In this document: one piece after another, positions 1 through 64,000 of the stretch
How the letters are laid out: the number at the start of each line of letters is the position of its first letter
Numbering within the stretch: position 1 is the first letter of the stretch
Source: Dictyostelium discoideum
Taxonomy: Eukaryota
DNA length: 64,000 nucleotides
Direction of reading: 5' to 3'
Assembly: GCA_000004695.1 (NCBI GenBank)
Contig: CM000151.3
Span: 7,424,001 to 7,488,000, forward strand
Notes under the pieces: model-generated
The model's input: the letters and a program-made list of their open reading frames with translations, nothing else
Database searches by the model: none
Told to the model about the DNA's origin: nothing
Position numbers and translations under genes: made by a program

Positions 1-1547
1 AACAATGATTAAATCGATAATTCAAAAGATAGTACCACATCATTTAGTAGTGTTGGAATATTTATTTGCATTTTTAGCAAGAGTTGCAAAATCATCAATC
101 AATGGTAACAATATGGATAGTTCAAATTTAGCAATAATTTTCGCACCAACTTTATTGAAATCAAAATCTGAAACACCTGAAAAACTAATTGCAGATTCAC
201 CACGTTCAACGAGTATCATCAAGATTATCATTGATAACTATTCGGAAATATTTGAAAAGGATCCAATCACTGGTCAATTTGTAACTGTTAAACCATTGAA
301 ACCATACTTTGAACAAGATTATTTATTATCTTCAAAATATGAAACTATTAATTTAGATAAAGAAATCGCTGAAATCTTTGAAGAAGAAGAAAGTTTATTA
401 TCATCATCATCATCATTATTAGCAATTTCAACTACAATTACTGATTCAATTGATAATAATAATAATAATAATGCTAATGCTAATGCTAACAATGCTAATG
501 GTATTAATAATAGTGGTACCACTAGTAATAAAAATAGTCGTCCAACAGTATTTCAAGTATTTAATCAATCATTATCATCATCTTCATTATTATCACCAGC
601 AGCAGGTGTTGTATCATATAAGGGTTCAAGATTGTCAGTTATTTCAAATGATTCATCAGCATCATCACCAGATTTATCACATGATGTTTCAATTGATGAT
701 GATGAGGAGGAAGAATTAAAGAAACCACCTGGTTTCATCTCATCATCACCAAACCATCAAATTTATAGTGACGACGATGATGATGACGATTATTATGATG
801 ACGATGATGACGATGAAGAACGTCATAATATTTCAAATGGTCAAGATAATGAAATTGAATTTAAGATTCAAGTTATTAAAGAATTAATTGATAAAACTAT
901 ATTAGATCTTCAAAAGGAATTCATTCAATTAGAAAAAGATTTACAAGATAATTTATCATTTCAAGAGATTGTGCTCGTTGCAAGTTCATTAAAAAGTATT
1001 ATGAAAATTTTAATTGACGGTCCAGATGTTGATTCTGAAGTAATCTCTTCATTTGAATTTGAATTACCAAATACTGATAATTCCAATAATAATAGTAATA
1101 ATAATAATTCCAATAATAATAGTGGTGACCCACAACAAATTAAAAGATTAGAAATTTTAAAGAAAGCAATACTTCAAAAGATTAATGAATCAATTCCATC
1201 ATTATTATTACAATTAAAAGATGAATCTTCAAGTTTAACTCAAAGTGACGATATTGGTAAAGATATTTGTTTAGTTGATTTAATTACAATTATGAGAACT
1301 TTAAGATGTGTTAATGATGTTTTAGATTTCTTCTTTAGTAAATGGAGTATAATTGCATCATTATCAAATAGTAATAATAATAATAATAACATAAAGAAAT
1401 CACAATCACCTTTAATGCCATCACCAAAATTAGTTTCAACAAGTGTAATATCAACTTCAACTTCAACCTCAAATAATGCTACAATATCAAATACAACTCA
1501 AGTACCACCACAAACTCAACCACAAAAACAACAACTACTACAAGTTC

Positions 1548-1603
<56 letters not shown>

Positions 1604-2656
1604 AAAGAACAAAAAGAACAACAACAACAACAACAAAAAGAACAACAACCAAAATTAGAAGAAGATTTTAAAATAACGATTCAATTAAAAGTTGAAGATT
1701 TAGTTCAACATATGTTTGATATTGATATGGTATTATATGAAGCAGAAGAAACATTAATGGGAATTTCATCAAAGAGTGAATTGATTTATCTTGCAAAAGT
1801 TGTACAAAATTTACAAAAAATCGTTAGATTACCAGTTAAAGCAAGTGCACAATTTGATGATTTACCACCACCAAAGATCAATACACTAAAGATAACACCA
1901 AAACATAAGTTAGCACCATTGGTTAGTGTAATCTATGTATTAATTAAAGAGATTAGAGATCAAATTGCACAATTTAGAGATAACTTTCAAAATCAATATG
2001 CTGATAGCACCACTAATAACACCAAAGAATTTGTATACTATAGACAAAGATTATTCGATATTTGGGATGTTTTATCGAAATTACCAGCTTTCAATTCCTA
2101 TAAAACAAGTTATCGTAATAGACAAGAAGTCTCTCAAAAGAATTGTCAATACATGCGTGAAACCATTGAATCTACACTCAAGAGGTTGGGTCCATTATTC
2201 TCACAACTTAAAAATGATGTCGTTGCTAATTCAACCGAGATCAGTTTAGATAATTTAATTGTAATCTCTAGATCTGTTACTAAAATTAAAAAATTATTTG
2301 AAGATTCTCAATTATATCAACGAACTAGTATTAAATTCTCACCTTTTCAATTAAGTAAAACTAGTTCAATCTCAATTTCAAATGATTGTTTTAATTTAAA
2401 TTCTTCAAATGGTAATATTAATACCAATACCACTGCCACCACCACCACTAATAGTCCACCTTCAAATTCAATGAATGATAAAATTTCAACTCTTAAAACT
2501 TTAACTGCTTCAATCATTGATCAGGTTATACTTAGATTCTCTCAAATTGAAAAAAATTTTAATGAAATCGATCAAGAATCTTATTTATTTGAAATTATTG
2601 ATGTATTAAAATCTGTTATTACAAATTTTAAAGAAATTAAAACATTAAATATTTAA
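1..2656 (+). CDS. RhoGAP-domain protein, 5'-partial (continues upstream of the window). C-terminal part of a Rho GTPase-activating domain followed by poly-N, poly-Q, poly-D low complexity.
   Basis: Reading frame is open from nt 2 and ends at the TAA at 2654-2656. The motif ...NMDSSNLAIIFAPTLLKS... matches the conserved C-terminal block of RhoGAP domains (N-x-M...NLA-V-F-P-L). The rest is (CAA)n/(AAT)n-encoded Q/N tracts typical of Dictyostelium. Confidence 0.7.
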
Positions 2657-2816
2657 ATAAATAAAATAAAATAAAATAAAATAAAATAAATAAAACTATA
2701 ATAATAAATAAATAAAATAAATATATATATATATATTTTTTTTTTTTGAATTGGAAAATAAATAAATAAATAATTTAATAAATAAATAATTTTTTATTAT
2801 TTTTTTTTAAAATTAA

Positions 2817-2817
2817 T

Positions 2818-2896
<79 letters not shown>

Positions 2897-2900
2897 TTAA
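2817..2900. repeat. (TTTA)n microsatellite of about 20 units in the 3' intergenic region
   Basis: Perfect tttatttattta... run, visible directly in the sequence. Confidence 0.9.
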
Positions 2901-3325
2901 TTTATTATTTATTTATTTTAATATAATAAAAAATTAATTAAAACAATACCTCGGTTAATTTATAAGCTTTTGATTTCCGTAAACATTTTTGCAGTATTCG
3001 TATTTTTAATTTAATTTTTTTTTATTTTTTAATTTTTTTTTTTTAATTAATTTTTTTTTTAGGTTTTTTTGAAAGCTTTTTAATGAATTTTTTTTTTTTT
3101 TTTCACTATAATTTTTTATTGTTTCACTTTGTGTACATAACACAATTTTTTTTATTTGTTAAGTTTTCTTTCTTTAAAGGAACTTTTCAATAATATTTTA
3201 TCAAAATTTTTTGATAAGTAAGAATAAAAAAAAAAAAAACAAAAAAAAAAAAAAAAAAATAACAAAATAAAAGTGACCCCCAAAGAAAAAAAAACTCTTG
3301 GATTAAAAATTAAATAACTTCAAAA

Positions 3326-5478
3326 ATGGTATCAGCAACATCAACCAATATTTATCAAACAAATTTTTCAGACTTTGATTCAATTAAAAAATCAATTCAA
3401 TCTCAAGTGTAAGTATTTATTATTTATTTATTTTTAAAAAATAGAAATTTTTATTAATTTTTTTTTTAATTAATAATATAATAATAAAATAATAGACAAT
3501 ATTATTTTAGTGAAGAAAATTTACGTAGAGATATTCATCTTAGATGTAATATGGATGAAGAAGGATGGGTATCAATTCCATTTATTTGTGGATTTAATAG
3601 AATGAGATCATTTGAAAGTTCAACTGTTATTGAAACATTAAAATCATTAAATTCATTAGAATTGGATTTACAAAATAATAGAGTTAGAATATTGGATAAT
3701 AGTAAAAGAAAACTTTGGATTTTAACTCAAGAAATGAAAGATGGATTTTTAGTTGGTATTGAACAACAACAACAAGCTCAATCAAGTGAAGAATCTGGTT
3801 GGGTAACAGTAAAGTCTAAAAAACTTTATAAATTAGAGAATGGTTCTACTTCAAAAGATTCATTATCAAATTTATTGAATCAACATGAAAATGATACTGA
3901 AATCATTAAACAACACAAAACTGAAGAAGGTTTCTTTGATTTAAGTGGTGATGAAGATGATAAACAAGATTTTTTCATAAAAGAAAGAAGAAATTTCGAT
4001 TATAGAAATATTGAACAAGAACAACAAGATTTTGAAAATGAACAACAACAAGAAGATGAAGATGAAGATGATCAACAACAACAACAACAACAAATTGAAG
4101 AAGTTGAAGAGGAAGAACAATTGTTTGGTAGTTATTCTGAAAAATCTGAAGATAATTTTAATGATGATGATCAAGATTATGAAAATAGTGAAGAAGATGA
4201 TGATATTTCAAATAAATTAATCATTGTTACTCAATCACCATTCAGAAAGAATAAAATTAATAGTAAAAAGTATATTAATGCTGATTTGGCAAGTGCAATC
4301 AATGATGGTCTTTATTTCTATGAACAAGATTTAAAAAGAAATAAACAAACAAAATATCAACAATTTAATACTATCATTGTTGAAGAATCAAAACTTTCTA
4401 AGCAATCAATTCAACAAAAATCATCAACTCAACAACAACCACCACCATTACAAAAACAACAACAACCACAACCACAACCACAACCACAACCACAACCACA
4501 ACCACAAAAACAAAAATTACAACAACAACCATCAAATAAATTAAATGATTTGAAATCTCCAACTAGACTCTATTCACCAAAACCAAAGAATACAAGTGGT
4601 AATAAAGTTAATGATGGTAGTACTCCTATTGGTTGGGTTATGGCACCAAATTCTGAACCTCCATCACCAATTTCAAATAGTCCATTGAATGCATCACCAA
4701 ATTCTGTTTCAAATAATAAATCTATTGAAACTAAATCCTCTAATAGTAAACCAATAACTAATAGTAATAATAATAATAATAATAGTTATGCATCAATTGT
4801 TAATTCAAAATCTAATAGTAATAATAGTTTATTATCATCATCAATTAAGTCTAATAATTCATCAATTGATGGTAATGGTGATTTCGAAAAACAACCAAGT
4901 CCATTCCCATACTTTCAACATCCATCATATGAATTACTATCAGAGAATGGATTTGTTCAACATAAATACAACAAATATCGTAGTAAATGTATGAAAGATC
5001 GTGAACGTTTCGGTGTTGGTCAATCAATGGAAATGAATACCTTGTTTAGATTTTGGTCACATTTCCTTCGTTCTCATTTCAACATTAAAATGTATGAAGA
5101 GTTTAAGACCATCGCTTTAGAGGACGCAAAACAAAATTGGAGATATGGTTTAGAATGCCTTTTTAGATTCTATTCCTATGGTTTGGAAAAGAAAATCAAA
5201 TTACTCTTATTGAATGATTTCCAAACATTAACACTTCAAGATTTCAATGAACAAAAACAAATCTATGGTGTTGAAAAGTTTTGGGCTTTCCAAAAGTATG
5301 GTAAAGATAAATCTCCTTATGATTTAAATCCAGAATTAAAACAAATCCTCTCCAAATTTAATTCTGTCGAAGATTTCCGTACTTATGAAAGAGTTAATAA
5401 ACCAATTATCTCTTTAAATCAAATTAAAACTTCATCATCATTGATTTCATCATCACCAAAGGTATCATCATCTTTACC

Positions 5479-5510
<32 letters not shown>

Positions 5511-5758
5511 CCTCATCATCATCATCAAATCATAAATCATCATCACCATCATCATCATCATCATCATTTAGTTCCAACTCTCATTCTACCTCTTTTGGTA
5601 GTAGAAAAAAATCATTTGGTTCAAGTTCGACCACAATGGCTTGGAATACAAGATCAACCATTCAAACTACTCCACATCAATCAAGCAATACCAACAATGC
5701 TAGTGGAGTAGTTGGTTCTTCAAGTGCCAAGACATATTTTGTTAAAAATGGAATGTAA
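3326..5758 (+). CDS. LARP1-like La-related protein, two exons: join(3326..3408, 3511..5758). La motif at the N-terminus, DM15 repeats near the C-terminus.
   Basis: ATG at 3326. GTAAGT donor at 3409 and ...ttttag acceptor ending at 3510 keep the frame (..[37 protein letters not shown] = La motif). The C-terminal block [36 protein letters not shown] matches the DM15/LARP1 signature. Stop TAA at 5756-5758. Confidence 0.75.
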
Positions 5759-6262
5759 GGCTTTTCCAACCTCTTTCCAATCCACTTGGAAAGACTTGAG
5801 TTGGAATCAACAAAAACAACTAAATCTTGATAATATGACAACTAAAATGATGATAAACAAAACACAACCAAATACACACCACACCAAAGATGATACTAAA
5901 AACCAAAATACAAAAACTCACTACCACCAACACCACCAAAAAATAAAAAAAGAAGAAAAACAAAAAAAATATTTGTCTATAAAAATAAAAATAAAAATAA
6001 AAGTTCTGTTCAAAAAAAAAAAAAAAAAAAAACGTTAAAAATAAAATTGTCTTTGAATATTCCTACCTATTTTATTTGTTTCATACTAACACCATTTGTC
6101 ACATTTTAATCAACGAGTAAACGCCAAAAAACAACGGTTTTCTCTAATTATTTAACACTTTTGTTATTGGAAATCGATTCCCACCAACTCTGGAATATTC
6201 CAATTTTAAAAAAAAAATTAACCAAACATGGGTTTTGGCTAAATTTAAAAAAATTTCAAGAT

Positions 6263-6358
6263 GGGGATGTAGCTCATATGGTAGAGCGTATGGTTTGCAT
6301 AAACAGCAACGATAATCAGAGTTCCATAAGGTAAAGGGATCGATACCCTTCTTCTCCA
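6263..6358 (+). tRNA. tRNA-Ala(UGC), copy 1, with a putative ~23-nt intron 3' of anticodon position 37
   Basis: Cloverleaf parts: acceptor GGGGATG/CTTCTCC with a G3:U70 pair (alanine identity element); D arm GCTC-ATATGGTA-GAGC; anticodon stem TATGG/CCATA with loop TTTGCA + 23-nt insert + T; T arm AAGGG-ATCGATA-CCCTT; discriminator A; a T-run follows. The identical 96-nt sequence recurs inverted at 10539-10634. Confidence 0.65.
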
Positions 6359-6387
6359 AAATTTTCTTCATGAAAACGATTATCAAT

Positions 6388-6398
6388 GGTTCGATTCC
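6388..6398 (+). promoter_or_regulatory. External B box (ex-B) of the tRNA-Ala gene, a Pol III TFIIIC site characteristic of Dictyostelium tRNA genes
   Basis: GGTTCGATTCC lies 30 nt downstream of the tRNA 3' end. The same motif sits at the corresponding position of the inverted copy (about 10499-10509). Confidence 0.6.
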
Positions 6399-6399
6399 C

Positions 6400-9300
6400 T
6401 TAAAAGTGTCAATAACCTCACAAGAATCTTGGAAAGGAGACTAGACAGAATATACCTTAACAATAGCATAATCAACTACAGCCAATTATACTTAAGGAAC
6501 CTAATCCCCCCAAAAATTAATGACATACCTCTATCAGATCACAACTTCCTATCAACCACCTTCACTCTACCCAACATACAGATGAACAGGCGCAGATGGA
6601 GATTAAAAAAATCCTCAATCCTCTCAAGCATAATGCTTAAGAAAATAGACTTCCTACTTAACGATTATTCAAGGGAGCTGTCATCCAACCATAACTCTAT
6701 TTCCTTCTCTCAACTCAACAGCTTACTAAACAAAATAAAACAACTATACACAGAATTTCAAAAACAAAATGACTACAACAATAAGGCAAACATCAAAAAT
6801 CTAATCTCCCTACTAGAGACAGAATTTAAAGACCAAGCCTTCGCAACCCTTTCAGCAATAAATGAATCTAAAAAAAGAGAAGAACAACTTAAACAAGAAT
6901 TGAACAACTATTGCGAAGAAACCTCACTCAAGTACATCTCCGCGAGAATCAAGAAAAGACACAATGATTTCACCATCAACGCAGTAAAAGATGCACAAGG
7001 TAGAACAATCAACAAACAGGAATTGATCGAAGAAGAATACGTAAAATATTACTCAAATCTTTATGACTACAAAGAAGATGACGCACCATCTCATTATGAA
7101 ATGTTGGAAAATTGGACAGTGACCAGGGACTCAACATGGGACAACCTTGAAAATTGAATTTCACAACACAAGAGATCCTAGAAGGTATTAAAACAAATTG
7201 AACCCACACAAATCTCCAGGCCCAGATGGAATTCCAAACTTATTCTACATAACACACAAAGAAAAACTAGCTCCAATACTGGCCTCAGCATTCAACGACA
7301 CTTTAAGAAATCCTCATCTAATTAGCAAAAATTACAAAGAAGGCCTCATTATCACGATACCTAAAAAGGGAGACCCCGAACTAATCAAAAACAGAAGACC
7401 AATTACACTGGCTAACTGTATATATAAAATCCACTCAAAACTAATAAACAATAGAATAATCCCAATACTAACGAAAGTGATCAACCACAATCAAAAAGGT
7501 TTCGTACCAGGCAGATTCATTATAGATAATATCATATCAATGAACGAATTAATCAACTATTGTAATGATAAAAGAATTAACGGAATAATTACACTATATG
7601 ATTTCGAAAAAGCTTTTGACTCGATTTCACACGGTTCAATACTCAGATCACTACAACACATCAACATTCCAACCAATATAATCAACCTGATAATGAATCT
7701 ACTCACCAAATCTGAAGCAAGAATTGAAATTAATGGTAGAACTACTATACCCTTTGAGATCAAAAGAGGAGTCAAACAAGGAGATCCACTATCACCCACC
7801 CTGTTCGTCCTTGTAATAGAGGCTTTAGCTAGAAAAATTTTACAAGATGACCGAATTACTGGCCTTCCTCTAAACAACAGCAACCACAGAGAGAAATTCC
7901 AAAGCTTTGCAGACGACTCGGCTTCAATGGTCCCAGACTCTCAACAACTTGAATTAGTACTACAACACTTCAATTCATTTTGCAAAGCCACTTCCTCAAA
8001 ACTAAACATCGACAAATCTTCATCAATTCTTATAGGCAACCCAGACAATACCAACCAAAGAATACCAATATCTACAAATCCAGAAAGATACTTGGGATAC
8101 TTCTTCACAGGCAAAGGGATAACAAGAAAAATGCCAGAAATATTAAACACAATAAGATCATCCTTAGTACTATGGAAAACCACTGACTCAACAATCAAAA
8201 CCAAAACCAACATCCTCAAAGCATTCGCACTCTCTAAATTAACCTACTATTCATATGTAGAGAACTTTAAGGAAGAGGAATTAAACCAAATCAATAAATT
8301 GGTCGAATGGTTTTTATCGGCACCTAACAACAAAAATGCTAGTGGATTTCAAGTTATTAATTTAATGAGAACCAAAAGAGCAAGATACCCACTAAATGTA
8401 GGGGGCTGGAACATTTGGAATATAGAATTGAGACAACTGGCGCAGAAACTTTGGATCATAAACCAGTTCATCCTAGCACTAGAAACCAAACAAACAAACT
8501 CATCTCATCACAAAAGCTGGGAATATCAGATCCAAAAAAACAAATTCACATCCAGATACCTAAAAGAAAACTTAGACGAATGGAACAAAATAAGAATAAA
8601 AAAAGCAATCTTCAACAATAATCTCACATCCATAAAAAACGAAAATGGACGACCACTTTCACTGGCAGAATGGTATACCACAATTCAAGACCAAAATCCA
8701 ACCATCCCTAAAACGGAATTCCAATCATCTCTAAACTTAAGAGGCTACAGCTATAATCAACTCTTCAACAACATACTGAAGATAAAAGACCCTAAAACAA
8801 GAGACACAATGTTTAGATTCCATGCCAGATGCCTTCCAATAAACTACCTTCACAACAAACAATGCCCACTCTGCAAAGAAGATATGAGCAAAGACCCATA
8901 CGGTCACCTGTTCTTCTCATGCAAGAAAACAAAACAATTCATAAAAATAAATAAACTCAAAAATTTCATCTATATTACCACAGGCAAAGGTAAAAACTGG
9001 CACCATACAAGAATTAGGCAAAATAACAATTTCATTAATAGAATAACTCCAAAATTATCACCGATAGCCAAAAAAGATCAAGAAGTGAATGCAGATTACG
9101 CCAACCTCAGATTCCACAAAGAATACTTTGAATGGAACTATAAAGCAATAGACTATGATCTAACTAGATCATTCGCATATAGAAACCTAATGGCCCTTAT
9201 CCTCCACAACATTTGGATTTGGATTTGCAATCAAATATACAGTGAAGATCCTTTAACAGATGAATCACTATCATACAGCTCCCTTCTAAAGAAATGGCAC

Positions 9301-9589
9301 AAATTGGCCACTCTAGAATACATCAAAAAAGCAAAAGATCTGAAAAACTTATCAGCAAAAGACCATAATAACTTCAAAGATCCTAAGATCCTTCTCACTT
9401 CAACGATCAAGCTAAGAAAAACAACAGCTAATTACTATTGTATTCCAGAATCATCTCTCCCAAATATTATATCTTTTGATCAATTCATATGATTAAAATA
9501 ACCCTTCAGCTTAAATGATAAGCCTATAAATAAATATTAAATAAAACTCGTATTAACACAGATGGACATATATCAATCTTGTTAATCTA

Positions 9590-9623
<34 letters not shown>
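6400..9623 (+). mobile_element. TRE3-type tRNA-gene-targeted non-LTR retrotransposon, 5'-truncated. It starts inside the APE domain of ORF2, has a frameshift between the APE end and the RT, and ends in a 3'UTR plus oligo(A).
   Basis: ORF 6429..7157 carries the endonuclease C-terminal motifs (..DRIY..PLSDHNFL). ORF 7198..9492 is a reverse transcriptase (SPGPDGIPNLFY.., ..QGDPLSPTLF.., FADD) plus a C-terminal Cys/His finger (CPLCKEDMSKDPYGHLFFSC). The insertion is immediately 3' of a tRNA gene and its ex-B box, same orientation as the tRNA. Poly(A) runs 9595-9623. Confidence 0.8.
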
Positions 9624-9625
<2 letters not shown>

Positions 9626-10538
9626 AAACTCAACCTTATAAATTGAAAAACTTAACTTAACTGTATCCTCTCAAGTTGAGTGGCGATTGAAATTCAGTCT
9701 TTGAAATGTTTGTGTATGTTTTGTGAATTTCGTCATACTATTCCGCTAATGATCATCCAAAGTTTCTGAAAATGTAGAAACCATGTAAAAAGTAGTCCTG
9801 TTTGAATTTGGAGTTGACTGTTTTTTTAAATATCAGCTGGTATTTTAAATTTAGAATAAAATAAATTCATCAAACGATATTAAATTTGGCAGCATTGATT
9901 CTGGAATTTTATTAGACCAGTGTTTTTCCATTAAACAATAATTAAATGTTTAATTATATTAATTTTAATTTTAAAATAAAAGGAATTTTTATAATTATTA
10001 TTTATTCATTTTAATTATTTTTTTTTTTTTAATGTACTAAATGGATAAATAAAATATTGAAATTGTAGTTAATGAAATAAATTGTTTCAAGAATACTATT
10101 TGGGAGACCCAGATTCTGCAACACAATAAGCTTTGCAAGTTAATTTTCTTAATATATTTTATTAAGGAAATAGTTTGGATCTTTAAAATTGCTTGGATGT
10201 TTTGAAATAGATAGTTTTAAATTGTTTGAATTTTATATATTCATGAGTGTTTATTTTTTTATCCTTTTGTTAAGGAGAGTTCGATATGAAATTATTCATC
10301 TCTAAATGGTCATTCAATATACAGTTGGTTGCAATTCCAAACTCATTTGATATGAATTATTAAGGCCATTATGTTTAATATGAGGTTCGGGATAGGTCAT
10401 AGTTAACAATTTTTTACCCTATTCCGAGTATTCTTTGTGGAATCTAAGATCCTATGGTAACTCATGACCTTATCGATTAAATTCAATCTAATAAATGGAG
10501 AATCGAACCATTGATCACCGTTTTCAGGACAAAAATTT

Positions 10539-10634
10539 TGGAGAAGAAGGGTATCGATCCCTTTACCTTATGGAACTCTGATTATCGTTGCTGTTTATGC
10601 AAACCATACGCTCTACCATATGAGCTACATCCCC
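10539..10634 (-). tRNA. tRNA-Ala(UGC), copy 2, 96 nt identical to copy 1, inverted orientation
   Basis: Exact reverse complement of 6263-6358, with an ex-B-like GGTTCGATTCTCC at about 10497-10510 on the minus strand. Confidence 0.65.
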
Positions 10635-10699
10635 ATCTTGAAATATTTTTAAAATTAGCCAAAAACCATCTTTAGTAAATTTTTTTTTAAAATAAGCCA

Positions 10700-10850
10700 A
10701 AAACGAATTATTCCAGAGTTGGTGGTCGATCTCCAATAACAAAAGTGTTAAATAATTAGAGAAAACCGTTGTTTTTTGGCGTTCCAATACCAAAATTGTT
10801 AAATAATTAGAGAAAACCGTTGTTTTTTTTGCTTGTTCTATTGTGGGTAT
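10700..10850. repeat. Tandem duplication (~55 bp x 2) in the conserved 5' flank of tRNA-Ala copy 2
   Basis: ...gttaaataattagagaaaaccgttgtttttt... occurs twice. The single-copy version is present upstream of copy 1 at about 6120-6180. Confidence 0.7.
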
Positions 10851-11511
10851 CGTATTGATGTGGGTTTGATTTTTTGTCCCAGACCAATAGTATGGCCCCT
10901 GTCTCCTCCCCAAGTAAAAGTGATATAAGCTATTCATATTAAATTTTTATTTGTTTTTTATAATATTTAGTGAGTTTTAAATAAAAAGATTTTAAATTAT
11001 AAAAATAGATTAAATTATTAAATTATAAAATTAAGATTTAAATTAATATGACAAAAGTTATTAAAAATAAATATACGATTAAATCTTTTTTTTTTTTGAA
11101 TTGGATAACGCAATTATTATTTGCTTCTCCTTGAGATGCTAGATCTCATTTTATTTTATTTTTTTTTTTTTTACAGGGTCTCTAAAAGAGGGGTTAGTTT
11201 ACTTTTTTTTTTTTTTTTTTTTTTTTGTTTCGAATTTTGAATTGTATTATTACTTTTGATTAAAACATCTTTTTTGTCCAAACTTTTTTCTAAATCTTTT
11301 TTTATTTTATCGTCTGGTTCGTGATTGATGTTTATGACGTATTTGAATTGTTTTTTTTTTAATTGAGTTTTATCCACAATTTCGCTTATTTTTTGTAGGC
11401 ATTTGTGTTGCTTAATATTTGTGGTGTTGTTTGTGATTTTCATTTTATTTTCCTTCTATTTTTTTTATTTTTAAAAATCTGGAAATTTTCTGATTAACTT
11501 GGGGTTCCCAG

Positions 11512-11554
<43 letters not shown>

Positions 11555-11670
11555 TCTTTTTTATATGAAAAATGAAATAATCAAAAAAAGAGATTGTTGT
11601 TGTTTGTTTTTTTTTCGATCTATACGATTAAATCTAAAACGTAGCTAAATAATTTGGAAAATATCGATTA

Positions 11671-11743
11671 GTTCGGATGGTGTAGTCGGTTATCACGAAT
11701 CCTTAACACGGATTAGGTCGTGGGTTCGATTCCCGCTCTGAAT
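11671..11743 (+). tRNA. tRNA-Val(AAC)
   Basis: Acceptor GTTCGGA/TCTGAAT; D arm GTGT-AGTCGGTTA-TCAC; anticodon arm AATCC-TTAACAC-GGATT (anticodon AAC); T arm GTGGG-TTCGATT-CCCGC; discriminator A; T-run downstream. Confidence 0.8.
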
Positions 11744-11749
11744 ACTCTT

Positions 11750-13461
11750 TTATGAAAAAGTAAAGTGTCGTGGGTTTTTAGTTTTGAGGTTGATGGCATA
11801 CCAAAAACGATAGTAGAATTAATAATGAATCTATTAAAAGAAACAACGAATAAGATCAAGATAAATGACTTCCTGGTGGGACACATTACAGTTAACAGAG
11901 GCACAAAACAAGGAGATCCATTATCACCAACAATATTTGCACTTGTAATGGAAGCACTACTAATTGATATACTTAAAGAAATCGAAATTAAAGGATTTAA
12001 ATTATCAGACCAGAAAAGAATCAAGCTAACAGCATTCGCAGATGATATGTCAACTTTCAACAACTCAGCAGAAGAATTAAAATTAGTATTGGATAAAATC
12101 AACAACTACTGTCTAGGTACATCTTCAAAACTTAATCAAGAGAAAACTGTTATGATATGCATTGGTAATATACCACCAAACCTCCCATTTAAGATTAGTG
12201 AAGCTCCAGAAAGATACTTGGGTCTCAATTTCACGAAAGTGGGCCTCAATTCAAAAATCACATCAATCATCAACTCAATCAAAGATAGCTTAAACAATTG
12301 GAAAAGTCAAGCAACTACAATAAGAGCAAAGATGACAATTGTCAAAACATATGCGCTATCGAGATTATCCTACCATCAATATCTAGACTCACTAAATGAA
12401 TCACACATTACTGAACTAAACAATATCATTAAATGGTTCCTCTTCTCCGCAATTAAAAATACATACACAGAAGAACATAAATATAGAACATTAATGACAA
12501 TGGATAGAGCATACGGTGATTGGAAAGAAGGTGGAATTAAGATGTGGGACTTAGGTATCAGACAAATAGCATTCAAAGTTTGGAACATGAATAGATTATT
12601 ACACATTATCAAGATAAAAGCATGCAACATACTACAAGAATGGTATATGGAACAAATCAGCAACAGCAAATATATATCAATTGGATTAAGAGAGATGGTA
12701 GACAGATGGAAAGATTTTAGAAACAACTTTGCACCACAACACAATAAACTAAAATCACTACCTGATTGTATCAAAGGTCAAAACAAAAAGCCACTTCAAC
12801 TTAAAGAAATCTATAACATGTTAATCACTCACAAATACAAATCAATAAGAAAAACAGATGGACAAAAAAATCTAATTTCAATAAATAACATCAACATACC
12901 ATCCATCTTCCAACATATCAACCACATATCACATCAAAAAGGTAGAAATACACTATTCAGATTTTTCTCAAGGTCACTTCCTGGAATCAACTATGAACGT
13001 AACGTACCATGCAAAATCTGTAACAATATAATCCGTGACCCATACACTCACCTTTTTATAGACTGTATGCAAGTAAAAGAAATAGAAAACATAATAATTT
13101 CAACATTCAACAATCTCTCATTCTTCAAGATCAGAAATTGGGATCTCAATTCACTAGATATTAGCAAAACAAATAAAAAAGAAAGAATCTACCCAAATTT
13201 AATCGGCATAATTATACATCAACTATGGAGAATAATTTGTCACAAACTATTCAATCAAGACGAATCTAAAACTCCACCCTCATTTGATCCAACATTAATT
13301 GAAAAAGAACTAACCAACTTAATTAAAATAGAGAAATTCATTTTAATAAAGAAGATTGAAAGGAATGAAACAATATACAAATTAAATAACAGAGACCAAT
13401 TAATAATCAACTTCAACACATCATGGCATAACCCGAACACTCCAAACCCAATTCCACTATA

Positions 13462-13500
<39 letters not shown>

Positions 13501-13637
13501 AAGTAGTAGTAATCATAATATAACCAAAAATATCAACATATAACAATATAAAAATTTAAAAATTTAAAAATCTAAAAATTTAAAAATGTAATAAAATATA
13601 ACAATACACCGCTTTTAGGTAAAAAAAAAAAAAAAAA
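11750..13637 (+). mobile_element. TRE3-type retrotransposon, copy 2, 5'-truncated within the RT, inserted about 10-20 bp 3' of tRNA-Val
   Basis: ORF 11765..13462 carries RT motifs (..KQGDPLSPTIFALVMEAL.., FADDM) and the C-terminal Cys/His finger. Stop, A-tract, ~110 bp 3'UTR and terminal oligo(A) end at 13637. Confidence 0.75.
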
Positions 13638-14267
13638 AGTTTTGAGGTTGATTAATTCATTGATGTTGATGATGTCGGTGAGATACAACACAGCAATACC
13701 CAAAGTATTCATAAACATCAACAGCATTTCTCACCAAAAAGGTAGAAACACCCTCTTCAGATTCTTCTCAAGATCACTTCCAGGTATCAACCACGAAAGA
13801 GACACCAGATGCAAGATCTGTGGCCACCTATTCAGAGACCCTTATTCTCACCTCTTCACTCTATGCCAAGATATCCTTGATATTGAAAAAACCATCATAT
13901 CAACAGTTAACAAATTATCATTCATCAAAATCCACAGATGGTCAATGGATACCTTAGACATATCAAAATACAACAGAACTGAGAGAATCTTCCCCAATCT
14001 CATAGGAATAATAGCACACCAATTATGGAAGATAATCTGTCACAAATTGTTCAACACTGATGAAAGCAAACCAGAGCCAAAATTCGAACAAAAGGTCATA
14101 GAAACAGAATTACTAAATCTCATCGAAACTGAAAAATTCATCACACTAAAGAAAATCAAACACGACGAAGCAATACTAAAAAACACCAATCAAGATCTTC
14201 ACAAATACAAATTCAACAAAGCCTGGCAAACCCCAGCAGCTCCGAACCCTCTTCCAATTTAAGTAGT

Positions 14268-14326
<59 letters not shown>

Positions 14327-14457
14327 TATAATATAGTTTAAAAAATTTAATACAATTGAATAATAAAAATAAAACCGTTTAACAAACACAGCCGAAAAGA
14401 CACAAGGACATTCCTTGAAGGTCTGATCACAGGTAAAAAAAAAAAAAAAAAATTGAT
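13638..14457 (+). mobile_element. TRE3 fragment 3 (C-terminal ORF2 plus 3'UTR), abutting copy 2 head-to-tail
   Basis: ORF 13642..14262 is homologous to 12900-13462 (ISHQKGRNTLFRFFSRSLPGIN...CKIC...DPY.HLF). A-tract, UTR and oligo(A) run to 14457. It starts with the same 13-mer gttttgaggttga as copy 2. Confidence 0.7.
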
Positions 14458-14499
14458 GTTGATGATGTTGTCTATGATGAATCTGTGGGGTACGAAACC

Positions 14500-15340
14500 A
14501 GTTTGGTTGTTGTTGATGATGAAAGGAAGTATTCTCAGAAGACGTGCATTTATTACTTTTGAGGATCTTGTAATCAGTGTTTAGAAGTGTGATGGGACGA
14601 CGATTTGATATGAGTAAGGGGTTGCCTTTCTTATATATTGTGTGTATAAGACCTTCGGTGAATTCTGTTGTGATGTGGTGAGGGTTTTCTAGTATATCGT
14701 TGAATAATGTAGTGAGAATTGGTTTAACTTGGTTTAAATGATTAATGTAGAATGTATTTGTAACGCCACCTGGACGGGGTGATTTGTTGGAGTTACAGGT
14801 TTTAATTGCAGCTTCAACTTCATCTTGTATAAATGGTGAGTCTAAACCATTCCAATAATCATTTTTAATGATGGGCCATGTGTTTAGCATGTATTGGTGA
14901 GTAATTGGACAACATATTTGTAAGGTATATAGATTTGTGTAGAATTCAACAAACGCATTTTCAATTTGGTCGGGGTCGGATGTAATGATGTTACCATATT
15001 GGATTGATTCAATTTTTGCATCTTTTGATCTTTTGTTTAGTATTGCTGATAGATACTTGCTAGGTATTTCTCCATTTATATGTTTTTTTAATATGTTTGT
15101 GTGGTTTTGATGTAGTTTGTTTTTGTTACATATAATATTGTATTCAGGGATGCATTGTCCTTCAAGATGTTTGAATTTTGCTGCTTTTTCTAATAGTATT
15201 TGTTTTGCACGTTGAGTTTGTTTGTCTTTGTTATATTGATAGTTTTTTAGAGTTTTAATAATTTTAGATTTTACTTTTGACCAATTTGTAAATTGATTGA
15301 TTGATGTGTTATTGTGATAATATTCCACTACCACCAACAC
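14500..15340 (-). mobile_element. TRE3 fragment in inverted orientation (APE end and N-terminal RT region)
   Basis: Minus-strand ORF 14213..15340. Its real part (about 14540-15340) reads ..KSPRPGGVTNTFYINHL..NPHHIT..RRPITLLNTDYKILK, parallel to copy 1 residues SPGPDGIPNLFY..NRRPITLANCIYKIHS. The 3' portion of the listed ORF is junk read through neighbouring A/T tracts. Confidence 0.6.
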
Positions 15341-15479
15341 TCAAAGAAATCTACTCGACAATACTCAACAATCACAATGTAAATCAAAGACTATAAAGGC
15401 AAGAAATATACAGATCTACTCCTTCGCACCAACAATCAATACAACTATTATGGAAATACACATGCACCAACTATTTGTC

Positions 15480-15855
15480 AAAATTCAAAAATTAAAAGAT
15501 CCATAAGGCCGTGATACAATGCAAAGATTCCATGCTAGATGTCTTCCAATTAATCATCTACACAACAAAGTTTGCCCCATTTGCAACAATGAAATGAATA
15601 ATGATCCCTATGGCCATTTGTTTTTCAATTGTCAGTACACAATCAATTTCATAAACCATGACAAATTAAAATATTTTATATATAAAAATTGCAATGGAAA
15701 CAAAAACTGGTCATTAACAAAAAACAAAACAACAAAATTATCAAATTTTAGAGTATTAATTTATATAAAAAAAACTTTTGTTTTAAAAGTCGATTATTAA
15801 AAAAAAAAAAAAACATAAATGATTATACCTTGGAAAAAAAAAAAATAAAAAAAAG
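15480..15855 (+). mobile_element. TRE3 3' terminal fragment (Cys/His finger, UTR, oligo-A)
   Basis: ORF 15519..15800: FHARCLPINHLHNKVCPICNNEMNNDPYGHLFFNC, homologous to the ORF2 C-terminus of copy 1, followed by A-rich tails. Confidence 0.6.
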
Positions 15856-15873
15856 ATGTACAAATCTATGGTT

Positions 15874-18800
15874 TTATTTTAAAGTGGAGGGGAAATAATT
15901 TGTTCTTTGATTGGTAACAACGGCAATCAAATTTTCATTGACACCTGATGTGGATTTTGAAATTGCACAAGTTAAGAAATGACAAAATTTACATTTAAAT
16001 AAATTCCAATCATTGTTTTGTTGTATGTTTTGATTTTGCTGTTGTTGTTGTTGTTGCTTTGATTTACTATTATTTGAATTATTATTATTATTATTATTAA
16101 TATTATTACTGTTATTATTATAAACAATTTCAATTGAAGATCTTTCATAATCACCAACAACATTAATAATATTAGTATAACCCCAAGCTAAATAATTTAA
16201 ATTATTATATCCATGAAGTTTTTTCATATCACCTAAAAAGTTTGAACAACCGATTATATGATTTGGACAATCCAAATCAGAGCCAGGAGTGCAACAACAT
16301 TTTTTTGGGTTTGAGTATTTTCTATTATCGAATGGAGTTAACAAAGTGAAAGAACAAGCACCACAAAGACATTGAAAAAGGGTTGAATTTGTTTCACCAC
16401 CTCCCCATTCAGAGAGACCTTTAAAGTTTCTTCTTTGTTTACCCCAACGACAAAGTTGTTCAACGAAACCAGTATTTGGAGAGATAATGTAACGACAATC
16501 TCTAACGAGAATGAATGCTTCAAAATAACTAATGGAACGTGAATCCATAAAGTAACCAATTGCCAAGGCAGATGAACGAGAAACACCTTTATCAGAGCAA
16601 ATTAAAACTTTACCATGATGAACGATAGCATCACGAATGAAATCAAAAGCCAATGATAATGATTGAGTGATATCTTGATGAGGTTGGTCATGAAGTTGTA
16701 AATGAAGATACTCGAAATGGTCTGGGAAAGCATTTGGAGAACCAGTGCAATTGATAATATGAGTGATTTGATATTCATTGATTAACATGTTTTTATTCAT
16801 TGAGGGATTAAAAGAGGAGATATACATAAACGAGGCAACTTTTGATGGTCTATCCATATAGAAACGATGTTCAGGAAACTCTGCAGCTTCATAGGGCATT
16901 TCCAAAGTTGATTTATCTCCATCTACCATTAGACTACCCACTTTGATTGGATTATTAGCATTGTAACTATGTGGCAAGAAACGACCTGGAGTATAGTGAC
17001 CAGTGAATTTAATACTCTTTGCCTTATAGCTTGTACCATCACCACCATTATAGTATTGTTTTGGTTTCTCGACGGTATTCATTTGATTTGACATATGACC
17101 ATCTAATTTCTTTTTCAATTGTTCCCATTGTGATAGGATGGTTGGTTTAATTGCAATGAATTTAGTTAACAAATCTCTTAGAGTTGGACGATAGAAAGGA
17201 TCACGAATGAATACATAATCCAAATAATCTAAAATGGCAGGAATATTTGCAACCTTTGATTTTCTTTCGGGTGTAATAAGTTCTTGACCAGGTTGAGTGA
17301 CACGAATAAAGAATTTAACCCAATCATCGTCGTAAAAGAGAAAATCACCAGTTAACAATTCATAGAAAAGACAACCCAATGACCAAACATCACTTGCAGT
17401 ATTTGAACCAACTTTTTTACGTCTATCAAAATTTTCACGAGTCTTTTGAGAAGCGTATGCAATTGTGAGCATTTCTGGTGATTTTATAAACTCGGTACCA
17501 CGATTTCTAGTTGTATAACCTTCTACGTCTTGAGTGTAAACTTTAGCTTCACCCCAATCGGCTAAACAAACTGCAAAGTTTGGATCATTGGTTGGTTGAT
17601 TCCAAAAGTCCTCTTCTATGGTACCTTTTTTCAATGGATGTACCAAAAAGTTATCACATTTAATATCGAAATGATTGATTTTATGATCACCTAAAAATTG
17701 AACACTTTGAAGTACATTGGTAAATATATTTAAAAGTAGTGGTAATAATTCTAAAAATGGTAAAGTTTGTTTTAATCTCCACTCTTTTAGACTACATTTA
17801 TAAGATTTCATTACTATCCAATAGTTTTCACCATCGACACCATAATCAAACATATGACAACCTCTTGAATCACTTCTAAATGTATCCATAATTAAAATCT
17901 CTGTGAAAATATCATAAAGTACACAACGGTCATGAATTGTTTTTGGAACAGGCATTAGTTTTACAGCGATTTCCAAACCTTCATCATTACCCAATGTACC
18001 TTTGTACACTGTACCATAGGCACCCTTTGCAACACGTTTTAAATCTTTAAAAAGATTGGAATGATATAGTCTACTAAAGAGTAACTTTAAAATTCTAAAA
18101 TGATTTGGACCCATTTCATGAGTTCTCTTTGTTAACTCTGGTATGATCTTCTCATTATCTTGATGATTAATATGTAAATGAAGAATGAAAGGTACATTCA
18201 ATTTCTTTGCAACAATTGGGAATTGATCGGAATAAAGATGTTCAAGAGTTTGGTTTGAATTTAATAATAAACTGAAAATTAATTGAAGTAATGAAATATG
18301 TAAATCCCTATCATGATAGAGTTTACGATTATTTCTCTCCAATTGATAACGTTGATTTTCATTGAAAATTTCATTTTCTGTTGGTTCAATCATTTGTTCA
18401 CTATCACGATCAGATGGTGTTAACGATTGTGATGGATTATCCAATACCAATTGAAATTTAGGATCTTGTGGATCAATCTTTTGTTCAATTGATGATAATA
18501 CACCAGTACCAGCTTGTTTAGTATCTTCTTCTGATCTAATTTTAATTGCTGGTAATACTAATTTTGGTATTAAAATTGGTGGTTTTGAACTTGAAATATT
18601 AATTGGACTATTTGATAATTTTGGTAAATTTATTTCATTGTTGTTGGAAGCAATAGTATTATTACTATTATTTATTGGTGGTGGTGTTGTTGTAGTTGTT
18701 GTTGTTGTTGTTGAACCTCCTTTACTTATTGATCCTAAATTTAATGATTTAATTATTGGTTTTGATATTGGTTGGTTTGGTTGTGATGGTGGTACAGTTT

Positions 18801-19761
18801 CAGTTGATGATGAACTTTTACTTAATGATGATAAATTTAAAGAAAATTGTGGTTTTCCTGTTGGTGTTGTAGTAGTTGTTGTTGTTGTTGAGTTGCTATT
18901 GTTAGTGGTTGTTGGAATATTTTTTAAATTTAAAAGATTTGGTGTTGAAGTTGATGCTTGTCCAGTTTTACTAACTGATGATAAGTTCAATGAGAATTTT
19001 GGTTTGGGTGGAGCAGGTAATGGTGGTTCTGTGGAAACAGATCCTATAGTTGTAGTTGTAGTTGATGTTGATGTTGATGATGTAGAATCTATTATTGTTG
19101 AGGCTGGAACTGTTGTAAGTGATGTTGTAGTTGAATTTGATGATGATGATGATGATGATATAGTTGTTGTAGTTAAATTTGATGATGAAGTTGAAGCTGG
19201 AGAACCTTTACTTATAGATGATAAATTCAAAGAGAATTTTGGTTTAATTAGAGGATTTGAAGAAACTCCTGTAGTTGGTGGAGTAGATGCCAAAGTTGAT
19301 GGAGTGGATATCAAAGTTGATGGTGATGATGTTGAAGAACCACTATCAATTTTAGGTTGAAGTGATAATTTTGGAATTACAGGAGGTGAACTTGTATTAT
19401 TGTTGTTACTACTATTGTCGGTTTTAGTGATTCCACTTAAATTTAAACCAAGATTTAATTTTGTACCTGGTGTAGCTAATTTAGGAATGGTAGGTGGACC
19501 ACCAGTTTTAATTGGTGTTGTAGAATTTGTGTTTGTAGTTGTAGTTGTTTTAGTTGTAGTAGTAGTTGTTGTTGTTGTTGTTGTTGATAATGATAATGAA
19601 GATGAAGTTGAGGAAGAGGATGATGTATCATCTGAACTATTTGCAAAAAATGGAATTGATGATAATGGTTTTAAAAATTGATCTTTATTTTGTTTTATTT
19701 CATATTCCAAATTAACTTCTCTAACTAAGAAATCCATTGTTCTTAATTGATAAAATTTCAT
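15874..19761 (-). CDS. Large protein (1295 aa) with an N-terminal S/T/P-rich mucin-like region, a eukaryotic protein kinase domain, a dual-specificity-phosphatase-like domain, and a C-terminal Cys-rich, poly-N/Q tail
   Basis: ATG at 19761. Kinase motifs: glycine loop AKGAYGTVYKG, lysine IAVKLM, catalytic HFDIKCDNFLV, DWG (in place of DFG), SPE. Phosphatase-like P-loop VHHGKVLICSDKGVSRSSA, which is C-x6-R rather than the canonical C-x5-R. Confidence 0.75.
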   Translation of the reverse strand: MKFYQLRTMDFLVREVNLEYEIKQNKDQFLKPLSSIPFFANSSDDTSSSSSTSSSLSLSTTTTTTTTTTTKTTTTTNTNSTTPIKTGGPPTIPKLATPGTKLNLGLNLSGITKTDNSSNNNNTSSPPVIPKLSLQPKIDSGSSTSSPSTLISTPSTLASTPPTTGVSSNPLIKPKFSLNLSSISKGSPASTSSSNLTTTTISSSSSSSNSTTTSLTTVPASTIIDSTSSTSTSTTTTTIGSVSTEPPLPAPPKPKFSLNLSSVSKTGQASTSTPNLLNLKNIPTTTNNSNSTTTTTTTTPTGKPQFSLNLSSLSKSSSSTETVPPSQPNQPISKPIIKSLNLGSISKGGSTTTTTTTTTPPPINNSNNTIASNNNEINLPKLSNSPINISSSKPPILIPKLVLPAIKIRSEEDTKQAGTGVLSSIEQKIDPQDPKFQLVLDNPSQSLTPSDRDSEQMIEPTENEIFNENQRYQLERNNRKLYHDRDLHISLLQLIFSLLLNSNQTLEHLYSDQFPIVAKKLNVPFILHLHINHQDNEKIIPELTKRTHEMGPNHFRILKLLFSRLYHSNLFKDLKRVAKGAYGTVYKGTLGNDEGLEIAVKLMPVPKTIHDRCVLYDIFTEILIMDTFRSDSRGCHMFDYGVDGENYWIVMKSYKCSLKEWRLKQTLPFLELLPLLLNIFTNVLQSVQFLGDHKINHFDIKCDNFLVHPLKKGTIEEDFWNQPTNDPNFAVCLADWGEAKVYTQDVEGYTTRNRGTEFIKSPEMLTIAYASQKTRENFDRRKKVGSNTASDVWSLGCLFYELLTGDFLFYDDDWVKFFIRVTQPGQELITPERKSKVANIPAILDYLDYVFIRDPFYRPTLRDLLTKFIAIKPTILSQWEQLKKKLDGHMSNQMNTVEKPKQYYNGGDGTSYKAKSIKFTGHYTPGRFLPHSYNANNPIKVGSLMVDGDKSTLEMPYEAAEFPEHRFYMDRPSKVASFMYISSFNPSMNKNMLINEYQITHIINCTGSPNAFPDHFEYLHLQLHDQPHQDITQSLSLAFDFIRDAIVHHGKVLICSDKGVSRSSALAIGYFMDSRSISYFEAFILVRDCRYIISPNTGFVEQLCRWGKQRRNFKGLSEWGGGETNSTLFQCLCGACSFTLLTPFDNRKYSNPKKCCCTPGSDLDCPNHIIGCSNFLGDMKKLHGYNNLNYLAWGYTNIINVVGDYERSSIEIVYNNNSNNINNNNNNNSNNSKSKQQQQQQQNQNIQQNNDWNLFKCKFCHFLTCAISKSTSGVNENLIAVVTNQRTNYFPSTLK

Positions 19762-19855
19762 TGATATCTTATCATTTTTACTTTATTAAAAATAATAATT
19801 ATTAGTATGTTTGAAGACAGAGAAAAAAAAATAATAATAATAATAATAATTTTAC

Positions 19856-20335
19856 TTACTTTACAGAAAAAGAAATTAAAATATTTAAAAATAATCTACA
19901 TAATGTTAAAGTTGCTTGATCAAAAATATAATTATTATATAATTTAATGAAACTTATATAAATATAACTAATATATGAATCAATATATAATTTCTTTTTA
20001 GTGAATGGATTCTTTTTGAAAAGGAAAACATGATTTAAAAATTTAAGCATTTGTTTCTTTACATTAAAATGAGTAAAGAAATTGTTTGATTGTAAAAATG
20101 GTAAAATTACACCATTCCCTTGTGGTAATAATAAAAATTCCATTTTTTTTAATAAATCTGGTATTTCATTTTCATTTGTTGTTGTTGTTGTTGAATTAGT
20201 TCCTGTTGTTGTTGATGATGTTGATGTTGATGTTGGATTAGTTCCTGCTGTTGTTGTTGATGATGAATTTGTTTGACTTGAAGTTGGTGTATTTAAATTA
20301 TTTGCTAAATTACCACTACTTCCACTATTATTTGA

Positions 20336-20413
<78 letters not shown>

Positions 20414-22433
20414 TATATTATTTATATTATTATTATTACAATTATGTTGATTATATAATTTATTTTCTTGTTGTTTTTTAAATTTAAATTTTAACATTTT
20501 AACACAAATTGAAAAATGTTTAATTGAACGACAACGAAATTCAGTTAAACGAATTTTATTTTGATCATTTGGATAACATTTTGAGAATTCTCTTTCGATT
20601 GATTCATTTGTAAGAATTTGAATTGTATATTGTTTAATGAATTGAAAAGTTTCATCACGTTCTAAAAATATTGAAATGAATAAATCATTGATTGGTGAAC
20701 TTTTATTTTGTTTAATGATTTCATCGAATACGGTCAATAGATAATGAATGATATGAATGTCTTTAACTCTATCCGATGTGATTGGACCACGAAATATACT
20801 ATGTTTTACTTTTAACAATGATTCAATACAAACGTCAACCACTTGAGATGAAAGAATTCTTGAGGGACAATTCTCCATATACTCTGAGAGTATGCAAAGT
20901 TGATATTCCATATCATCAAAGGTAAAAGTTTCCAACATATTTGAGATACTAGAATTGATTCTCCATAAGAGTAAATCCAATTTCTTTCTAAATGATGCTT
21001 TTCTCTCTAACCCCATACCTTTGGTAACGTCCCTCCAACGATTACGATGAATATACTCTACATAATCTGACCAATGACTTGCCAATTTATAAAACAAGGT
21101 TAAATGATCCTTATCAGATGGAATGATACCTTTGTGAAGTAATATCGATTCAGAGTATAATATGTTTATTGGGTTATTACCATACTGTAACAACATTAAA
21201 TTATTTGATGTCGATGAGATCAATGTCTTTAGAATATTACATCTAACTTTGTATAGATTTAACTCTGAAAATGAAGATTGTTGTTGATTTACCATTGATA
21301 ATGCTGCTGTGTTTTTACTTGAAATCGGTGGTATATCATATCTTCTTGAAGGTATTGAACGTTTTGATTGTTTGTGTGATTCAATTGCTTGTTTATATGA
21401 TATCAATGCTGTAAGATCTGCTGTCATATAGGTTTCACCCAATTTAATTGCTAAATCACTCAATTCTTTAGATGCACTAGTTTCAATTTTCAATTCACCT
21501 TGATGTGATCTTGTTGAATTGGATGCATCATCTCTTCTTCTACTTGATCTTGTATTTCTTGTACTATTTTCAACACGTACTGGTAAATTTAAACGTGGTA
21601 CAATTGATTTCGATATACCACCACCACCACTACCACCTCCACCACCACCACCAATTCCACCCATTGAAAGCATTGGAACTTTACTAATTGATCCACCACT
21701 AGTTGCACTATTTGGTGTATTATTTGGATGGATTTGATTTACATTATTATTATTTATACTATTTGATAATGGTAATGGTGGTACTCTTGATGTTATTGAT
21801 GGTGTTGATATCGTTGGTGTTGATATTGTTGTTGTTGTTGTTGTTGTTGCTGCCGCTGTTGAATTATTTGAATTTAAAGATGCTACAGTTGAAGAAATTA
21901 ATGGACTATCCATTGGGCTACTAGTATTACTATCATTATTATTATTATTATTATTGCCTCTATTTCTATTAAATAATGGTGGAGTTTGATATAAACTTGG
22001 ATTATGATAATGTAAACTTTGAATTTGACCAATTGAGGTTGGTTTTGGATTGTTTGATGGTGGATTGGTAGATGTTGAAATTGGTGATGTTACAGATGAT
22101 GGTAAATTTGGTGTTGGTGCTGGTGTTATATTTGTACTATTTACATTGTTATTATTATTTGTTATTGTAGATATTGGTGATAAAATTGAGGTTGGTGTTG
22201 TAACATCCCCACTCTTTGTATTTGATTGTTGTATTATTGTATTATTATTATTATTACTAGTAGTTGATTGTTGATGTTGTTGAAAAAGTGGTGGTCTTGG
22301 TATTGGTACACTTGTTAATAAATTCTCAAAAGTGAAACCTTGTGGTGGAGGTGGTGGTACACCATCATCCCAACAAGGTATCTGTATGGATTGAAATTCA
22401 TGTATATTAAGTTTTTGTTGCTGTTGTTGCTGC

Positions 22434-22520
<87 letters not shown>

Positions 22521-23353
22521 GAATTTTGTTTTTGTTGTTGTTTTCCTAAAGTTTTTGTTGGTGAAGAATTTGAAGTAGTTGAAGATGTAGTTGATGCTGT
22601 AGATGCTGTTGTTGCAGATGATGACGATGATGATGACGATGATTGTAAAGGACTTGATGTTGATGTTGGTATAGATGATGATGAATTTGATAATTGCTGT
22701 TGTGATTGTTGCACAACTGGTGTTGAATTTATATGTATAGAAGGATCAACTTTAAATTTTATATTTGATAAAGCTAATGAACATTTATAATAAATTTCTA
22801 ATAATTTTGGTATGCATAAATCTTCAATAAAAATCTTTAATTTTTTTATTAATACAAAATTACTTTTTTTTTTTTTTTTGTTGTTTTTTTATTTTAATTA
22901 AAATACATACAGATCTTAAAGGATAAAAAGAAATAATTTTTGTTAAGACATCAGAAATACCAATACATTCAATGTCATTATAAAGATGAGAAATGATTTG
23001 TTTACAAAATAAACGTGATGCATCATGTGAATTATCGATGAGTTGTTGGCAAATCTCTATGATTACATCATTTTTTATAGAGTTTTTACCACAATAACAT
23101 AGACATTGTATTAATATTGTTATACCACCTTGAGTTATACAATGATTCTTTTCTGTACTATCCAATAATTTTATCTTTTCTTTTAAAACAATTAATGATT
23201 CTAATAGTTGATTACTTCTTTCATTTGATTCATGATTATGTGTTGTTGATGTTGTTGTTGTTGTTGTGGTGGTGGTGGTGGTTGTTGTAGTTAATGATGA
23301 TGTTGATACATTATTCTTTGATTTAATTAAAATATTTAAAGATGAGAATAACT

Positions 23354-23387
<34 letters not shown>

Positions 23388-23613
23388 ATAGAAAAAATAA
23401 AAAGAAAAGGAAAAAAGTTTGAAATTTGGGGGGTTAATGTTTCCTATTATTTTTTTTTTTATTTTTTTTTTTAATTCTATCTTTTTATTTTTTTTTTTTT
23501 TTAATAAAAAAATTTTAAACATAATATCTTACATCTTCAATATCAAGCATATACTGTTTTTGTTTATGTGGTGTAATTGAAAGTGCACGATGCTTTCTAG
23601 ATCTTTCCATCAT
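19856..23613 (-). CDS. Poly-Q/N-rich protein. Main ORF 19856..22888 (the listed 22714 start is GTG). Probable upstream exons 22864..23351 and 23533..23613 (ATG), but the two ORFs sit in different frames across a (T)16 run.
   Basis: The minus-strand ORF stays open in frame upstream of 22714 to about 22888. A second minus ORF (23351..22864, ..GGITILIQCLCYCGKNSIKND.., ARM/HEAT-like) ends with TAA inside the T-run 22864-22879. No splice acceptor restores the frame. Candidate first exon MMERSRKHRALSITPHKQKQYMLDIED with GTAAGA donor at 23532 and acceptor ..ccag|ttattc at 23352. Confidence 0.4.
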
Positions 23614-25283
23614 ATTATCAGGTTGGATGTAGATGATGATTAAAGATTGTGATGTATGTTATTTTAATTTAAAGTTTCATATATATTCTATTTATATATA
23701 AGTTACTAATATACAATTATTTATATAATACAATTTTATCAAAAACACCTTTTTTTTTTTTTTTTTTGTGTTGGTTTTGGGTGAATTTTTAAAAGAAATT
23801 AATTTAAAAAAAAAAAATAAAAAAAAAAATAAAAATTAAAAAAAAAATAAAAAAAAAATAAAAAAATTGATTTTGTTTTAATTTTTTATTTTTTTTTTTT
23901 TAGATTAATATGAAAATCAATAAAAAATTTTAAGGGCATTTTCAGATAAATATAAGTGATCAAATTTTTTTTTTAGATTGACTGAAAATAATTATAAAAA
24001 AAAAAAAAAAAAAAATTTGGTTTCAAGATATTAAACAATTATTTTTTATTTTATAAACAAATAATAATTTAAATAAAACTAAAAATTATTAATTTCCAAA
24101 AATGTATTTTTTTAAACAATTTTTTTTTTATTTTCATTTTTTTTTTTTTTTTTTTTTCATTTTCTATAATTATTTGATTTAATTATTTTTTTTATAGCGA
24201 TTTAAAATAAATACTTTAAAAAAAAAAAAAATTAGAAAAAAATTGAAATCAAATCACAATCATTGAAATAGTGGTCATAGTTTAATTTACTTTTTTTAAA
24301 ATTTTTTATAATTCATTTATTTTTAGAATATTTTGTAGAATGAGACTAAAGTGGTAATTATTTTCTTTTTTTAAATTTTTTTTTTTTTTTTTTTTTCCAT
24401 ACACGAAATTATATTGGAAAAAAAAAATTTGTAAAAAATTCTACAACTACAATGATAAAATAATTGTATGGAATTAAGATTTTAAACACCCAAATTTATC
24501 ATAATAACACACTAATCCACTAACAAAAAAATAAAAAAAAAAAAAAATAAAATTGATTTATTGTTTGATTTTACAAAATTTGATAAATTGTAAAAAAAAA
24601 AAAAAAAAAAAAAAATTTTGTGTGTGATAGTTTGTGAAAAATTATTTGAAATTAAAATAATATTATAATATATATTAGAAAAATGTTGTATCTTTAATTA
24701 TTTTTCATACTAGTGTGTTAAATGAATTAAAGTGTGGTAATGAATAAATGAAAAAAAAAAAAAAATTAAAGTGAGAGAGTGTGTAAAAGTGGTAATGAAT
24801 GTGTGTTTGAGTGTGTTAAAAATGTGTTTACAAAATATAATAATTTAAATTCATTCATATTCAACTATGGAGAAAGCGTGTTTTCAAACACAATAAATGT
24901 GTAATAAAAAATACAATTAAATAATTATTTAATTTTTTGTGTGATTAAAAAAAAAAGAGTAAATTAGTAGTGCCACCCTCAAACAATTATAATAATAATT
25001 AAATAATATTAATATTTATTTAATTTTTTTATTTAATTTTTTTTCAAAACAATTCATAATATAAAATTATTCTTTTTTTTTTTTTTTTTTTTTTTTAAAA
25101 ATATTCAACTCGGTGATAATAATAATAAAAATAATAACAATAATAAGGAATTATAATCAAATAATAATATAGCTATAATCTATAATTACTATAGTAAAAT
25201 TACGTATACATATATAAATAATTATTATTATCATTGTTTTTAAAAATAAATAAATAAATAATAAAAAAAAAAAAAAAAAAAAA

Positions 25284-27310
25284 ATGAGAGTATTACTTGT
25301 ATTAGTTGCATGTTTAACATATTTTAGTGGTGGTGCATTAGCACAATGTAAGTTCCTTGAATTAAATAAAAAATAAAAAAACAAATAAAAAATTAAAGGA
25401 TTGAAAAAAAAAAAAAAACCAATTAGATTAAGTTTTTGGAAAAAAAAGTTAAAAAAAAAAAAAAATGAATCAAATAATAAAAACAATAATAATAAACATA
25501 ATTAGAATAAAAATATAGAAAAAAATCTAACTTAAATATATTTTTTTTTTTTTTTTTTTTTTCTAATATAGCATGTTCTTCATATTCTGGTGACAATTGT
25601 CCAAGTACTTGTTTCCAAGGATCATATGATATCCCATGTGGTGCACAAGTTAAATATTGTACAGAAATGAAAGATAATTGTGGAGAAGGTGGTGATGTTA
25701 AATGTTGGAAAGATGGTAGTAATCTCCCAGTCCAAACATGGAGTTCATGTGTTCCAAGTGAATTATTTGGTCCAAATGGTAAATTTAAACCAAGTGAAAT
25801 ACCAAATTCTTCAAATTGTCCAACAAATTGTGAAAATGGTGTAGAATGGGTTAATTTATGTGGTTTATCTTGCGATGCTAAAACAGCATGTTGCCCAGAT
25901 GTTTGTCAATGTAAAGGTGGTCAAACAAGTGGTGGTTCAACAACTGGTTCACAAACAAGTGGTGGTTCAACAAGTGGTGGTTCAACAACTGGTTCACAAA
26001 CAAGTGGTGGTTCAACAACTGGTTCACAAACTAGTGGTTCACAAACAAGTGGTGGATCATGTTCAAATACTCAATGTCCAAATGGATTCTATTGCCAAGT
26101 TCAAGGAAATAATGCAGTATGTGTTCCACAACAATCATCAACCAGTGGTGGTCATCAAAATGATCCATGTGATACCGTTCAATGTCCATATGGTTACAGT
26201 TGTGAATCTAGAGATGGCTTTGAAGCTAAATGTACTAGAGATGAAGATGAACCAACTCATAGACCAACTCATAGACCAAAACCACCACACGACAGTGATA
26301 AATACCTCTGTGATAATGTCCACTGCCCAAGAGGATACAAATGTAATGCTAAAAATGGTGTTGCCAAATGTATTGCCGGTTATGAAATTCCAAGAGTATG
26401 TCGTAACATCCAATGTCCAACCGGTTACAGATGTGAAGATCACAACCGTAATCCAATCTGTGTTTTAGAAGAAAGAGAGAATCCAGATAATTGTTTAACT
26501 TGTAATGATGTTAACTGTGAAGCCTCTGGTTTAGTTTGTGTTATGACTCGTGCTAGATGTAAGGTCGGTGCTGCTAAATGTTGTGATGTTCAACCAACTT
26601 GTATCAAACCATCAACCATCGCAGGCTCAACCATCGCTTCAATTGCTTCTACTATTGCTTCAACTGGTTCAACTGGTGCTACTTCACCATGTTCCGTTGC
26701 TCAATGTCCAACTGGTTATGTTTGTGTCGCTCAAAATAATGTAGCTGTTTGTTTGCCAAGACCTACCACTACCACCGGTAGCACATCTGACTCGTCTGCC
26801 CTTGGTTCAACCTCTGAAAGCTCTGCCTCTGGTTCCTCTGCTGTTTCAAGCTCTGCCTCTGGTTCTTCTGCTGCTTCATCTTCACCATCATCATCTGCTG
26901 CAAGCTCTTCTCCATCTTCATCTGCTGCAAGCTCTTCTCCATCTTCATCTGCTGCAAGCTCTTCCCCATCTTCATCTGCATCATCAAGCTCTTCCCCATC
27001 TTCATCTGCATCATCAAGCTCTGCCCCATCTTCATCTGCATCATCAAGCTCTGCTCCATCTTCATCTGCATCATCTTCATCTGCATCATCTTCATCTGCA
27101 TCATCTGCAGCAACTACAGCTGCAACTACAATTGCAACTACAGCTGCAACTACAACTGCAACTACAACCGCAACCACAGCTACAACCACAGCCACAACCA
27201 CAGCTACAACCACAGCTGCAACCATAGCTACAACCACAGCTGCAACTACAACTGCAACTACAACCGCAACCACAGCTACAACCACAGCTACAACCACAGC
27301 TACCTCTTAA
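25284..27310 (+). CDS. Secreted Cys-rich protein with repeated C-P-x-G-[YF]-x-C modules and a C-terminal Ser/Ala- then Thr/Ala-repeat (mucin-like) tail. Spore-coat (SP96/Cot-like) or extracellular-matrix type. join(25284..25347, 25572..27310).
   Basis: ATG at 25284 gives the signal peptide MRVLLVLVACLTYFSGGALAQ. GTAAGT donor at 25348 and ..atatag acceptor at 25571 are in frame with ORF 25667..27310. Five repeats of QCPxGYxCxxxxxxxxC. Tail (SSSASSSSAPSSSA)n then (ATTA/ATTT)n. Confidence 0.7.
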
Positions 27311-27877
27311 ATTTAATCAAAAAACATTTTTTATCAAGTATCACTACAATAATAATTTTAATAATAATAGTATCAAAAAATGATATTAAAAATCCCCTTT
27401 TTTTCTCTATAATTTTTAAATTAAATATAAAATAAATAAAAAAAAAAAAAAAATCTCCAAGTTTCAAAAAAAAATTTTATTTTTATTTTTTATTGATAGG
27501 TATAATATTAATTTTTAAAAAGTAATATTATTTATAAATAAATAATTTTTAAAAAGTGATATTATTTATAAATAAATAATTTTTAAATTTTAAAATTGTA
27601 AACTTGAGAGATATAAAAAAAAATTTAATATTTTTTTTTTTAAAATAAAATTATAAAATAAATAAAAATTAAAAATTAAAAAGTCTGATTTAAAAATTTA
27701 AAGTCTTGTAAAAAAAAAATATTTTTTTATAACCTTTTTATTATTTTAATTTTTTTTATTTTATTTTTTTTATTTATTTTTTATTTTTCACTTTTTTTTT
27801 TTTTTTTTTTTATAAATGGTGGTTAATTAAAGTTTATTGATCAAAAGTTTAATAATAATAATAATAAAAAAAAAAAA

Positions 27878-27943
<66 letters not shown>

Positions 27944-27944
<1 letters not shown>

Positions 27945-29443
27945 TGATAGAACCCCAAAATAATAAGAATATTAATAATAATATTTATAATAATAATAAT
28001 AATAATTTTAAAATGAATCAAGATGAAAATCAATTAATTTTAAATTCAAAACAATTATTAGAAAAAATTAAAATAAGTAAAAAAAAAAATCCACAATTAA
28101 AATTTATTAGAGTTTGTTGGATTGATATTTCAAATAAAATTAGAACTAAAGCAATTAATATCGATTGGATATTAAATCATGAACCAAAATTAATCCATGT
28201 TTCAATTACAAATGTTTGTATGTCCTTATTATGTTTTGAAGATTCAGTCACAATAGAAGCTTTAAAAAGTGAAAATTTTGGTGAAGCTTTTTTAATTCCA
28301 ATAACAACAACAAAATTAAATATTTTACCATATTGTCCAAGTCATATTCAAATTTTTGGTGAATTTTTTTATTTAGATAATGAAAGTAAAAAATTAAAAC
28401 CATGGTTATTATGTCCAAGAAATTCATTACAAAGAGCAATTGATAGATTAAAAAATAAATTTGGTATTTCACTAAAAGGTTCATTTGAAGAGGAATTTTA
28501 TTTAATTAAAAAAGGTGATAATAATAATTCATCGGTGGCATCATTATTAAATTCAATTGAAAAATTAGATCATGGTACATTTGCAAATTATCATTCATTA
28601 GATTGTTATGGTGATATACTTGAAAAGATAACAAATGCACTTGAGGAACAAGGTTTACCAATTGAACAATTGTTATCAGAGAGTGGTTCAGGTCAATTTG
28701 AAATTACCATTGATTATACTGATATTATGGAAGCATGTGATAGACATATTATAGTACGTCAAACTATTAATTCCATAGCATCGTATAATGGATACATTGC
28801 AACATTTATTCCAAAACCATTTGATGGTTTAGTTGGGTCAGGTTGTCATGCTCATTTATCACTTTGGGATACGAATGATAGTAATTTAACACCGGATGCA
28901 AATGGTGAATGTGGTTTAAGTTTGGTTAATCAATTTTTTATAGGTGGTTTATTAAAACATTCAAAATCGTTAACTGCCCTATTCAACACAACTCCAAATT
29001 CATACAAAAGATTGAAACCATTTTATTGGAGTGGGTGTAACGTTTCTTGGGGATTGGATAATAAGGAATCCTTCATTAGAATACCCTCAAGTCCCTTCTC
29101 AGCCACTGATGGATGTAGTAACTTTGAAATTAAAACAATTGATCATACCTCAAATCCTTATTTGGCAATGGCTGGCATAATTCATGCAGGTTTTGATGGT
29201 ATTGAAAATTCAATAGCTCCACCACCTCCAACTTCATTATTTGATCAATCAGTCCTAAATAATCAATTAATTCCATCAAATTTTGAAGATGCTATTCAAT
29301 CTCTTAAAGAAAATCATTATCTTTGTGAAAATATTGGTAATGATATTTCAAATGCTTTCATTCATGTCAAACTTGCTGAAAATAAAATTTTAAAAGAATT
29401 ATCAGATGATGATCAAATATTAAAATTATTAGAATTATTTTAA
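27944..29443 (+). CDS. Glutamine synthetase-like protein (GS catalytic domain) with an N-rich N-terminal extension
   Basis: N-terminal beta-grasp-like FIRVCWIDISNKIRTKAI. Catalytic-domain motifs ..GSGCHAHLSLWD.. and ..NSYKRLKPFYWSG..SWGLDNKESFIRIP.. (the NSYKRL motif is typical of GS). Preceded by an (AAT)n tract. Confidence 0.7.
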
Positions 29444-29565
29444 ATGTTTAAAAAAAAAAAAAAAAAGGAAATAATTTTCAAATTTTATTATTTCAAATAT
29501 TTTAAAAATAAATTTTCTATATAAAATAAAAAAGAAATAAACCAAAACTCATTTAAGTGCCAAGA

Positions 29566-29607
<42 letters not shown>

Positions 29608-29990
29608 ATAATAATTTTTTTTTTTTTTTTTTTTAATTTGCAGTAATTTAATTTTATTTATTTTTAATATGATTGTGTATAGATAAATAGTGAACTCGAA
29701 AATACACAAAATGAAATATAAAAAAAACAAATAATTTTTTAAAAAAAAATAAAAAAAATAAAAAAACATAATGATTACATTCATTTTTTATATTTTATAT
29801 CACTTTGTGTATTTTTGGTTCCCTAGTTATCCATATACTGCAATCATATTAAGAATAAATCAAATCATTGTTTTTGAAAAAAAAATTTTTTTTTTTTTTG
29901 TTTCAATTTCACTTTTGTTTTGTCAAATAAATATTATTTTTTTTTTTTTTTTTTGAATTTTTTTTTCAATTTTTTCAATTTTTTTTTTTT

Positions 29991-30030
<40 letters not shown>

Positions 30031-30062
30031 TTTTCGAATCGCATACATACACATATTTTAAA

Positions 30063-30281
30063 ATGTCACAAAATAACCTTAAATTCACCGAATTCCTCAG
30101 CAATGTTAAATCCAAGGCTAACTCAAAGGGTTTCATGAAATTATTCGATATGTACCACAGACAAGTTGTCGTTAAGAAACCATTCAGCTTTTTAGTTCAC
30201 ATCATGTGTGGTCTTACTCTCACTTCATACGTTATTAGACACGATAAAGTTGAACATCACAAAACTCAACCATACCATTAA
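30063..30281 (+). CDS. Small hypothetical protein (72 aa) with one predicted transmembrane helix
   Basis: ATG in an A-rich context; compact ORF MSQNNLKFTEFLSNVKSKANSKGFMKLFDMYHRQVVVKKPFSFLVHIMCGLTLTSYVIRHDKVEHHKTQPYH; TAA followed by a T-run. No family recognised. Confidence 0.35.
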   Translation: MSQNNLKFTEFLSNVKSKANSKGFMKLFDMYHRQVVVKKPFSFLVHIMCGLTLTSYVIRHDKVEHHKTQPYH

Positions 30282-30939
30282 ACTTTTTTTTTAAAAAAAA
30301 ATTAATTATAAATATAAAAATATAATCATTTAAATGTAAGTTTTTTTTTTTTTTTTTTAAAAAAAATTTTATGTGTATCAATTTTCATACTAACCATAAA
30401 AAAATATATTCATTTTATTCTTTTTTTTTTTTTTTTTTTTTATAAATTTTTAGAATTTAAAGAAGTTATTGTAATGTCAAATAATAAAACAAAAAAAATA
30501 TAAAATAAAATAAATAAAATAAAATAAAATAAAAAAAAAAATAGAAAACCTTGTTTCAATAATATTAATAATAAATCTCTCATTTTTAAAATGTGATCGG
30601 TGCCAAAATTTTTTTTTTTTTTTTTTTTATTTTTTATTTTTTTTTTTTCTTTAATCTTTATTTTATTTTTTTTTATTTTTTTAAATATCTGGGAACCTTG
30701 AAAAAAAGATATTTTTTTTTTTATTTTTATTTTAATTCTTTTTTTTTTTTTTTTTCAATTGATCATTTTTTTTTCTTTTTTTTTTTTTTTTCTTTTTTTT
30801 TCTATTCACCTTAGGAGATCGTATTCGGTTTCGAATATTATATTATATTTTATATATTGAATAGGTTGACCAACCAATACAATTATTATAATAATTAATT
30901 TTTTATATTTTTTATTATTAATATTTTTAAAATTAAATA

Positions 30940-31965
30940 ATGACAATACCATTAACAACAACCACAATTGTGAATCCAACATTTTTACTATGGATAATTG
31001 TAATATTAGTTCCTGTCACATTAATCACTACATATACTATGACTGATGAATTACATCCAGATTCTCAAATAATTCCTTTTATTTCTTCTTCAATTAATAA
31101 TGCACCAGGTATAAAATTCAAAATTATAATTTTTTTTTTTTTTTTTTTTTCCTAATTTAATTATTACTATTATTAAAATTACTCAAAAATAATTTTTTAT
31201 TTAGAAAGTTGTATTGGATCATATGGATTATCAATTGCATCATTTATTATGGTTATTGTAACATTAATAAAATATTTAATAATTAAAGATAATATTATTA
31301 ACTATCAAGGTGAAATTAATCAAGAGAGTAAAATGAAATTTAATAAATTCATAGCGTCAATGGGTATTATTAGTGGTTTCTCACTTAATGGTGTTGCATC
31401 TTTTCAATATAAAAATGCGAGTGTTCCACATTTAATTTTCGCTGCTCTTTTCTTTATTTGTGGATTTATTTTTATTTTAACTCAAACTATAATTGATGAC
31501 CAAATTAGTAATAATTCAAATAGAATTAAAAATATTAGAAAAGTTTTAATTTTTATTTGTTGTTTATTCATACCTTGTAAGTTTTTTTTATAATTTAAAA
31601 AAAAAAAAAAAAAAAATTAATTATTATTTTAATTATTTTTTTTAACGCTCTTTTTTATTTATTTTTATTTTATTTTTTTTTATTTATTTATTTTTTTTTT
31701 TTTTTAATCATAAAATTTAAATGATTTTATTAATTATAATAATTATAAAAATTATAAAAATTATAAAAATTCAAATTATATTAATAATTAATTTATAGAT
31801 GTAATTTTACAATTTATTCAAAATCCAATTGCAAAAAATATCTCGGCAATATTTGAAATTTCATCGGCCAGTTGTATATTCATTTATATGGTTTCTTTCT
31901 TTTTTGAATTTTCAAAGGTTAATTTGAATATAGAATTTTCTAATCACAACTATGGAAAAATATAG
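30940..31965 (+). CDS. Multi-pass membrane protein, probably Frag1/DRAM/Sfk1 (TMEM150-like) family; three exons join(30940..31108, 31205..31576, 31799..31965)
   Basis: ATG at 30940. GT donor at 31109 with ttatttag acceptor at 31204. GTAAGT donor at 31577 with atttatag acceptor at 31798. Frames verified through to TAG at 31963-65. About 236 aa with about 6 hydrophobic helices and the segment ..NGVASFQYKNASVPHLIFAALFFICGF.. reminiscent of DRAM/TMEM150. Confidence 0.5.
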
Positions 31966-31978
31966 AATCTATTAATAG

Positions 31979-32009
<31 letters not shown>

Positions 32010-32165
32010 AAATGAGAAAAAAAAAAAAAAATAAAAAAGAAAAATTCTCTATTTTTTCAGAAATAATCAAAGGACCACCTTTTTTAAAAAATAAAAAAAA
32101 AAAAATAAAAAAATAAAAATATTGAATTTAATATTCTTTTTTTTTTAAAAAAAAATTTTATTTAA

Positions 32166-32196
<31 letters not shown>

Positions 32197-32438
32197 TTTC
32201 AGTTAAATAGCGGTTGTTAAACTATAATAATGAAAATTAATCTCAAGAGATCACAAAAGAATACGTTTTCGTATTAATACAGGATCTTTGTGTTTTTTTT
32301 ATTTTTTTTTTTTATTTTATTTTATTTTTTTTGAAATTAAAAAAAGGGAATAATTTAATTTAATTTATTTTTTATTTTTTTTAATTTTTAATTTTTAATT
32401 TTTTTTTTTAATTTTTTTTTTTAAAGAATTATAAGAAC

Positions 32439-32499
<61 letters not shown>

Positions 32500-32560
32500 T
32501 ATAGGTTTTTATATGTTTAATTTATAAATAAAATTTTGTTTTTATTTTTTTTATTTATTA

Positions 32561-32591
<31 letters not shown>

Positions 32592-32798
32592 AAAAGAAAA
32601 AATTATTTATTTAATTTACTGGAGATACACAATAGAGTAAAAATAAAAATAAAAAAAAAGAAGTTTGAAAGTTTTTGGGTATGTATTCTATGATTAACTT
32701 TCTTTTAAAAATTAGTTAATTAATTTATTTTAAACAAGGAATAATTTTATTTTTTTTGTTTGGTTTGAATTTTCCATTTATTATTGTTATTATTATTA

Positions 32799-32869
<71 letters not shown>

Positions 32870-33249
32870 TTTATTTGTTTATATGTTGTTTAATAATTCC
32901 AATAATAAAATAACAATAAAATAACAATAAAATAACAATAAAATAATAATAAAAATAATAAAATTATAAAAATGTAAACCCCAATAACAAATGAGTAGCA
33001 AAAGTAAAAGAGAGAAAAAGAGATATCTTGGTGTTTTTTTTTTTTTTAAAATAAAAAAAAAATAATAGGTTTCAACAAAACAAATATACACCACACCACC
33101 ACAAAACCTCTCACTAACATATTCAAATTATAATTTACCTCACAAAAAATAATAATAATAATAAAAAAAAAAAAAAATAAAATAAAATAAAATAAAATAA
33201 TAATAATAAAAAAAAATAATAATAGTAATAACAATACAAAAACAACAAT

Positions 33250-33287
<38 letters not shown>

Positions 33288-33882
33288 AACAAATAAACAG
33301 TGTAGTGAAACTTTAGTTTTTTTTTTATTTTTTTAATTATATTATTATTATTATTTTTTCTTTATTTAAATTATTCTTATTTTTTATTTATTTATTTATT
33401 TATTTTAAAAAAACAAACAAGATTACTTTAATCAATATCAATTATTTTTTTCATTATTTTAATTATTTTTCTCATTTTTATCATTTTTTAAGCATGGTAA
33501 AAAAACAAAAAAAAAAAATAAAAAATAAAAAAAAAATAAAAAATTAAAAAAAAAAAATTTTAAAAATTTTAAAATTTTTTTTTTTTGAGGTGTAACCACT
33601 CTCACAAAAAAAAAAAAACCTCACATAAAAAAGCAATTTAGTTGTGTAAATAAATAGATATTAATTATAATTTTTAACATATAATATTATTGTACATAGG
33701 AAATTTATAAATATATATAATAATAAAATAATAATTATTTTTTAGGTATATAAATAATAAACGATAAAATATTTTATATTATAAACCAATACATAATAAT
33801 CATACATATAATTATATATATATATTTAAACCATATAATAGAATAAAATATAAAACAACAAAAACAACAAAAACAACAGTAG

Positions 33883-33919
<37 letters not shown>

Positions 33920-33974
33920 ACAGAAAAAAAAAAAAAAAAAGTTAAATAAAATATATATTTTTATATATTTATAT

Positions 33975-34665
33975 ATGATGGATCCATCCACTATATCACC
34001 ACCATTGTCACCATCTCCATGTTTTCTATTAGGTTCACCAGCACCACCGTTTTCAACAACTATGCCCCAACCACCAACATTATTTTTATCGAACCCAAAT
34101 AATAGTAGTAGTAATAGTACATCATCATCGTCATCATCTTGTCCAACAAATAATAATCATTTAAACCGTGGTCAAAATAACCAATCGAATCATCATTATC
34201 ATCACACAACAGAGTCAAATAATCAACTTTCTTTATCTTTATCCTCTTCGACTATACAAACACAAGAACTACCAAATCAAAATTTAGTAATACCACTTAA
34301 TTCTTCTTTATCAACAGTACCAGTACCACCACATAATAATAATAATAACAATAATAATAATATTAGCAATAATATTAATAACAATAACAATAACAATAAT
34401 AATAATAATAATAATAATAACAATAATAATAATAATAATAATAGTAGCATAAACAATAATATTAATAACAATAATGATAATAATAATAATAATAATAGCT
34501 TAAATAATGACGATACTGATACTAATAAAAGCAATAATGAAAACATTAAAGTCCATCATGACACCATTAATAGTAGTGGTTTAGTGCTCGATACCAATAT
34601 TATCAATAGTGAAAAAATGGATATAGAGATTAAAATTAATAGTAACGATATAAACGGAAATAATG

Positions 34666-34700
<35 letters not shown>

Positions 34701-34704
34701 GATG

Positions 34705-34735
<31 letters not shown>

Positions 34736-36563
34736 TAATAATAATAGTAATAGTAATAATAATAATAACAATAATAATGATAGTAATAATAAAAATGATA
34801 CATCAAATGATGATATTAATACCATTGAGTCCGATATTAATAGTGGTAGTAATAACAGTAGTGAAAACAATAATAGTAAAAATAGTAATAGTTTAAATTT
34901 TCCACAATCATTTTTAAGTGATCCAAATTCACCTTTATTCGAAAATGAAAAACAATCTTCCTCTATCTCACAACCATTAGAAAAAAGTAATATTAATAAT
35001 AACAACAATAATGATAATAATAACAATGACAATAGTGATGATAGAAATAATATTAATTGTAATAACAATATTTTAGAAAATGAAAATAAAAATGAAAATG
35101 AAAATGAAAATAAAAATAATAATTCAACTACCACTAATAGTAACACTACAATTTTTGATCAAACAAATATTAATAGTATTATTCCAAACACAACAACTAC
35201 AACAACTACAACAACCACTACCTCGACGAACTCATCAACTACAACACCAACAGCAACAACAACAACAACCACCACAACAACAAATTTACAATCAAATTAT
35301 AATTTTAATTTTAATCCATTAAAGAGAAGTTTAGATATTGAAGCACAATTAGATAGAGAACATATGGAATTAAAGAGAAGACAAAAAGCTCAATTAAAAA
35401 CACACACATTAGAATATCAATTAAGACAAAGAGAAATGTCAAGACCAAAACCTGGTACAGCATCTCTTCAATCGAGAAAGTTTTATTTAAATATCGCACC
35501 TGACAAGACTGTGTATAACATTGACGTACCAAATTGTATCATTAAAAAGTTCACATCCGATGGTGAAAAGTTGTTATGTTTTTCAAGAGATTTCAAAGAG
35601 ATTCAATTGTATCGTTTCATTGGTTCAAACTTTAACATACCAAAAGGTGCTACAAAAGAATCTAAAGAGAAAATTGAAAAAAACTTTAATACTTACTTTC
35701 GTTTACTCTATCAATCTCATGTTCCAAATTTTAATGAATATTTATGTCGTGATTTCTCTTTAACAACTTTATGTGGTAATTATGTAAGTGTTTTTTTTTT
35801 TTTTTTTTTTTTATATTTTAAAATTAAATTTATTTTATCATTTCATTAACAATTATATAAAAATATATAATAGTTTATATTAGCATCAAGTGGTCAATCA
35901 TCAACATTAGGCAATCAAGCACAAAATAATCAAATAAATAATATATTAGAACATCAAGATATTAATAGAAATAGAAATGTCGTACAATCATTGAATTTAC
36001 CAAATTGCGAAGATATCACATTTTATTTAGTGAGTATTAATGATGGTGTAGTTAGAGATAAGATCACATTTAAAAGGGATGTGATTCATTTGGCTCATCA
36101 TTCTGGCGTATATTTGTATAAGGATTTATTCATTGTATTGTCACTACAATATCAAGCAATTCATATATTCCAAATAAAGGATACCAACTTTGTAAATTTA
36201 AAAACCATTGGTCCACATTGTAACGAGGATGATCAAGCAGAGATTGATGACCTTGCAAAGAAAGAAATACCTCATTTAAAAGCTGCTCACGAGAAAAAGC
36301 TTTTACATGATAGTTATTCAACAATCACCCCAATGAATCCTTTATTTGCTCAATTCTATATAAATAAAACTTTGAATGCTCAATCGAATAATGGAAAAGA
36401 TTTAAATCCAAAAATTTCAAATTCACTTAATAAAACCATAATAAATAATAATATTAATATTAATAATAATAATAATAATAACAATAATAATATAAATAAT
36501 AGTAATAACAATAATATACACCACAATCATCATCATCACCACCATCATCACCATCACCACAAC

Positions 36564-36642
<79 letters not shown>

Positions 36643-36786
36643 CACCACAACATGGTTTAAATAATATTTTAACAGCATCATTAAATTTATCATCTTCGAA
36701 TGTATTGAATTCATCTACTGCCACTGCACGTAATATACCTTTATCAACTACCACAACAAATATCCCTCCAACCGATCACCCAATTC

Positions 36787-36845
<59 letters not shown>

Positions 36846-37045
36846 CCACAACCACAACAATTACAATTACCACAACATCAGCATCAACAACAACAACAAC
36901 AACCACATCAACAACCACATCAACATCAACAACAACAACATCAACAACCACATCAACAACCACATCATCAACAACAACACCACCAAAACAATCATCAACA
37001 ACATCAACAACATCAACAACACCAACATCATCAACAACAACAACT

Positions 37046-37081
<36 letters not shown>

Positions 37082-37110
37082 CCACCAACATCAACAACAT
37101 CATCATCATC

Positions 37111-37189
<79 letters not shown>

Positions 37190-37191
37190 CC

Positions 37192-37222
<31 letters not shown>

Positions 37223-38453
37223 CCAACACCAACAACAACACCAACACCAACAACACCAACACCAACAACACCAACACCAACACCAACAACACCAACACCA
37301 ACACCAACACCAACACCAACACCAACACCAACACCAACACCAACACCAACACCAACACCAACACCAACACCAACACCAACACCAACATCAACATCAACAA
37401 CATCAACAACATCAACAACATCAACAACAACATCACCATCAACAAAATCAACACCACCATCAACAAAATCAACATCAACAAAATACGATGAATTATCAAC
37501 AAATGTTTGGACAAACATTTTCAGAAATTAATAATTCAAATGAGAATAGATATATTAGTGGTATTAAACAAAGATTCCTTAGTTATTTATTTAAGAAAGC
37601 ATTAACAAGTGAAAATAAGAAAAAGGCATTGAGTATGTATTATTCTTTGTACCCACAATATTGTAGCTTGGTAATGTGGAAGATGCAATCATTGGATGCA
37701 TCACATTTGTTAATTAAATTGGGTTCAATCGATGGTCTATTGGGTAGAGTTACAGACTATTGTAATCAGATTTGCTTTTTCGTTGTTTACAATGTCTACA
37801 CCACCGAAGTGATTGGAGTCTATGAAAATTCAAATAAAGAATTTGCCAAAACCTTTGAACAATTTTGTGAACATTTCCGCGCTTGTAGTTGTCCCTCTGG
37901 TTTAATTAAATTTAGAAGCACCTGTTCCAATAATAGTTTTGTACGTGAACATTTGATCAAACAGAAATTGGCCGTTGTAAATGCACGTTATGGTGGTGAA
38001 ACTCAAGCAGTCAAAAGAATCCTATCAGCCTTACCTTTCTCTCCACAATCTTGGAATGAATCACCATACTTTGATAAATATTTGTTTAGTTACGATGAAA
38101 AGATCATCTCCTCCACCGAAAGACCTAAACCATTGGTTGACTATCCAATCAAATTTTATTCTCGTGTCAGTGGTGAAGTTAAATTCAAACTTAACACTGG
38201 TGGTGCTCAAGAGAAAATTGAAAGACAAAACAAAAAATACGCAACCTATATCTTTCATCCTTATTATCCTTTCATCATATCACTTTTACATAGTCCAAGT
38301 ACAGGTTCAGCTGCTGTCAATTTTCATTTCATAAATGATGACGATGAAAATAATGATGGTTATAATACTGATCAAGATGATGAACATGATATTATAATAT
38401 TGGATAATAATAACAATAATAACAACAACAATAATAATAATACAGTATCATAA
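33975..38453 (+). CDS. det1: DET1 (de-etiolated-1) homologue with very large low-complexity insertions. join(33975..~35783, ~35873..38453), about 1440 aa.
   Basis: Blocks that align to conserved DET1 segments: ..DVPNCIIKKFTSDGEKLLCFSRDFKEIQLYRFIG..; ..GVYLYKDLFIVLSLQYQAIHIFQIKDTNFVNLKTIGPHCNEDD..; ..MWKMQSLDASHLLIKLGS..; ..ICFFVVYNVYTTEVIGVYEN..FCEHFR..; ..NARYGGETQAVKRILSALPFSPQSWNESPYFD..LFSYDEKIISSTERPKP..YPIKFYSRVSGEVKFKLNTG..; ..FHPYYPFIISLL..AVNFHF. The intron (GTAAGT at about 35784, ..aatag acceptor at about 35872) joins the two listed ORFs in frame. Long N-runs and a ~300-aa Q/H tract separate the conserved blocks. Confidence 0.8.
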
Positions 38454-38953
38454 ACTTTTAAAAACTCAGAATTATCTATTTTTTTTTTTTTTTTTTTCAT
38501 ATGAAAAAAATTTAAAACAAAAAAAAAAAAATAAAATTATTTATTATGCACTATAGGCAAATGCCTATATTTTTATGTATGTTTTGTAAATTAAAAAAAC
38601 TTTTCATTTTTTTTTGATCACCATGACTCATTATTATCATTTTATAGAATATTCTTTTTACTATTTTTTTTTTATTCCAATCAGAATTTCTTTTTTTATA
38701 ATTATTTTATTTTTAATTTTTTTTTTTTTTTTTTATAAACGTCCAAAATGTCCCATCTTGTGAATCTCGTCTAAATTTTATAATTAAAGTATGCAAAATG
38801 ATTTTTTTTTTTTTTTTTTTAATTTTTTATTTTAATTGTGTCGTTTAATTTTTTAATTTTTTTATTTATTTTATTTTTTATTTTATTTTATTTTTTTTTT
38901 TTTTTTTTTCTTAAACGCAATAGTAATAATAAAAAATAAATAAAAAAAAAAAA

Positions 38954-40117
38954 ATGATATCAGATATTTCTAAAAATAAAAAATGGACAGTAATTGGTGG
39001 TGGTGCTTGTGGTATTGCAGTGATTGGTAAATTATTAGATAATGGTATAAATGTTAATGATTTATTATGGATTGATCCAGAGTTTAATGTTGGTGATATT
39101 GGTAAAAAATGGCGTACAGTTTCAAGTAATACAACAGTAGCATTATTTACAAAGTTTTTAAATGCTTGTAAATCATTTGATTATGAAAATTGTCAAATCG
39201 ATTTTAATTTAAATCATTTAATACCAGCTGATACTTGCAAATTATCAGAGATAGCTGATCCATTACAATGGGTAACTAATACATTAATTCAAGATAAAAA
39301 AGTACCAATTATTAAAGGTTTAGTAAATCAAGTTTCTAAAATAAATGAAAATAATAATAATTGGTCAGTTTCAATTAAATCATCAAATAATGATGATGAT
39401 GATGATGATAATAAAATAATTAATATTATTAGTGAAAATGTAGTATTAACAATTGGTGCTGAACCATTAACAATTTTAAATGAAAGTAAACAACAACAAC
39501 AACAACAACAACAAAAAGAATTAATTACAGTTGAACAAGTTGTAAATCCAGAAGAATTAAAAAAAGTTTGTAAAAAGGATGATGTTGTTGCAGTTTATGG
39601 TAGTTCTCATACTGCAATCATTGCATTGTATAATATTGTTGATATTGGGTCAAAGATTATCAATTTCTATAGATCACCATTAAAGTATGCAGAATATTAT
39701 GATGATTGGATTTTGTATGATAATACTGGTTTAAAAGGTTATTCTGCTGAATGGGCAAAAGAACATTTGGAAAAGAATCCTACAAATTTAATTGAAAGAA
39801 TTCAAGTTGATAATAAAGAATTGCTTGAAAATAAATTATCAAATTGTACAAAAGTAGTCTATGCAATTGGTTTTGAAAGAAGAGGTTCAGTTAATATTAA
39901 ATTAAATGAAAATCAAGATTGGATAAACTCTTCAAATTTAAAATACAATGAATCAAATGGTATAATATCAAATCATGGTTTATTTGGTATTGGTATTGCT
40001 TTTCCTCAATTTAAACCTGATCGTGTTGGTAATTTAGAATATAATGTTGGTTTATGGAAATTTATGGTTTATTTAGATCAAGTTTTACCACTTTGGTTAA
40101 ATAAAAATAAAAATTAA
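38954..40117 (+). CDS. FAD/NAD(P)-binding oxidoreductase (two Rossmann dinucleotide-binding motifs)
   Basis: N-terminal VIGGGACGIAVIGKLLDNG (GxGxxG) and a second VAVYGSSHTAIIALYNIVDIG motif. Single ORF of 387 aa. Confidence 0.55.
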   Translation: MISDISKNKKWTVIGGGACGIAVIGKLLDNGINVNDLLWIDPEFNVGDIGKKWRTVSSNTTVALFTKFLNACKSFDYENCQIDFNLNHLIPADTCKLSEIADPLQWVTNTLIQDKKVPIIKGLVNQVSKINENNNNWSVSIKSSNNDDDDDDNKIINIISENVVLTIGAEPLTILNESKQQQQQQQQKELITVEQVVNPEELKKVCKKDDVVAVYGSSHTAIIALYNIVDIGSKIINFYRSPLKYAEYYDDWILYDNTGLKGYSAEWAKEHLEKNPTNLIERIQVDNKELLENKLSNCTKVVYAIGFERRGSVNIKLNENQDWINSSNLKYNESNGIISNHGLFGIGIAFPQFKPDRVGNLEYNVGLWKFMVYLDQVLPLWLNKNKN

Positions 40118-40542
40118 AAATAAAAATTTAATAATAACAATAAAAATAAAATAAAATCTTAAATCATAATAAAATAAAAAAAGAAAAAGAAACTAAAAAG
40201 AATAATTGTATTTTATTAGTAATTTATTTAAATTAACATCAATGTTTTTTTTTTAAATTTCAATTAGTTTGGCTTATGAAAATAAAAATTTGGTTTGTGG
40301 AAATCAAAAAAAAAAAAAAACAAAAAAAAAAGAAAAAAGCGAGTAATAGAGACCAAAAACCTATTATTTTAAAAAAAAATATCTTGATTATTAAGGTCGG
40401 AAATTTGTAAAATATCTTGATTATTAAGGTCGGAAATGTGAAGTTTTTAATATTTTTTTTTTGAATTAAAATTTTTTTTTTTTAAAAAATTTTTCCCTTT
40501 ATATTTTGTTTTTGTTTTTTTTTTTTGTTTTATATTTCGAAA

Positions 40543-40649
40543 ATGAGAGTTCCAAATGAATACCTTGAAAAAATAGATTATTTTCATCATTATACATGTA
40601 AGTAAACTAAAATTAAAAAATAATGAAAAGTTTTATTAAAATTAATTAT

Positions 40650-40703
<54 letters not shown>

Positions 40704-41351
40704 ACTATTTTAGACGATAAAGATGGCCAAAATATAATTGATTTTGGGTTGGTTCCTAATTTAGCAGATGATTTATTTTATGATGGAAAATTATGTGTTG
40801 CTGATTCACCTAAAATCGTTTTCTTTACTTGTTTTAAATTAGGAGGAAATGATATTACTAAAACCTTCGATGAGGGCCAATCAGCTGTAATGCTAAAGTT
40901 TGATGTAGACCAAATTAATTATAAGGATTTTAATTTATATGGATTGGATGAGCAAGATATTAATGGTACAAGACATAAAAAAATTTTTATGGTTCATGTG
41001 GATCATAAAGAGGGTTTGAATTTTGCTAAAGTTAATAATTTTAAACCTCTTGATATTGAAAAAAACAATTATCTAAGATATGATCCAGAAGAAAAAAAAT
41101 GGTTTTCGTGGAGATACACAAAAGGAGGGTTAATTGTAGATATTGCATTTTGTAGCTATAAATTACCAATTCCAAGAAACAAATTATTTCCAATCAAAAA
41201 TATGGGCGGAAAACCAAGTAATATGAAATTTTTTTATTTACCAATATCAAAGCCATCCCCAATTACAGAAATAAATTATAATATAGCAGATAGTCAAAAT
41301 AAAGTTATAAATACATATGAATTTAAAATTGAATCTCTTGCTATTGGGTAA
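40543..41351 (+). CDS. Hypothetical protein, two exons join(40543..40597, 40714..41351)
   Basis: ATG at 40543 (MRVPNEYLEKIDYFHHYT). GTAAGT donor at 40598 and ttttag acceptor at 40713 are in frame with the listed ORF (..DKDGQNIIDFGLVPNLADDLFYDGKLCVADSPKIVFF..). The ORF track's N-terminal poly-F is intron-derived. Confidence 0.5.
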
Positions 41352-41517
41352 ATATATTATAATATTTTGTATAGAGATTTATAGATTTAGTAAGTTACTA
41401 ATAAATATTTTTTATAACATTAGTACATGTTGTAGTTTACAAAAAAAAAGTTCATTAAATGGTTCTTCTCAAACAAACAATTCATCACCATTCCAAAAGA
41501 ATTTACTAAATACAATC

Positions 41518-41730
41518 ATGAGATGTTCAAACGATAAAATTAAAATATTTAGTATGAGTATTAATGGAAATGATTTTCAAACTATAAAAAGTCTTTCCGA
41601 TGATGGGAAAATAACTATCATTGATGCAAACACAATTTCAATTTTAACAAATCTTGATGAACTTGTTACAATTTCAATTATTCATACTAAAAAGAGTCCT
41701 TTATCACCACTAGCTGATAGAAACTCTTAA
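41518..41730 (+). CDS. Possible small protein (70 aa: MRCSNDKIKIFSMSINGNDFQTIKSLSDDGKITIIDANTISILTNLDELVTISIIHTKKSPLSPLADRNS). Roadblock/LC7-like fold is speculative.
   Basis: In-frame ATG inside ORF 41317..41730. No family assignment. May instead be an exon of a larger gene. Confidence 0.25.
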   Translation: MRCSNDKIKIFSMSINGNDFQTIKSLSDDGKITIIDANTISILTNLDELVTISIIHTKKSPLSPLADRNS

Positions 41731-41993
41731 ATCACTGATAGAAATGATCCAAGAAGATTTAATTGATAGATTTCAATCAAGTAAAAATAAATAAATAAAA
41801 ATAAAAAAAATAAAAAATAATTAAAATTTATTTTTATTAATTTTATTTATGGTGTATATAATACTTTTTTTTTTTAAAAATTATTTTTTGTTTAATTTTA
41901 TATTACTGTTTATTATTAATATTTTAAAACAATCTCCAATTTTATTTTAATTTTTTTTATTTTATTTTTTTTTTTTTTTTTTTTTTTTTTATT

Positions 41994-42039
<46 letters not shown>

Positions 42040-42112
42040 TTTTAAAAAAAAACACCTCGTCAATGAATAATTAAATAATATAGGTAATAATTTTTTTGTA
42101 ATTTTAGCAATA

Positions 42113-44513
42113 ATGAGTAAAATGTTTGATTTTCTGCAAATAAATAAATCAAAACAATCACCAAAAACACACTCTCCACCAAAAGAAGATGAAAAACCAA
42201 CGACAGCACAACCAACTACCAATGTAAAACCAGTAGCAGCAAATTTATTTCAATCACTAAATGTAAAGACTAACAATAATAATAGTAATTCACCCATAAA
42301 AGTTGAAAAAGAAGTTTTAGTTGAGGATTCACAAACTACAACAAATGAAATCAACGAGAACGATCCAAATAGTGAGTTTTAATATATATATATATATATC
42401 TATATCTATATCTATATATTACAACAACAACAAACATACAACATAATTTTAAAAATACTAACCCAATTAAATATGTATGTGCATATGTGTATTTATAGAA
42501 AGAGTAATTAAAAAAGTTAAAATAAAATCATTCAAGCCAGGTCAACCATCAAATAATAATAACGATGAATTAAACACAAACGATAATAGTAATAATAATA
42601 ACACCACCTCAACAATTAACCCCGATTTATCTCAATTAGATACAAATAATATCTATGCTGACAATTATAAAAATGAGGATGATTATAATGATAACGAAGA
42701 AGATAATGATGATCAATTAAAAAACAATATTAACAAAGAACAGCCAACTAAAAAAGAAAATTTAACAGAAACTACATCATTGACAAACACAACTACAACT
42801 ACAACAACAACAACAACAACAAAAACAGCAATTGAAACTGATACAAATAAAAAAGATGAAATTAAAGAAGAGAATATTACAACTACTGAATTACAACCAA
42901 AAGACCCACCTTCAATTTTAGATTGTTTAATTGATGAGTTAAAAAATTCTCAATATAGATTTTATGAAAAATTAACAAATATTGAAAATGATTATAAACA
43001 ATCATTAGAAAATAGAAAGAAATCAAATCAATTACTTTTAAATGTAATATATATATATATATAAAAAAAGAGTTTAAAAATATTTTACTAATATAAATTA
43101 ATATATATTTATATAAAGAATATTAATTTATTAAAAGAATATGAAGAAAAAGAGAATCAATTAGTAGAGAATGAAGATTATGAAGGTGCATCAAAGGTAT
43201 CAGATGATATTAATTCAATTCAAAAAGATAATGAACAAATAATGAATGATTTAATTAAATTGATAAAGAATAATCAAGAACAAGATCAAATCTTTGAAGA
43301 ATTATTAATAACCTATCAAGAATCAACCGATGAAAATCAAATTAAATTATTAGATATTAAATCTAAAGAGGATGAAAACATAAATAAATATCAAGAACAA
43401 GTTAAAGAAACTATTAAATCCATAAAGGATGAAATTGAAATTAAACAGGAATCAATCGATAGGGAAACTAAATATTTGTTATTAGATAAAGAGATATTGG
43501 AAACTAATGAAACCTCTCTAACCAATACAATCAATGAATTGAATAAACCATTGATTCAAGAGAGAGAAGGACACATTCAAACTAAACAATCCCTACAAGA
43601 TGAAATTGATAAACTTTTATTAGAGATTCAATTGAAACGTGATCAACAATCTAAATGTGATCAACATATTAATGAAATCAATGAAAAGATCGACACTATC
43701 TCGTCAAGTAAATTCTCAAAGGAACAGTCTAGATTAGAACAAGAGAGATTAAATATAAAGAAAAGAGATGACCATATCATTCAACTCTCCACTGAACTAT
43801 TAGAATTAACAAATAAAGTTGACCAATTAAATAATCCATCCGATCATCCATCTTTTCAAATTATCTCTAGTGTAGATGAAACTATTAAAGATTGTAAATC
43901 ATTCCTATTGGAAACTACCTCAACTTTGGATAATATAAGTTTACAACAAAAACAAATACATAAACTCTACAAAGATATCTTACAATCAGCAGATTCTCAC
44001 AAAAGAATGCAATCAAAATTGACAACTCTTACTCAATCAATTCAAGAATTAACAATTGAAACTAATTCACATTCTTCCCAAAAGATTCAATTAAAGAAAT
44101 CCATTTCCGAGTTGGAAGATACAATACCACTTTTAGAACAATCTAAAAACATTGCCAAAGATTCTAAAAGATTCACTGAAGCAGCTTCATTATTATCAGA
44201 ATTAAAACAAAAACAACAACTCTTAATTGAAAAGAATAAACAATTACAAGAAATCTCTGATCAATTGGATTTAAACACTACAAAATTAGATTCCCTTCAA
44301 AAAGAACACACTCAATACAAAGAAATCACAGAAAAACAAAACTCCACAAACTATTTAAATCTTTTAGAAAATTTACAAAAAAGACAATTAGAATTACAAT
44401 CATTAATTGATGACGATAAAAACTGTTTAGATAAATTAAAACAATTTTATAAATTAGAATTTGATTCAAATTCATTTGAAATAAGTTTTATAAAATTAAA
44501 ATTAAATAAATAA
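42113..44513 (+). CDS. Coiled-coil protein, three exons join(42113..42371, 42499..43043, 43119..44513)
   Basis: GTGAGT donor at 42372 with tttatag acceptor at 42498 (phase 1). GTAATA donor at 43044 with ataaag acceptor at 43118 (phase 0). All three listed ORFs are joined in frame. The C-terminal 420 aa are heptad-rich (..QEQDQIFEELLITYQ..KQLQEISDQLDLNTTKLDSLQKEHTQYKEITEKQ..). Confidence 0.55.
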
Positions 44514-44612
44514 AATTATTATTTATATCAACAAATAAATTAATAATAGATATCACCATTTCCTTTTTTTTTTTTGTATTTATTAATAATTTTTTTTTTT
44601 TTTATAGAACAA

Positions 44613-46100
44613 CTAAAGTTTATAATGAATTAAAATCATCTTTAAAATTAAATATTGTTTATAAAAATGACTTTGATGTCTATTTGATAAAGTTGTATTT
44701 GGATTTAAAGTTAAATCTTTTTCACCATCTTCAATTAAAGAAATTGATTTTAATAATGATACATAATTTAAAAATTTAGTTTTCATTTCATAATAATTTA
44801 AACCTTGATATTCCAATGATCTTGAATATAATAAATCTTGAAAATCTTCAAATGTTAAATCATTAATTTCTTTAACAATTGCCTATTATAAAAATTTAAA
44901 AAATAAAAAGGGGTCAGTAAAATAAAAAATTAGAAAAGTTATTTTTAACTAAAATAATTAATTAATTAATAAAAAAAAAAAAAAAAAAAAAACATACTTC
45001 ATTCTCTTGTAAAATATAATTACCAGAATTTAAAATCTTTTCAATTAAAGTTGATCTAGAGTCAAATAAAGTTGTTTGACCTAAAACTCTACAATATTTT
45101 TTTAATTTTGGTCTTTTCATTTCTTCAAGATTAAAATCCAATTTATATTGAAGTGGTTTTAACTTTAATGGTGTTATATCATTAATAGATTTAAATGCAA
45201 AACTATTGATATCATCTTCTAACCCATATTTTTTAATTATTTTATCTATAATATGTCTTCTTAATGATGTGATTTTATGATGTCTTGATAAAACTTGTGA
45301 TCTCTCACTAAATCCTCTTGGTAATAATCCAGGTAAAAATTTTATATAAAATGGTAATCCAAATGTTGAAAATGGTATTGATAAAAATATTGATAATGGT
45401 ATCATTGATAATCTATCCATTCCTTAAAAAAAATAAAATTTTTTTTTTTTTTAATTTATACATTTAACTTTTTTTTTAAAAAAAATAAAATATATATATA
45501 TATATACAATTATTTAAAATACTTACTATATGAAATTATTGATTTTCTTTCATGAAAAGTTAAATAACGGAATGAATCTTGATTATGAATTGGAAAAGTT
45601 GGCAATATTCTCTTAGTGAAAGATTCATTTAATGCACCAGCTTTTGGTAATAAAACATCTACATAAAATGATCTATCATTCCAAAGTGTTATTAAACCAT
45701 TCTTTGTGATCTTTGTTAATTTTTCCATTTGACTCTTTAATGATCCAATAAAACCAAGTTGATTTGTCAATTGTTGTTGACCTTCAGGGTGATAATCATT
45801 CTTTTTATTGTTGTTATTGTCATTGTTACTTTTTACTAAAATATTATCTTCATCTTCATATGATTTATAATTTTGAACATCACTAAAATAATTATGACGA
45901 TAGTTATGAGTTGGTGGTTGTTGAGATGGTTGTTGAGATGGTTGTTGAGATGGTTGTTGAGATGGTTGTTGAGATGGTTGTTGAGATGGTTGTTTTGGTG
46001 ATGAAGATGAAAAACTATTTCTATATAATGTTGGGTAATAAAATCTTTTATATGTTCGAATATTTTTTCCAAAATTTCCTAACATTTTTTTTTTGAACAT
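44613..46100 (-). CDS. LETM1-like (LETM1 RBD-type) mitochondrial protein, three exons complement(join(44613..44882, 44998..45422, 45527..46100))
   Basis: N-terminal presequence-like MLGNFGKNIRTYKRFYYPTLYRNSF and a (PSQQ)6 repeat. GTAAGT donor at 45526-45521 with ..ttttaag acceptor (phase 1). GTATGT donor at 44997 with ..ataatag acceptor (phase 0). The segment ..IPFSTFGLPFYIKFLPGLLPRGFSE..LEEMKRPKLKKYCRVLGQTTLFDSRSTL.. resembles the LETM1 ribosome-binding region (..[24 protein letters not shown]..). Confidence 0.5.
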
Positions 46101-46615
46101 AAAAAAAAAAAAAAATAAAAAAAAAAGTAAAAATAAAAAAAATTAAAAAAATTTAATTTCAAAAAAAAAAAATAAAAAAAAATAAAAAAAAAAACATTTC
46201 CTTTTCTAATAATTTTCATTCCGCATAATTGTTACCTTTTTATTTGCGACACACAACAATTATTTTTTAAAATCGCATTTTTTTTTTTCCCAAGTGTTTC
46301 AAAATATAGATTTTAATTAATTTGTTTGAAAATAATAAACAAATAATGAAAATAAATAAAACAAAATAAAATAAAATAAAATAAAATAAAATAATTAAAT
46401 AAGAAGATAAATACCTAAGAAAAAAAAAAAAAAAAAATAAAAATAAATATTTTTAAAAAAAAAAATTTTAAAGTATCGCGGTTATTTTTGAATTTTTTTA
46501 TTTTTTTTTTAATTTTTTTTTTGTATTTTTTTTTTTTAAAAATTTTTTTTTTTTTTATTTTTTTTATTACTATTGTTGTTTTGTTATTTCCAACACCCCT
46601 TAATCACATATAAAT

Positions 46616-47251
46616 ATGTCAGACGCAGATAAAAGAGCTAAATTAGAAGCATTAGCATCTAAAAAGAGAGCACAAGCTGAACAATTAACAAAGAATGATC
46701 CAACTAAAAGAGCAGCAACCTCATCATCAAGCTCTATCAATAAACCAGTACAAAAGAAAGCACCAGTTGGAAGAGGTGGTTCAATTTCATTAAACTCTAG
46801 AAATTATAAAGATAATGAAGATGATGAAGAAGGATCAGATCAAGATAGTTACGAAGATGATGGTTTTGTTGTTAGAGATTCAGATGCTTCAGAATCCGAA
46901 TCAGAGAGTGAAGTCTCAAGTGAAGAAGAAAGTAGTGAGGATGAAAAAAGAAAAAAGAAAAAAGTACAAGCACCACCACCTAAAAAATCTTCATCATCAT
47001 CATCATCTTCATCATCAAAGGTTGTAGAGAAAAAGAAATCATCATCATCATCCTCCTCCTCATCATCAAAGAAATCACGTAAAGATTCAGACTCTGAAGA
47101 TGAATCTGAAGAAGAAAAAGAATCAAACTTTAAATTTGACACAAGAGAATTCCAAAATTTACCAAGATTAGGTTCAAGAAGGTCAACTGCTTTCGTTGTC
47201 ACTGCACCACCACCAGGTGCTTCTGATGATGAAGATGAATCTGACGATTAA
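46616..47251 (+). CDS. Acidic Ser/Asp/Glu-rich low-complexity protein (211 aa), possibly a nucleolar/chromatin phosphoprotein
   Basis: ATG at 46616; poly-S and acidic clusters with basic KKKK stretches. No specific domain recognised. Confidence 0.45.
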   Translation: MSDADKRAKLEALASKKRAQAEQLTKNDPTKRAATSSSSSINKPVQKKAPVGRGGSISLNSRNYKDNEDDEEGSDQDSYEDDGFVVRDSDASESESESEVSSEEESSEDEKRKKKKVQAPPPKKSSSSSSSSSSKVVEKKKSSSSSSSSSSKKSRKDSDSEDESEEEKESNFKFDTREFQNLPRLGSRRSTAFVVTAPPPGASDDEDESDD

Positions 47252-47493
47252 ACAAGATATAAGTAATTTTAAAATAAAAAAAAAAATTAAAAAAAAATTA
47301 AAAAATTAAAATCTCAGATTCTTAAGTCGTCTGGATAAAAAAAAAAAAATAAAAAAGTAAAATCCAAAAAAAAAAAAAAAAAACCATCACATTTTTTCCT
47401 TTTTTGTTCTTTTTTTTTTTTTTATTCATTTTAATTAATATATATATTTTTTTGTGTTTATATTTTTATTTTTATTACTATTTTTAATTATAT

Positions 47494-47943
47494 TTATTTT
47501 TTGATTTTAGCAAAAGTGAAAAAAGCAATTGAAGCAACAGCAACAACAATACCACCAACTAAAGCAATGGTAGTAGTGACATCTTTGTTTTTATCTTCAT
47601 TATTATTATTATTTGATGATGATTCAGTTGATTTAATTACTGGTGATTCAGTAGAAATTGGGATTGGATTTGAAGATAATGGATTTTGTAATGGTTTTGA
47701 ATCTGTGCAAACACCAATGTAATAATCTTTTAACATATCAACAGCTTTTTGAGAGTGACCAACATCTAAAAATTCGTTGGTTGCTTCTTTACCTGCATTT
47801 TGAATTAAATAATCACCACCACCTGGATGATCATTAACAAAGGATGTAACATCATAAACTTTTTGATTAATGACCATCCATAAATCGTCAACTTTATCGT
47901 GTTTGGAAACTTCTTCCATAGTATATTGTTTATCTTCTGACAT
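47494..47943 (-). CDS. Cytochrome b5 (heme-binding domain plus C-terminal membrane anchor)
   Basis: ..YTMEEVSKHDKVDDLWMVINQKVYDVTSFVNDHPGGGDYLIQNAGKEATNEFLDVGHS.. contains the HPGG heme-ligand motif and the second His. The C-terminal hydrophobic tail IALVGGIVVAVASIAFFTFAKIKK is the tail anchor. Confidence 0.9.
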   Translation of the reverse strand: MSEDKQYTMEEVSKHDKVDDLWMVINQKVYDVTSFVNDHPGGGDYLIQNAGKEATNEFLDVGHSQKAVDMLKDYYIGVCTDSKPLQNPLSSNPIPISTESPVIKSTESSSNNNNNEDKNKDVTTTIALVGGIVVAVASIAFFTFAKIKK

Positions 47944-47991
47944 TTTGTTGTATATTATTAATAATACTCTTAATTGATTGATATTCAGAAG

Positions 47992-48022
<31 letters not shown>

Positions 48023-48179
48023 GAAAAAAAAAAAGCAGCGTTTCAAAAAAAAAAAAAAAAATTAAAAAATAAAAAAAATAAAAAATAAAATTTTAAATTA
48101 ATCCATTCTATTTTAATTAATATTTTAATAAAGTGGGTCATAACATCTTTTAATTAATATATTCACCACCTTATTTTCG

Positions 48180-48215
<36 letters not shown>

Positions 48216-48273
48216 CTATACATTTTTATTTTTTAATTTAATTTTTTTTTTTTTTTTTTATATTTTTTTAATT

Positions 48274-49446
48274 TTACCTAATTAATATTGAATTATTTAT
48301 TAAATTTTGAATTGATAATTTAATTTCTGAATAATTTAATAATTGATCGGATTTATTTTTAAAAATTAAATAATTATTTAATTGATTTAAAACTTGTTCA
48401 CTTGTTTCACAATCAAATAAAACTTTTTTTAAATTTGTAGTACCACCTAAATTTGAGCAACATTTTAAATAACTATTAAAATGTGAAAATAAAGTTCTGA
48501 TTGGTTTTCTTGGTGTTAAAATCTCTGAAATTATTATATGTTTTACCATTGTTGTTAAAACTTCTTTTAAAGTGATTTCAATTAATAATTCATTTTCATC
48601 AATAATTAAACCATTTGAAAGTTTTAATTGTTGATCCATTAATTTCTTTTGTTTTTCAGTTGGATTTACATTTAATCCAGGTTGATATTGAATAACTAAA
48701 TTTTTATTAAATAACCATGGATTGCCATAAACTGCACGTCCAATCATAACACCATCAATTCCAAATTGATTGATATAATCAATACCTTGTTCATAGGTTT
48801 CAACATCACCATTACCAACCAGTAATGTATTTGGTGAGATTTGATTACGTAATTCTACAACTCTATCTAAAACTTGATGTTCCCAATGTGCTGGTACTAA
48901 TGATAATTCTTTTTTAGTTCTAAGATGAAGGGTTAAACATGCTGGTTCACTTTCTAAAATTAATGGAATCCATTCATCAATTTCAATTTTGTCAAATCCA
49001 ATTCTAGTTTTAACACTTACTGGTTTTTCAAAATTTAATGCTTCCTTTGTGATTTTAACAATTTCTTTGGCTAATGAAGGATTTGTAATTAATGCTGCAC
49101 CACTTGCTTGTTTTGGTGATAATACTTTTCTACTTGGACAACCCATATTAATATCAACGCCATCATATCCTAATTCATTGGCTATTTTGGCACTCTCATA
49201 GAAATATTCTGGTTTGTTTCCAAAAAATTGTGCAACTATTGGTTTCTCTTGAGTTGAATATCCAAGTTTATCAATAAGTGCTTCTCTATTTCTCGCTAAT
49301 CCATCTGCTGATACAAATTCATTGAATATTACATTTGGTTTTCCCATACAATTAGCTAATAAAAATCTAAATGATATATCAGTAACATCAGCCATGGGTG
49401 CTAATGAAAATATAGGTTTTGATAATTTATTCCAAAATCCATTCAT
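48274..49446 (-). CDS. tRNA-dihydrouridine synthase (Dus family, TIM-barrel flavoenzyme)
   Basis: ..LAPMADVTD..FRFL...VAQFFGNKPE..GYDGVDINMGCPSRKV..GAALITNP..VKTRIG.. are the canonical Dus motifs. Confidence 0.85.
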   Translation of the reverse strand: MNGFWNKLSKPIFSLAPMADVTDISFRFLLANCMGKPNVIFNEFVSADGLARNREALIDKLGYSTQEKPIVAQFFGNKPEYFYESAKIANELGYDGVDINMGCPSRKVLSPKQASGAALITNPSLAKEIVKITKEALNFEKPVSVKTRIGFDKIEIDEWIPLILESEPACLTLHLRTKKELSLVPAHWEHQVLDRVVELRNQISPNTLLVGNGDVETYEQGIDYINQFGIDGVMIGRAVYGNPWLFNKNLVIQYQPGLNVNPTEKQKKLMDQQLKLSNGLIIDENELLIEITLKEVLTTMVKHIIISEILTPRKPIRTLFSHFNSYLKCCSNLGGTTNLKKVLFDCETSEQVLNQLNNYLIFKNKSDQLLNYSEIKLSIQNLINNSILIR

Positions 49447-49727
49447 ATTATTTATTTATTGATTGATATTCAAAAGAATAAAAAAAAAAAAAAAAAAAAA
49501 AAAAAACGAAGTCGAAATTTCGATGGTGGAATAAAATTAAAAAAAATTAAAATTAAAATTAAGAATCTCCTCTAGATTTTTATTCTCATTTTATTTTTCC
49601 ATTCAACAAATAATTTTTATTTTTTTTTAAGCATTTGATTTGTATTTTTAAAGATTGTTTTATTTTTAGAATAAATTATTTATTTTTGCATATAAATTTT
49701 ACTACTTTAGGAATAAAAAATATCAAA

Positions 49728-49801
49728 GGGACTATAGTTTAGTTGGATATAACGACCGGCTACGAACCGGTAGGTCTCAGGTTCGACCCCTGATGGTCTC
49801 G
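49728..49801 (+). tRNA. tRNA-Arg(ACG)
   Basis: Acceptor GGGACTA/TGGTCTC (two G-U pairs); D arm; anticodon arm ACCGG-CTACGAA-CCGGT (anticodon ACG); T arm TCAGG-TTCGACC-CCTGA; discriminator G; followed by T7 (Pol III terminator); ex-B-like GGTTCAATTCC at 49832-49842. Confidence 0.8.
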
Positions 49802-49831
49802 AATTTTTTTAAAAAGTACTAGTAGGGTAAG

Positions 49832-49842
49832 GGTTCAATTCC
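49832..49842 (+). promoter_or_regulatory. External B box downstream of tRNA-Arg
   Basis: GGTTCAATTCC lies 31 nt 3' of the tRNA. Same arrangement as at the tRNA-Ala genes. Confidence 0.5.
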
Positions 49843-50021
49843 TCAAACCTGTAATAACAAATGACTATGAAAAAAAAACAATCAAACCAACACATTAATA
49901 TCCCAAAATTAAGATTTTTTTTTTTTAATGAAAATATTTATTTAAAAAATTAAAATTAAAGAAAAATAAGACTAATTGGTTTAAAGGATTTATAAAAAAT
50001 GGTGTTCATTTGTGTTTCCAA

Positions 50022-51279
50022 TTAATCAAAAATAAGTTCAATTAAATATAGTTTTGAATCTGCATTATACCCAGTTTTTGTACCACCATTCATAGATCTA
50101 ATACATTTAAATATGACTTGTTCATTTTCTACTGTAATAAGCTTGGATTCATTAGTGGCATGTGGTGGATTTTGGAAATTTTCATTATAAACAAAGTAAG
50201 AGTTTCTAAATTCTTGTTCAGTACCTTGATTAAAACTTAACACTTCTGAAACAGGACCACTTTCAACAACCCATGTAGCATTGCCATTAATATGATGATG
50301 TATCTTAACTTTAAATGATCTTTTTTTAATACTTTCAAACTTTACAATCAAAGTTGCTTGTAAATTTAAATTTCCTGCATTAAGTCCCTTGGAAAATAAA
50401 TAATAAAAATATAAATTAATATAAATTTTAGTTTTAAAAAAAAAAATAAAAAATAAAAAAATAATAAATTACTCTAAACCCAGAAGATAAACTATTGGTA
50501 ACTTGAGAAAACCCTGCAATTAAACCTGGGTAAAGTAAGTGGGAACCTCTTTCATCACCACAATTAAAATGAATTTCACCAATATTTCTTTGGTAATCAA
50601 ATGCTCTAAGAGGATAATAGGTAAAGTCTGCATTTTTGAATTTTCTTACAGCATTAAAGTATGGTGGTATATAATAACCAATAATTGGGGAAGTTTCTTC
50701 TCTAAAAATATGACGGGAAAGCATCCAACCTGATTTAACAGTGATTTCAAAAAATTCTATTGTATAATCATGAATTTTTTTTTTTGCATCTTCAACATCA
50801 AAATCACTGAAACCCCATTCTTTACCATAAAGATGACAATCTCTTTGTAAACAAAGATATTGTGAAGCTGTTAAAATATAAAAACCAATGGTATTAATCT
50901 TTTTTTTTATTTATTTTTTTTTTATTTTTTTTTTTAAAAAAAGAATAATTAATAAAATTTTTTTTAATAAAAGAATTAATATTAAAAAACTTACTAATTC
51001 ACTTTCTTCCTTAAAATAAATTAAACCATCAGTTATTTTATCACGATACATCATTAATTGAAATTGAAGTGAAGAATTAAGTTGTTCATTAGTCATTACT
51101 TGAATATCATTTGGAATAATACTACGACTAACATTTTTATTTCCATTTCTTGAAAAATATTCTTCAGCTAATACAAAATAGTCATCGCCAGTTTTTTGAA
51201 GTTGTTGGAATTTAATTATACATTGTCTCTCTCTTTCTTGACTTAACTTATGGTCAATTAATTTTTCAACTGCTTCCAT
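50022..51279 (-). CDS. Conserved hypothetical protein (about 358 aa), three exons complement(join(50022..50387, 50473..50898, 50995..51279))
   Basis: ATG at 51279. GTAAGT donor at 50994 with ..aaaag acceptor at 50899 (phase 0). GTAATT donor at 50472 with ..ttccaag acceptor at 50388 (phase 0). This joins all three listed minus ORFs in frame (..KEESEL|INTIGFY..SSGFR|GLNAGNLNL..). No family assigned; possible His-rich, cupin-like C-terminus. Confidence 0.5.
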
Positions 51280-51437
51280 TATTTGTTTAAAGCTAAAACC
51301 ATAAATTTTTTTTTTTTTTTTTTTAATTTTTTTTTTTAATATTTAAAAAAAAAAAAAATTTAAATTTATTATATTAGTTCTTTTATATATATATTTTTTT
51401 TTTTTTTTTTAATTATTATTATAATTATTTTAAGTAA

Positions 51438-51806
51438 TTACAATTGTTCTTGGGAATTAAATAAACCGAGACTATTAAAAAGAATATTAATAGCACCGAA
51501 AATAATTGGAGCAACACCTGAAGGATCAGCACTCATTGCAAGACCCAATATTTCCCACATTTCTGGAAATGGCATTTCACTGTAAAGTTCTTTGGCACTT
51601 TTTTCAGATTGAATTGATTGGAATGAAATTTTCAAATCTTTAATTTCATTCTCACTAAAATTTGAAATTGAGTTGTTTTGTTTCTTTAATTCAACCAATT
51701 GTTCATTTAAAAAATTATTTAATTTTTCATCATAATTTTCATACACTTTCTTGGCTCTTATTTTAGAATCCTCCAATTTTGAAATTTGTTCCACTGATAA
51801 AGTCAT
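51438..51806 (-). CDS. Small coiled-coil protein with a C-terminal transmembrane segment (122 aa), tail-anchored-type hypothetical
   Basis: ATG at 51806. C-terminal GVAPIIFGAINILFNSLGLF hydrophobic helix. No family assigned. Confidence 0.45.
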   Translation of the reverse strand: MTLSVEQISKLEDSKIRAKKVYENYDEKLNNFLNEQLVELKKQNNSISNFSENEIKDLKISFQSIQSEKSAKELYSEMPFPEMWEILGLAMSADPSGVAPIIFGAINILFNSLGLFNSQEQL

Positions 51807-51871
51807 TTTTTAATTTGGTTTATTGTTTAACAATAATAATATTAAAATAATTATAATTTTTCTTGTTTTAA

Positions 51872-51920
<49 letters not shown>

Positions 51921-51959
51921 AATAATTGGCTATTAAATGAAAAATGGATTGGGAGTCAG

Positions 51960-52600
51960 TTAAAAATTGTAATTGGAGAATTTTTTTTGATTAAATCTGA
52001 AACTGATTGGGTTTTTAACCAAAGCTCAAAAAAAAAAAAAACCAATTGGTTTTAAAAATTATTAAGATTGAATCTCAAAAAATTTATTTTTGTATTCTTC
52101 TTTCAAATTAAAAAAATGGTTTAATAAATGAAAAGAATTAAAAAAAAGAATTGTTTTTTTCATTATACAAATTAAAAAATAAAATAAAATTAAAATTAAA
52201 ATAATTTTTTGGTTTTTTAAAATCAATGAGGTTGTGAGCTTCACTTATTATTAGAACTTTTTTGTAATTTAAATTTAATTCAAAAAAATAAATAAAAAAA
52301 AAATTTAAATTACAAAATATTTCACCAAACCCCCAAAAAAAATAAAAAAAATTATGATAATTTTAATTTTAATTTTTTCACACCTCAAAATTTTATTAAG
52401 GCATTGTTATTGGAAAATGAAACATTACCAATAAAATCCTTTTTTGATCTGGGAGTTTAATTTGTAATTTGGTAATTTTCATTTTTTTTTTTTTTTTTTT
52501 TTTTTTTTGTGTGGTTAATAATGGGGAAATAAGTTTTGAGGTGTGAAAAAATTAAAAACAATCAAGAAGGTAAAAAACAAAAAAAAACAAAATCAAAATA
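51960..52600. repeat. Copy 1 of a ~0.6-kb dispersed, locally duplicated block (the partner is at 54830-55400)
   Basis: Collinear matching segments: 51990-52060 / 54990-55060 (..attggttttaaaaat..); 52195-52260 / 54838-54905 (..tttttggttt..aatcaatg.ggttgt.agcttca..); 52395-52590 / 55165-55385 (..gcattgttattg.aa..gaaacatta.caata.aatccttttttgat.tgggagtttaatttgtaatttggtaatt..T-run..gtgtggtta.taatg..agttttgaggtgtgaaaaa..aaggtaaaaaacaaaaaaaaa..). Confidence 0.75.
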
Positions 52601-52649
52601 AACAAAATTAATATTTAATATCTTTATCTTTAATTAATCCCATGAATTT

Positions 52650-52745
52650 TATAAAAATAGTCTTCAAAATACATTATAACCAGTTTTTACACCACCATCA
52701 ATTGACATACATTTGAATAAATTATATTACATAATAAACAAGTTA
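52650..52745 (-). pseudogene. Orphan fragment homologous to the last exon (3' end) of the 50022-51279 gene
   Basis: 52655-52740 (..cattataaccagtttttacaccaccatcaattgacatacatttgaataaattat..) aligns with 50057-50130 (..cattatacccagtttttgtaccaccattcatagatctaatacatttaaatatgac..). The minus-strand translation ..DGGVKTGYNV matches ..NGGTKTGYNA of the intact gene. No upstream exons are present. Confidence 0.55.
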
Positions 52746-53012
52746 TAAGCTTGTTATTTAGGTCTTTTTCTTTTTTTTTTTTTTTTTCTAATAAATTTCA
52801 TTTTAGTTAAATGAATAAAGAAATTAAAGAAAAAGAATTTTCATTTTTAATTATTGGCCATAAATATTATTTAAAGTGTATTTTTACTAAAAACTTAATA
52901 AAAAATATATATATTTATTTAGAAATTATAATAAATTAATAAAATGAAATATAAAATATTTTATTTATATAATTTTTTTTAATTAATAAATTAAATTTAA
53001 TTTTTTTATTAT

Positions 53013-54717
53013 TTAAGGTCTAACTTGATTTCTATAATAAGTCAAATCTAAAGCATTACATTTTGGATCATTTGTAAAAGTATCTTTAGTTTCAATAGTT
53101 GTTTCCAAAATTAAAGTTGAGTTTTGAGTAGAAGTGACTTGTCTCCATTGTATTGGTACATCTAAACCAGTGTTTGGATTATGAGTAGTTGCAAAGTTAA
53201 CTATATAGTTATTAATATCAATAGCTAATTCCTTTTCATCATTATCCAATCTTTCACCCATTAATTCATAGCTATTAAAGAATAGTGATAATTCAGTACC
53301 ATGACATACTTTATCATCACAGGCATCCAATGAATGACCAGTTGATTTTACATGAACATAATAGTAATGATAGGTTGGGGATGAAAGCTTTTTAGCATTT
53401 GTAACGGTATGATATCTATCTGGACATCTGAATAAATAATCAGTGATTAATTCAGATAAAATTGGTCTTGAATCTTGACCTCTTGGAGCGGCTGGATATA
53501 ATGGTAAAATCTTCATAGCATTCAATGGGAAAACAATAGCAACGAGAACTCTATAGTAATCAATTCCAACAATATCTTGGAAAAATGAATAAATGAATGG
53601 GATAGCTTCATGTTTTACACTTCCAATAATGGTTGGAACATCATATGTTTTACCTTCCTTTACAGCGGTTAATGGTTGCATTGGTATGATATCTCCGTCG
53701 ATAACTGGTGACCAAATAGTAAAAGCATCTAGAATTTTATCACCAAAGGTAAGTCCAACTTTTTCTTGGGCTTCAAGAATTTCATCCATTGATTTACCAC
53801 GAAGACATGTTAAATCTTCAATATTACAACCAACATTTGTTGCGAATCTATTAGCATTACCTCTGGCGGTTGTTTTGTCTTTCAATCCAACAGTCAATGG
53901 TGATGATGATGAGATGGCAGCATTAAAATATTGTCTTGAATAAGTAGATGTTAAATGAGCTGAAACTGAAAAGGCTCCTGCAGATTCACCCCAAATTGTA
54001 ATCATTTCTTTATTACCACCAAAGGAACCAATATTATTATAAACCCATTCTAATGCTTTAATTTGGTCAAGGAAACCATAATTACCATGCATTAAATCCT
54101 TTTTAATAATTAAAAGAGATAATAACAATAAAAAAATAATATATTAATATATTTATTAAATTACACATATATTAATAATGTATATTAAAACTTACAGTTC
54201 CCATAAAACCTAAAACACCTAATCTATAATTAATATTAACAACTATTACTGATGATTGAGCAAATTTAGTAGCATCATAAAGAGGTACAGAACCACTACC
54301 AACACTAAATGCACCACCTGGAATATAAACAATTACTGGGTATTTTGAATTTGGTGTGGCATCTTTTGGAGTAAAAACGTCAAGATATAAACAATCTTCA
54401 GAAGTACCAATTGGAGAGCAAACACCTGGACCAAGATTACATTTTTGAGCACATTGTGATCTTTGGGTTAAAGTTTCTCTAACATTTTCCCATGGCTTTA
54501 AGTCAATTGGATTTTCCCATCTTAATTGGTTCACTGGTGGTTGAGCAAATGGAACACCATAGAATACACGATGAGTATCTTCAACAATACCCTTAATTGC
54601 ACCAAATTGAGTTACAACAATTGAAGCATCTGTGTTTTTAATGTATGATCTTTTTCTTGCAAAAGAAATATTAATTAATAATAACAATAATAATATAAAA
54701 ACTAATAATTTATTCAT
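53013..54717 (-). CDS. Type-B carboxylesterase/cholinesterase-family secreted protein (crystal-protein / D2-esterase family), two exons complement(join(53013..54098, 54196..54717))
   Basis: Signal peptide MNKLLVFILLLLLLINISFA. Oxyanion/active-site context ..EDCLYLDVFTP.. and nucleophile elbow GESAGA (..ITIWGESAGAFSV..). GTAAGT donor at 54195-54190 and ..aaaag acceptor at 54099 (phase 0). About 535 aa. Confidence 0.85.
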
Positions 54718-54829
54718 TTTTTTTTTTAATTAAAGTTTTAAAATAAAAAAAAAAAAAAAAACTTTATTAATTTATACTTTTTTTTTTTCATAATACAAAT
54801 TTAAATAAAAAAAAAAAAAATTAAATTAT

Positions 54830-54908
54830 TATAAAATAATTTTTTGGTTTGTTTATAATCAATGGGTTGTAAGCTTCATTTATTTTTAGTACTTTTTTGT
54901 TAATTTCC

Positions 54909-54940
<32 letters not shown>

Positions 54941-55255
54941 TATTTTATCAAACCCTTTAAAAAATATTTTATTGATTAATACCCCCTTGTTAATGATTTT
55001 AAAAAAAAAAATCAAATTGGTTTTAAAAATATTTTTTTGAACATTTTTTTTAATTAAATTCAAACCCCAAAAAATGAATTAAAAAAAAAAAATAATATCT
55101 CAAATTAAATTTTTTTTTTTTTATTTTTAAAAAGGTTTTGTTTGAGATTATTTTATGATTATAAATTAAAGAATGCATTGTTATTGAATAATTATGAAAC
55201 ATTATCAATATAATCCTTTTTTGATTTGGGAGTTTAATTTGTAATTTGGTAATTT

Positions 55256-55287
<32 letters not shown>

Positions 55288-55400
55288 CAGTGTGGTTATT
55301 AATGTAGGAAAACAGTTTTGAGGTGTGAAAAACAGTTTTGAAGTGAGATTAAATTTATAATAATCCTTGAAGGTAAAAAACAAAAAAAAAAAAAAAACAT
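54830..55400. repeat. Copy 2 of the ~0.6-kb duplicated block (see 51960-52600)
   Basis: See the paired segments listed for copy 1. The two copies lie in direct orientation on either side of the esterase gene. Confidence 0.75.
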
Positions 55401-55554
55401 ATCAAAAAAGTCAAAATTAAAAAACCAATAAAAAAATTGAAACCTAAGTTAAATTATATTAATTATTATTATTTTTATTTATTTATTTAAGAAATACAAT
55501 AAATTGATTAAGAATTTGAAAAATCTAAAGGTACTTCTTCAGTATTACATTGAG

Positions 55555-55590
<36 letters not shown>

Positions 55591-55609
55591 TACAATTTCA
55601 TTATTATTA

Positions 55610-57475
55610 TTATTGTTGTCTATTTTCTAATTTAATTTTTTGTTTTAAAATTCTTATACCAACTCTATGTCTTTTATAAATTATAGAACCAATTATAATA
55701 ATGATTGCAGCACCTACAGCTGGTGCAACAATTACCACTGGTAAAAACCATTTTGGTCTGGAATCATCATCATCACATGAAGTTTTATAATCTTGGTCTA
55801 CTAATAAAGAGAAATCAGGATCAATTAAACATGTTTTACAATGTGGTAGATTTAGCCCAATTAAAATAGAATCAGTTCTTTGTCCAACAATTGAAGTTGA
55901 CATAAAAGTTTCTCTACCATCCGAAATTACTTTATTGATAAATCTACCATAAAAAGTTTTTGAATCTTTTGAAATGGTTAAATAATTTAAAGATTGATCG
56001 TTTTTGAAATCATTTGTATTTATATCTAATTTCTTTGCGTTACAATTTTTATTACCATTTGAATTATTATTACTATTATTATAATCGCCTAGAGATGATT
56101 TAATTCTTAATTGAATTGAATTTAATGTACTATGATATGTATAATTTTGAATTGAAACTGTTAATTTAAGTGAACCGGGTGATAATGTAAAATTAACACC
56201 TGCAAATGAATAATTTTTATTTTTACCAATAACTTCTTCAATTGAATATTCAATTGTGCAACTTGCATTTGAAATAAATTGTGAAAATACAACAATTCTA
56301 TTATTATCATTATTAGTATTATTATTGTTATTAGTTTTATTCCATTTATTACTTAATAAAAATTCATTTACTGTTGAACCATTAAAATTTAATTCAACAA
56401 GTGAATAAATAGAAATTTGATAATTTGAACCATCATTTGAAATTGAAGCTTCACCTGTTGTTTCATTAATATTTGGTTTTGATGATGGTGCATCAGGGTT
56501 GGAATCTTGTGAATTACAATTGAAACCTGTAAAACCATTGATACAAGTACAAATTCCTGAATCAGTATTACATATACCATTTGATGAACTTGTACAATCA
56601 TTAGGACATGAATGTTTAATTTTAGTATATTGAAAAATTTGTTTGCCAGTGTAGGATATATCCATATCGATTATTGTTACATCTTTTATACCTTCACCTG
56701 GACCAATATCACATTGAATTGTTGAATCATTAATAACTTGAATATTCTTACATTGTAATTCACCAATTTTAATTGATAATCTTTGAGATGTAGTTGTTGT
56801 TGTTGTATTATAAATACCAAAATAACCATGTAAATAAGTTGTACCGCCATTAATTGTTGTTGAATCAACAGAGTTGATATAAATTCTAGACAATTCACAA
56901 CCTTTACCATTGGTTTGAGAATCACATTCACATTCACCAGTTACTCTATTACAAGTACCATGTGGTTGTGAACAATTCAATGGACAATCTCTACAAACTA
57001 GGCTAGTATCAATTTGGACTCCATATGTACATCTTTGAATTTCTAGTCCAGGTGCTGTTACATTTAATTTTGGGATATTTGGGTTACATGAAAAAACAAA
57101 TGATGTTTTTCTTCTATTTGGTTCTGGTGCATCAGAACAATCATTACCTGTTATTGGTTGGAAAATTTTTGATCTATACACAATTGTCATACCACTTGAT
57201 GTATAATTTACAGTTTCACCAACATCTATAGAACCAAGTTGAAAAATTCCAATACTCTGACATGCTGTTGCTCCAGTTACATTACAAATATTAAGTGTGC
57301 CATTGCAAAAATTAAAATAAGTTTCGAATGAAGTTGATGATAAATTTGTTGAAGGAAATGCTACTGTATATTTTAAATCTGGTATCCTTTTTTTTTTTTT
57401 TTTTTTTTTATTAATATAAAATAATTTTTTTATTTTTTTATGGATCAAACAGGATTAAAAAAAAAATTTTTTATT

Positions 57476-57522
<47 letters not shown>

Positions 57523-57655
57523 CTTACAATTTTAATGATGATAGATTATAAGGTTGGTTTACAATTGGATTAAAATATTGACAATCTGAACATTCAACTT
57601 TTGTTATAAAATTATTTAAAAATATAAATAAAAATACAAGTAATATAATTTTCAT
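55610..57655 (-). CDS. Type I transmembrane protein with EGF-like modules and IPT/TIG-like beta-sandwich repeats (Tgr/ComC-like cell-surface family), two exons complement(join(55610..57386, 57528..57655))
   Basis: Signal-peptide exon MKIILLVFLFIFLNNFITKVECSDCQYFNPIVNQPYNLSSLKL with GTAAG donor at 57527 and ..aaaaag acceptor at 57387 (phase 2, in frame with ORF 55610..57448). EGF-like CPLNCSQPHGTCNRVTGECECD.. and CPNDCTSSSNGICNTDSGICTCINGFTGFNC. Transmembrane helix VVIVAPAVGAAIIIIIGSIIY followed by a basic tail. Confidence 0.7.
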
Positions 57656-57948
57656 TTTTTTTTTTTTTTTTTTTAAAAAATTAATATTAAAAAAAAAAAA
57701 AAAAAAAAAGATTTATAAAAAAAGAGAATTGAAAAAAACAAATAAAAAAATAAAAAAAATGATTGGTTTTTGGAATTAAAATGGGAAAAAAAAAAATAAA
57801 AAAATAAAAAAATAGAAAAAAAAAAAAACAATAAAAATATCTTTTTTATTTTTTTTTTTATTTTTTTTTTTTAAAAAAAGCTCGGAATAAATCAAAACCA
57901 CTCCCAATTTTTATTTTAAAAATATCTTCGCTCCCAAAAATAAAAAAG

Positions 57949-57983
<35 letters not shown>

Positions 57984-58047
57984 TTTTTTTTTATTTTTTT
58001 TTTTTTTTTCCGATTATTTTATGATTACTTTTTCTGACTAAATTTTT

Positions 58048-60420
58048 TTATTTTTCTTTCAAACCTTTTGCAGCCATTTTGATATTATGTTTAATAATTT
58101 TAATTTCCACTTTTTTCTTATAGTATAGTACAGATCCAATAATTATTATTAAAACAAAGGTAACGGCAGGAGCACCAATAACAACATATAAGAACCATTT
58201 TGGTCTAGCATCATCACATGATGTTTTAAAATCACTATTTACTAATAAACTGAAATCAGGATCAATAATCACTTTTTTTAAAAAATGAGGTAAATCTAAA
58301 CCAATAAAAACCACATCATTATTATTACTATTATTATAATTATTATTTATTACTGAAGTTGAAATAAATGTTGGCCTATCATCAGATAAAACTTTATTAA
58401 TGAAACGACCATAAAATGTTTTTGAATCTTTTGAAATTGAAAAATAATTATTTAAAGAATTACTATTATCCAATTTTTCCGAATTAATATTTAATTTCTT
58501 TGAATTACAATCAATATTATTATTATTTGTTTCATTTTTACCAATTTTCGATTTAATAATAAGTTGTAAATTATTTAAATTATTTAAATATTTATAATTT
58601 TCAATTACAATGGTTAATTTAATTGAACCTGATACAACAACAAAATCAACATCACAAAATGAAAACATTTTATCTTTACCAACCACTTGTTCAATAATAT
58701 ATTCAATTTTACAATTTGAATCATTATTTAAATTTTGTGAAAATGTAACAATATTATTAATATTTGTGTCATTTGCCAATGGAGAAGAAGATGATGATGA
58801 TGAAGATTAATTCCAACTATTTTCAAGAAGGAATTCTTTAACAATTGTACCATTATAATTTATTTCAACTAATGAAAAAATACTAATGAAATATTGTGAT
58901 TTTTCATTTATAATTGATGATTCACCAGTTGTAAGATTTACATTAGGAGTTGATGGTGATAAACCTTTTGAAGAACAATCGATACCAGTGAATCCTTCAT
59001 CACAAATACAAGCTCCATTTGTTGTATTACACTTACCATTTAAATAACAATTTGTTGAACAATTGAAAGATGGTTGGATATATTTAAAAATTTTCTTACC
59101 CATAGCTATTAAATCATTATCAAAAATTTCAACATCTTTAATACCACTACCTTTTCCAATAATACAATTTATAGTTGAATTATTGAACTGATTAATATCA
59201 GTACAATGCAAATCACCAATCAAAATGGTAATATTTGAAGTTAAAATACCAAAATAACCATAAATCGTTACATTTCCACCTTCGATTGAAGTTGAATCAA
59301 TTGAACTAATATACAATTTTGATATTTCACAACTATTACCTATTGTTTGTGAATCACAATTACAGAAACCAGTGCCATCTTCTTCAACAACTATGCATAA
59401 ACCATGATTTGAACAATTTAAAGAACACTCAATATATTTAAATTCAACTGTCGAAGAATTAGATTTACCAATTGAAATTATAGTATTGTGAATACCAGTA
59501 CCTGGTCCAACATAACAAGTTATGGTCGTTTCATTAATATGAGTTATATTTATGCATTGTTGATAGTCACCAATATAAACTGTAAATGGGAAATTATCAT
59601 TTGGTGAACCAAAATTACCATAAAGTGTTGTTAAACCACCACTAATATTTAAAGGAACAATTGAATTTAAACTCAAATGATAAGTCTGACAATGGTTACC
59701 ACTAGTCAATGAATTACAATTACATGTATACTCCTGATCGAATTGACATTCACCATTTGTAGAACAATTTGCTATACAACCATTGAAGAATATCTTGGCA
59801 TGAACTGGTCCTAAATCACCAATTCTTAATATAACATCCTTCGTTCCTTGATTCTTACCAGTTGTACAAATTAATTCATTCTCACTAATATAAAATATTG
59901 GGTTACAATTTAATTCTTCTATTGAAATTGAAGTTGAACTAGAATTATCGCCAAAATAACCTTTAAAAGTTACATTTCCTCCATCTGCTTTTACTTCTAA
60001 TTTATTGGTAATTTCAATTCGTGAATTGTCACATATTTCTCCATTTGTATATGAATCACAAACACATCCCTTTTGATCATTTATATCACATATACCATGT
60101 GAATTTATATCTCCACACCCTGGTGGACAAGGTACACATACTGTATTGGTTAAATAGGTAACACTATAAATACATGTGGCAATTTCCTTAATTTTATTAT
60201 CTTCAATTTGTTTTTTAAATAAAGTTGAATTATATCTAGTACCACAAACTAAATTGACTGTCAAATTTCTCTGACGATTATTTTTCACACAATCATCTTC
60301 TTTTCCAGTCAATAAAATTTTTAATCCATCAATAGTTGGTTCATAAAGAATTTTTTCACCAATTGTCTTACATCCTGATTCTTGTATAAAAGGAGCTTTG
60401 ATTTTATAAAATAGGCACAA
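58048..60420 (-). pseudogene. Tandem paralogue of the 55610-57655 gene. A continuous 790-codon frame is interrupted by a single in-frame TAA at 58807-58809, and no signal-peptide exon is recognisable. Probable pseudogene, or a truncated secreted variant.
   Basis: ORFs 58807..60420 and 58048..58779 are in the same frame, separated only by TAA (..LLENSWN*SSSSSSSPLANDT..). The paralogue reads straight through here (..LLSNKWNKTNNNNN..). Downstream part retains the transmembrane helix VVIGAPAVTFVLIIIIGSVLYY. Upstream of 60420 the frame stays open to an ..aatag acceptor at about 60505 but no Met or hydrophobic leader was found. Confidence 0.5.
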
Positions 60421-60531
60421 AAATTCCGCATTTTCACAAAAATTTATATGAGATCTTAATTCTGGTTTATCATTTTGATAAATAAATGTTAAATAAGAGT
60501 TGGAGCTATTAAATTAAAATACAATTAATTA

Positions 60532-60598
<67 letters not shown>

Positions 60599-60752
60599 AT
60601 TACCCTTGTAAACTACCTAAAATATAAGTTTTGTCAAATTTACTTTGATAAATACATTTGATTTGTGCAAAATTTATATTTTAAAGGTAAAATAATAATA
60701 AAAGAATAGGTAAAATGGGTTTCAAAATTTTTAAAAAAAAAAGATTTAAGAA

Positions 60753-60795
<43 letters not shown>

Positions 60796-61196
60796 CTTCA
60801 AACTAAATAAATAATAATAAAATAAAAAAAAAAATTAAAAAAAAAAAAAGCCACTTGATTATAAATTATTCAAAAAATTTGCCTTCCTTTTAAAAAAGAT
60901 ATTATCTTTAATAATCGATCTTTTTAGTCCAATAGTATAATTCCTTTTTTTTTTTTTCTTTTTTAAATTCCAACCAAAAACTTGTTTAGAAAATTTCCAA
61001 TAAAATTAAATAATTTTTAAGCCAATAAAAAAAATATCCAGTTTTGAAGCCATAAAAAAAAAAAAAAAAAATCTCTTCTTGTTTAATTCACTTTTTTTTT
61101 TTTCCAATTGTTTTTTTTTTTTTTATTTTTTTTTTTTTTTTATTTTTGTTTTTGTTTTTGTTTTTTTATGAATATATGAAAAAATTTAAATTAGTT

Positions 61197-62825
61197 TTAG
61201 TGTAAGAAATTTCTATTGCCAGTAAAAACCATTGGAATACCATATTTATTTGCAGCATCAATTACTTCTTGATCACGAATACTACCACCTGGTTGAACGA
61301 TACAAGCGATATTACCTTGATGAGCTAAATCGATTGAATCGGCGAATGGGAAGAAAGCATCAGAAGCCAAAACACTTCCTTTAACTTTATCACCACCAAC
61401 TTTCATACAAATGTCAACAGATTGTGAACGATTTGGTTGACCAGCACCAATGGCAACGATAGTTTCATCCTTTGATAAAACGATAGCATTTGATTTAACA
61501 TGTTTTGAAACTCTCCAAGCGAATAAGAGATCTTTCATTTGTTGTTCAGTTGGTTTATTTTCAGTGACGACCTTCCAATTCTTTGTAGCTTCAGCAAGGT
61601 CACCTCTGATGATTGGATTTGGAGATTGAAGTAAAGCACCACCAGTGATGGTACGAATATCAGGTTGAGTGAATTGAATTTGATTGGCGGCCTCTGGTAT
61701 ACGAAGAATACGTAATTTCTCTTTTTTACTTAACAATGCTAATGCATCTTCGGTGTAATCTGGTGCGATGATAACTTCATAGAAAACACTTTTCAATGCA
61801 GTTGCAGTCTCTAATGTTAAAGTTCTATTGAAACCCAAGATACCACCATAGGCAGATTTTGGGTCACCATTGAAGGCACGTTTATAGACCTCAGCTTGTT
61901 CACTATCATTAACACCCACTGAAAGACCGCATGGATTGGTATGTTTAATGACAACACATGCACATCTATCAAACTCTCTGACTGCTTTCAATGCAGCATC
62001 ACCATCTAAAATATTATTATAAGATAAAGCTGGACCATGTAATAATTGTGCATTTGCAATACCACCTGTACCTGGACATTGATAAAGTGCTGCTTTTTGA
62101 TGTGGATTCTCACCATAACGTAAATCATTCTTCTTTTCATATAATGGTAAAAATGTTTGTGGGAATTCTACATTGACAGATGCTGAATCTGTGCCTTTAA
62201 CACCTTGAATGGTAGTTGCATTTGTTAATTCAACCTTTGAAAGATATTGTGAAACGGCTGCATCATATGAACATCCATGTTGGAATGCTTTTAATGCCAA
62301 TTTCTTTCTCTCTTCCAATGTGATTGAGCTTAAAACATTGGTGGAATCAGTTGATGATTGTATACGCTCACCAATCCATTTATAATCTGATGGATCGACA
62401 ATGATTAAAACATTTTGAAAATTCTTTGATGATGCTCTAATTAATGTGTGTCCGCCAATATCAATATTTTCAATTGCTTCCTCTAATGTTGTTGATTCTT
62501 TTGATACTGTCTCTACGAATGGATATAAATTTACAACTACGATTGAAATTGGTTTAATGTTATATTTATTTAAATCGGCTTGATGATGTGCCAACTCTGG
62601 ACGTGCTAATAAACCACCATGAATCTTTGGATGTAAAGTTTTCACTCTACCATCTAACATCTCTGGATACTCTGTAACATCTGAAACTTGTTGAACTTTT
62701 AATCCATTATCAACCAATGATTTTGCTGTACCACCTGTTGAAATTAAATTAAATCCTTTACTTGAAAGAATCTTTGAAAATTCAACAATACCACTTTTAT
62801 TATAAACACTTAATAATGCTTGCAT
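61197..62825 (-). CDS. purH: Bifunctional purine biosynthesis protein PurH/ATIC (AICAR transformylase / IMP cyclohydrolase)
   Basis: MQALLSVYNKSGIVEFSKIL..GFNLISTGGTAK.. (MGS-like IMPCH domain) followed by the AICARFT domain (..VVIKHTNPCG..; ..ACIVQPGGSIRDQEVIDAANKYGIPMVFTGNRNFLH C-terminus). Confidence 0.9.
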   Translation of the reverse strand: MQALLSVYNKSGIVEFSKILSSKGFNLISTGGTAKSLVDNGLKVQQVSDVTEYPEMLDGRVKTLHPKIHGGLLARPELAHHQADLNKYNIKPISIVVVNLYPFVETVSKESTTLEEAIENIDIGGHTLIRASSKNFQNVLIIVDPSDYKWIGERIQSSTDSTNVLSSITLEERKKLALKAFQHGCSYDAAVSQYLSKVELTNATTIQGVKGTDSASVNVEFPQTFLPLYEKKNDLRYGENPHQKAALYQCPGTGGIANAQLLHGPALSYNNILDGDAALKAVREFDRCACVVIKHTNPCGLSVGVNDSEQAEVYKRAFNGDPKSAYGGILGFNRTLTLETATALKSVFYEVIIAPDYTEDALALLSKKEKLRILRIPEAANQIQFTQPDIRTITGGALLQSPNPIIRGDLAEATKNWKVVTENKPTEQQMKDLLFAWRVSKHVKSNAIVLSKDETIVAIGAGQPNRSQSVDICMKVGGDKVKGSVLASDAFFPFADSIDLAHQGNIACIVQPGGSIRDQEVIDAANKYGIPMVFTGNRNFLH

Positions 62826-63395
62826 TCTTTAATTATTTAATTTAAAAAAAATAAAAAATAAAAAAAAATTAATATTAATTTAAAAAATTATATTATTTTA
62901 TTAAAAAAAAAAAAAAAATAAAAATAAAAAAATAAAAAAAAAAAAAAGTATCCGACGTTTCGTTTCGTTTGGTTGCACTTCATCAAAAAAAAAAAAAATA
63001 AAAAAAAAATAAAAAATAAAAAAAAAAAAAAGTAAAAACAGAAGAGTAAAAATTTTATAGATATAATTACCTTTTTTTTTTTTTTTTTTTTTTATTTATG
63101 TGAACTAACTAATAAATAAAATAATTTGTTGAAAAATAAAAATAAAAATAAAATAAAAAAAAAAAAAAAATTCTCTTGTAGTGGTGTGTGTTAATAAAAT
63201 AAAAATTAAAAAAAAAAAAAAAAAAAAAAATTAAAATTAATTGTGCATTTTACTTCCGTTTTGTTTTGCCGAAATCATGTTTCCAAAAGGAAAATAAAAA
63301 AAAGTGAAAGGGGTGTGAATGATTTTATAAATAAAAATTATTTACACACTGTTTTTTATTTATTTTTATTTTTTTTATTTTTTTATTTTTATTTT

Positions 63396-64000
63396 TTATT
63401 GATTTACTGTTTCCATTAAAAGTTTTGCTCCTTTTAATTCTATTTTTATCATCAAAATAAAATAAAAAAAATTTAAATAATTAGTATTTATTTATTTTAT
63501 TTTATTATTTATTTTTTTTATTATAATTTATAGAATTAACTTACCATAATATAATACATTAAATTTCTTTGCACTAATTTCAAAAGGATGATTAGTAATT
63601 TCATTATTTGAATGATTTTTAACTTTAAAATTTAATTGAACACTTGGAGAATTTACTTCTTGAATTGTATTTGAACTTAGAATGAAATCAACTCTCCAAT
63701 CCAATGAATGTAATGAAGGTAATTTTAAAGTATTATTATGAAAGATTGAACGTAACTTTTCTTTATGTTCTCTGAATGCTCTTGAAATGGAATCACAATG
63801 TTCCTTTGGTAAACCAAGTTGTTGTAATTCGGTTGATAATGTACTTTCATCAACATCATTTTTAACTGAATTAAATATAATAAAATGAATTGCTGCAATT
63901 AATGCTTTAATATCTCCAATTACAAATCCTGCATCTTTAACTAATTTCTCAACTTTTTCAAACTATAATTTAAAAATAATGATAATAATAATAATAATAA
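63396..64000 (-). CDS. COMM-domain protein (COMMD family), 3'-part only; the gene continues beyond the window end. complement(join(63396..63439, 63545..>64000))
   Basis: Minus-strand translation ..LPSLHSLDWRVDFILSSNTIQEVNSPSVQLNFKVKN.. contains the COMM-domain signature (L..DWRVD, alternating hydrophobics). GTAAGT donor at 63544-63539 (phase 1). Candidate terminal micro-exon after ..aaaatag (ELKGAKLLMETVNQ*). Confidence 0.5.

Follow-up and report, generated by a model that had tools for sequence, protein, structure and literature searches.

The 2005 genome paper for Dictyostelium discoideum is said to have treated tRNA genes as paired when they have the same anticodon and identical or nearly identical sequences and lie within about 20 kb of one another. 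Paired tRNA genes with identical anticodons are described for this genome in a passage of a later paper (PMC8163159) that cites the 2005 work. The second relevant system is the retrotransposon TRE3, which integrates downstream of tRNA genes and ex-B boxes (PMC5911963, PMC5006619, PMC3159450). By the published rule, TRE3 takes the orientation of the tRNA gene and inserts 40-150 bp downstream of it, and the ex-B box is usable as a target (PMC5911963). The ex-B box has the consensus GTTCRANYC and follows the gene at a distance of about 41 bp, past the terminator (PMC3159450). In Saccharomyces cerevisiae, Ty3 and Ty1 likewise target Pol III genes (PMC5911963). TRE3 and the yeast elements are alike in that the Pol III transcription complex on tRNA genes serves as a safe landing site, but the yeast elements have LTRs and insert upstream, whereas TRE3 is a non-LTR element that inserts downstream.

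The locus described here lies in a 64-kb stretch of D. discoideum DNA, all of which was analysed and which we call the window; coordinates count from its first letter. Its features are well known from this genome, and the locus is an unremarkable case of them. It resembles the described tRNA pairs in that its two genes share an anticodon, are 100% identical and lie a few kb apart, and it differs from them in nothing essential. Paired tRNA genes, ex-B boxes and TRE3 targeting have all been published; what is added here is how far the duplicated unit extends, from -143 or beyond to the ex-B box, together with evidence for the lineage-specific nature of the second copy. Judging from sequence comparisons, it is likely that a functional gene was duplicated locally and in inverted orientation in this lineage, and that both copies later became landing pads for TRE3.

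The tRNA-Ala(UGC) genes and their signals

Copy 1 occupies 6263-6358 on the plus strand and copy 2 occupies 10539-10634 on the minus strand, in a tail-to-tail arrangement. The first-pass annotation had proposed two identical, inverted tRNA-Ala(UGC) genes 4.2 kb apart, and so they are: the gene sequences agree at 96 of 96 positions, with 4180 bp between gene ends, which makes them a pair in the sense given above. Each copy scores 49.1 bits against the Rfam tRNA covariance model (RF00005, gathering score 29), and each match covers the full model (positions 1-71), as expected of a cloverleaf. ARAGORN calls both as tRNA-Ala with anticodon tgc and a 23-nt intron when introns are allowed, and calls neither in its default bacterial mode. 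The anticodon of copy 1 is at 6296-6298, and alanine identity is indicated by this UGC anticodon together with a G3:U70 pair, read from the sequence as G at 6265 and T at 6355. These results confirm the isotype, anticodon and intron that had been proposed.

The intron lies at 6300-6322 in copy 1 and at 10597-10575 in copy 2. It had been described as occupying the canonical position, and its placement in both copies is compatible with 37/38; ARAGORN puts it one base further on, and with a T on either side the 37/38 and 38/39 placements are equivalent. Copy 1 has a U6-U67 mismatch and a T-loop that reads ATCGATA, with A at position 54. The internal B box, within the T arm GATCGATAC, departs from GTTCRANYC at two positions. 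Because this off-consensus T-arm and B-box form is invariant in seven copies from four species, we read it as a property of this tRNA rather than as decay.

T runs terminate Pol III transcription, and each gene is followed by one. A T4 run at 6362-6365 (plus strand) is the probable terminator of copy 1, and a T5 run at 10535-10531 (minus strand) precedes the ex-B box of copy 2. Past these runs, and 29 nt from the gene end in each case, begin the ex-B boxes, GGTTCGATTCC at 6388-6398 on the plus strand and GGTTCGATTCT at 10509-10499 on the minus strand, both identified by their match to GTTCRANYC. The consensus core GTTCGATTC stands at +31 of both copies. In both, the motif is thus found tens of bp downstream of the gene and beyond the terminator. 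A box at a matching offset (~30 nt past the gene) accompanies all seven tRNA-Ala copies from the four species, and a tRNA-Arg gene carries the motif at an equal offset (49833-49841). The motif alone is not enriched, with seven matches against 5.8 expected; five of the seven are linked to tRNA genes. With an internal B box that departs from the consensus, TFIIIC probably depends for much of its binding on the ex-B box, which does match. Both genes are likely to be functional nuclear tRNA-Ala(UGC) genes that are transcribed by Pol III and have their intron spliced; conservation and TRE3 targeting suggest that each copy is active.

Extent of the inverted repeat

Similarity between the copies extends beyond the genes. 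BLAST aligns 6120-6397 with 10783-10500 as an inverted repeat (89.9% identity over 287 columns, E 3e-109), a result that sets aside AT-rich noise as a source of the flank similarity that had been noticed. By segment, identity is 87 of 103 columns from -143 to -51 (with 2 substitutions and 3 indels), 44 of 50 from -50 to -1, 24 of 29 from +1 to +29, and 10 of 11 in the ex-B box. The 5' edge of the similarity is sharp. A shared 5' flank of about 170 bp had been reported; the sharing holds but the length does not. BLAST and the segment alignment place the common flank at 6120-6262 on the plus strand at copy 1 (143 bp) and at 10635-10783 at copy 2 (149 bp, homologous to 6262-6120), where the minus-strand flank continues to 10828 through an extra tandem unit. 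The unit of about 51 nt in the copy 1 flank (about 6122-6172) is present twice at copy 2, the extra one being 10782-10828 (about 46-51 bp). The distal flank also contains a perfect block of 48 nt, in which 6124-6171 is identical to 10779-10732.

At the other end, the similarity stops at 6397, within the final bases of the ex-B box, and past the box copies 1 and 2 share none. The first-pass annotation correctly tied the start of TRE3 to the ex-B box (the junction is 6409|6410) but had the similarity end at that point, whereas it ends 12 nt earlier; the 12 nt between 6397 and the TRE3 start at 6410 are not common to both copies.

Substitutions affect 13 of 168 aligned positions in the flanks (7.7%) and none of 96 in the gene. 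At the flank rate, the chance of finding no differences in the gene is about 4e-4, and because of this we consider both copies to be under constraint. Hairpin formation by the inverted repeat is unlikely, given a 4.1-kb spacer and arms that are only 90% alike.

TRE3 insertions between the genes

Behind copy 1 lies a TRE3 non-LTR retrotransposon (element A, 6410-9623, plus strand), recognised from its RVT_1 domain and from BLAST matches to proteins and to a full-length copy. It starts 52 bp after copy 1, 11 nt beyond the ex-B box, on the same strand as the gene. Its earlier assignment to TRE3 is well founded: the RVT_1 domain scores 117.8 bits, and the element is 98.6% identical over 3214 nt to the full-length copy (7877-11086 in a related locus, L001). 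It is also 99% identical to D. discoideum proteins. The database names of the protein matches are all 'hypothetical protein'; the proteins of full-length TRE3 relatives carry an endonuclease domain (PF03372). Element A thus has both the ORF2 reverse transcriptase and the poly(A) tail of TRE3, the latter as A29 at 9595-9623. It is 5'-truncated, with about 2 kb missing, and ORF2 is frameshifted near 7157-7223. The subfamily is probably TRE3-A, judged by size and abundance rather than by comparison with a named reference.

Element A resembles published TRE3 in its reverse transcriptase domain, poly(A) tail, orientation relative to the tRNA gene and distance from the ex-B box. The full-length relative, 5.26 kb long, lies 68 bp after a tRNA-Thr gene, and both distances (52 and 68 bp) fit the 40-150 bp rule. 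The relative has a perfect 16-bp target-site duplication, whereas the flanks of element A (left GATTCCCTTAAAAGTGT, right GAAAACTCAACCTTAT) have none. The missing duplication suggests that sequence at the site was deleted or rearranged; it is no argument against TRE3 identity.

The presence of TRE3 in the spacer had been recognised, but as a single element; three minus-strand fragments behind copy 2 were overlooked. The nearest to copy 2 is a TRE3-like 3' fragment (X1, 10018-10490, minus strand), oriented as copy 2, with an A13 tail that appears as a T run at 10018-10030. It aligns to element A in two segments (10448-10285 with 9106-9275 at 69%, E 1e-12, and 10128-10069 with 9436-9496 at 76%), and its 5' boundary is placed only to within 49 nt of the copy 2 ex-B box. 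Next to it is a 3'-end fragment (X2, minus strand, 9821-10017 with approximate boundaries), which encodes the ORF2 C-terminus and stop (9907-9855), ends in a short A7 tail (9828-9822), and is 79% identical over 53 nt to element A (9442-9494). The third (Y, 9642-9752, minus strand) is a TRE3-like internal fragment found by tblastn. It corresponds to ORF2 residues 783-819 of one TRE3 protein (P0001) and is 77% identical to another (P0008; E 2.5e-10 with a target of 1.1 kb). About 18 nt separate it from the tail of element A, and a 3' part of its own is missing.

X1, X2 and Y, all on the strand of copy 2, also fit the published orientation rule, and stacking of several insertions at one gene is likewise a described behaviour of TRE3. 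The spacer therefore contains four TRE3-derived pieces, each oriented as the nearer tRNA gene. Most of the 4.2 kb is recognisable retrotransposon sequence, as would result from repeated TRE3 insertion at both copies, and no original spacer DNA could be identified in it.

Sibling species and the origin of the pair

In D. discoideum (copy 1, about 0.5 kb), D. citrinum, D. dimigraforme and D. firmibasis, a LARP1-like gene is followed 0.5-1.2 kb downstream by a plus-strand tRNA-Ala gene; in D. purpureum there is no tRNA at the LARP1 locus. In D. discoideum the second copy is downstream and inverted. In D. citrinum it lies 6.5 kb downstream in direct orientation, beyond a conserved landmark, and in D. 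dimigraforme it is inverted and upstream of LARP1, while D. firmibasis has none within 10 kb downstream. The landmark (11090-11197) keeps its orientation, and copy 2 sits between it and copy 1. Exons are identical in all seven tRNA-Ala copies from the four species. The intron variant is species-specific and present in both copies within a species, in D. discoideum as a G at 6321. Among the compared sibling copies, the long 5' flank is common only to the two of D. discoideum, and the flank of copy 1 could not be aligned with the orthologous flanks of the other species.

We favour an inverted duplication because the second copy varies in place or orientation among the siblings or is absent. This pattern, together with a long 5' flank limited to D. 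discoideum, supports the recent inverted duplication that the first-pass annotation had suggested. Copy 1 would be the ancestral gene, on the basis of position only, and copy 2 would be the product of a local inverted duplication at the DNA level, within the D. discoideum lineage. What was duplicated may have been a unit of about 290-340 bp in which the gene was preceded by at least 143 bp of 5' flank and followed by the T-run terminator and the ex-B box; the 3' edge of the unit is masked by retrotransposon insertions at both copies. Both copies would have retained their TFIIIC requirements and then served as landing pads, with TRE3 integrating just past the ex-B box in the tRNA orientation. 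The sequence behind copy 1 would come from one recent insertion, and that behind copy 2 from a stack of older ones, at least two or three in number. The insertion of element A, or a later event, probably deleted the original intergenic DNA, since element A has no target-site duplication and almost adjoins internal sequence of a TRE3 fragment on the other strand.

Is the pair instead the footprint of an inversion? In the staggered-break model described for Drosophila, inversions are flanked by inverted duplications, and in yeasts tRNA genes are known as rearrangement breakpoints. A small inversion of this kind would leave an inverted copy of the sequence at one breakpoint at the opposite end of the segment that it turns round; another possibility is that inversions were mediated by the inverted repeat. 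The likeness lies in a short unique segment repeated in inverse orientation at both ends, and the tail-to-tail copies, the position of copy 2 before a landmark that keeps its orientation, and the sharp 5' edge all agree with it. Furthermore, in D. dimigraforme the block of LARP1 and tRNA-Ala is inverted relative to the neighbouring gene, with one copy of an inverted tRNA-Ala pair at each end. However, no inversion is demonstrable in the window because there is no identifiable original spacer DNA whose orientation could be read, the D. citrinum pair is direct, which the model does not produce, and the D. dimigraforme locus differs further on its far side. For D. discoideum we consider an inversion unlikely.

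The D. dimigraforme pair around an inverted block is suggestive for recombination and is a modest lead. It is a rather long shot that small chromosomal inversions starting at Pol III genes give rise to the inverted tRNA pairs of Dictyostelium as by-products, or are driven by such pairs. If so, replication stalling there, or nicks made by the TRE3 endonuclease just beyond the ex-B box, could be the source of breaks, the D. discoideum and D. dimigraforme pairs would be two instances of one recurrent process, and that process would have generated the many paired tRNA genes of the D. discoideum genome.

Old paralogues held identical through gene conversion, rather than a young duplication, would explain the 100% identity of gene and intron next to flanks with differences of about 8-17%, as well as the fact that each species has its own intron variant in both copies; the perfect 48-nt block could be a conversion tract. 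We think such concerted evolution quite improbable. The 73 exon positions are accounted for by purifying selection, and at the flank rate a 23-nt intron would show zero differences in about 16% of cases. Conversion confined to the gene would not give continuous similarity over 143 bp of non-coding 5' flank, and old paralogues do not sit well with sibling second copies at non-orthologous positions and in differing orientations, or with their absence from the interval covered in D. firmibasis. With local inverted duplication as the origin, conversion is not needed to explain the data.

Independent insertion of a mobile-element fragment upstream of two tRNA-Ala genes would also yield a shared 5' flank. 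TRE5 and DGLT-A insert at fixed distances upstream of tRNA genes (PMC5911963, PMC5633606), and D. citrinum offers a precedent in a 141-bp repeat that borders the two tRNA-Ala genes, at -8 to -12 and in opposite orientations, and is found again near tRNA-Val. Yet the D. discoideum similarity starts at -143 and continues without interruption to -1 and on through the gene into the 3' flank; neither -13 to -33 nor the region about -48 shows a break. Neither the rest of the 64-kb window nor the related loci (L001-L004; ~77 kb with nine other tRNA genes) contain a further copy of the common flank, and no retrotransposon protein similarity was found upstream of either copy, which together make this origin very improbable. 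The chance that copy 2 is an assembly artefact is negligible: a nest of retrotransposon fragments is hard to assemble, but collapsed or duplicated assemblies yield identical arms, whereas these arms differ by the 13 substitutions and several indels, including the 51-bp tandem unit, and join different unique sequences on their outer sides.

The tRNA-Ala(UGC) genes and their shared flanks

The Rfam tRNA model identifies four tRNA genes within the 64-kb window. Two of these, at 6263-6358 (+; copy 1) and 10539-10634 (-; copy 2), score 49.1 bits each (gathering score 29), and ARAGORN, with introns allowed (option -i), assigns both to tRNA-Ala, reading the anticodon as tgc and the intron as 23 nt long. 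By default it calls neither gene, because introns are then disallowed. All 96 nt are identical between the copies, which confirms the identical, inverted, intron-containing pair proposed in the first-pass annotation. In copy 1, the anticodon occupies 6296-6298 and the intron 6300-6322; intron placement at 37/38 (canonical) or 38/39 (ARAGORN) is equivalent, as a T lies on either side. The alanine identity pair G3:U70 is present, and the acceptor stem has a U6-U67 mismatch that is invariant across seven copies from four Dictyostelium species. Minimum-free-energy folding of the 96-nt precursor gives z = -0.3, the covariance model being the relevant test. Neither a six-frame pseudo-protein query nor metagenome exon scans returned further D. 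discoideum tRNA-Ala(UGC) loci.

Conservation of the flanks is borne out by BLAST, which aligns 6120-6397 with 10783-10500 at 89.9% identity over 287 columns (E 3e-109). From 5' to 3', 87 of 103 columns are identical at -143 to -51 (2 substitutions and 3 indels), 44 of 50 at -50 to -1, 96 of 96 in the gene, 24 of 29 at +1 to +29, and 10 of 11 in the ex-B box, a B-box motif downstream of the tRNA gene. The segment-by-segment alignment finds no similarity between the copies past the ex-B box. Going upstream from the genes, the copies first differ at -12, and their trailers diverge only past the T run, so precursor RNA reads would probably not distinguish them. The claim that flanks and ex-B boxes are conserved thus stands, but with revised boundaries: the shared 5' flank is 143 bp and nothing is shared beyond the box. 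The best-conserved stretch of the 5' flank (48 nt identical) is a 51-nt unit, AACGCCAAAAAACAACGGTTTTCTCTAATTATTTAACACTTTTGTTATTGGA, which is single in copy 1 and tandemly duplicated at 10732-10828 in copy 2.

Substitutions separate the flanks at 13 of 168 aligned positions (about 8%). At this rate, 96 nt would stay unchanged with a probability of about 4e-4, and the exons of both copies are therefore under constraint. The corresponding probability for the 23-nt intron is about 0.16, so its identity requires no special explanation.

External and internal B boxes

Each tRNA-Ala gene is followed by AAA and then a run of T4 (copy 1) or T5 (copy 2). The ex-B boxes, GGTTCGATTCC at 6388-6398 for copy 1 and GGTTCGATTCT at 10509-10499 for copy 2, lie 29 nt past the gene ends. 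Such boxes occur downstream of 66-80% of tRNA genes (PMC3159450, PMC5911963). The B-box consensus, GTTCRAnYC (PMC3159450), has seven matches in the window versus 5.8 expected by chance. tRNA genes account for five of them, namely the ex-B boxes at +31/+32 of the two tRNA-Ala genes and of tRNA-Arg, together with the internal B boxes that tRNA-Val and tRNA-Arg carry. The ex-B box of tRNA-Arg(ACG) (49728-49801), GTTCAATTC at 49833-49841, has the same offset as those of the tRNA-Ala genes.

Within tRNA-Ala(UGC), the internal B box, GATCGATAC, deviates from the consensus at two positions. The T arm (6334-6350 and 10563-10547) is unusual, with the loop ATCGATA having A rather than the nearly universal T at position 54, and the internal B box is off consensus for this reason. 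This form is invariant in the seven tRNA-Ala(UGC) copies of four species, so it is a property of tRNA-Ala(UGC) itself. We infer that the consensus ex-B box is important for TFIIIC binding at tRNA-Ala(UGC).

Retrotransposon sequences between the genes

Element A (6410-9623, +) is a non-LTR retrotransposon whose ORF2 carries an RVT_1 domain (117.8 bits); its retrotransposon ORF has 99% identity to proteins of D. discoideum. About 2 kb of the 5' end is missing, the reading frame is shifted near 7157-7223, and the element terminates in an A29 tail. Over 3214 nt it shares 98.6% DNA identity with positions 7877-11086 of a full-length TRE3 copy at another locus, L001. That copy spans 5830-11086, is flanked by a perfect 16-bp target-site duplication (ATTAAGAAATCCATGT) and starts 68 bp past a tRNA-Thr(AGU) gene, 34 bp past that gene's ex-B box. 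Element A begins 52 bp past tRNA-Ala copy 1, 11 nt past the ex-B box. [quoted passage not shown] At least one TRE element occurs at 61% of D. discoideum tRNA genes (PMC5006619), so the arrangement is expected. Unlike its intact relative, element A has no target-site duplication at its flanks.

The TRE3 insertion previously placed between the genes is therefore real, but the spacer is more complex, with three further TRE3-like pieces on the minus strand starting about 18 nt to the right of the tail of element A. These are Y (9642-9752), an internal ORF2 fragment without its 3' part; X2 (about 9821-10017), which carries the ORF2 C-terminus (9907-9855) and a tail of A7; and X1 (10018 to about 10490), whose A13 tail shows up as a T run at 10018-10030. 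All share the orientation of copy 2, and their order is what successive insertions beside its ex-B box would give, with the newest nearest the gene. Recognisable retrotransposon sequence thus fills most of the interval from one ex-B box to the other, and two short stretches, 9624-9641 and 9753-9820, are left unassigned. Given that Y lacks its 3' part and element A a target duplication, we infer that the DNA originally separating the genes was deleted when A inserted or by a later event. Comparison with the downstream flanks of D. citrinum and D. firmibasis for surviving spacer DNA recovered only a landmark at 11090-11197. This non-coding stretch is 79% identical over 108 nt to 19195-19294 of the D. 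citrinum locus, includes a pyrimidine tract ending in AG, and matches no Rfam family at E ≤ 1; it may represent either a small exon or an RNA that lacks annotation.

The first-pass interpretation was essentially right, given corrected boundaries and a more complex spacer. The locus is a typical and clean case of already known biology, namely three published features of the D. discoideum genome (paired tRNA genes, ex-B boxes and the use of tRNA genes by TRE3 as safe landing sites), and it is a regular member of each of these classes. It departs from their defining features in two respects, the internal B-box consensus and the target duplication of element A, and neither speaks against membership. 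The B-box misfit is no bar because it is a conserved property of tRNA-Ala(UGC), and the absent duplication indicates a deletion at the insertion site.

Further along the window, at least four TRE3-type fragments, from different subfamilies and on both strands, form a nest behind tRNA-Val(AAC) (11671-11745; 11671-15776 with the fragments), at 11795-13459 (+), 13657-14259 (+), 14482-15316 (-) and 15313-15776 (+). There is no ex-B box between the gene end and the first fragment.

Origin of the second copy and the locus in sibling species

The gene upstream of copy 1 (3551-5758) is LARP1-like, and orthologues of it led to the syntenic loci of four species. The protein search returned no D. discoideum orthologue (the best match, 79%, is from D. 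citrinum), and neither the exact LARP1 ORF of the window nor AX4 gene model P0002 is on record; an upstream exon probably belongs to the real gene model. Downstream of LARP1, a tRNA-Ala(UGC) gene on the plus strand lies at about 0.5 kb in D. discoideum, 0.8 kb in D. citrinum, 1.15 kb in D. dimigraforme and 0.64 kb in D. firmibasis, and D. purpureum has no tRNA gene at the locus. The second copy is inverted and downstream in D. discoideum; direct (+) and 6.5 kb further in D. citrinum; inverted (-) and upstream of LARP1 in D. dimigraforme; and absent within 10 kb downstream in D. firmibasis. The conserved landmark sits before the second copy in D. citrinum and past copy 2 in D. discoideum.

Across the seven copies, exons are identical and the intron has two variable sites, with each variant confined to one species and common to both its copies. 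The ex-B box lies about 30 nt past every gene; in D. citrinum copy a it is displaced by a 5.7-kb LTR retrotransposon, 26 bp past the gene. The long 5' flank is common to only the two D. discoideum copies.

The simplest reading of these placements is that copy 1 is the ancestral tRNA-Ala gene and that copy 2 arose by duplication within the D. discoideum lineage, in agreement with the recent inverted duplication suggested initially. The flank divergence of the pair (about 8% substitutions) is below that of the LARP1 region, where the species differ at 14-19% of nucleotides.

Inversion is a possible mechanism of the duplication raised by D. dimigraforme, where the tRNA-Ala genes at 8628-8723 (-) and 13639-13734 (+) flank LARP1 (region 8628-18246). 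The gene that the other three species carry upstream of LARP1 has its orthologue (83% identity) downstream on the opposite strand (15040-17715), and the block of LARP1 and tRNA-Ala is therefore inverted, the pair forming its two ends. A simple inversion in D. dimigraforme is rejected, as the genes beyond its pair are not counterparts of those at 25.6-29.4 kb in the window. The D. dimigraforme pair is consistent with either recombination between the inverted copies or a staggered-break inversion, a process that generates inverted duplications of its own. This geometry would also suit D. discoideum, but the direct pair of D. citrinum is at odds with it. A 5' transduction by TRE3 is rejected: different elements stand behind the two copies, and neither unit has a suitably oriented target tRNA gene next to it. 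Retro-copying of a Pol III transcript fails because the unit takes in 143 bp upstream and the ex-B box past the terminator.

These cross-species differences are the sole part of the locus worth following: the second tRNA-Ala copy is arranged differently in four related species, and in D. dimigraforme the pair brackets an inverted gene block. New Dictyostelium assemblies would allow genome-wide tests of the origin of paired tRNA genes and of tRNA genes as rearrangement hot spots in the compact D. discoideum genome.

The retrotransposon between tRNA-Ala and its ex-B box in D. citrinum (13331-19012 of L002) is a Ty3/gypsy chromovirus with 99.6% identical LTRs, flanked by the 4-bp repeat CCAT. Its gag-like ORF weakly matches a zinc knuckle (zf-CCHC, 21.1 bits), and its pol ORF matches RT, RNase H, integrase and chromodomain; it behaves like published Skipper-2 elements. 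A repeat of about 141 bp (12811-13198, 19607-19755 and 20970-21271) lies 8-12 bp upstream of both D. citrinum tRNA-Ala genes in opposite orientations and again near tRNA-Val, and a B-box-like tRNA remnant (12960-12990) comes after one of its copies. The repeat probably represents a solo LTR or else a small tRNA-gene-targeting mobile element. In D. firmibasis, the strand of tRNA-Val(AAC) (20464-20537 of L004) relative to LARP1 is opposite to that in D. discoideum and D. citrinum, which suggests another rearrangement in the same neighbourhood.

Follow-up and report, generated by a model that had tools for sequence, protein, structure and literature searches.

What built the crowded array of retrotransposon fragments that lies beside a group of tRNA genes in Dictyostelium discoideum, and do the short motifs repeated at its junctions point to an unusual way of joining elements? 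The array occupies a 9.8-kb intergenic spacer (6040-15870) of the 64,000-nucleotide stretch analysed here (the window) and is flanked by a LARP1-like and a kinase/phosphatase gene. The spacer contains three tRNA genes, two convergent tRNA-Ala(UGC) genes and one tRNA-Val(AAC) gene. The intron-bearing tRNA-Ala gene #1 (6263-6358, plus strand) and its inverted copy, tRNA-Ala gene #2 (10539-10634, minus strand), were both detected with Rfam (RF00005; 49.1 bits each), but neither with ARAGORN; the TGC anticodon and the G3:U70 pair of gene #1 can be read directly from the sequence. The surroundings of the two genes (6120-6397 versus 10783-10500) are 90% identical. The tRNA-Val gene (11671-11745, plus strand) was found by both ARAGORN and Rfam (57.9 bits). 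An external B box (ggttcgattcc) can be read downstream of tRNA-Ala gene #1 at 6388-6398 on the plus strand, and it is conserved, equally far from the gene, in D. citrinum, D. dimigraforme and D. firmibasis.

The initial annotation described TRE3-type non-LTR retrotransposons at these tRNA genes, partly nested and with one inverted piece, and this description is borne out: none of the elements aligns best to TRE5 or to an LTR family, and the full ORF2s of the three lineages that have references score 487-674 bits among themselves versus 290-371 bits to the TRE5-A cluster. The elements fall into four TRE3 lineages, F1 to F4, and we infer the names: F1 is probably TRE3-A, F2 TRE3-B, F3 TRE3-C and F4 TRE3-D. 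At the amino acid level, copy 1 (F1) and copy 2 (F3) are 33% identical, copy 2 and fragment 3 (F4) are 61% identical, and the F2 pieces are 96% identical to P0010. Because the fragments belong to different lineages, they represent separate insertions. Independent copies of each lineage lie 50-63 bp 3' of tRNA genes: the F2 reference in L002 at 63 bp, with a 12-bp duplication, the F3 reference in L005 at 60 bp, and an F4 copy of D. citrinum about 50 bp 3' of tRNA-Ala; F1 in L001 stands in a tandem and has a duplication of about 10 bp. The 5'-truncated elements of our locus are likewise confirmed to lie in the orientation of the tRNA, 48-72 bp 3' of the tRNA genes.

Copy 1 (6410-9623, plus strand) is a 5'-truncated F1 element, 98.7% identical in nucleotides to a full-length element (L001 4102-7308) and 99% identical in amino acids to P0001. 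It had been placed at 6400-9623; the element is real, but it starts at 6410, 51 bp after tRNA-Ala gene #1, and it ends in A29. The proposed ORF2 frameshift is also real: alignment to an intact copy reveals a patch at 7155-7199 with four 1-nt insertions (7155, 7161, 7185 and 7199; net +1) and about six substitutions. That copy 1 is non-autonomous is correct but trivial, since in any case neither ORF1 nor the greater part of the endonuclease domain is present. No target-site duplication was found for copy 1, the flanks of which share no k-mer longer than 6. On its 3' side copy 1 adjoins an internally cut older fragment, M2, which implies that target DNA was deleted or that the site was rearranged later.

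Downstream of tRNA-Val, copy 2 and fragment 3 follow each other head to tail. Copy 2 is a 5'-truncated F3 element located at 11794-13638 on the plus strand, rather than at 11750-13637 as first drawn, and starts 48 bp after tRNA-Val. It is 99.2% identical in nucleotides to L005 5761-7597, 99.6% identical in amino acids to P0015 (residues 545-1099) and 100% identical to DDB_G0276981. Fragment 3, initially given as 13638-14457, is a 777-bp F4 3' end at 13676-14452 on the plus strand. It shares 61% of amino acids with P0015 (residues 909-1099), and 94.6% of nucleotides and 97.7% of amino acids with the D. citrinum copy 3' of tRNA-Ala. The terminal signature ascribed to every fragment (ORF2 stop, A-tract, UTR of about 100 bp and oligo(A)) holds for these two only: copy 2 has an internal A36, a 121-nt UTR and A18, and fragment 3 an internal A52, a 112-nt UTR and A18, while copy 1 ends with the stop, a 102-nt UTR and A29, the internal A-tract being absent.

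Both insertions lie within an older F2 element, which is preserved in four pieces. Three are antisense (minus strand): piece a (11773-11793), recovered by reconstruction and including the left 13-bp duplication of copy 2; piece b (13639-13675), matching L002 6846 to 6806 and made up of the right 13-bp duplication of copy 2, 8 nt and the left 16-bp duplication of fragment 3; and piece c (14453-15318), which is 97.2% identical to L002 6822 to 5954 and 96% identical in amino acids to P0010 (residues 274-525). The inverted RT fragment previously placed at 14500-15340 is inverted indeed, but starts and ends elsewhere, includes the two small pieces, and consists mostly of the APE-RT linker with the start of the RT (about residues 274-573; the RT domain spans 502-732). 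When copy 2 and fragment 3 are deleted together with one repeat each, the F2 antisense sequence is restored: the reconstruction aligns for 137 nt, with a 3-nt gap and two mismatches as the only differences, and follows L002 antisense continuously from 6853. Positions 13638-13675 and 14452-15318 form a single contiguous antisense stretch of a full-length F2 element (L002 6846 to 5954), with L002 6806-6822 represented twice. The fourth piece is in sense orientation (15317-15741, plus strand), covers the ORF2 zinc-finger region, is 95.1% identical to L002 8035-8466 and meets piece c at a sharp junction with a 2-nt microhomology. The initial annotation had this terminal fragment at 15480-15855 with a complete 3' end; a sense fragment does exist, but it lacks the ORF2 stop, the UTR and poly(A), since family homology ends at 15741, about 620 bp before the family poly(A). 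A 48-nt filler follows (15742-15789); its only match, 16 nt with 94% identity to L002 9056-9071, is not significant, and the filler may contain what is left of the F2 3' terminus, with A8.

The F2 composite begins 28 bp after tRNA-Val and interrupts the external B box of this gene. The left half of the box (gtcgtgggtt; 11767-11776, plus strand), recognized from the intact orthologous boxes of D. citrinum (gtcgcgcgttcgattctcg) and D. firmibasis (atcgtgggttcgaatctcg), overlaps the start of the F2 antisense sequence with its last 4 nt (ggtt). The right half (tcgatt) opens the ancestral flank (15790-15873, plus strand), which continues into the 3' region of the kinase gene; flank comparison matches 15799-16288 to D. 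citrinum L003 21915-22404. In D. citrinum only 218 bp separate tRNA-Val from the kinase stop codon, and hence the site downstream of tRNA-Val is empty there. Comparison of the flanks detected no target-site duplication around the composite.

How the composite arose can be read in two ways. The first, which we consider to have a little less than an even chance, is twin priming within one integration: the top-strand 3' end in the B box (…gggtt) would have primed internally on F2 RNA while first-strand cDNA was made from the 3' end, the 3' terminus being lost afterwards or missing from the donor to begin with. The segments have the geometry that this predicts: beside the left flank lies an antisense 5'-ward segment (L002 6853 to 5954), and behind it, oriented like the tRNA, a sense 3'-ward segment that belongs to the same lineage; microhomology is present at the left junction (4 nt) as well as at the inversion junction, and both segments diverge similarly from one reference. 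However, twin priming does not explain the missing duplication and poly(A), the premature end of the sense piece, the 1.18-kb gap between the segments or the filler, and it has no report for TREs in the searchable literature. The second, the probability of which we also place just under one half, invokes either inversion and deletions after a normal insertion or an endonuclease-independent event in which pieces of TRE3 cDNA were captured where the chromosome had broken in the B box. Break-repair-type L1 insertions typically lack a duplication and poly(A), are truncated at both ends and contain filler DNA and an inversion, all of which is seen here. The locus is also prone to rearrangement between species: in D. 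citrinum and D. firmibasis, tRNA-Ala #2 and tRNA-Val are oriented differently. Yet several independent events would be required, and the block sits exactly between gggtt and cgatt of the B box; such placement without loss of flank suggests a single integration event.

Against this older element the repeated motifs can be explained. The 13-mer gttttgaggttga occurs exactly at 11781-11793 and 13639-13651 and nowhere else; its last base directly precedes copy 2, and the second occurrence begins at the first base after the A18 of copy 2. The 16-mer ttgatgttgatgatgt is placed in the same exact manner before the 5' end of fragment 3 (13660-13675) and after its oligo(A) (14453-14468, the second position having been reported as 14461), and is found once more in a coding repeat at 19068. 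The 13-mer is not the beginning of copy 2 and fragment 3, as had been assumed, but adjoins copy 2 externally on both sides. Both motifs are internal antisense sequence of F2, so the reservation that the 13-mer might simply be internal element sequence was justified, except that the element in question is the target and not the inserted ones. The 13-mer and the 16-mer are ordinary target-site duplications of copy 2 (13 bp) and fragment 3 (16 bp), which the suggested search at the junctions was meant to detect. It is very unlikely that they instead reflect a preferred cDNA 5' end, template switching or microhomology-mediated 5' joining. Although both motifs do stand at 5' junctions, and microhomology is frequent at the 5' junctions of L1-clade elements, each flanks one element on both sides, both form part of uninterrupted antisense sequence inside the older F2 element, and the F3 copy in L005 and the F4 copy of D. 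citrinum are truncated elsewhere without them. The head-to-tail order, and the fact that copy 2 and fragment 3 both end in a stop, a long A-tract, a UTR and oligo(A), might suggest that one element was multiplied by tandem duplication or by unequal recombination. This is extremely improbable, because the two share only 69% of nucleotides, have different target-site duplications and find their nearer relatives elsewhere (L005 and D. citrinum, respectively).

Taken together, the locus is very probably an ordinary D. discoideum tRNA-gene landing pad, shaped by repeated TRE3 insertion, with the motifs being duplications of the two youngest insertions. All three tRNA genes would have been targeted repeatedly, by TRE3 lineages downstream and by a TRE5-type element upstream. 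Integration of TRE3 presumably proceeds by target-primed reverse transcription, which is established for L1-clade elements. The site would depend on how far it lies from the Pol III transcription complex and not on local DNA sequence, so that each newcomer would land closer to the tRNA gene than its predecessor, or inside this predecessor, and displace it outward. At tRNA-Val, the F2 composite would have split the external B box first; the F4 3' end would then have entered the F2 antisense sequence 72 bp after the gene, and finally the 1.85-kb F3 copy would have inserted at 48 bp, 24 bp further in. We infer that fragment 3 preceded copy 2 from the known targeting window of 14-305 bp rather than from direct observation. 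Identities to the references (95-97% for F2, 99.2% for copy 2) fit the proposed order. Since duplications are missing at copy 1 and at the F2 composite, not all junctions are textbook products of target-primed reverse transcription.

Between copy 1 and tRNA-Val lie further remnants that the initial annotation had overlooked. The five or more fragments it counted exist, but the number was too low, as at least three more TRE3-type fragments occupy the minus strand at 9624-10499. M2 (9624-9752, minus strand), identified with tblastn, is an internal ORF2 fragment of an F1-related TRE3 (59% to P0001 residues 783-819, 77% to P0008; translation SLAEWY...TEFQSPLNLRGYS); M2 is cut off on its 3' side where the poly(A) of copy 1 ends. 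M1b (about 9753-10017, minus strand) was delimited from nucleotide matches and translation as a very short degenerate TRE3 3' end comprising the last ~20 ORF2 codons (translation IPESMLPNLISFDEFILF and stop) and UTR; its 9855-9907 segment matches the ORF2 end of copy 1 at 79%. M1a (10018-10499, minus strand) is a degenerate 5'-truncated TRE3-type fragment, about 70% identical in nucleotides to the F1 ORF2 C-terminus, that starts 39 bp 3' of tRNA-Ala gene #2 and ends in A13 (T-run 10018-10030); in L001 a fragment of the M1a lineage lies in tandem behind an F1 element. Upstream of tRNA-Val, with its 5' end toward the gene, is a TRE5-type remnant (approximately 11079-11646, minus strand) composed of 5'-UTR modules (83-88% to 198-bp 5' modules, which are repeated upstream of the tRNA in L002), an ORF1 N-terminal remnant, for which the match is weak, and a 3'-UTR-like piece (82-86% to a P0032-family element in L001, in its 3' UTR region).

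The elements resemble the D. discoideum TRE3 group (TRE3-A to -D), L1-clade non-LTR retrotransposons with an APE-RT-zinc-finger ORF2. TRE3 insertions described in the literature lie 40-150 bp downstream of tRNA genes (range 14-305 bp) in the orientation of the tRNA, and sequential targeting that yields TRE tandems is already known (Spaller 2016), with several elements per tRNA gene (PMC5006619, PMC5911963). There is no essential difference from this system, apart from copy 1 and the F2 composite lacking duplications and one element being an inverted/direct composite. Copy 1 is similar to TRE5-A integrations with target-site deletions (PMC3159450) in that it is 5'-truncated, has no duplication and adjoins a truncated older element, and by this analogy its features would be the expected outcome of integration with loss of target DNA. 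Those deletions accompany 5'-truncated TRE5-A insertions upstream of tRNA genes, whereas copy 1 is a TRE3. L1 5' inversions, attributed to twin priming by Ostertag and Kazazian (2001), combine, like the F2 composite, an inverted 5'-ward with a direct 3'-ward segment from one element, and likewise have junction microhomology and the inverted part beside the upstream flank; the match is incomplete, as the composite has no duplication or poly(A), a 1.18-kb gap and a truncated 3' end. In yeast, Ty3 and Ty1 clusters consist of LTR elements inserted upstream of the tRNA gene in an integrase-dependent manner, whereas the elements studied here are non-LTR, would use target-primed reverse transcription and insert downstream. 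In both systems, Pol III-transcribed genes serve as recurrent safe-haven targets surrounded by nested retroelement remnants.

Positions 6040-15870 form a spacer that separates a LARP1-like host gene (3551-5758, plus strand) from a kinase/dual-specificity-phosphatase gene (15874-19761, minus strand); three tRNA genes are contained in it. The intron-containing tRNA-Ala(UGC) gene is present twice, as tRNA-Ala #1 (6263-6358, plus strand) and as an inverted copy, tRNA-Ala #2 (10634-10539, minus strand), the two having 278 bp in common at 90% identity. The third gene is tRNA-Val(AAC) (11671-11745, plus strand). Rfam detected all three, and ARAGORN only tRNA-Val. About 30 bp after each tRNA-Ala gene there is an external B box, ggttcgattc[ct]. 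A piece of the tRNA-Ala upstream flank of ~47 bp (corresponding to 6126-6172) occurs as a tandem duplicate beside tRNA-Ala #2 (10736-10828). The window is AT-rich, and the ORFs of its retroelements share 99-100% identity with D. discoideum proteins; DDB_G0276981 (AX4 chromosome 2) exactly matches 11825-13459. The ORF at 3551-5758 was also considered as a possible retroelement upstream of tRNA-Ala, but it corresponds to the LARP1-like host gene. Searches for homologues of the kinase ORF and of the LARP protein retrieved orthologues from other dictyostelids but no D. discoideum protein, an absence that reflects a database gap rather than biology. Elsewhere in the window there are a tRNA-Arg gene (49728-49801) and a pair of direct repeats (52398-52611 and 55172-55420) that are 78% identical.

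The initial annotation considered this spacer to be a landing pad for TRE3 retrotransposons at tRNA genes, and the analysis confirms this reading. Using tblastn with D. discoideum relatives and DNA alignment to full-length copies from another D. discoideum assembly, we resolved four lineages with reference copies, F1-F4. Copy 1 (6410-9623, plus strand) belongs to F1, is 98.7% identical to positions 4102-7308 of the D. discoideum reference locus L001, and has its 5′ end ~2.05 kb into the ~5.23-kb F1 element. Copy 2 (11794-13638, plus strand) belongs to F3, with 99.6% amino acid identity to its protein relative P0015 from residue 545 and 99.2% nucleotide identity to the reference locus L005 (5761-7597). 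Fragment 3 (13676-14452, plus strand) represents F4; it shares just 61% amino acid identity with F3, but is 94.6% identical at the nucleotide level to a D. citrinum copy located ~50 bp downstream of a tRNA-Ala gene. The remaining two pieces form an F2 composite, with one part (14452-15318, minus strand) antisense to the reference locus L002 (6822->5954, 97.2%) and the 'terminal' part (15317-15741, plus strand) in sense orientation to L002 8035-8466 (95.1%). The former, previously described as an inverted RT fragment, is indeed inverted, but covers ORF2 residues ~274-573, chiefly the APE-RT linker, and reaches only ~70 residues into the RT domain (502-732). The fragment array proposed earlier is largely real, but its boundaries need correcting, as does the supposed signature of ORF2 stop, A-tract, UTR and oligo(A). 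A tail and a target-site duplication are found together in copy 2 and fragment 3, where the tail is A18 in both cases and the duplication measures 13 bp and 16 bp, respectively. An A29 tail but no duplication is seen for copy 1, and the F2 composite has neither.

The domain content of the fragments and their full-length relatives fits TRE3. RVT_1 was detected in copies 1 and 2, Exo_endo_phos together with RVT_1 in full-length F2 and F3 relatives, and a Cys/His motif (CP[IL]C...H...C) in both copies, in fragment 3 and in the sense part of F2, giving the order APE, RT, zinc finger of a non-LTR ORF2 that is one of the characters by which TRE3 is recognized. In ORF2 comparisons F1 and F2 score 674 bits against each other and F3 scores 473-487 bits against F1 and F2, while scores against the cluster containing DDB_G0269056, and against the relative of that cluster, P0032, range from 290 to 371 bits. 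That cluster is identified as TRE5-A because dictyBase names DDB_G0269056 'TRE5-A ORF2' (PMC12405889). Judged by sequence similarity, the full ORF2s of F1, F2 and F3 cluster with each other and apart from TRE5-A, and TRE5 is not the best match of the RT fragments. GenBank AAD43057, annotated as 'pol', is a member of the F2 cluster. The length of F1 without its tail (5222-5233 bp; published length of TRE3-A, 5229 bp, PMC5006619) and its abundance (it is the most abundant lineage and the largest cluster) tentatively suggest that F1 is TRE3-A. By elimination, F2, F3 and F4 may correspond to TRE3-B, TRE3-C and TRE3-D, respectively; for F4, as for TRE3-D, nothing but short 3′ ends is known, and the F2 length of ~4980 bp fits every published subfamily length poorly.

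The two repeated motifs at tRNA-Val, previously taken as a hint of a preferred 5′ end, template switching or microhomology-mediated joining, find their explanation in the older F2 sequence that surrounds them. The 13-mer gttttgaggttga occurs exactly twice in the 64 kb: one occurrence stops at the last base preceding copy 2, and the other begins at the first base past its A18. The 16-mer ttgatgttgatgatgt flanks fragment 3 on both sides in the same manner. Positions 13638-13675 map to L002 6846->6806 and positions 14452-15318 to L002 6822->5954; since these F2 stretches overlap, L002 6806-6822 is present twice. Once copy 2 and fragment 3 are taken out, each along with one of its two flanking repeats, the reconstructed sequence (11773-11793 + 13652-13675 + 14469-...) forms an unbroken alignment to F2 antisense in which 137 nt contain two mismatches and a single gap of 3 nt. 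An allele lacking copy 2 would be predicted to read ...ggtttttagttttgaggttgattaattcattg..., with a single 13-mer. Neither motif is found in another F3 copy (L005) or in an F4 copy of D. citrinum, which have different truncation points, and reference copies have duplications of their own (12 bp for F2, ~10 bp for F1). The flanking position of the motifs and the continuity of F2 show that both are ordinary target-site duplications of nested insertions, which refutes the three mechanisms put forward initially.

The nesting also bears on the order of events. F2 is the earliest element, because the other two interrupt it. Fragment 3 would have integrated second, 72 bp after tRNA-Val, and copy 2 third, 48 bp after the gene and 24 bp closer in; we infer this order because the reverse one would place fragment 3 ~1.9 kb from the gene, beyond the TRE3 window. 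Identities to reference copies agree with it (95-97% for F2, 99.2% for copy 2). Tandem arrangements are also present in other loci, namely, F1-F1 together with an M1a-type fragment (see below) in L001, and two F4-like 3′ ends behind tRNA-Ala in D. dimigraforme.

For a comparison between species we used the corresponding locus in D. citrinum, D. dimigraforme and D. firmibasis. In D. citrinum the gene order is kept (LARP, tRNA-Ala, ..., tRNA-Val, kinase), and only 218 bp separate tRNA-Val from the kinase stop codon, which indicates that the whole 4-kb array was inserted in the D. discoideum lineage. The second tRNA-Ala and tRNA-Val vary in position and orientation among the sister species (L003 13209-21768 in D. 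citrinum, L006 12913-20537 in D. firmibasis, and L004 in D. dimigraforme): both are on the plus strand in D. citrinum, and tRNA-Val is on the minus strand in D. firmibasis. These orientation differences point to inversions at the locus. The interval between the two tRNA-Ala genes of D. citrinum is occupied by another type of element with two ORFs (1202 and 451 aa, minus strand). In D. firmibasis, a poly(A)-tailed insertion of ~350 bp (L006 13081-13455) bounded by the duplication ctcatcgac lies about 90 bp downstream of tRNA-Ala and holds two tRNA-like or SINE-like repeats (…gtagtggttc…gaatcac…).

On the tRNA-Ala side, the A29 of copy 1 adjoins M2 (9752->9624, minus strand). M2 derives from the interior of the ORF2 of an F1-related element and is missing all sequence 3′ of about residue 830; its 3′ cut coincides exactly with the end of the copy 1 poly(A). 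In the direction of tRNA-Ala #2, M2 is followed by M1b, consisting of the last ~20 codons and UTR, and by M1a, which is ~480 bp long, has an A13 and starts 39 bp after tRNA-Ala #2, both on the minus strand. Since all three lie downstream of tRNA-Ala #2, this gene has its own head-to-tail array of degenerate TRE3-type fragments (9624-10499, minus strand), which the initial annotation missed. Positions 10119-10218, considered as a TRE5 3′ end, belong instead to the ORF2 C-terminus of the M1a lineage. Searches for target-site duplications of copy 1, M1a and the F2 composite returned only chance 6-mers. On the simplest reading, copy 1, when it inserted downstream of tRNA-Ala #1, would have hit the distal end of the opposing array, and target DNA would have been lost. 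Target-site deletions of this kind are documented at 5′-truncated TRE5-A integrations (PMC3159450). The frameshift reported for copy 1 is real and maps to a 45-bp patch (7155-7199) in which four single-nucleotide insertions accompany about six substitutions; outside the patch copy 1 differs by ~1% from the intact copy. Possible causes of the patch are local mutation, a conversion tract or poor sequence quality.

The pad also carries a TRE5-type remnant upstream of tRNA-Val (11079-11646, minus strand), in the expected opposite orientation, with its 5′ end toward the gene. This assignment is based on three matches: positions 11470-11646 are 83-88% identical to the 198-bp 5′ modules that recur in a TRE5-type element facing a tRNA gene in L002, positions 11079-11230 match the 3′ UTR region that this family has in L001, and a 90-aa ORF (11443->11171) weakly resembles the ORF1 of this family (N-terminal remnant). 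A 36-nt T-run lies within the remnant at about 11515-11550.

The F2 composite can be read in more than one way. Its antisense piece begins at 11773, 28 bp after tRNA-Val, and its first four bases (ggtt) overlap the first half of the external B box, gtcgtgggtt, which is intact at the orthologous position in D. citrinum (gtcgcgcgttcgattctcg) and D. firmibasis (atcgtgggttcgaatctcg). The antisense piece extends to L002 5954; there, with a 2-nt overlap, the sense piece takes over at L002 ~8035. Homology of the latter ends at 15741 (L002 8466), ~620 bp short of the family poly(A), and is followed by a 48-nt filler, then by tcgattatt..., apparently the other half of this B box, and then by the conserved flank. 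The F2 block is therefore located between gggtt and cgatt. A search of its flanks revealed no shared k-mer longer than 6, and no tail follows L002 8466. A diverged duplication of ~28 bp at the right flank was rejected, its divergence being too great for an element of this age, and a 375-aa ORF (14213-15340, minus strand) is not a gene but a chance frame running from F2 antisense into the antisense of the fragment 3 UTR and A-tract. An inverted upstream and a direct downstream segment with junction microhomologies make up the pattern of L1-type twin priming, which the composite fits. However, a composite of that kind would be bounded by a target-site duplication and end in poly(A), and the absence of both, the 1.18-kb internal gap and the filler are accommodated equally well by break-repair capture or later rearrangement. 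A search of the accessible literature yielded no paper connecting twin priming with Dictyostelium TREs. It is possible, if on balance doubtful, that the composite represents a twin-priming (or break-repair) TRE3 integration precisely within the tRNA-Val external B box and the first documented L1-style 5′ inversion in a tRNA-targeted amoeba retrotransposon. If this were true, later TRE3 copies would still have targeted a gene whose external B box was destroyed, and the internal B box would be sufficient.

Mildly unusual features are limited to two elements without a duplication, namely, copy 1 and the F2 composite, the latter of which also interrupts the external B box. To our knowledge, experimental work on non-canonical integration outcomes concerns TRE5-A only, and these two sets of junctions provide small leads on such outcomes for TRE3. 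The significance of the locus beyond annotation is small. It does offer a clean textbook case in which the spacing to the tRNA gene (48 and 72 bp), and not the target sequence, governs TRE3 integration, with the interrupted older F2 element usable as an internal ruler, and illustrates how tandem and nested arrays grow in a gene-dense genome. The landing-pad phenomenon itself is already described for D. discoideum. In the orientation of the respective tRNA gene, copy 1 is inserted at +51 from tRNA-Ala #1, M1a at +39 from tRNA-Ala #2, and copy 2 at +48 and fragment 3 at +72 (before the arrival of copy 2) from tRNA-Val, and independent copies are found at +63 (F2), +60 (F3) and ~+50 (F4 in D. citrinum). 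[quoted passage not shown]

Follow-up and report, generated by a model that had tools for sequence, protein, structure and literature searches.

The gene and its non-catalytic regions

The window, a stretch of 64,000 nucleotides of Dictyostelium discoideum DNA, carries on its minus strand an uninterrupted open reading frame (ORF) of 1295 aa at positions 15874..19761. The first-pass annotation took this ORF to be a single polypeptide. It is instead the last, 3' exon of a four-exon gene (15874..23613) with a CDS of 7,404 nt, which encodes a multidomain signalling protein of 2,467 aa, so that the coding unit is about twice the length of the ORF. All features described below lie on the minus strand, and a protein residue number equals the ORF residue number plus 1172. 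The modelled gene reads in a single frame with no internal stops. Its three GT..AG introns measure 181, 76, and 79 nt and are 87–91% A+T, and exon junctions 2/3 and 3/4 are each crossed by single BLAST HSPs to homologues.

Exon 1 (23533..23613; aa 1–27) begins ATGATGGAA and features an ATG start, a GTAAGA donor, and a preserved frame. Confidence in the model is lowest for this exon, and no homologue covering aa 1–27 was found by BLAST. The length of the N-terminus agrees with that of P0132, a probable orthologue, as aa 83 of the window protein pairs with P0132 aa 79. Exon 2 (22911..23351) encodes aa 28–174, and exon 3 (19860..22834) encodes aa 175–1166, including the first two bases of codon 1166. 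In the ORF listing, exon 3 appears as an upstream ORF of 952 aa, there given a GTG start. Between this upstream ORF and the 1295-aa ORF lies intron 3 (19781..19859; 79 nt, GTAAGT...AAAG, 87% A+T). After its removal the junction reads ...ISFSVNKNDKISMKFYQLRTMDFL, and the transcript-derived P0009 reads ...LSFALNKNNKVCMQFFQLRVMDFL; one HSP joins window aa 1062–1213 to P0009 257–405 (E 2e-24). At locus L001, the sequence equivalent to this junction forms one uninterrupted ORF. Exon 4 (15874..19780) comprises the 1295-aa ORF, its stop codon, and 19 nt upstream of its ATG.

Three conserved regions precede the catalytic part of the protein. Region A (22763..23225; protein aa ~70–198) runs across intron 2 and belongs to no Pfam family; P0132 matches it at 59% identity (aa 83–198, E 4e-41, crossing the exon 2/3 junction), and P0134, P0142, P0214, and P0139 match it at 25–28%. 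Region B (20462..21610; protein aa ~583–965) is shared with P0132 (54% identity, E 5e-115), the upstream ORF of L001 (35%, E 3e-57), and P0009 (31%, E 7e-32), and has neither a Pfam match nor a sequence relative in the PDB. Region C (19639..20173; protein aa 1062–1213) extends across intron 3 and contains the MKFYQLRTMDFLVREVNLEYE motif, which had been read as an N-terminus; around 30 family proteins match this region at internal positions.

The S/T-rich stretch described earlier as a mucin-like N-terminus is an internal linker of the longer protein. This disordered, S/T/P/N-rich linker (18502..19635; ORF aa 43–420) carries repeated [IVM]PK[LF]xL / KPKFSLNLSS motifs, and across 57 pre-kinase regions of the family the pattern PK[LF].L was counted 52 times, compared with 1.66 occurrences expected from shuffles. 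The stretch is a linker with conserved short motifs. It is followed by a DPKFQLVLDNP motif and an extension leading to the kinase (18049..18465; ORF aa 433–571), which are conserved family-wide; the extension is helical in the AlphaFold model (pLDDT 84–97). A further disordered linker (16885..17052; pLDDT <50 over model residues 475–530) connects the kinase to the dual-specificity-phosphatase (DSP)-like domain and bears a conserved HYTPGRFLPH motif (16969..16998), common to the window protein, P0001, P0122, and P0124–P0126.

Kinase and Cys-rich domains of the C-terminal module

The protein kinase domain (17164..18048; ORF aa 572–866) matches Pfam Pkinase (PF00069) over its whole length with E 1.7e-23 and 83.8 bits, against a gathering threshold of 31.7. 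As the first-pass annotation had proposed, all core motifs are present with DWG in place of DFG: AKGAYGTV, K601, E621, H697-F-D699-I-K-C-D-N704, D735-W-G, S761-P-E763, and also R858. Additionally, the domain carries a long conserved insert, FDRRKKVG....SDVWSLGC. Among 57 family sequences, the K, E, HxDxKCDN, DFG(E), SPEM, D.WS.GC, and R elements are at least 90% conserved. DWG has so far been seen only in the window protein and its closest orthologue, P0001, and from the alignment it reads as a conservative variant. Foldseek places the domain near PAK, STE20, and CDK kinases at about 20% identity, and a Pfam scan at E<=0.1 returned only Pkinase and PK_Tyr_Ser-Thr for it. Its motifs (DIKCDN, G-T-E..SPE) point to an active-looking, non-RD kinase of the Ser/Thr type.

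The Cys-rich C-terminus noted earlier is confirmed as a domain (15907..16383; ORF aa 1127–1285) with a beta-tent (Mss4-like) fold, interrupted by a poly-N/Q insert (16009..16119). Its Cys motifs are CxCGxC, CxC, CP..C, and a terminal CxxC, and both its fold and its Cys pattern resemble those of GFA/CENP-V (PF04828). The tail has the fold of a GFA/CENP-V/Yippee-like zinc domain and presumably binds zinc; the beta-tent zinc domains of GFA, CENP-V, Yippee-Mis18, and cereblon-CULT are the known domains closest to it. No Pfam match was obtained for three family C-termini even at E<=10, the GFA/CENP-V profile included. The AlphaFold model of 866 residues has a mean pLDDT of 83.6 and a pTM of 0.82 despite 108 disordered residues. 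As such a pTM would be hard to reach otherwise, the relative placement of the three domains is probably confident, and the model suggests that kinase, DSP-like, and C-terminal domains form one compact unit of ~870 C-terminal residues.

The DSP-like domain and its substituted nucleophile

The DSP-like domain (16423..16875; ORF aa 963–1113) has a clear DSP fold. Pfam DSPc (PF00782) matches aa 986–1108 with E 2e-23 and 83.1 bits, against a cut-off of 33.5, so that both domains named in the first-pass annotation are matched at E ~1e-23, far beyond chance. Its PDB sequence matches are DUSP19 (the best, E 1.3e-18), DUSP1, STYX, and DUSP4, and the model is confident throughout the domain (pLDDT 91–98). 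The P-loop, VLICSDKGVSRSS, lies at 16570..16608. The string VHHGKVLICSDKGVSRSS is present in it, and the codons tgc tct (16599..16594) encode Cys1055 (16597..16599) and Ser1056 (16594..16596); Arg1062 is retained.

It had been claimed that this loop is C-x6-R, with one residue more than the canonical motif. Six residues do separate Cys1055 from Arg1062, but the register was misread. The phmmer alignment to DUSP19 runs ungapped through the loop, with VLICSDKGVSR over VLVH[C]NAGVSR column for column, and the active DSPs found with the same query read VLIHCxxGxSRS where the window has VLICSDKGVSRSS; no extra residue appears against any of them. In DUSP19 and the other active DSPs, the canonical His corresponds to Cys1055 and the nucleophile to Ser1056. 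Because the alignment has no gap near the loop, it is to be read as CS-x5-R and not C-x6-R; the nucleophilic Cys of HC-x5-R is absent, a substitution of the type found in human MK-STYX (FS-x5-R). The rest of the loop is canonical (G1059, R1062, and S1063). Asp1025 falls in the alignment column of the DSP D-loop Asp; amoebozoan-like relatives keep this residue, but the family as a whole does not. The DUSP19 structure 3s4e also carries Ser at the nucleophile position.

The substitution is shared by relatives. In a comparison of 74 kinase-linked relatives whose DSP-like domain can be recognised, no C-x5-R loop with both Cys and Arg was found. The nucleophile position holds Asp in 30, Ser in 26 (19 of them with Arg), Glu in five, and Gly in four; the two relatives with Cys there both lack the Arg. 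Ser is also found at this position in eight additional fragments from close relatives. The idea that a sequencing error had disturbed an otherwise canonical loop is contradicted by the orthologues, which show a genuine, conserved Ser. Although every relative retains the fold, ~55 of the 74, about three quarters, have lost the P-loop Arg or have a degenerate or deleted loop. The active relatives nearest to the domain resemble MKPs: P0127, at 44% identity, and P0128, which joins a DSP to gelsolin. Derivation of the domain from a MAPK-phosphatase-like ancestor is proposed. The family profile picks up 703 representative proteins at E<=1e-30, and one homologue bears the name 'PHS1 family'. Long family proteins reach ~3,700 aa (many ~1,700–2,600), and many of them carry the module at the C-terminus or close to it. 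The named matches include no animal or fungal homologue.

Of the two options offered by the first-pass annotation, the pseudophosphatase is the one that the sequence favours. The domain appears to be a STYX-type pseudophosphatase, in which the fold is present and the catalytic Cys is substituted. Owing to the replacement of the nucleophilic Cys by Ser, it could not form the phospho-cysteine intermediate, and together with the behaviour of C-to-S mutants and of MK-STYX this suggests that the domain is catalytically dead.

Known systems, rival readings, and the proposed role

The union of kinase and DSP domains in one chain was called rare, which is fair, but the architecture has been known in Dictyostelium since 2006–2007. 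The Dictyostelium kinome contains a single kinase with a DSP domain (PMC1420674), and the work on kinetoplastid 'kinatases' listed kinase plus DSP combinations also in Giardia, Tetrahymena, and D. discoideum (Brenchley et al. 2007, PMC2175518). The window gene is probably dupA. The published DupA (Li et al. 2009, Cell Host Microbe 6:253; PMC2767185) is described as a regulator of the MAPK response, similar to a plant MAPK phosphatase and to mammalian DUSP19. The window protein resembles it in that DUSP19 is the best PDB match of its DSP-like domain and in having a homologue named for PHS1. DupA is said to have been termed a 'putative tyrosine kinase/dual-specificity phosphatase', whereas the window kinase is of the Ser/Thr type, the phosphatase domain is without its nucleophile, and the gene model gives 2,467 aa rather than 1,295. 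Mutants in dupA reportedly show sustained ERK1 hyperphosphorylation, which the authors are said to have read as loss of a phosphatase; at face value this phenotype favours a catalytic role.

Several characterized proteins share parts of this design. MK-STYX (STYXL1/DUSP24) is an established inactive MKP with FS-x5-R, and STYX (C120G), which binds ERK1/2, exerts a non-catalytic influence on MAPK signalling (PMC8622459). Both have, like the window protein, a DSP fold with the catalytic Cys replaced, and STYX is among its top PDB sequence matches; unlike it, they are without a kinase, a GFA-like domain, or a giant N-terminal region. An N-terminal CH2/rhodanese domain is present in MK-STYX, whereas Pfam found no rhodanese match in the window protein. 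The Cys loss in the window family is separate from, and much older than, those of MK-STYX and STYX, and belongs to a different DSP lineage. PHS1 (PROPYZAMIDE HYPERSENSITIVE 1), from plants and green algae, has an N-terminal kinase followed by an MKP-like DSP domain that regulates it (PMC8783414). The order of domains in one chain is the same, but the PHS1 kinase is an atypical, actin-fragmin-kinase-like tubulin kinase and its DSP is active, whereas the window kinase is a canonical ePK, its DSP appears dead, and Act-Frag_cataly gave no match in the Pfam scan (E<=0.1). The kinetoplastid kinatases combine two pseudokinase domains and LRRs with an active DSP; the window protein, in which Pfam found no LRRs, has the reverse polarity of an active-looking kinase and a dead DSP, and is thus their mirror image.

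Three other readings of the DSP-like domain have to be weighed. That it is an active non-canonical phosphatase, with Cys1055 as nucleophile in a loop one residue longer, is scarcely credible. The literal spacing exists and Cys at the −1 position recurs in a few relatives (P0049, P0120, and P0039), but there is no indel against DUSP19 or other DSPs. P0001 and P0132, the two closest orthologues, have Val at this position, the canonical His position; the family has mostly V/Y/I/F there, and H/Y/F/V/I occur elsewhere. Moreover, in PTP and DSP structures the side chain at the His position of the HCX5R motif points away from the phosphate pocket. Residual hydrolysis or phosphotransfer in the intact cradle, with Ser1056 or by other chemistry, would make the protein a bifunctional kinase/phosphatase. 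The canonical G1059, R1062, and S1063, the aligned D-loop Asp1025 with its retention in amoebozoan-like relatives, and the retention of Ser with Arg in 19 divergent relatives, which implies selection on the pocket, are consistent with such activity, as is the dupA-null ERK1 phenotype, which reportedly fits lost phosphatase activity. It is nevertheless improbable: Cys-to-Ser is the standard inactivation of PTPs and DSPs that retains substrate binding, as in 3s4e, in half of the family the position is taken by Asp, Glu, or Gly or the loop is gone, and MK-STYX with FS-x5-R is inactive (PMC8622459).

A purely structural role is unlikely. In this reading the fold serves as a rigid scaffold or allosteric kinase lobe, perhaps with an autoinhibitory function like that in PHS1, and has no phospho-ligand. 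It agrees with the maintenance of the fold where Arg or loop has been lost, with the compact, high-pTM model, and with the precedent of PHS1, whose kinase is held inactive by the phosphatase domain in the same chain (PMC8783414). However, the S-x2-G-x-S/Q-R cradle is kept in the Dictyostelium branch and in 18 other relatives at only ~30–40% overall identity, which would be surprising for a loop with a structural role alone, and suppression in PHS1 needs a phosphatase activity that the window protein probably lacks.

The reading that we regard as likely is a kinase joined to an MK-STYX-type dead DSP and a GFA-like domain, in a 2,467-aa protein that is probably DupA. The kinase would be its sole enzymatic activity, and the dead DSP domain would be a non-catalytic regulatory or docking element rigidly packed on it; it may serve as a substrate-docking module for the adjacent kinase. 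Since the Gly/Arg phosphate cradle (Gly1059 and Arg1062) is retained in Dictyostelium and many relatives, and the D-loop Asp also in amoebozoan-like members, the domain probably binds a phospho-residue. Phosphate binding cannot be a family-wide role, and may not apply here, because Arg or loop is lost in so many relatives. A MAP kinase such as ERK1 could offer its phosphorylated activation loop as the ligand, as it does to STYX; alternatively, the domain could bind an S/T-P site phosphorylated within the linkers of the same protein. Such binding would couple MAPK state to kinase output. Any effect on MAPK phosphorylation would be indirect: the window protein could act by sequestration, compete with true MKPs, or phosphorylate components of the pathway, and would dephosphorylate no MAPK directly.

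More tentatively, and somewhat short of probable, the protein may belong to a family of giant Ser/Thr kinases of ancient origin, found widely in protists and in the green lineage, in which the DSP nucleophile was lost in a common ancestor and the GFA-like and DSP domains became an obligatory kinase lobe. If so, DupA would be no phosphatase but a phospho-MAPK-sensing kinase, and its linkers would carry conserved PK[LF]xL docking motifs and an S/T-P site. The working part would then be the kinase, with the DSP fold as a dead, probably phospho-binding or allosteric lobe, and the informative mutants would shift to kinase-dead, S-to-C back-mutation, and P-loop Arg forms. The protein would offer a clean case in nature of permanent fusion between a kinase and a pseudophosphatase.

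Gene model and domain content

The 1295-aa open reading frame (ORF) runs without interruption in the ORF listing on the minus strand (15874..19761) of a window whose G+C content is 12-34% and whose coding tracts include poly-N/Q/T, a composition in keeping with a dictyostelid-type genome. A Pfam scan detects both catalytic-type domains that the first-pass annotation had described: Pkinase at ORF aa 572-866 (E 1.7e-23, 83.8 bits, ahead of the Tyr/Ser-Thr kinase model at 47.7 bits) and the dual-specificity phosphatase (DSP) model DSPc at ORF aa 986-1108 (E 2e-23). The P-loop string that it quoted is likewise present, with I-C1055-S1056-D-K-G-V-S-R1062 encoded by att tgc tct gat aaa ggt gtt tct cgt, so that the raw observation stands. 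What made this genuine feature most striking, however, namely the C-x6-R loop and the stand-alone polypeptide, was misdescribed.

The supposed single polypeptide of 1295 aa is the last exon of a four-exon, 2,467-aa gene. Upstream of the 1295-aa ORF, at a distance of 95 nt and in the same orientation, is a 952-aa ORF that is listed with a GTG start and so lacks a plausible ATG of its own. Between the two ORFs stand a perfect donor, GTAAGT (19859), and an acceptor, AAAG (19781), and the frame is kept on splicing. Two more GT..AG introns of 181 and 76 nt (87-91% A+T) connect two exons to an ATG at 23613; moving the intron 2 acceptor to 22862 breaks the frame. The spliced coding sequence of 7,404 nt has zero internal stops. 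Thus, the 952-aa ORF and the two small exons (19856..23613, minus strand) are parts of the same gene, in which ORF residue n becomes residue n+1172.

Homology over the junctions supports the spliced model. At junction 3/4, the transcript-derived homologue P0009 reads ...LSFALNKNNKVCMQFFQLRVMDFL against ...ISFSVNKNDKISMKFYQLRTMDFL in the spliced window, and a single P0009 HSP spans this junction (protein aa 1062-1213, E 2e-24). In L001, an independent AT-rich genomic contig, the ORF immediately upstream of the kinase-DSP ORF matches protein aa 618-930 (E 3e-57) and, in a single uninterrupted reading frame, aa 1072-1194 (E 1e-20). The homologue P0132 (1964 aa), a probable full-length orthologue, matches aa 83-198 (59% identity, spanning junction 2/3), aa 583-956 (54%) and aa 1065-1201 (69%). 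Exon 1 (27 aa) is the sole exon placed by splice consensus alone. On frame, junction homology, P0132 and L001, the spliced gene is preferred over a 1295-aa protein that starts separately from a Met of its own. It follows from this model that the "mucin-like" N-terminal ~450 aa are an internal disordered linker, the apparent Met1 being residue 1173. Also consistent with the four-exon model, numerous long members of the family (lengths up to ~3,700 aa, often ~1,700-2,600 aa) have the kinase-DSP module at or near the C-terminal end. A prokaryote-style ORF listing breaks the 2,467-aa protein into pieces, and the gene calls on L001 are split likewise (5732-8041 and 8001-11630, which overlap).

An 866-residue model covering the pre-kinase helices, the kinase, the DSP and the C-terminal Cys-rich domain was predicted with a mean pLDDT of 83.6 and a pTM of 0.82, disorder being confined to the 56-residue kinase-DSP linker and a poly-N/Q insert. 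So high a pTM over three domains probably means that a common assembly is confidently predicted, in which the kinase, DSP and C-terminal domain would form one compact unit. The Cys-rich domain is predicted to adopt a GFA-like beta-tent (Mss4-like) zinc fold and has zero sequence-level matches in Pfam or PDB. The conserved N-terminal regions (protein aa ~70-198, ~583-965 and 1062-1213) are similarly without Pfam or PDB relatives, and PDB sequence searches with these regions and the C-terminal domain returned low-complexity noise only.

Several neighbouring loci were also recorded in the window. On the plus strand, a reverse-transcriptase ORF (11765..13459; RVT_1 E 6e-15) starts 20 nt past a tRNA-Val(AAC) gene (11671..11745); together (11671..13459) they resemble the tRNA-targeted non-LTR retroelements known in Dictyostelium as TRE. 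Directly beyond the stop codon of the gene, a minus-strand ORF containing ...RPITLLNTDYKIL... (14213..15340) and a small plus-strand Cys/His zinc-finger-like ORF (15519..15800) look like retroelement fragments; neither reaches the Pfam threshold. Divergent from the gene's 5' end lies a plus-strand 547-aa ORF (25667..27310) with many CP.GY.C-type Cys-rich repeats, a long Ser/Ala/Thr-rich tail and zero Pfam matches. A second tRNA gene, tRNA-Arg(ACG), is found at 49728..49801 (plus strand). Contig L001, which carries the homologue P0003, additionally encodes a Roc-COR-kinase (ROCO) protein (L001 18284..19630) and RCC1-repeat proteins, consistent with an amoebozoan source for this metagenomic contig.

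P-loop register and kinase motifs

The phosphatase P-loop had been read as C-x6-R with one extra residue. A phmmer search of PDB sequences aligned ORF aa 994-1106 with DUSP19 free of gaps around the loop, pairing g-k-v-l-i-C-S-d-k-g-v-s-r with g-v-v-l-v-h-[C]-n-a-g-v-s-r (the DUSP19 nucleophile Cys is Ser in the crystallised mutant used for the alignment). In terms of HC-x5-R, Cys1055 therefore stands in place of the His and Ser1056 in place of the nucleophile. Active DSPs retrieved with the same query (VLIHCxxGxSRS) show an identical register. Among family members, Ser stands at the nucleophile position after a variable residue, as in VLIVSDKGVSR of P0001, the closest orthologue (71-76% identical), VLIHSHKGISR of the Physarum transcript P0002, and VMIYSEEGISR, VLVYSGKGLSR and VLIFSERGVSR elsewhere.

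A family-profile search of 1.84 billion representative proteins extended this comparison, each DSP-like domain being aligned to the family HMM. Among the 74 kinase-linked proteins, a nucleophile Cys and the P-loop Arg never occur together. Ser fills the nucleophile position in 26 of them (in 19 alongside the Arg), Asp fills it in 30, Glu in 5, Gly in 4 and Cys in only 2, both without Arg (P0039, CC..W; P0141, YC..C). The preceding residue is mostly V/Y/I/F/L; four proteins have Cys there and two have His. From the alignment and these counts, Ser1056 is genuine and conserved and Cys1055 is incidental; the ungapped alignments and the non-conservation of the Cys rule out a C-x6-R created by an inserted residue. 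Ortholog comparison had been named as a way in which a sequencing error in a canonical C-x5-R might come to light; the relatives instead share the Ser, found in at least 26 kinase-linked proteins plus eight fragments, which rules out an error at this codon.

The MK-STYX P-loop reads FS-x5-R instead of HC-x5-R (PMC8622459), and by its sequence the Ser1056 site is of this type. Further decay, through loss of the Arg or deletion of the whole loop, is seen in many lineages and points to a loss of catalysis at or near the family origin and retention of the DSP domain as a fold. Hence, of the options first offered, that of a pseudophosphatase agrees with the residues observed. The closest catalytically intact relatives of the dead domain, P0127 (reading VLIHCVKGISRS, 44% identity) and P0128 (a DSP with a gelsolin domain, the architecture of plant MKP1), are MKP-like, which suggests a MAPK phosphatase as the ancestor of the pseudo-DSP.

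The kinase core motifs are present, with DWG for DFG, as first reported: K601, E621, HFD699IKCDN704, D735-W-G and SPE763. An alignment of 57 family members shows conservation of 90% or more at the VAIK Lys, the alpha-C Glu, H-x-D-x-K-C-D-N, D-F-G-E, S-P-E-M, the D-x-W-S-x-G-C helix and the subdomain XI Arg. Replacement of the DFG Phe by Trp is limited to the window and P0001, other members having DFG and one DYG, and DWG is, from these alignments, a conservative variant so far confined to this pair. The kinase thus looks active from its motifs and, judged by its HFD, is non-RD. A Lys two residues past the catalytic Asp and a G-T-E...S-P-E P+1 region are Ser/Thr-type features. Foldseek comparison of the large model with PDB retrieved only generic kinases (PAK, MST, TNIK, CDK2, DAPK) at ~20% identity and gave no subfamily assignment; the modelled kinase appears to belong to no structurally characterised subfamily.

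Possible role of the DSP fold

The observations to be accommodated are a DSP fold with a dead nucleophile and a retained Gly/Arg cradle, an intact kinase and a module predicted to be compact; moreover, the D-loop Asp is aligned in the amoebozoan-like branch of the family. The kinase would be the enzyme, and the DSP fold would act without catalysis, as a lobe that binds a phospho-residue or else only shapes and regulates the kinase. For the Dictyostelium protein, phospho-binding is favoured because S-x2-G-x-S/Q-R is kept in 19 divergent relatives that are elsewhere only ~30-40% identical, and because the nearest active relatives are MKP-like. A purely structural DSP fold is a serious rival and is kept since most of the family is without the Arg.

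STYX binds ERK1/2 and competes with MKP-2 (PMC8622459); by this analogy, if phospho-binding holds, one candidate ligand would be a MAP kinase's pT-x-pY loop. Another would be phosphorylated sites in the protein's own linkers, such as the conserved HYTPGRFLPH motif. This HY(T/S)PGR(F/Y)xPH motif (16969..16998, ORF aa 922-931), whose Ser/Thr is proline-directed, is located within the disordered kinase-DSP linker. It is common to P0001 and the homologues P0122 and P0124-P0126, whereas the Physarum transcript lacks it, and it may serve for phosphorylation beside the dead phosphatase pocket. The pre-kinase linker (18502..19635, ORF aa 43-420) carries at least six copies of [IVM]PK[LF]xL / KPKFSLNLSS. 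This motif recurs in otherwise unalignable pre-kinase linkers (P0009, IPKLKLS three times; P0010, VPKLKLD; P0015, MPKLKLP; P0002, IPKLGLG), and 57 proteins contain 52 occurrences of PK[LF].L, where shuffles predict 1.66. With a basic residue followed by LxL, it loosely resembles a MAPK docking motif.

Relation to known proteins

The combination of kinase and DSP in Dictyostelium is already in the literature, the TriTryp phosphatome paper counting D. discoideum among organisms with kinase-phosphatase proteins (PMC2175518). DUSP19, to which DupA is described as similar, is the best PDB match here, and the gene is therefore probably dupA, which encodes a published regulator of the MAPK response. 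Orthology to plant PHS1, prompted by the source name of the homologue P0004, was rejected, as the present protein pairs a canonical ePK with a dead DSP, whereas PHS1 joins an atypical AFK-type kinase to an active DSP (PMC8783414). Membership of the kinatases was also rejected, these being pseudokinases with LRR and an active DSP (PMC2175518). MK-STYX differs in carrying a CH2 domain, which the window protein lacks. In its working the protein would come closest to a STYX-type pseudophosphatase, here joined to a kinase. No papers connecting DupA with "pseudophosphatase" were found in an incomplete literature collection. What is added here is the corrected P-loop register and the family-wide absence of the catalytic Cys, together with a four-exon, 2,467-aa gene model, a predicted GFA-like C-terminal fold and conserved linker motifs.

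Follow-up and report, generated by a model that had tools for sequence, protein, structure and literature searches.

In plants and animals, the adaptor protein DET1 binds to DDB1-CUL4, where it connects transcription-factor substrates to COP1 and to an E2 of the UBE2E/COP10 type. The fold that characterises the family is a seven-bladed, modified propeller into which a helical cup is inserted. The human protein (550 aa) is represented by structures of CRL4-DET1-COP1 (PDB 9bjz, 9dhd, 9ltj). Its residues 262-329 form the Ube2e2-binding cup, whose helix-loop-helix binds the E2, and it carries a DDA1-anchoring Leu389 and a regulatory phospho-site, Ser458 (PMC11864197). Residues 257-328 are flexible without E2, and D289, H297, R317 and D324 have been named as polar E2 contacts (PMC12808801). 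For Dictyostelium, the title of a 2011 paper announces a homologue of the chromatin-binding protein DET1 and links it to the specification of cell types (Dubin, Kasten and Nellen 2011, Eukaryot Cell 10:352-362).

We analysed a DET1 homologue in a stretch of 64,000 nucleotides of Dictyostelium discoideum DNA (the window, whose positions are used throughout; all coordinates given refer to the + strand). The whole gene occupies 33975-38453 and consists of two exons, since the ORFs at 33975-35849 and 35991-38453 fuse in frame, via a 90-nt intron, into a product of 1462 aa. By ORF and reading frame, exon 1 spans 33975..35783 (aa 1-603) and exon 2 spans 35874..38453 (aa 604-1462 and the TAA stop at 38451-38453). 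The sole intron between them (35784..35873, GTAAGT...ATAG) contains 7.8% GC. The residues flanking the junction, CG(N/K/R)Y before it and FILASSG after it, are conserved across orthologues, and GNY and FILASSG are joined without a break in orthologues P0002, P0003, P0004 and P0005 as well as in Physarum P0011. The single short intron that a first-pass annotation of this DNA had proposed is thus backed by frame, splice consensus, base composition and orthologue junction residues. A second in-frame ATG is located at 33978; the gene call in another assembly, GCA_054883475.1, begins there and yields 1461 aa from DNA identical to 33978-38453 of the window. An Rfam search of 33000-39500 gave no match. 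The neighbouring ORF at 38954-40117 matches DDB_G0276839 of D. discoideum AX4 exactly, and the locus is therefore D. discoideum det1. It appears to be the Dictyostelium DET1 gene of Dubin, Kasten and Nellen (2011), from which we know of no difference.

The product is a DET1 protein by sequence family, by collinear alignment with human DET1 and by predicted fold, as the first-pass annotation had held. When this ORF pair was tested within the window, the Pfam Det1 profile (PF09737) matched significantly (E 3.9e-107), its score of 359.3 bits exceeding the curated cut-off of 25, in two stretches, the better of which covers aa 1128-1423 and profile positions 121-411 of 412. A phmmer search against the PDB returned the human DET1 chains 9dhd_B, 9bjz_B and 9ltj_A (E about 1e-86) in two collinear blocks, with query residues 471-727 aligned to residues 10-268 of native human DET1 and 1157-1422 to 285-545 of 550, so that all conserved DET1 blocks are present, again as claimed. 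The AF2 model, which spans aa 441-1462, has a modest mean pLDDT of 57 because of the inserts and an alignment of only 24 sequences. Foldseek comparison of this model with the PDB placed human DET1 at all of ranks 1-13 (E down to 7e-31), with a target-normalised TM of 0.72-0.75 for the nine near-complete chains and 0.43-0.51 for the four fragmentary ones. A homologue search found DET1 orthologues in five dictyostelids, Physarum and early-diverging fungi, the best match being 87% identical. The other dictyostelid proteins (P0001, Tieghemostelium lacteum P0002, P0003, Acytostelium subglobosum P0004, Heterostelium album P0005) show 78-88% identity in the conserved blocks and share N-terminal motifs and the positions of low-complexity inserts with D. 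discoideum.

Human DET1 and the D. discoideum protein are collinear and have the same fold, but the latter comprises 1462 aa instead of 550, and its architecture and the positions of its inserts are shown directly. A dictyostelid-specific N-terminal extension of 455 aa (33975..35339, aa 1-455), recognized by TRF and by residue runs, is rich in Asn, Asp, Ser and Thr and includes an N22 run (34377-34442), an ATAATA-type array (34333-34800) and Thr runs (35190-35282). It is absent in Physarum, fungal and human DET1 and contains two dictyostelid motifs. Motif A, ISPPLSPSPCFLLGSPAPPF..P.PPTLFL (33993..34088, aa 7-38), is almost unchanged in P0001, P0002 and P0004, while P0003 retains part of it; motif B, LSLSLSSS.IQTQELP....PLNSSLS.VP.PP (34224..34331, aa 84-119), is found in P0001 and, at a shifted position, also in P0002 and P0003. 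The first part of DET1 block 1 (35385..35783, aa 471-603), which phmmer aligns with the human protein from residue 10 onwards, encodes the putative H-box region and the first propeller blades. In the DET1 family, the N-terminal H-box is a helix-loop-helix by which the protein docks on the DDB1 BPC; the corresponding region here aligns to the human N-terminus and is predicted to be helical: AF2 places helices at aa 453-476 and 479-488 (pLDDT 58-79), followed by the core strands with a pLDDT of 84-96. The second part of block 1 (35874..36245, aa 604-727) harbours a small, 34-aa low-confidence insert (aa 615-640) and ends at the invariant CNEDD anchor (36219-36233). DET1 block 2 (37533..38330, aa 1157-1422, corresponding to human 285-545), delimited by Pfam and phmmer, is 41% identical to human DET1, and an acidic C-terminal tail with an N12 run at 38406-38441 completes the protein (38331..38450).

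Between the anchors CNEDD and GIKQRFL, a linker of 442 aa (36234..37559, aa 724-1165) takes the place of human residues 265-293 in the first cup segment. The distance between these anchors is 113-162 aa in the other dictyostelids, 70-128 aa in other Amoebozoa and 29 aa in human. The first-pass annotation had described the conserved blocks as separated by poly-N; a low-complexity linker does separate them, but most of the poly-N is located in the N-terminal extension. Within the linker, an H11 run (36528-36560) is followed by N27, which includes a perfect (AAT)25 at 36564-36638, the two together covering 36528..36641. The AF2 model assigns a pLDDT below 50 to most of the linker (aa 764-978, 1077-1110 and 1120-1164), and predicts a 100-residue helix with a pLDDT of 70-89 across the Gln-rich part (aa 977-1079), which could reflect real structure or the usual behaviour of AF2 on polyQ. 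The other dictyostelid linkers are rich in Thr, Asn and Ser and contain neither a Gln/His tract nor an (HQ)n run.

The linker adjoins a functional interface. By alignment and AF2, the cup helix-loop-helix is encoded at 37554..37670 (aa 1164-1202, corresponding to human 292-329), with predicted helices at aa 1167-1180 and 1185-1200 (pLDDT about 90). Its aromatic residues are retained, human W304 and F320 corresponding to F1176 and Y1193, and human S458 corresponds to S1333, which is invariant in 24 of 24 aligned sequences. In contrast, the polar E2 contacts D289, H297, R317 and D324 of human DET1 correspond to N1161, Q1169, S1190 and P1197 here, and in place of the DDA1 anchor L389 stands T1263, a Thr in all amoebozoan sequences aligned. 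Because these E2- and DDA1-contact residues are not conserved, the partner interfaces may differ from those of human DET1.

The linker also contains a Gln/His tract of 232 aa (36786..37481), smaller than the approximately 300 aa first reported. It was detected by TRF as an array of period 6 with 116 copies and 85% matches, and its score of 823 is the highest of any tandem repeat in the 64-kb window, the next being 272; the tract is far beyond chance. Its codons are 155 CAA, 34 CAC, 28 CAT, 7 CCA and 8 others, and with 38.6% GC it has the highest GC content in the gene, a single G and no GT dinucleotide. In the codon table, a pure CAC/CAA block stands out at 37221..37385, which consists of 25 CAC and 30 CAA codons and contains the longest perfect (CAACAC)16 (37287..37382, or 37287-37385 when written as CAA(CACCAA)16). 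The first-pass count of about 25 perfect CAACAC repeats therefore agrees with the number of CAC codons in this block, but the units are interrupted by five extra CAA and the longest perfect run comprises 16. The protein contains (HQ)18 at aa 1076-1111 (37290-37397). Flanking (CAA)n, as originally claimed, was found as (CAA)20 at 36786-36845, (CAA)26 at 37110-37187 and (CAA)10 at 37191-37220. The minus-strand ORFs beneath the tracts, which would encode poly-Leu, poly-Val and poly-Ile, were rejected as genes, being mirror images of the repeats.

His codon usage makes the homogeneity of the block directly visible at the DNA level: in 37221-37385, His is encoded 25 times and always by CAC, compared to 28 CAT and 9 CAC in the rest of the Gln/His tract and to 129 CAT (81%) and 31 CAC (19%) in 16 other ORFs of the window. 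No Gln/His tract was seen in the DET1 orthologues P0001-P0005 or in more distant ones, a set that does not include the closest Dictyostelium species, and within this set the tract is specific to D. discoideum. The tract is therefore very probably a lineage-specific slippage product, and the suggestion that the repeat is recent is supported both by its codon homogeneity and by its absence from the other dictyostelid orthologues.

In D. discoideum, proteins full of repeats are the norm, and in this respect the det1 tract is ordinary. Simple sequence repeats make up 11% of the genome, and those with units of three, six or nine nucleotides abound in coding regions (PMC9234386); in 1,423 coding sequences, a triplet is repeated perfectly 26 times or more (Scala 2012, PMC3460934). 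AAT and CAA triplets in perfect arrays of 20 or more units encode polyN and polyQ in regulatory proteins (Eichinger 2005; Scala 2012; PMC9234386). With its (CAA)26, (AAT)25 and (CAA)20, det1 belongs to this class of about 1,400 repeat-bearing genes. Its youngest array, a CAACAC hexamer that encodes a dipeptide repeat, is less typical than the triplets, although the class includes hexa- and nona-nucleotide units. Repeats of such length are predicted to be highly diverse among strains (PMC3460934), and the per-generation slippage rate in D. discoideum is low (PMC9234386). By analogy with the literature on coding repeats in this species (Scala 2012, PMC3460934), it is plausible that the CAACAC tract is expansion-prone.

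Two explanations would deprive the tracts of their place in the protein or in the genome. The low-complexity tracts might be spliced out as extra introns, which would leave a compact DET1 product. The poly-Asn tracts are indeed AT-rich like introns (12.7% GC at 36421-36640), and those that consist of A and T only could, judged by their letters, still be intronic. However, the Gln/His tract has no canonical donor, because it contains no GT and only one G, and introns within it were rejected on account of the missing GT dinucleotides; its GC content is 38.6%, as opposed to 7.8% in the true intron. Moreover, the frame stays open through every tract for more than 4.4 kb, orthologue gene models have low-complexity sequence at the same sites, and the independent gene call yields the same 1461-aa product, so that removal by splicing is barely credible. 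From the gene model, the composition and general knowledge of D. discoideum, we infer that the tracts are translated. Alternatively, the perfect repeat could be a collapsed or mis-extended microsatellite, as long perfect repeats are difficult to assemble and the two assemblies compared disagree at many homopolymers. In the one other D. discoideum assembly compared, GCA_054883475.1, a 21-kb stretch is 99.5% identical to the window, and the 27 differences within it all fall outside det1, being either single substitutions or changes in A/T homopolymer length, whereas the 4476-bp coding region is identical, including every repeat. An assembly artefact was therefore rejected, and its probability is practically negligible.

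A more substantial alternative is that the Gln/His/Asn linker is a functional module inside the E2-binding cup rather than tolerated slippage. It could act as a prion-like or condensate domain, its His run could be a nuclear-body signal, or (HQ)n could be pH- or metal-sensitive; each of these could tune the recruitment of E2 and COP1, and length variants might modulate developmental plasticity. Some linker seems to be maintained, because its site is enlarged in every amoebozoan DET1 examined (70-162 aa, compared to 29 in human). It also lies next to the counterpart of the E2-binding helix-loop-helix of human DET1, AF2 predicts a confident long helix in its Gln-rich part, and D. discoideum regulatory proteins are reported to be enriched in Asn/Gln tracts (PMC9234386). 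Against this, linker sequence and composition differ even among dictyostelids, being Thr/Asn/Ser-rich elsewhere and Gln/His-rich only here; the codon homogeneity points to amplification at the DNA level and not to selection on the peptide; and coding and non-coding repeats of D. discoideum are equally variable, which speaks against constraint (PMC9234386, PMC3460934). On balance, a functional linker is unlikely. In its boldest version, the linker would belong to the working ligase as a tether that forms condensates or responds to pH or metal and so gates E2 and COP1 recruitment to CRL4-DET1, and slippage in its length would generate heritable variation in developmental plasticity among D. discoideum clones; this version is decidedly improbable.

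Very probably, then, this locus is D. discoideum det1, a DET1 orthologue with low-complexity loops that were born by slippage and are most likely neutral or nearly so. Its conserved core would comprise the DDB1-binding helix region, the modified beta-propeller and the cup helix-loop-helix, collinear with human DET1, and roughly 900 extra residues would be translated low-complexity sequence at four fold-tolerant places: before the H-box (455 aa), in the loop at aa 615-640, in the cup connector (442 aa versus 29) and in the C-terminal tail. These tracts would have originated when AAT, CAA and CAACAC units multiplied by replication slippage or were exchanged unequally, the process that packs protein-coding sequence with microsatellites throughout the D. 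discoideum genome. The CAC/CAA block would represent the youngest layer, in which a single CAACAC unit was amplified in the DNA once this lineage had separated from the other dictyostelids that have been sequenced. This block would loop out of the cup, be dispensable for DET1 function and most likely be neutral or close to it. We infer the neutrality of the inserts and the biochemical partners of the protein alike.

The original observation is real and was read correctly, but it concerns a locus that is already known and that is ordinary for the D. discoideum genome. The claim that DET1 and its tolerance of insertions are of evolutionary interest here was overstated, as a Dictyostelium DET1 homologue was published in 2011 and such tracts are found genome-wide in this species. 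As a discovery, the finding carries little weight, since det1 is an annotated and experimentally studied gene of a model organism. If they vary among wild clones, its repeats would be a convenient multi-allelic marker. The comparison with the human DET1 structures of 2025-2026 is of modest use, as it places the largest insert inside the E2-binding cup, between its first segment and its helix-loop-helix. Every amoebozoan sampled has an expansion at this site, which makes det1 a natural test of disorder tolerance at the interface of a cullin-ligase adaptor.

The protein encoded by det1 (window 33975-38453, plus strand) is most likely the DET1 adaptor of a CUL4-DDB1 ligase, a role that we assign from published Dictyostelium work and by homology with its human and plant counterparts. 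The Dictyostelium DET1 homologue has already been published by Dubin, Kasten and Nellen (2011, Eukaryot Cell 10:352-362). The Pfam Det1 match scores 359 bits (cut-off 25; E 3.9e-107), and the alignment with human DET1 chains of solved structures (E about 1e-86) forms two collinear blocks, in which aa 471-727 correspond to native human residues 10-268 and aa 1157-1422 to residues 285-545 of 550 (41% identity). Both checks bear out the identity proposed in the first-pass annotation. In an AlphaFold2 model of aa 441-1462, predicted from an alignment of 24 orthologues, the core strands have a pLDDT of 84-96. The best 13 Foldseek matches of this model in the PDB were all human DET1 (E down to 7e-31), with target-normalised TM values of 0.72-0.75 for 9 near-complete chains and 0.43-0.51 for 4 fragmentary ones. 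Five other dictyostelids, Physarum, further amoebozoan transcripts and early-diverging fungi also yielded DET1 orthologues.

The two long plus-strand ORFs of the locus (33975-35849 and 35991-38453) appear to be joined by one short intron, as had been suggested. This 90-nt intron at 35784-35873 (plus strand; 7.8% GC, with 25% GC in the window) is supported by its splice ends (5' GTAAGT, 3' ATAG), by exon lengths that are both divisible by three, by orthologue continuity and by an independent gene call. The peptide across the junction, LCGNY/FILASSGQ, is uninterrupted in the orthologues of Tieghemostelium, Acytostelium, Heterostelium, Physarum and the dictyostelid protein P0003, and the separate gene call in a second assembly, GCA_054883475.1, yields a 1461-aa product whose DNA equals window 33978-38453 exactly, starting at the second ATG. 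The spliced product of 1462 aa contains 19% Asn, 14% Gln and 7% His. P0003 (898 aa) itself has homeobox domains (PF00046, PF05920) fused ahead of its DET1 part, and its gene model is without the GIKQRF helix; rather than a true fusion, this is probably the result of wrong merging or splicing in the gene prediction. P0001 (958 aa), the closest orthologue found, is missing GNYFIL at the D. discoideum intron-junction site and a stretch at about aa 690-705, gaps which suggest mis-predicted intron borders in its annotation. The downstream neighbour ORF of det1 (38954-40117) exactly matches XP_642930.1, hypothetical protein DDB_G0276839 of D. discoideum AX4, and plus-strand genes for tRNA-Val(AAC) and tRNA-Arg(ACG) lie at 11671-11745 and 49728-49801.

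The Gln/His tract of det1 is the highest-scoring tandem array of the 64-kb window (Tandem Repeats Finder, 36786-37481: period 6, 116 copies, 85% matches, score 823 versus 272 for the runner-up). It encodes 232 residues with 155 CAA, 34 CAC, 28 CAT, 7 CCA and few other codons, and includes a plus-strand block of 25 CAC and 30 CAA codons and nothing else (37221-37385). The CAACAC units first reported as about 25 perfect copies number 25, but five extra CAA codons are interspersed and only 16 units are contiguous, in the run (CAACAC)16 at 37287-37382 (plus strand). In the protein, this run appears as (HQ)18, aa 1076-1111. Perfect (CAA)26, (CAA)20, (CAA)11 and (CAA)10 runs lie nearby, in agreement with the (CAA)n arrays noted earlier, together with (AAT)25. 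All 25 His codons in the block are CAC, against 28 CAT and 9 CAC in the rest of the tract and 129 CAT and 31 CAC in 16 other long ORFs of the window. Such uniformity in CAT-rich surroundings points to amplification at the DNA level, and fits one CAACAC unit multiplied by slippage or unequal exchange rather than selective retention of the peptide, under which codon choice would be free. The tract is absent from all other DET1 orthologues compared, those of five dictyostelids other than the nearest Dictyostelium species and of more distant groups, and thus appears younger than the split from the other sequenced dictyostelids; both observations agree with the array having been called recent.

Amoebozoan and human DET1 share two anchors, CNEDD (aa 719-723; C260-D264 in human) and GIKQRFL (aa 1166-1172; S294-L300 in human). 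The repeats lie in the linker between them, which has 442 aa in the window, 113-162 aa in four other dictyostelids, 70-128 aa in other Amoebozoa and 29 aa in human. Human DET1 262-329 is the helical 'cup' insertion that holds the E2 Ube2e2, with 263-291 touching the C-terminal side of the E2 (PMC11864197), and 257-328 are not resolved when the E2 is absent (PMC12808801). Judged by these boundaries, the D. discoideum linker falls within the first cup segment and stops eight residues ahead of the helix-loop-helix. The latter is kept (aa 1164-1202, pLDDT about 90); the W304 and F320 sites are F1176 and Y1193, and regulatory S458 corresponds to S1333. In contrast, the Ube2e2 polar contacts D289, H297, R317 and D324 are N1161 (37524-37526), Q1169 (37548-37550), S1190 (37611-37613) and P1197 (37632-37634), and the DDA1 anchor L389 is T1263 (37830-37832), a Thr in every aligned amoebozoan DET1. 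These replacements hint at co-evolved or different partner interfaces.

AlphaFold2 predicts disorder for linker residues 764-978, 1077-1110 and 1120-1164, and a single helix of about 100 residues (aa 977-1079, window 36903-37211, pLDDT 70-89) in the Gln/His-rich part, directly followed by the perfect (HQ)n part at low confidence. AlphaFold often returns a long helix for polyQ; the one predicted here is probably this usual behaviour and is not taken as evidence of structure. Elsewhere the protein carries an extra 455 aa at its N-terminus, before the DDB1-binding helix region, as well as a short loop insert (aa 615-640) and an acidic, Asn-rich C-terminal tail. Two Ser/Pro-rich N-terminal motifs, ISPPLSPSPCFLLGSPAPPF..P.PPTLFL (33993-34088) and LSLSLSSS.IQTQELP....PLNSSLS.VP.PP (34224-34331), are kept across dictyostelid DET1 orthologues and were not found in Physarum, fungal or human DET1; they are candidate phospho-sites, degron or partner-binding motifs.

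Splicing could remove the low-complexity tracts, and the AT-only poly-Asn runs would be compatible with this on sequence alone. However, the Gln/His tract holds one G and no GT dinucleotide, hence no canonical splice donor, its GC content of 38.6% is the gene maximum, compared with 7.8% in the real intron and 11-13% in the flanks, and orthologues carry low-complexity sequence at matching sites. The reading frame is unbroken through all tracts, and we consider their removal unlikely. An assembly artefact is likewise an unlikely source of the perfect repeat, since GCA_054883475.1 holds the same repeats. The window is 99.5% identical to a stretch of that one other assembly (L002) over 21 kb (28911-50158). 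The two sequences differ at 27 sites, each a changed A/T homopolymer length (up to 23 nt) or a single substitution in AT-rich non-coding DNA; the DET1 coding region is unaffected, as is every coding repeat of triplet or hexamer type. The homopolymer changes may be genuine or stem from sequencing error. Two stretches flanking det1, one rich in A homopolymers (58 A, 33837-33940) and one T-rich (about 108 nt, 38802-38909), vary in length between the assemblies. The main alternative grants the cup linker a function in its own right, in condensate formation, His-run targeting, or pH or metal sensing; its location is suggestive, and we regard this as improbable. Position, non-conservation and codon homogeneity argue instead for tolerated products of slippage, which would persist because they are located in surface connectors.

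Of the D. discoideum genome, 11% is simple sequence repeat; in its coding regions trinucleotide repeats, together with their hexa- and nona-nucleotide multiples, occur very often, and reports on repeat mutation rates disagree, tending low (PMC9234386). Perfect triplet repeats of 26 or more units are present in 1,423 coding sequences, and wild clones show high polymorphism at such loci, equal to that at non-coding ones (PMC3460934). The same window contains coding-type tandem arrays at 25916-27301 (periods 45, 54, 30 and 12; Ser/Thr/Gly/Ala-rich units) and a (GTT)44 array at 22411-22542. With (CAA)26 and (AAT)25, det1 belongs to a large class of repeat-bearing genes, and the first reading of the locus was essentially correct. 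It is a known gene with a known genome property: det1 resembles other D. discoideum coding microsatellites in its triplet arrays and differs in its CAACAC hexamer unit, a less usual variant of the triplet-repeat process.

Follow-up and report, generated by a model that had tools for sequence, protein, structure and literature searches.

The window analysed here is a stretch of 64,000 nucleotides of the Dictyostelium discoideum AX4 reference (chromosome 2), to which all coordinates refer. As an earlier note on this DNA had claimed, it carries two tandem, same-strand paralogues, here called copy A (XP_642940) and copy B. BLASTP analysis revealed 51% identity between them over 479 aa (E = 7e-129), in an alignment that spans the stop codon interrupting copy B. 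Splicing of exon 1 to exon 2 of copy A gave the database protein (XP_642940 / DDB_G0276847) exactly.

Copy A (DDB_G0276847, minus strand, 634 aa; spliced translation identical to XP_642940.1):
57528-57655 (-): exon 1, which holds the ATG, the signal peptide MKIILLVFLFIFLNNFITKVEC and the first part of the MRH domain
57387-57527 (-): intron, phase 2, donor GTAAGA
55610-57386 (-): exon 2, including the stop codon
Exon 2 as far as 56984 (-): remainder of the MRH domain
56891-56986 (-): EGF
56621-56890 (-): TIG (module alone, 23.4 bits against a cutoff of 20.9)
56510-56608 (-): second EGF
55802-56476 (-): ComC supersandwich domain, ComC_SSD (Pfam E = 6.4e-61, 206 bits)
55676-55750 (-): transmembrane helix, read from the sequence as a hydrophobic stretch followed by KRHR (short basic tail)

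Copy B:
60604-60725 (-): leader (signal-peptide) exon, 122 nt, phase 2, donor GTAATT, from alignment to four orthologous loci
60506-60603 (-): intron
58048-60505 (-): exon 2, one frame with a single internal stop
As far as 60127 (-): MRH domain
59779-60129 (-): EGF-TIG 1
59428-59778 (-): EGF-TIG 2
59074-59427 (-): EGF-TIG 3
58969-59061 (-): EGF4
58243-58944 (-): ComC_SSD (Pfam E = 7e-50, 170 bits)
58807-58809 (-): premature stop TAA, codon 607 of 859
58120-58197 (-): transmembrane helix, then tail, read from the sequence as a hydrophobic stretch followed by KKK

Both copies encode type I surface proteins with a signal peptide, an MRH domain, one (copy A) or three (copy B) EGF-TIG units, an EGF module, a ComC supersandwich domain, one transmembrane helix, and a short basic tail. 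The shared EGF and TIG modules, single helix, and short tail described in the earlier note were found in both copies, the tail being basic; what had been missed in both were the MRH domain at the N-terminus and the ComC supersandwich domain. Pfam EGF_2 scores were 23.8 and 22.9 bits in the two copies, and the three TIG modules of copy B reached 27.4, 21.2, and 25.3 bits when scanned alone (Pfam cutoffs: TIG, 20.9 bits; ComC_SSD, PF22933, 24 bits). The full-length Pfam scan of the copies gave no TIG match up to E 0.1; only the isolated modules passed. A structure model of copy A matched the TIG folds of EBF3 and CAMTA1, with matches taken from the better-predicted MRH and TIG regions only (mean pLDDT of the model, 56). 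Alignment to orthologous loci placed the start of copy B exon 2 at 60505, not 60420, and the copy B frame runs collinear with those of intact orthologues (854-893 aa).

In the AX4 annotation, copy B is split between two separate "hypothetical" genes (DDB_G0276851 and DDB_G0276849), represented by the following features:
60644-60657 (-): mini-exon ATGTATTTATCAAA of DDB_G0276851, 14 nt, which supplies the start codon in the public model
58048-58668 (-): ORF of DDB_G0276849, 206 aa, identical to XP_642941.1 and collinear with intact orthologues

Splicing via the mini-exon gave P0017 / XP_642942.1 (570 aa) exactly. The mini-exon was rejected as the true leader, being out of frame within the real leader exon, and is an annotation artefact. 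The start codon of DDB_G0276849 is an internal Met in mid-supersandwich domain, and the ORF is in reality the 3' part of copy B. A single disrupted gene is thus supported as a better reading of the locus than the two genes of the AX4 annotation. No mention of DDB_G0276847, DDB_G0276851, or DDB_G0276849 was found in the searchable literature.

An MRH-headed subfamily of ComC-type proteins

Searching a profile of the N-terminal domain against PDB with hmmsearch matched the CI-MPR repeats (E = 6.4e-22), followed by CD-MPR (E = 0.009) and ERLEC1 (E = 0.047). Foldseek matched CI-MPR domain 8 (E = 1.5e-4, TM-score 0.58 normalised to the target, from a low-confidence model) as well as the Yos9 MRH domain. 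We take Gln, Arg, Glu, and Tyr to be the sugar-binding tetrad, with their roles as in the CI-MPR literature; the corresponding pattern, C-Q ... R ... E-x3-C-x-Y, is kept in seven of eight A-type relatives. When aligned to CI-MPR domain 3, copy B retains R, E, and Y and is without Cys-Gln at the aligned position in every lineage, an absence with a putative functional meaning for sugar binding. Unlike in the P-type lectins (CI-MPR, CD-MPR, XTP3-B, GNPTG), the MRH domain is here mounted on a surface EGF/TIG stalk and not in a sorting receptor or an ER quality-control lectin.

Because both copies carry the ComC supersandwich domain and the MRH domain, they are assigned to the ComC-type cassette family; the orthologue P0012 scored 164 bits for ComC_SSD against the cutoff of 24. 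ComC (communication mutant C) and both copies share the arrangement EGF, TIG, EGF, ComC supersandwich, transmembrane helix, and short tail, and this cassette is common to 601 cluster representatives, aligned to copy A residues of approximately 175-630. The comC gene has been listed among developmental genes that encode EGF domains; its product has a signal peptide and transmembrane segment, and it is conserved only in group 4 dictyostelids (PMC4931340). Unlike ComC proper, copies A and B have an N-terminal MRH domain instead of LRR_ComC (PF24141) and the second ComC beta-sandwich (Beta-sand_ComC_2nd, PF24143). Both of the latter were absent from copy A, copy B, P0012, and P0021, whereas the same scan found both in P0028 and P0033. 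On this domain content, copies A and B would belong to an MRH-headed subfamily of the ComC-cassette family, with P0019, P0021-P0024, P0036, and P0038 as full-length relatives.

The label of Tgr-like allorecognition proteins, given to the pair in the earlier note, found no support, given the ComC supersandwich domain (E = 6e-61 in copy A, 7e-50 in copy B) and the MRH domain that the two have in common. Tgr proteins are single-pass IPT/TIG proteins encoded in tandem clusters, with an ectodomain consisting essentially of IPT/TIG repeats, and to our knowledge they have no EGF, MRH, or ComC domains. TgrB1 and TgrC1 resemble the two copies in being single-pass surface proteins with IPT/TIG modules that undergo tandem expansion and decay, but the copies are set apart by an architecture of MRH, EGF, and ComC_SSD with only one to three TIG modules. 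No Tgr protein was present among the named database matches of the copies. The tgrB1 and tgrC1 genes are extremely polymorphic, and in the two comparisons made the variation in copy B (dN 0.013 between the closely related genomes FIW and FIR, no difference between AX4 and the second D. discoideum assembly described below) appears to fall far short of that. The tgrB1, tgrC1, and tgrD1 genes have been placed under the IPT/TIG cell-adhesion proteins (PMC4931340).

The premature stop codon and the leader exon of copy B

The copy B frame at 60420-58048 is broken only by the TAA at 58809-58807, in agreement with the earlier reading, and in the BLASTP alignment W-N-K-T of copy A lies opposite W-N-stop-S of copy B. 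The stop falls within the ComC supersandwich domain (222 positions), approximately 45 residues from its start and upstream of the transmembrane helix, and the frame beyond it is fully open for 259 codons that are similar to those of the orthologues. Codon alignment revealed TAA in AX4 and in the D. discoideum assembly GCA_054883475.1 (ACTFIT, locus L003), and AAA (Lys) in FIW, FIR, FIY, FIZ, and D. citrinum, five lineages with intact proteins of 854-893 aa. Synteny across the related genomes is conserved, in the order purH, B, A, and esterase. ACTFIT differs from the AX4 reference in 12 homopolymer lengths and 15 substitutions and was therefore sequenced independently, so that the TAA, for which a check in another source had been proposed, is not a one-off read error. 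Its local context, AAT TAA TCT, is ordinary, non-homopolymer sequence, and AX4 and ACTFIT are identical in copy B exon 2. The TAA at 58807-58809 is genuine and lineage-specific; if ACTFIT derives from AX4 or one of its sibling laboratory strains, the confirmation extends to that lineage only. An intron removing the TAA was rejected: there is no usable donor or acceptor, and homologous coding sequence exists for the flanks both in copy A and in the orthologues.

Copy B had also been described as lacking a leader exon, which proved wrong. The 122-nt exon at 60725-60604 is homologous to the signal-peptide exon of the orthologues and has the same splice phase as in copy A. In the window it shows two defects, TTG for ATG at 60725-60723 and an in-frame TAA for TTA at 60683-60681 (codon 15). 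The ACTFIT leader exon is intact and encodes MKSILTILLLLFYLLNINYAQ..., giving a copy B product of 606 aa with a signal peptide (P0018). The predicted secreted ectodomain of 537 aa is therefore 606 aa long in ACTFIT, because the leader exon exists and exon 2 starts at 60505, and 570 aa in the AX4 model.

Comparison of the window with ACTFIT over 12 kb revealed that 14 of the 15 substitutions lie inside 60617-60740 (124 nt), with one in the other 11.9 kb. All 14 are AX4-derived, lie between two poly-A tracts, and are strand-biased, with the sense-strand A replaced in 12 (nine times by T). The defects that deprive the leader exon of its start codon and signal peptide thus most probably stem from faulty base calls clustered in this part of the AX4 reference. 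Should ACTFIT represent another strain, the AX4 leader lesions could be real, and a pseudogene would still fit. Gene conversion was rejected as an origin of the leader differences, as the window has no second copy of that sequence. NTG induces mostly G:C-to-A:T transitions, and NTG mutagenesis in the AX3/AX4 lineage was rejected because the observed changes, mostly A-to-T and A-to-C transversions, clash with this spectrum.

Decay of copy B and competing explanations

To compare rates, substitutions were counted on the AX4 lineage and on the FIW/FIR stem with FIY as the outgroup. The ratios (AX4 lineage:FIW/FIR stem) were 10:13 for purH and 34:33 for copy A, and in copy B they were 41:51 before the stop and 15:3 after it (after versus before, Fisher P = 0.0037). 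The AX4 branch after the stop comprises nine nonsynonymous and six synonymous changes in a region with an omega of 0.14-0.26 elsewhere. These counts, although small, point to constraint having been relaxed after the lesion on the AX4 lineage. The post-stop excess consists of 18 substitutions with a synonymous ratio of 6:2, and relaxed selection alone is not enough for the synonymous part. The pre-stop ratio shows no AX4 acceleration, and continued use of a truncated soluble protein would predict likewise.

Duplication and decay at the locus, anticipated in the earlier note, are seen in D. firmibasis, which has an extra A-like copy and retains copy B only as a frameshifted relic with its 3' end spread over three frames. 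Copy B was lost independently in that species; of the two paralogues it is the dispensable one and evolves faster. Strong diversifying selection, for which a dN/dS analysis had been suggested, was unsupported: the six-taxon omega (parsimony count) was approximately 0.85-1.2 in the N-terminal MRH region, not demonstrably above 1, and below 0.7 elsewhere. Positive selection in the copy B MRH domain was accordingly dropped as a candidate, since the pairwise dN/dS of approximately 2 was contradicted by the six-taxon value (Fisher P 0.08). Between FIW and FIR, the dS of copy B was 0.024.

We consider it probable that copy B is a young, lineage-specific null or truncation allele, with loss of the membrane receptor, of a fast-evolving, dispensable ComC-type paralogue, and that its leader defects are reference errors. 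An A-to-T change in the AX4/ACTFIT lineage would have converted the Lys codon AAA into TAA, so that translation would end within the supersandwich domain and most of this domain, the transmembrane anchor, and the tail would be lost. This would abolish the membrane receptor, presumably with loss of function, and any remaining transcript would yield at most a 606-aa soluble fragment with a broken domain at its end. The event would be recent, as the 259 post-stop codons are still open and orthologue-like, yet carry excess substitutions on the lineage. A null allele or young pseudogene is, from the sequence, the most likely status of copy B.

That the truncation instead created a functional secreted protein of 606 aa (signal peptide, MRH, three EGF-TIG units, and EGF4), kept by selection as, for example, a decoy or a soluble ligand for partners of the membrane forms, seems unlikely. 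The signal-peptide exon is intact ahead of the truncated ORF in ACTFIT, the AX4-branch acceleration occurs after the stop and not before it, and a stop in the last exon would presumably escape exon-junction-dependent mRNA decay. However, a designed soluble isoform is disfavoured because the stop cuts within a folded domain: it is off the domain boundary, and approximately 45 residues of a 222-position beta-sandwich should not fold. Furthermore, the N-terminal half has an omega of approximately 1 in all lineages, so that the lack of acceleration says little, and D. firmibasis lost copy B outright.

That the TAA arose through faulty sequencing or assembly, or is read through, so that AX4 makes a full-length receptor, is very improbable. 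The apparent patch of AX4 reference errors 1.8 kb away and the fully open downstream frame would fit such a reading, but ACTFIT has the identical TAA despite differing from the reference in 12 homopolymers and by 15 substitutions, the site is outside any homopolymer, and the post-stop acceleration argues for relaxed constraint. Nor is a TAA with T as the next base known as a context that favours read-through. The Logan contig L008 spans copy A exon 2 only and says nothing on splicing or expression.

Scarcely credible is the public annotation itself, with DDB_G0276851 (570 aa) and DDB_G0276849 (206 aa) as independent genes: although separate AX4 proteins are deposited and the ACTFIT annotation makes the same two-ORF split, the ORFs share a frame and lie 138 nt apart with a spacer homologous to coding sequence, a single continuous ORF exists in five related genomes and in paralogue A, the 206-aa ORF begins within a domain without a signal peptide, and the 570-aa model depends on a 14-nt out-of-frame mini-exon inside the true leader exon.

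Consequences for the annotation and the receptor family

The case is an ordinary young gene disablement, labelled as two genes in the public annotation. DDB_G0276851 and DDB_G0276849 should be joined and flagged as one nonsense-disrupted gene, and the 124 nt of the chromosome 2 reference at 60617-60740 probably need correction. Current understanding is not overturned, as such gene families are known for gain and loss of members.

Dictyostelium has been described as without any detectable mannose-6-phosphate receptor (PMC2114169). The intact A-type proteins, with the full tetrad on a plasma-membrane stalk, could conceivably be lectins for its phosphomannosyl glycans. Separately, copy B might encode a fast-changing receptor for recognition at the cell surface, with a null allele that is segregating or fixed in the laboratory lineage. 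We regard both ideas as a long shot. If the one on copy B were true, all adhesion and kin-discrimination work based on AX4 would have been done in a natural knockout.

For the family, the analysis defines an MRH-headed subfamily with one conserved member (copy A) and one fast-evolving, repeatedly lost member (copy B). For the organism, it means that the standard laboratory strain would be without a ComC-type receptor anchored in the membrane, which its closest relatives do have.

Structure and annotation of the tandem gene pair

The spliced translation of copy A (634 aa) exactly matched XP_642940.1, hypothetical protein DDB_G0276847 of D. discoideum AX4 (UniProt name, "MRH domain-containing protein"), and the purH ORF exactly matched XP_642943.1; both map to the 8.48-Mb chromosome 2 record. 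In this window of very high AT content, purH, copy B, copy A, and the genes treated with them all lie on the minus strand, and copy B is thus transcriptionally upstream of copy A:

61197-62825 (-), purH ORF
58048-60725 (-), copy B, the interrupted paralogue
60505-58048 (-), copy B long frame, open except for a TAA at 58809-58807
55610-57655 (-), copy A
57655-57528 (-), copy A exon 1, with ATG and signal peptide MKIILLVFLFIFLNNFITKVEC; donor GTAAGA
141 nt (-), copy A intron, between exons 1 and 2
57386-55610 (-), copy A exon 2

BLASTP aligned 479 residues of the two copies at 51% identity (E = 7e-129), continuing across the stop without a break (NKWNKTN in A vs NSWN*SS in B), and a tblastn scan found no further family members in the window. 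The tandem pair, common architecture, and single nonsense codon described in the earlier note are real, far beyond chance, by BLASTP, reading frame, and domains. In the AX4 annotation, copy B is divided between two gene entries:

DDB_G0276851 (XP_642942.1), 570 aa, ending at the TAA
DDB_G0276849 (XP_642941.1), 206 aa, starting at an internal Met at 58668

The annotation of the ACTFIT assembly likewise splits it into two ORFs; the earlier reading of one disrupted gene describes the locus better than the public annotation. Automatic models in the new assemblies fuse neighbours, namely copy A with the esterase (1226 aa; ACTFIW, L001 13023-17694) and copies B and A in D. citrinum (1474 aa; L005 12054-17550), so that orthologues are hidden from some protein searches.

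By the annotations of syntenic loci, two minus-strand genes lie downstream of copy A: a carboxylesterase gene (COesterase; ~50000-52000) and, at 52930-54717, one whose Pfam match to Endotoxin_N (Bt-toxin-like) is weak. Only one kilobase of the window is rich in GC (42%; 25667-27310, plus strand). It holds a Cys-rich ORF of 547 aa, which has long C-terminal repeats rich in Ser/Ala/Thr and, by eye only, resembles spore-coat proteins of the SP96 (cotA) kind.

The stop codon and the leader exon across assemblies

Homology search identified intact copy B orthologues beside purH in five lineages.

Intact copy B orthologues
ACTFIW (L001), 861 aa
ACTFIR (L004), 866 aa
ACTFIY (D. cf. discoideum, L002), 854 aa
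ACTFIZ (D. cf. discoideum, L007), 893 aa
D. citrinum (L005), 892 aa

The order purH, B, A, carboxylesterase was kept in all five, which are not close strains of AX4, since purH dS from AX4 was 0.064-0.113 for the first four and 0.24 for D. citrinum. Across 12 kb, ACTFIT (GCA_054883475.1, L003) shared 99.4% identity with the window; it was independently sequenced, as it differs from the window at 12 homopolymer runs. The codon at 58809-58807 was TAA in the window and ACTFIT and AAA in the five other lineages. One A-to-T substitution, found only in the AX4/ACTFIT lineage, accounts for the change, and the TAA is confirmed for that lineage only. ACTFIW and ACTFIR are labelled 'D. discoideum'. Together with ACTFIY and ACTFIZ, they differ from AX4 by a purH dS of 0.06-0.11 and by ~7-10% of DNA across the locus, believed to be far above the usual within-species level; this divergence suggests cryptic species-level lineages.

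Copy B orthologues start with MKSIFTILLILFYLLNINYAQIKC, from a 122-nt exon in phase 2, the same as in copy A. The homologous leader exon, earlier reported as not detectable for copy B, is present in the window at 60725-60604 (-), where it reads L-K-P-I-L-P-I-L-L-L-L-F-Y-L-stop, with TTG replacing ATG and TAA replacing TTA. To make up for the lost start, the AX4 model uses a 14-nt "exon" (60657-60644) that sits out of frame within the true exon, and the public annotation gives copy B a false 5' end.

The window and ACTFIT differed by 15 substitutions over 12 kb, 14 of them within 124 nt (60617-60740) flanked by two poly-A tracts of ~55 nt each. At all 14 clustered sites the window had the odd base, with ACTFIT, ACTFIW, and ACTFIR identical and ACTFIY agreeing at the great majority; sense-strand A was replaced at 12 of the 14, nine times by T (e.g., TTATTTATAT to TTTTTTTTTT). 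The 15th substitution (52480) is also AX4-derived and directly follows a poly-A run. Such a dense, strand-asymmetric, one-sided cluster is the pattern of poor Sanger base-calling after a homopolymer, not of natural mutation. Gene conversion was rejected as its source, the window containing no possible donor; given this and the dense one-sided clustering, the leader-exon differences very probably reflect a reference error. In the chromosome 2 reference, the patch leaves copy B with neither its start codon nor its signal peptide; in ACTFIT, the copy B product is 606 aa long and its signal peptide is normal (P0018).

Position 52480, ~660 nt upstream of the Endotoxin_N-like gene, reads ATT in ACTFIT, ACTFIW, and ACTFIY and ATG in AX4, the other loci likewise having no ATG; AX4 gene models could mistake this ATG for a start codon. 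Homopolymers were consistently longer in AX4 than in ACTFIT, by 1-21 nt (57386-57527, 57680-58040, 60506-60603, and 60745-60800), and either assembly could be right.

Domain architecture and family membership

Pfam identified EGF modules in both copies and a ComC supersandwich domain (ComC_SSD) at residues 347-571 of copy A (6.4e-61) and in copy B (7.2e-50); its full-length scan missed TIG in both and gave no match for the N-terminal 150 residues. Scanned alone, all four inter-EGF TIG modules passed the gathering score of 20.9 (one in copy A, 23.4 bits; three in copy B, 27.4, 21.2, and 25.3 bits). The AlphaFold model of copy A, of low overall confidence (mean pLDDT 56; 70-84 across much of residues 100-220), matched CI-MPR domains, the Yos9 MRH domain, and the TIG domains of EBF3 and CAMTA1. 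From these results, the architecture is a signal peptide, an MRH (P-type lectin-like) domain, EGF-TIG once in A and three times in B, EGF, ComC_SSD, a TM helix, and a short basic tail.

Exhaustive HMMER searching retrieved 601 cluster representatives at E <= 0.001 (174 at E <= 1e-30), most aligning to copy A residues ~175-630 only; the common unit is therefore an EGF-TIG-EGF-SSD-TM cassette under varied N-terminal heads. In ComC-like relatives the head consists of LRR_ComC plus a second ComC beta-sandwich, whereas copies A and B have neither. The two genes thus form an MRH-headed branch of the ComC-cassette family; no member of this branch is known to have been characterised. Judged by domain content, nothing here shows the Tgr membership suggested by the earlier label "Tgr-like".

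CI-MPR domain 3 binds mannose 6-phosphate through Gln, Arg, Glu, and Tyr. Alignment to this domain showed that, of eight A-type relatives, seven retain C-Q ... R ... E-x3-C-x-Y; in copy B, Arg, Glu, and Tyr are conserved and Cys-Gln is absent in every lineage. On these residues, copy A may be a lectin, and the copy B head domain is probably not a canonical one. D. discoideum has been described as without detectable mannose-6-phosphate receptors (PMC2114169), and a suppressor strain was found with mutations in four genes, among them the one for another AX4 MRH-domain protein, DDB_G0283243 (PMC12954983).

Evolution and decay of copy B

At codon 607, the stop cuts the 222-position supersandwich domain after ~45 residues, with the TM helix 204 codons further downstream; truncated copy B would lose its anchor and tail, ending in a domain fragment. 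Evolutionary rates were obtained by Nei-Gojobori and parsimony methods with our own scripts, and substitutions were polarised with ACTFIY as outgroup.

Omega (dN/dS)
purH, ~0.05 (pairwise)
Copy A, 0.18-0.29 (pairwise)
Copy B overall, 0.55-0.73 (pairwise)
Copy B, MRH region, 0.85-1.2 (six-taxon count)
Copy B, middle, 0.46-0.67 (six-taxon count)
Copy B, C-terminal cassette, 0.04-0.36 (six-taxon count)

Substitutions, AX4 branch : ACTFIW/ACTFIR stem
purH, 10:13
Copy A, 34:33
Copy B before stop, 41:51
Copy B after stop, 15:3

The dN/dS check suggested earlier supported fast evolution of copy B but not positive selection: a pairwise omega near 2 in the MRH region (Fisher P 0.08) fell to ~1 in the six-taxon count, and our claim is accordingly limited to fast evolution. 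The after-stop split differed from that before the stop (Fisher P = 0.0037), with nine nonsynonymous and six synonymous AX4-branch changes after it, indicating that the post-stop sequence has begun to drift. As no second lesion appeared after the stop in AX4 copy B, the nonsense event is recent when set against the ~7% that separates it from the nearest intact lineage.

Between purH and the copy A orthologue of D. firmibasis (L006), all that is left of copy B is a relic of its 3' end (~13900-14250; ...LNLPHFIKEVIDPDFSL..., ...CDDSRPKWF..., and ...MTAKSLKEK in three different frames), and downstream of A there is another A-like copy (884 aa); D. dimigraforme has two A-like genes side by side. 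The locus thus evolves by duplication and loss, as anticipated, and copy B appears to have been lost at least twice. D. firmibasis also has a GC-richer insert, which a 787-aa gene model joins to purH; besides the relic, these L006 features take in 12100-12830 and 18390-21114.

The earlier observation was largely right and its interpretation partly so. Copy B, the dispensable and fast-evolving partner in a tandem MRH-headed ComC-cassette receptor pair, carries a nonsense allele that is young, specific to its lineage, and most likely null, an outcome that is not surprising and is useful for annotation and receptor studies in AX4.
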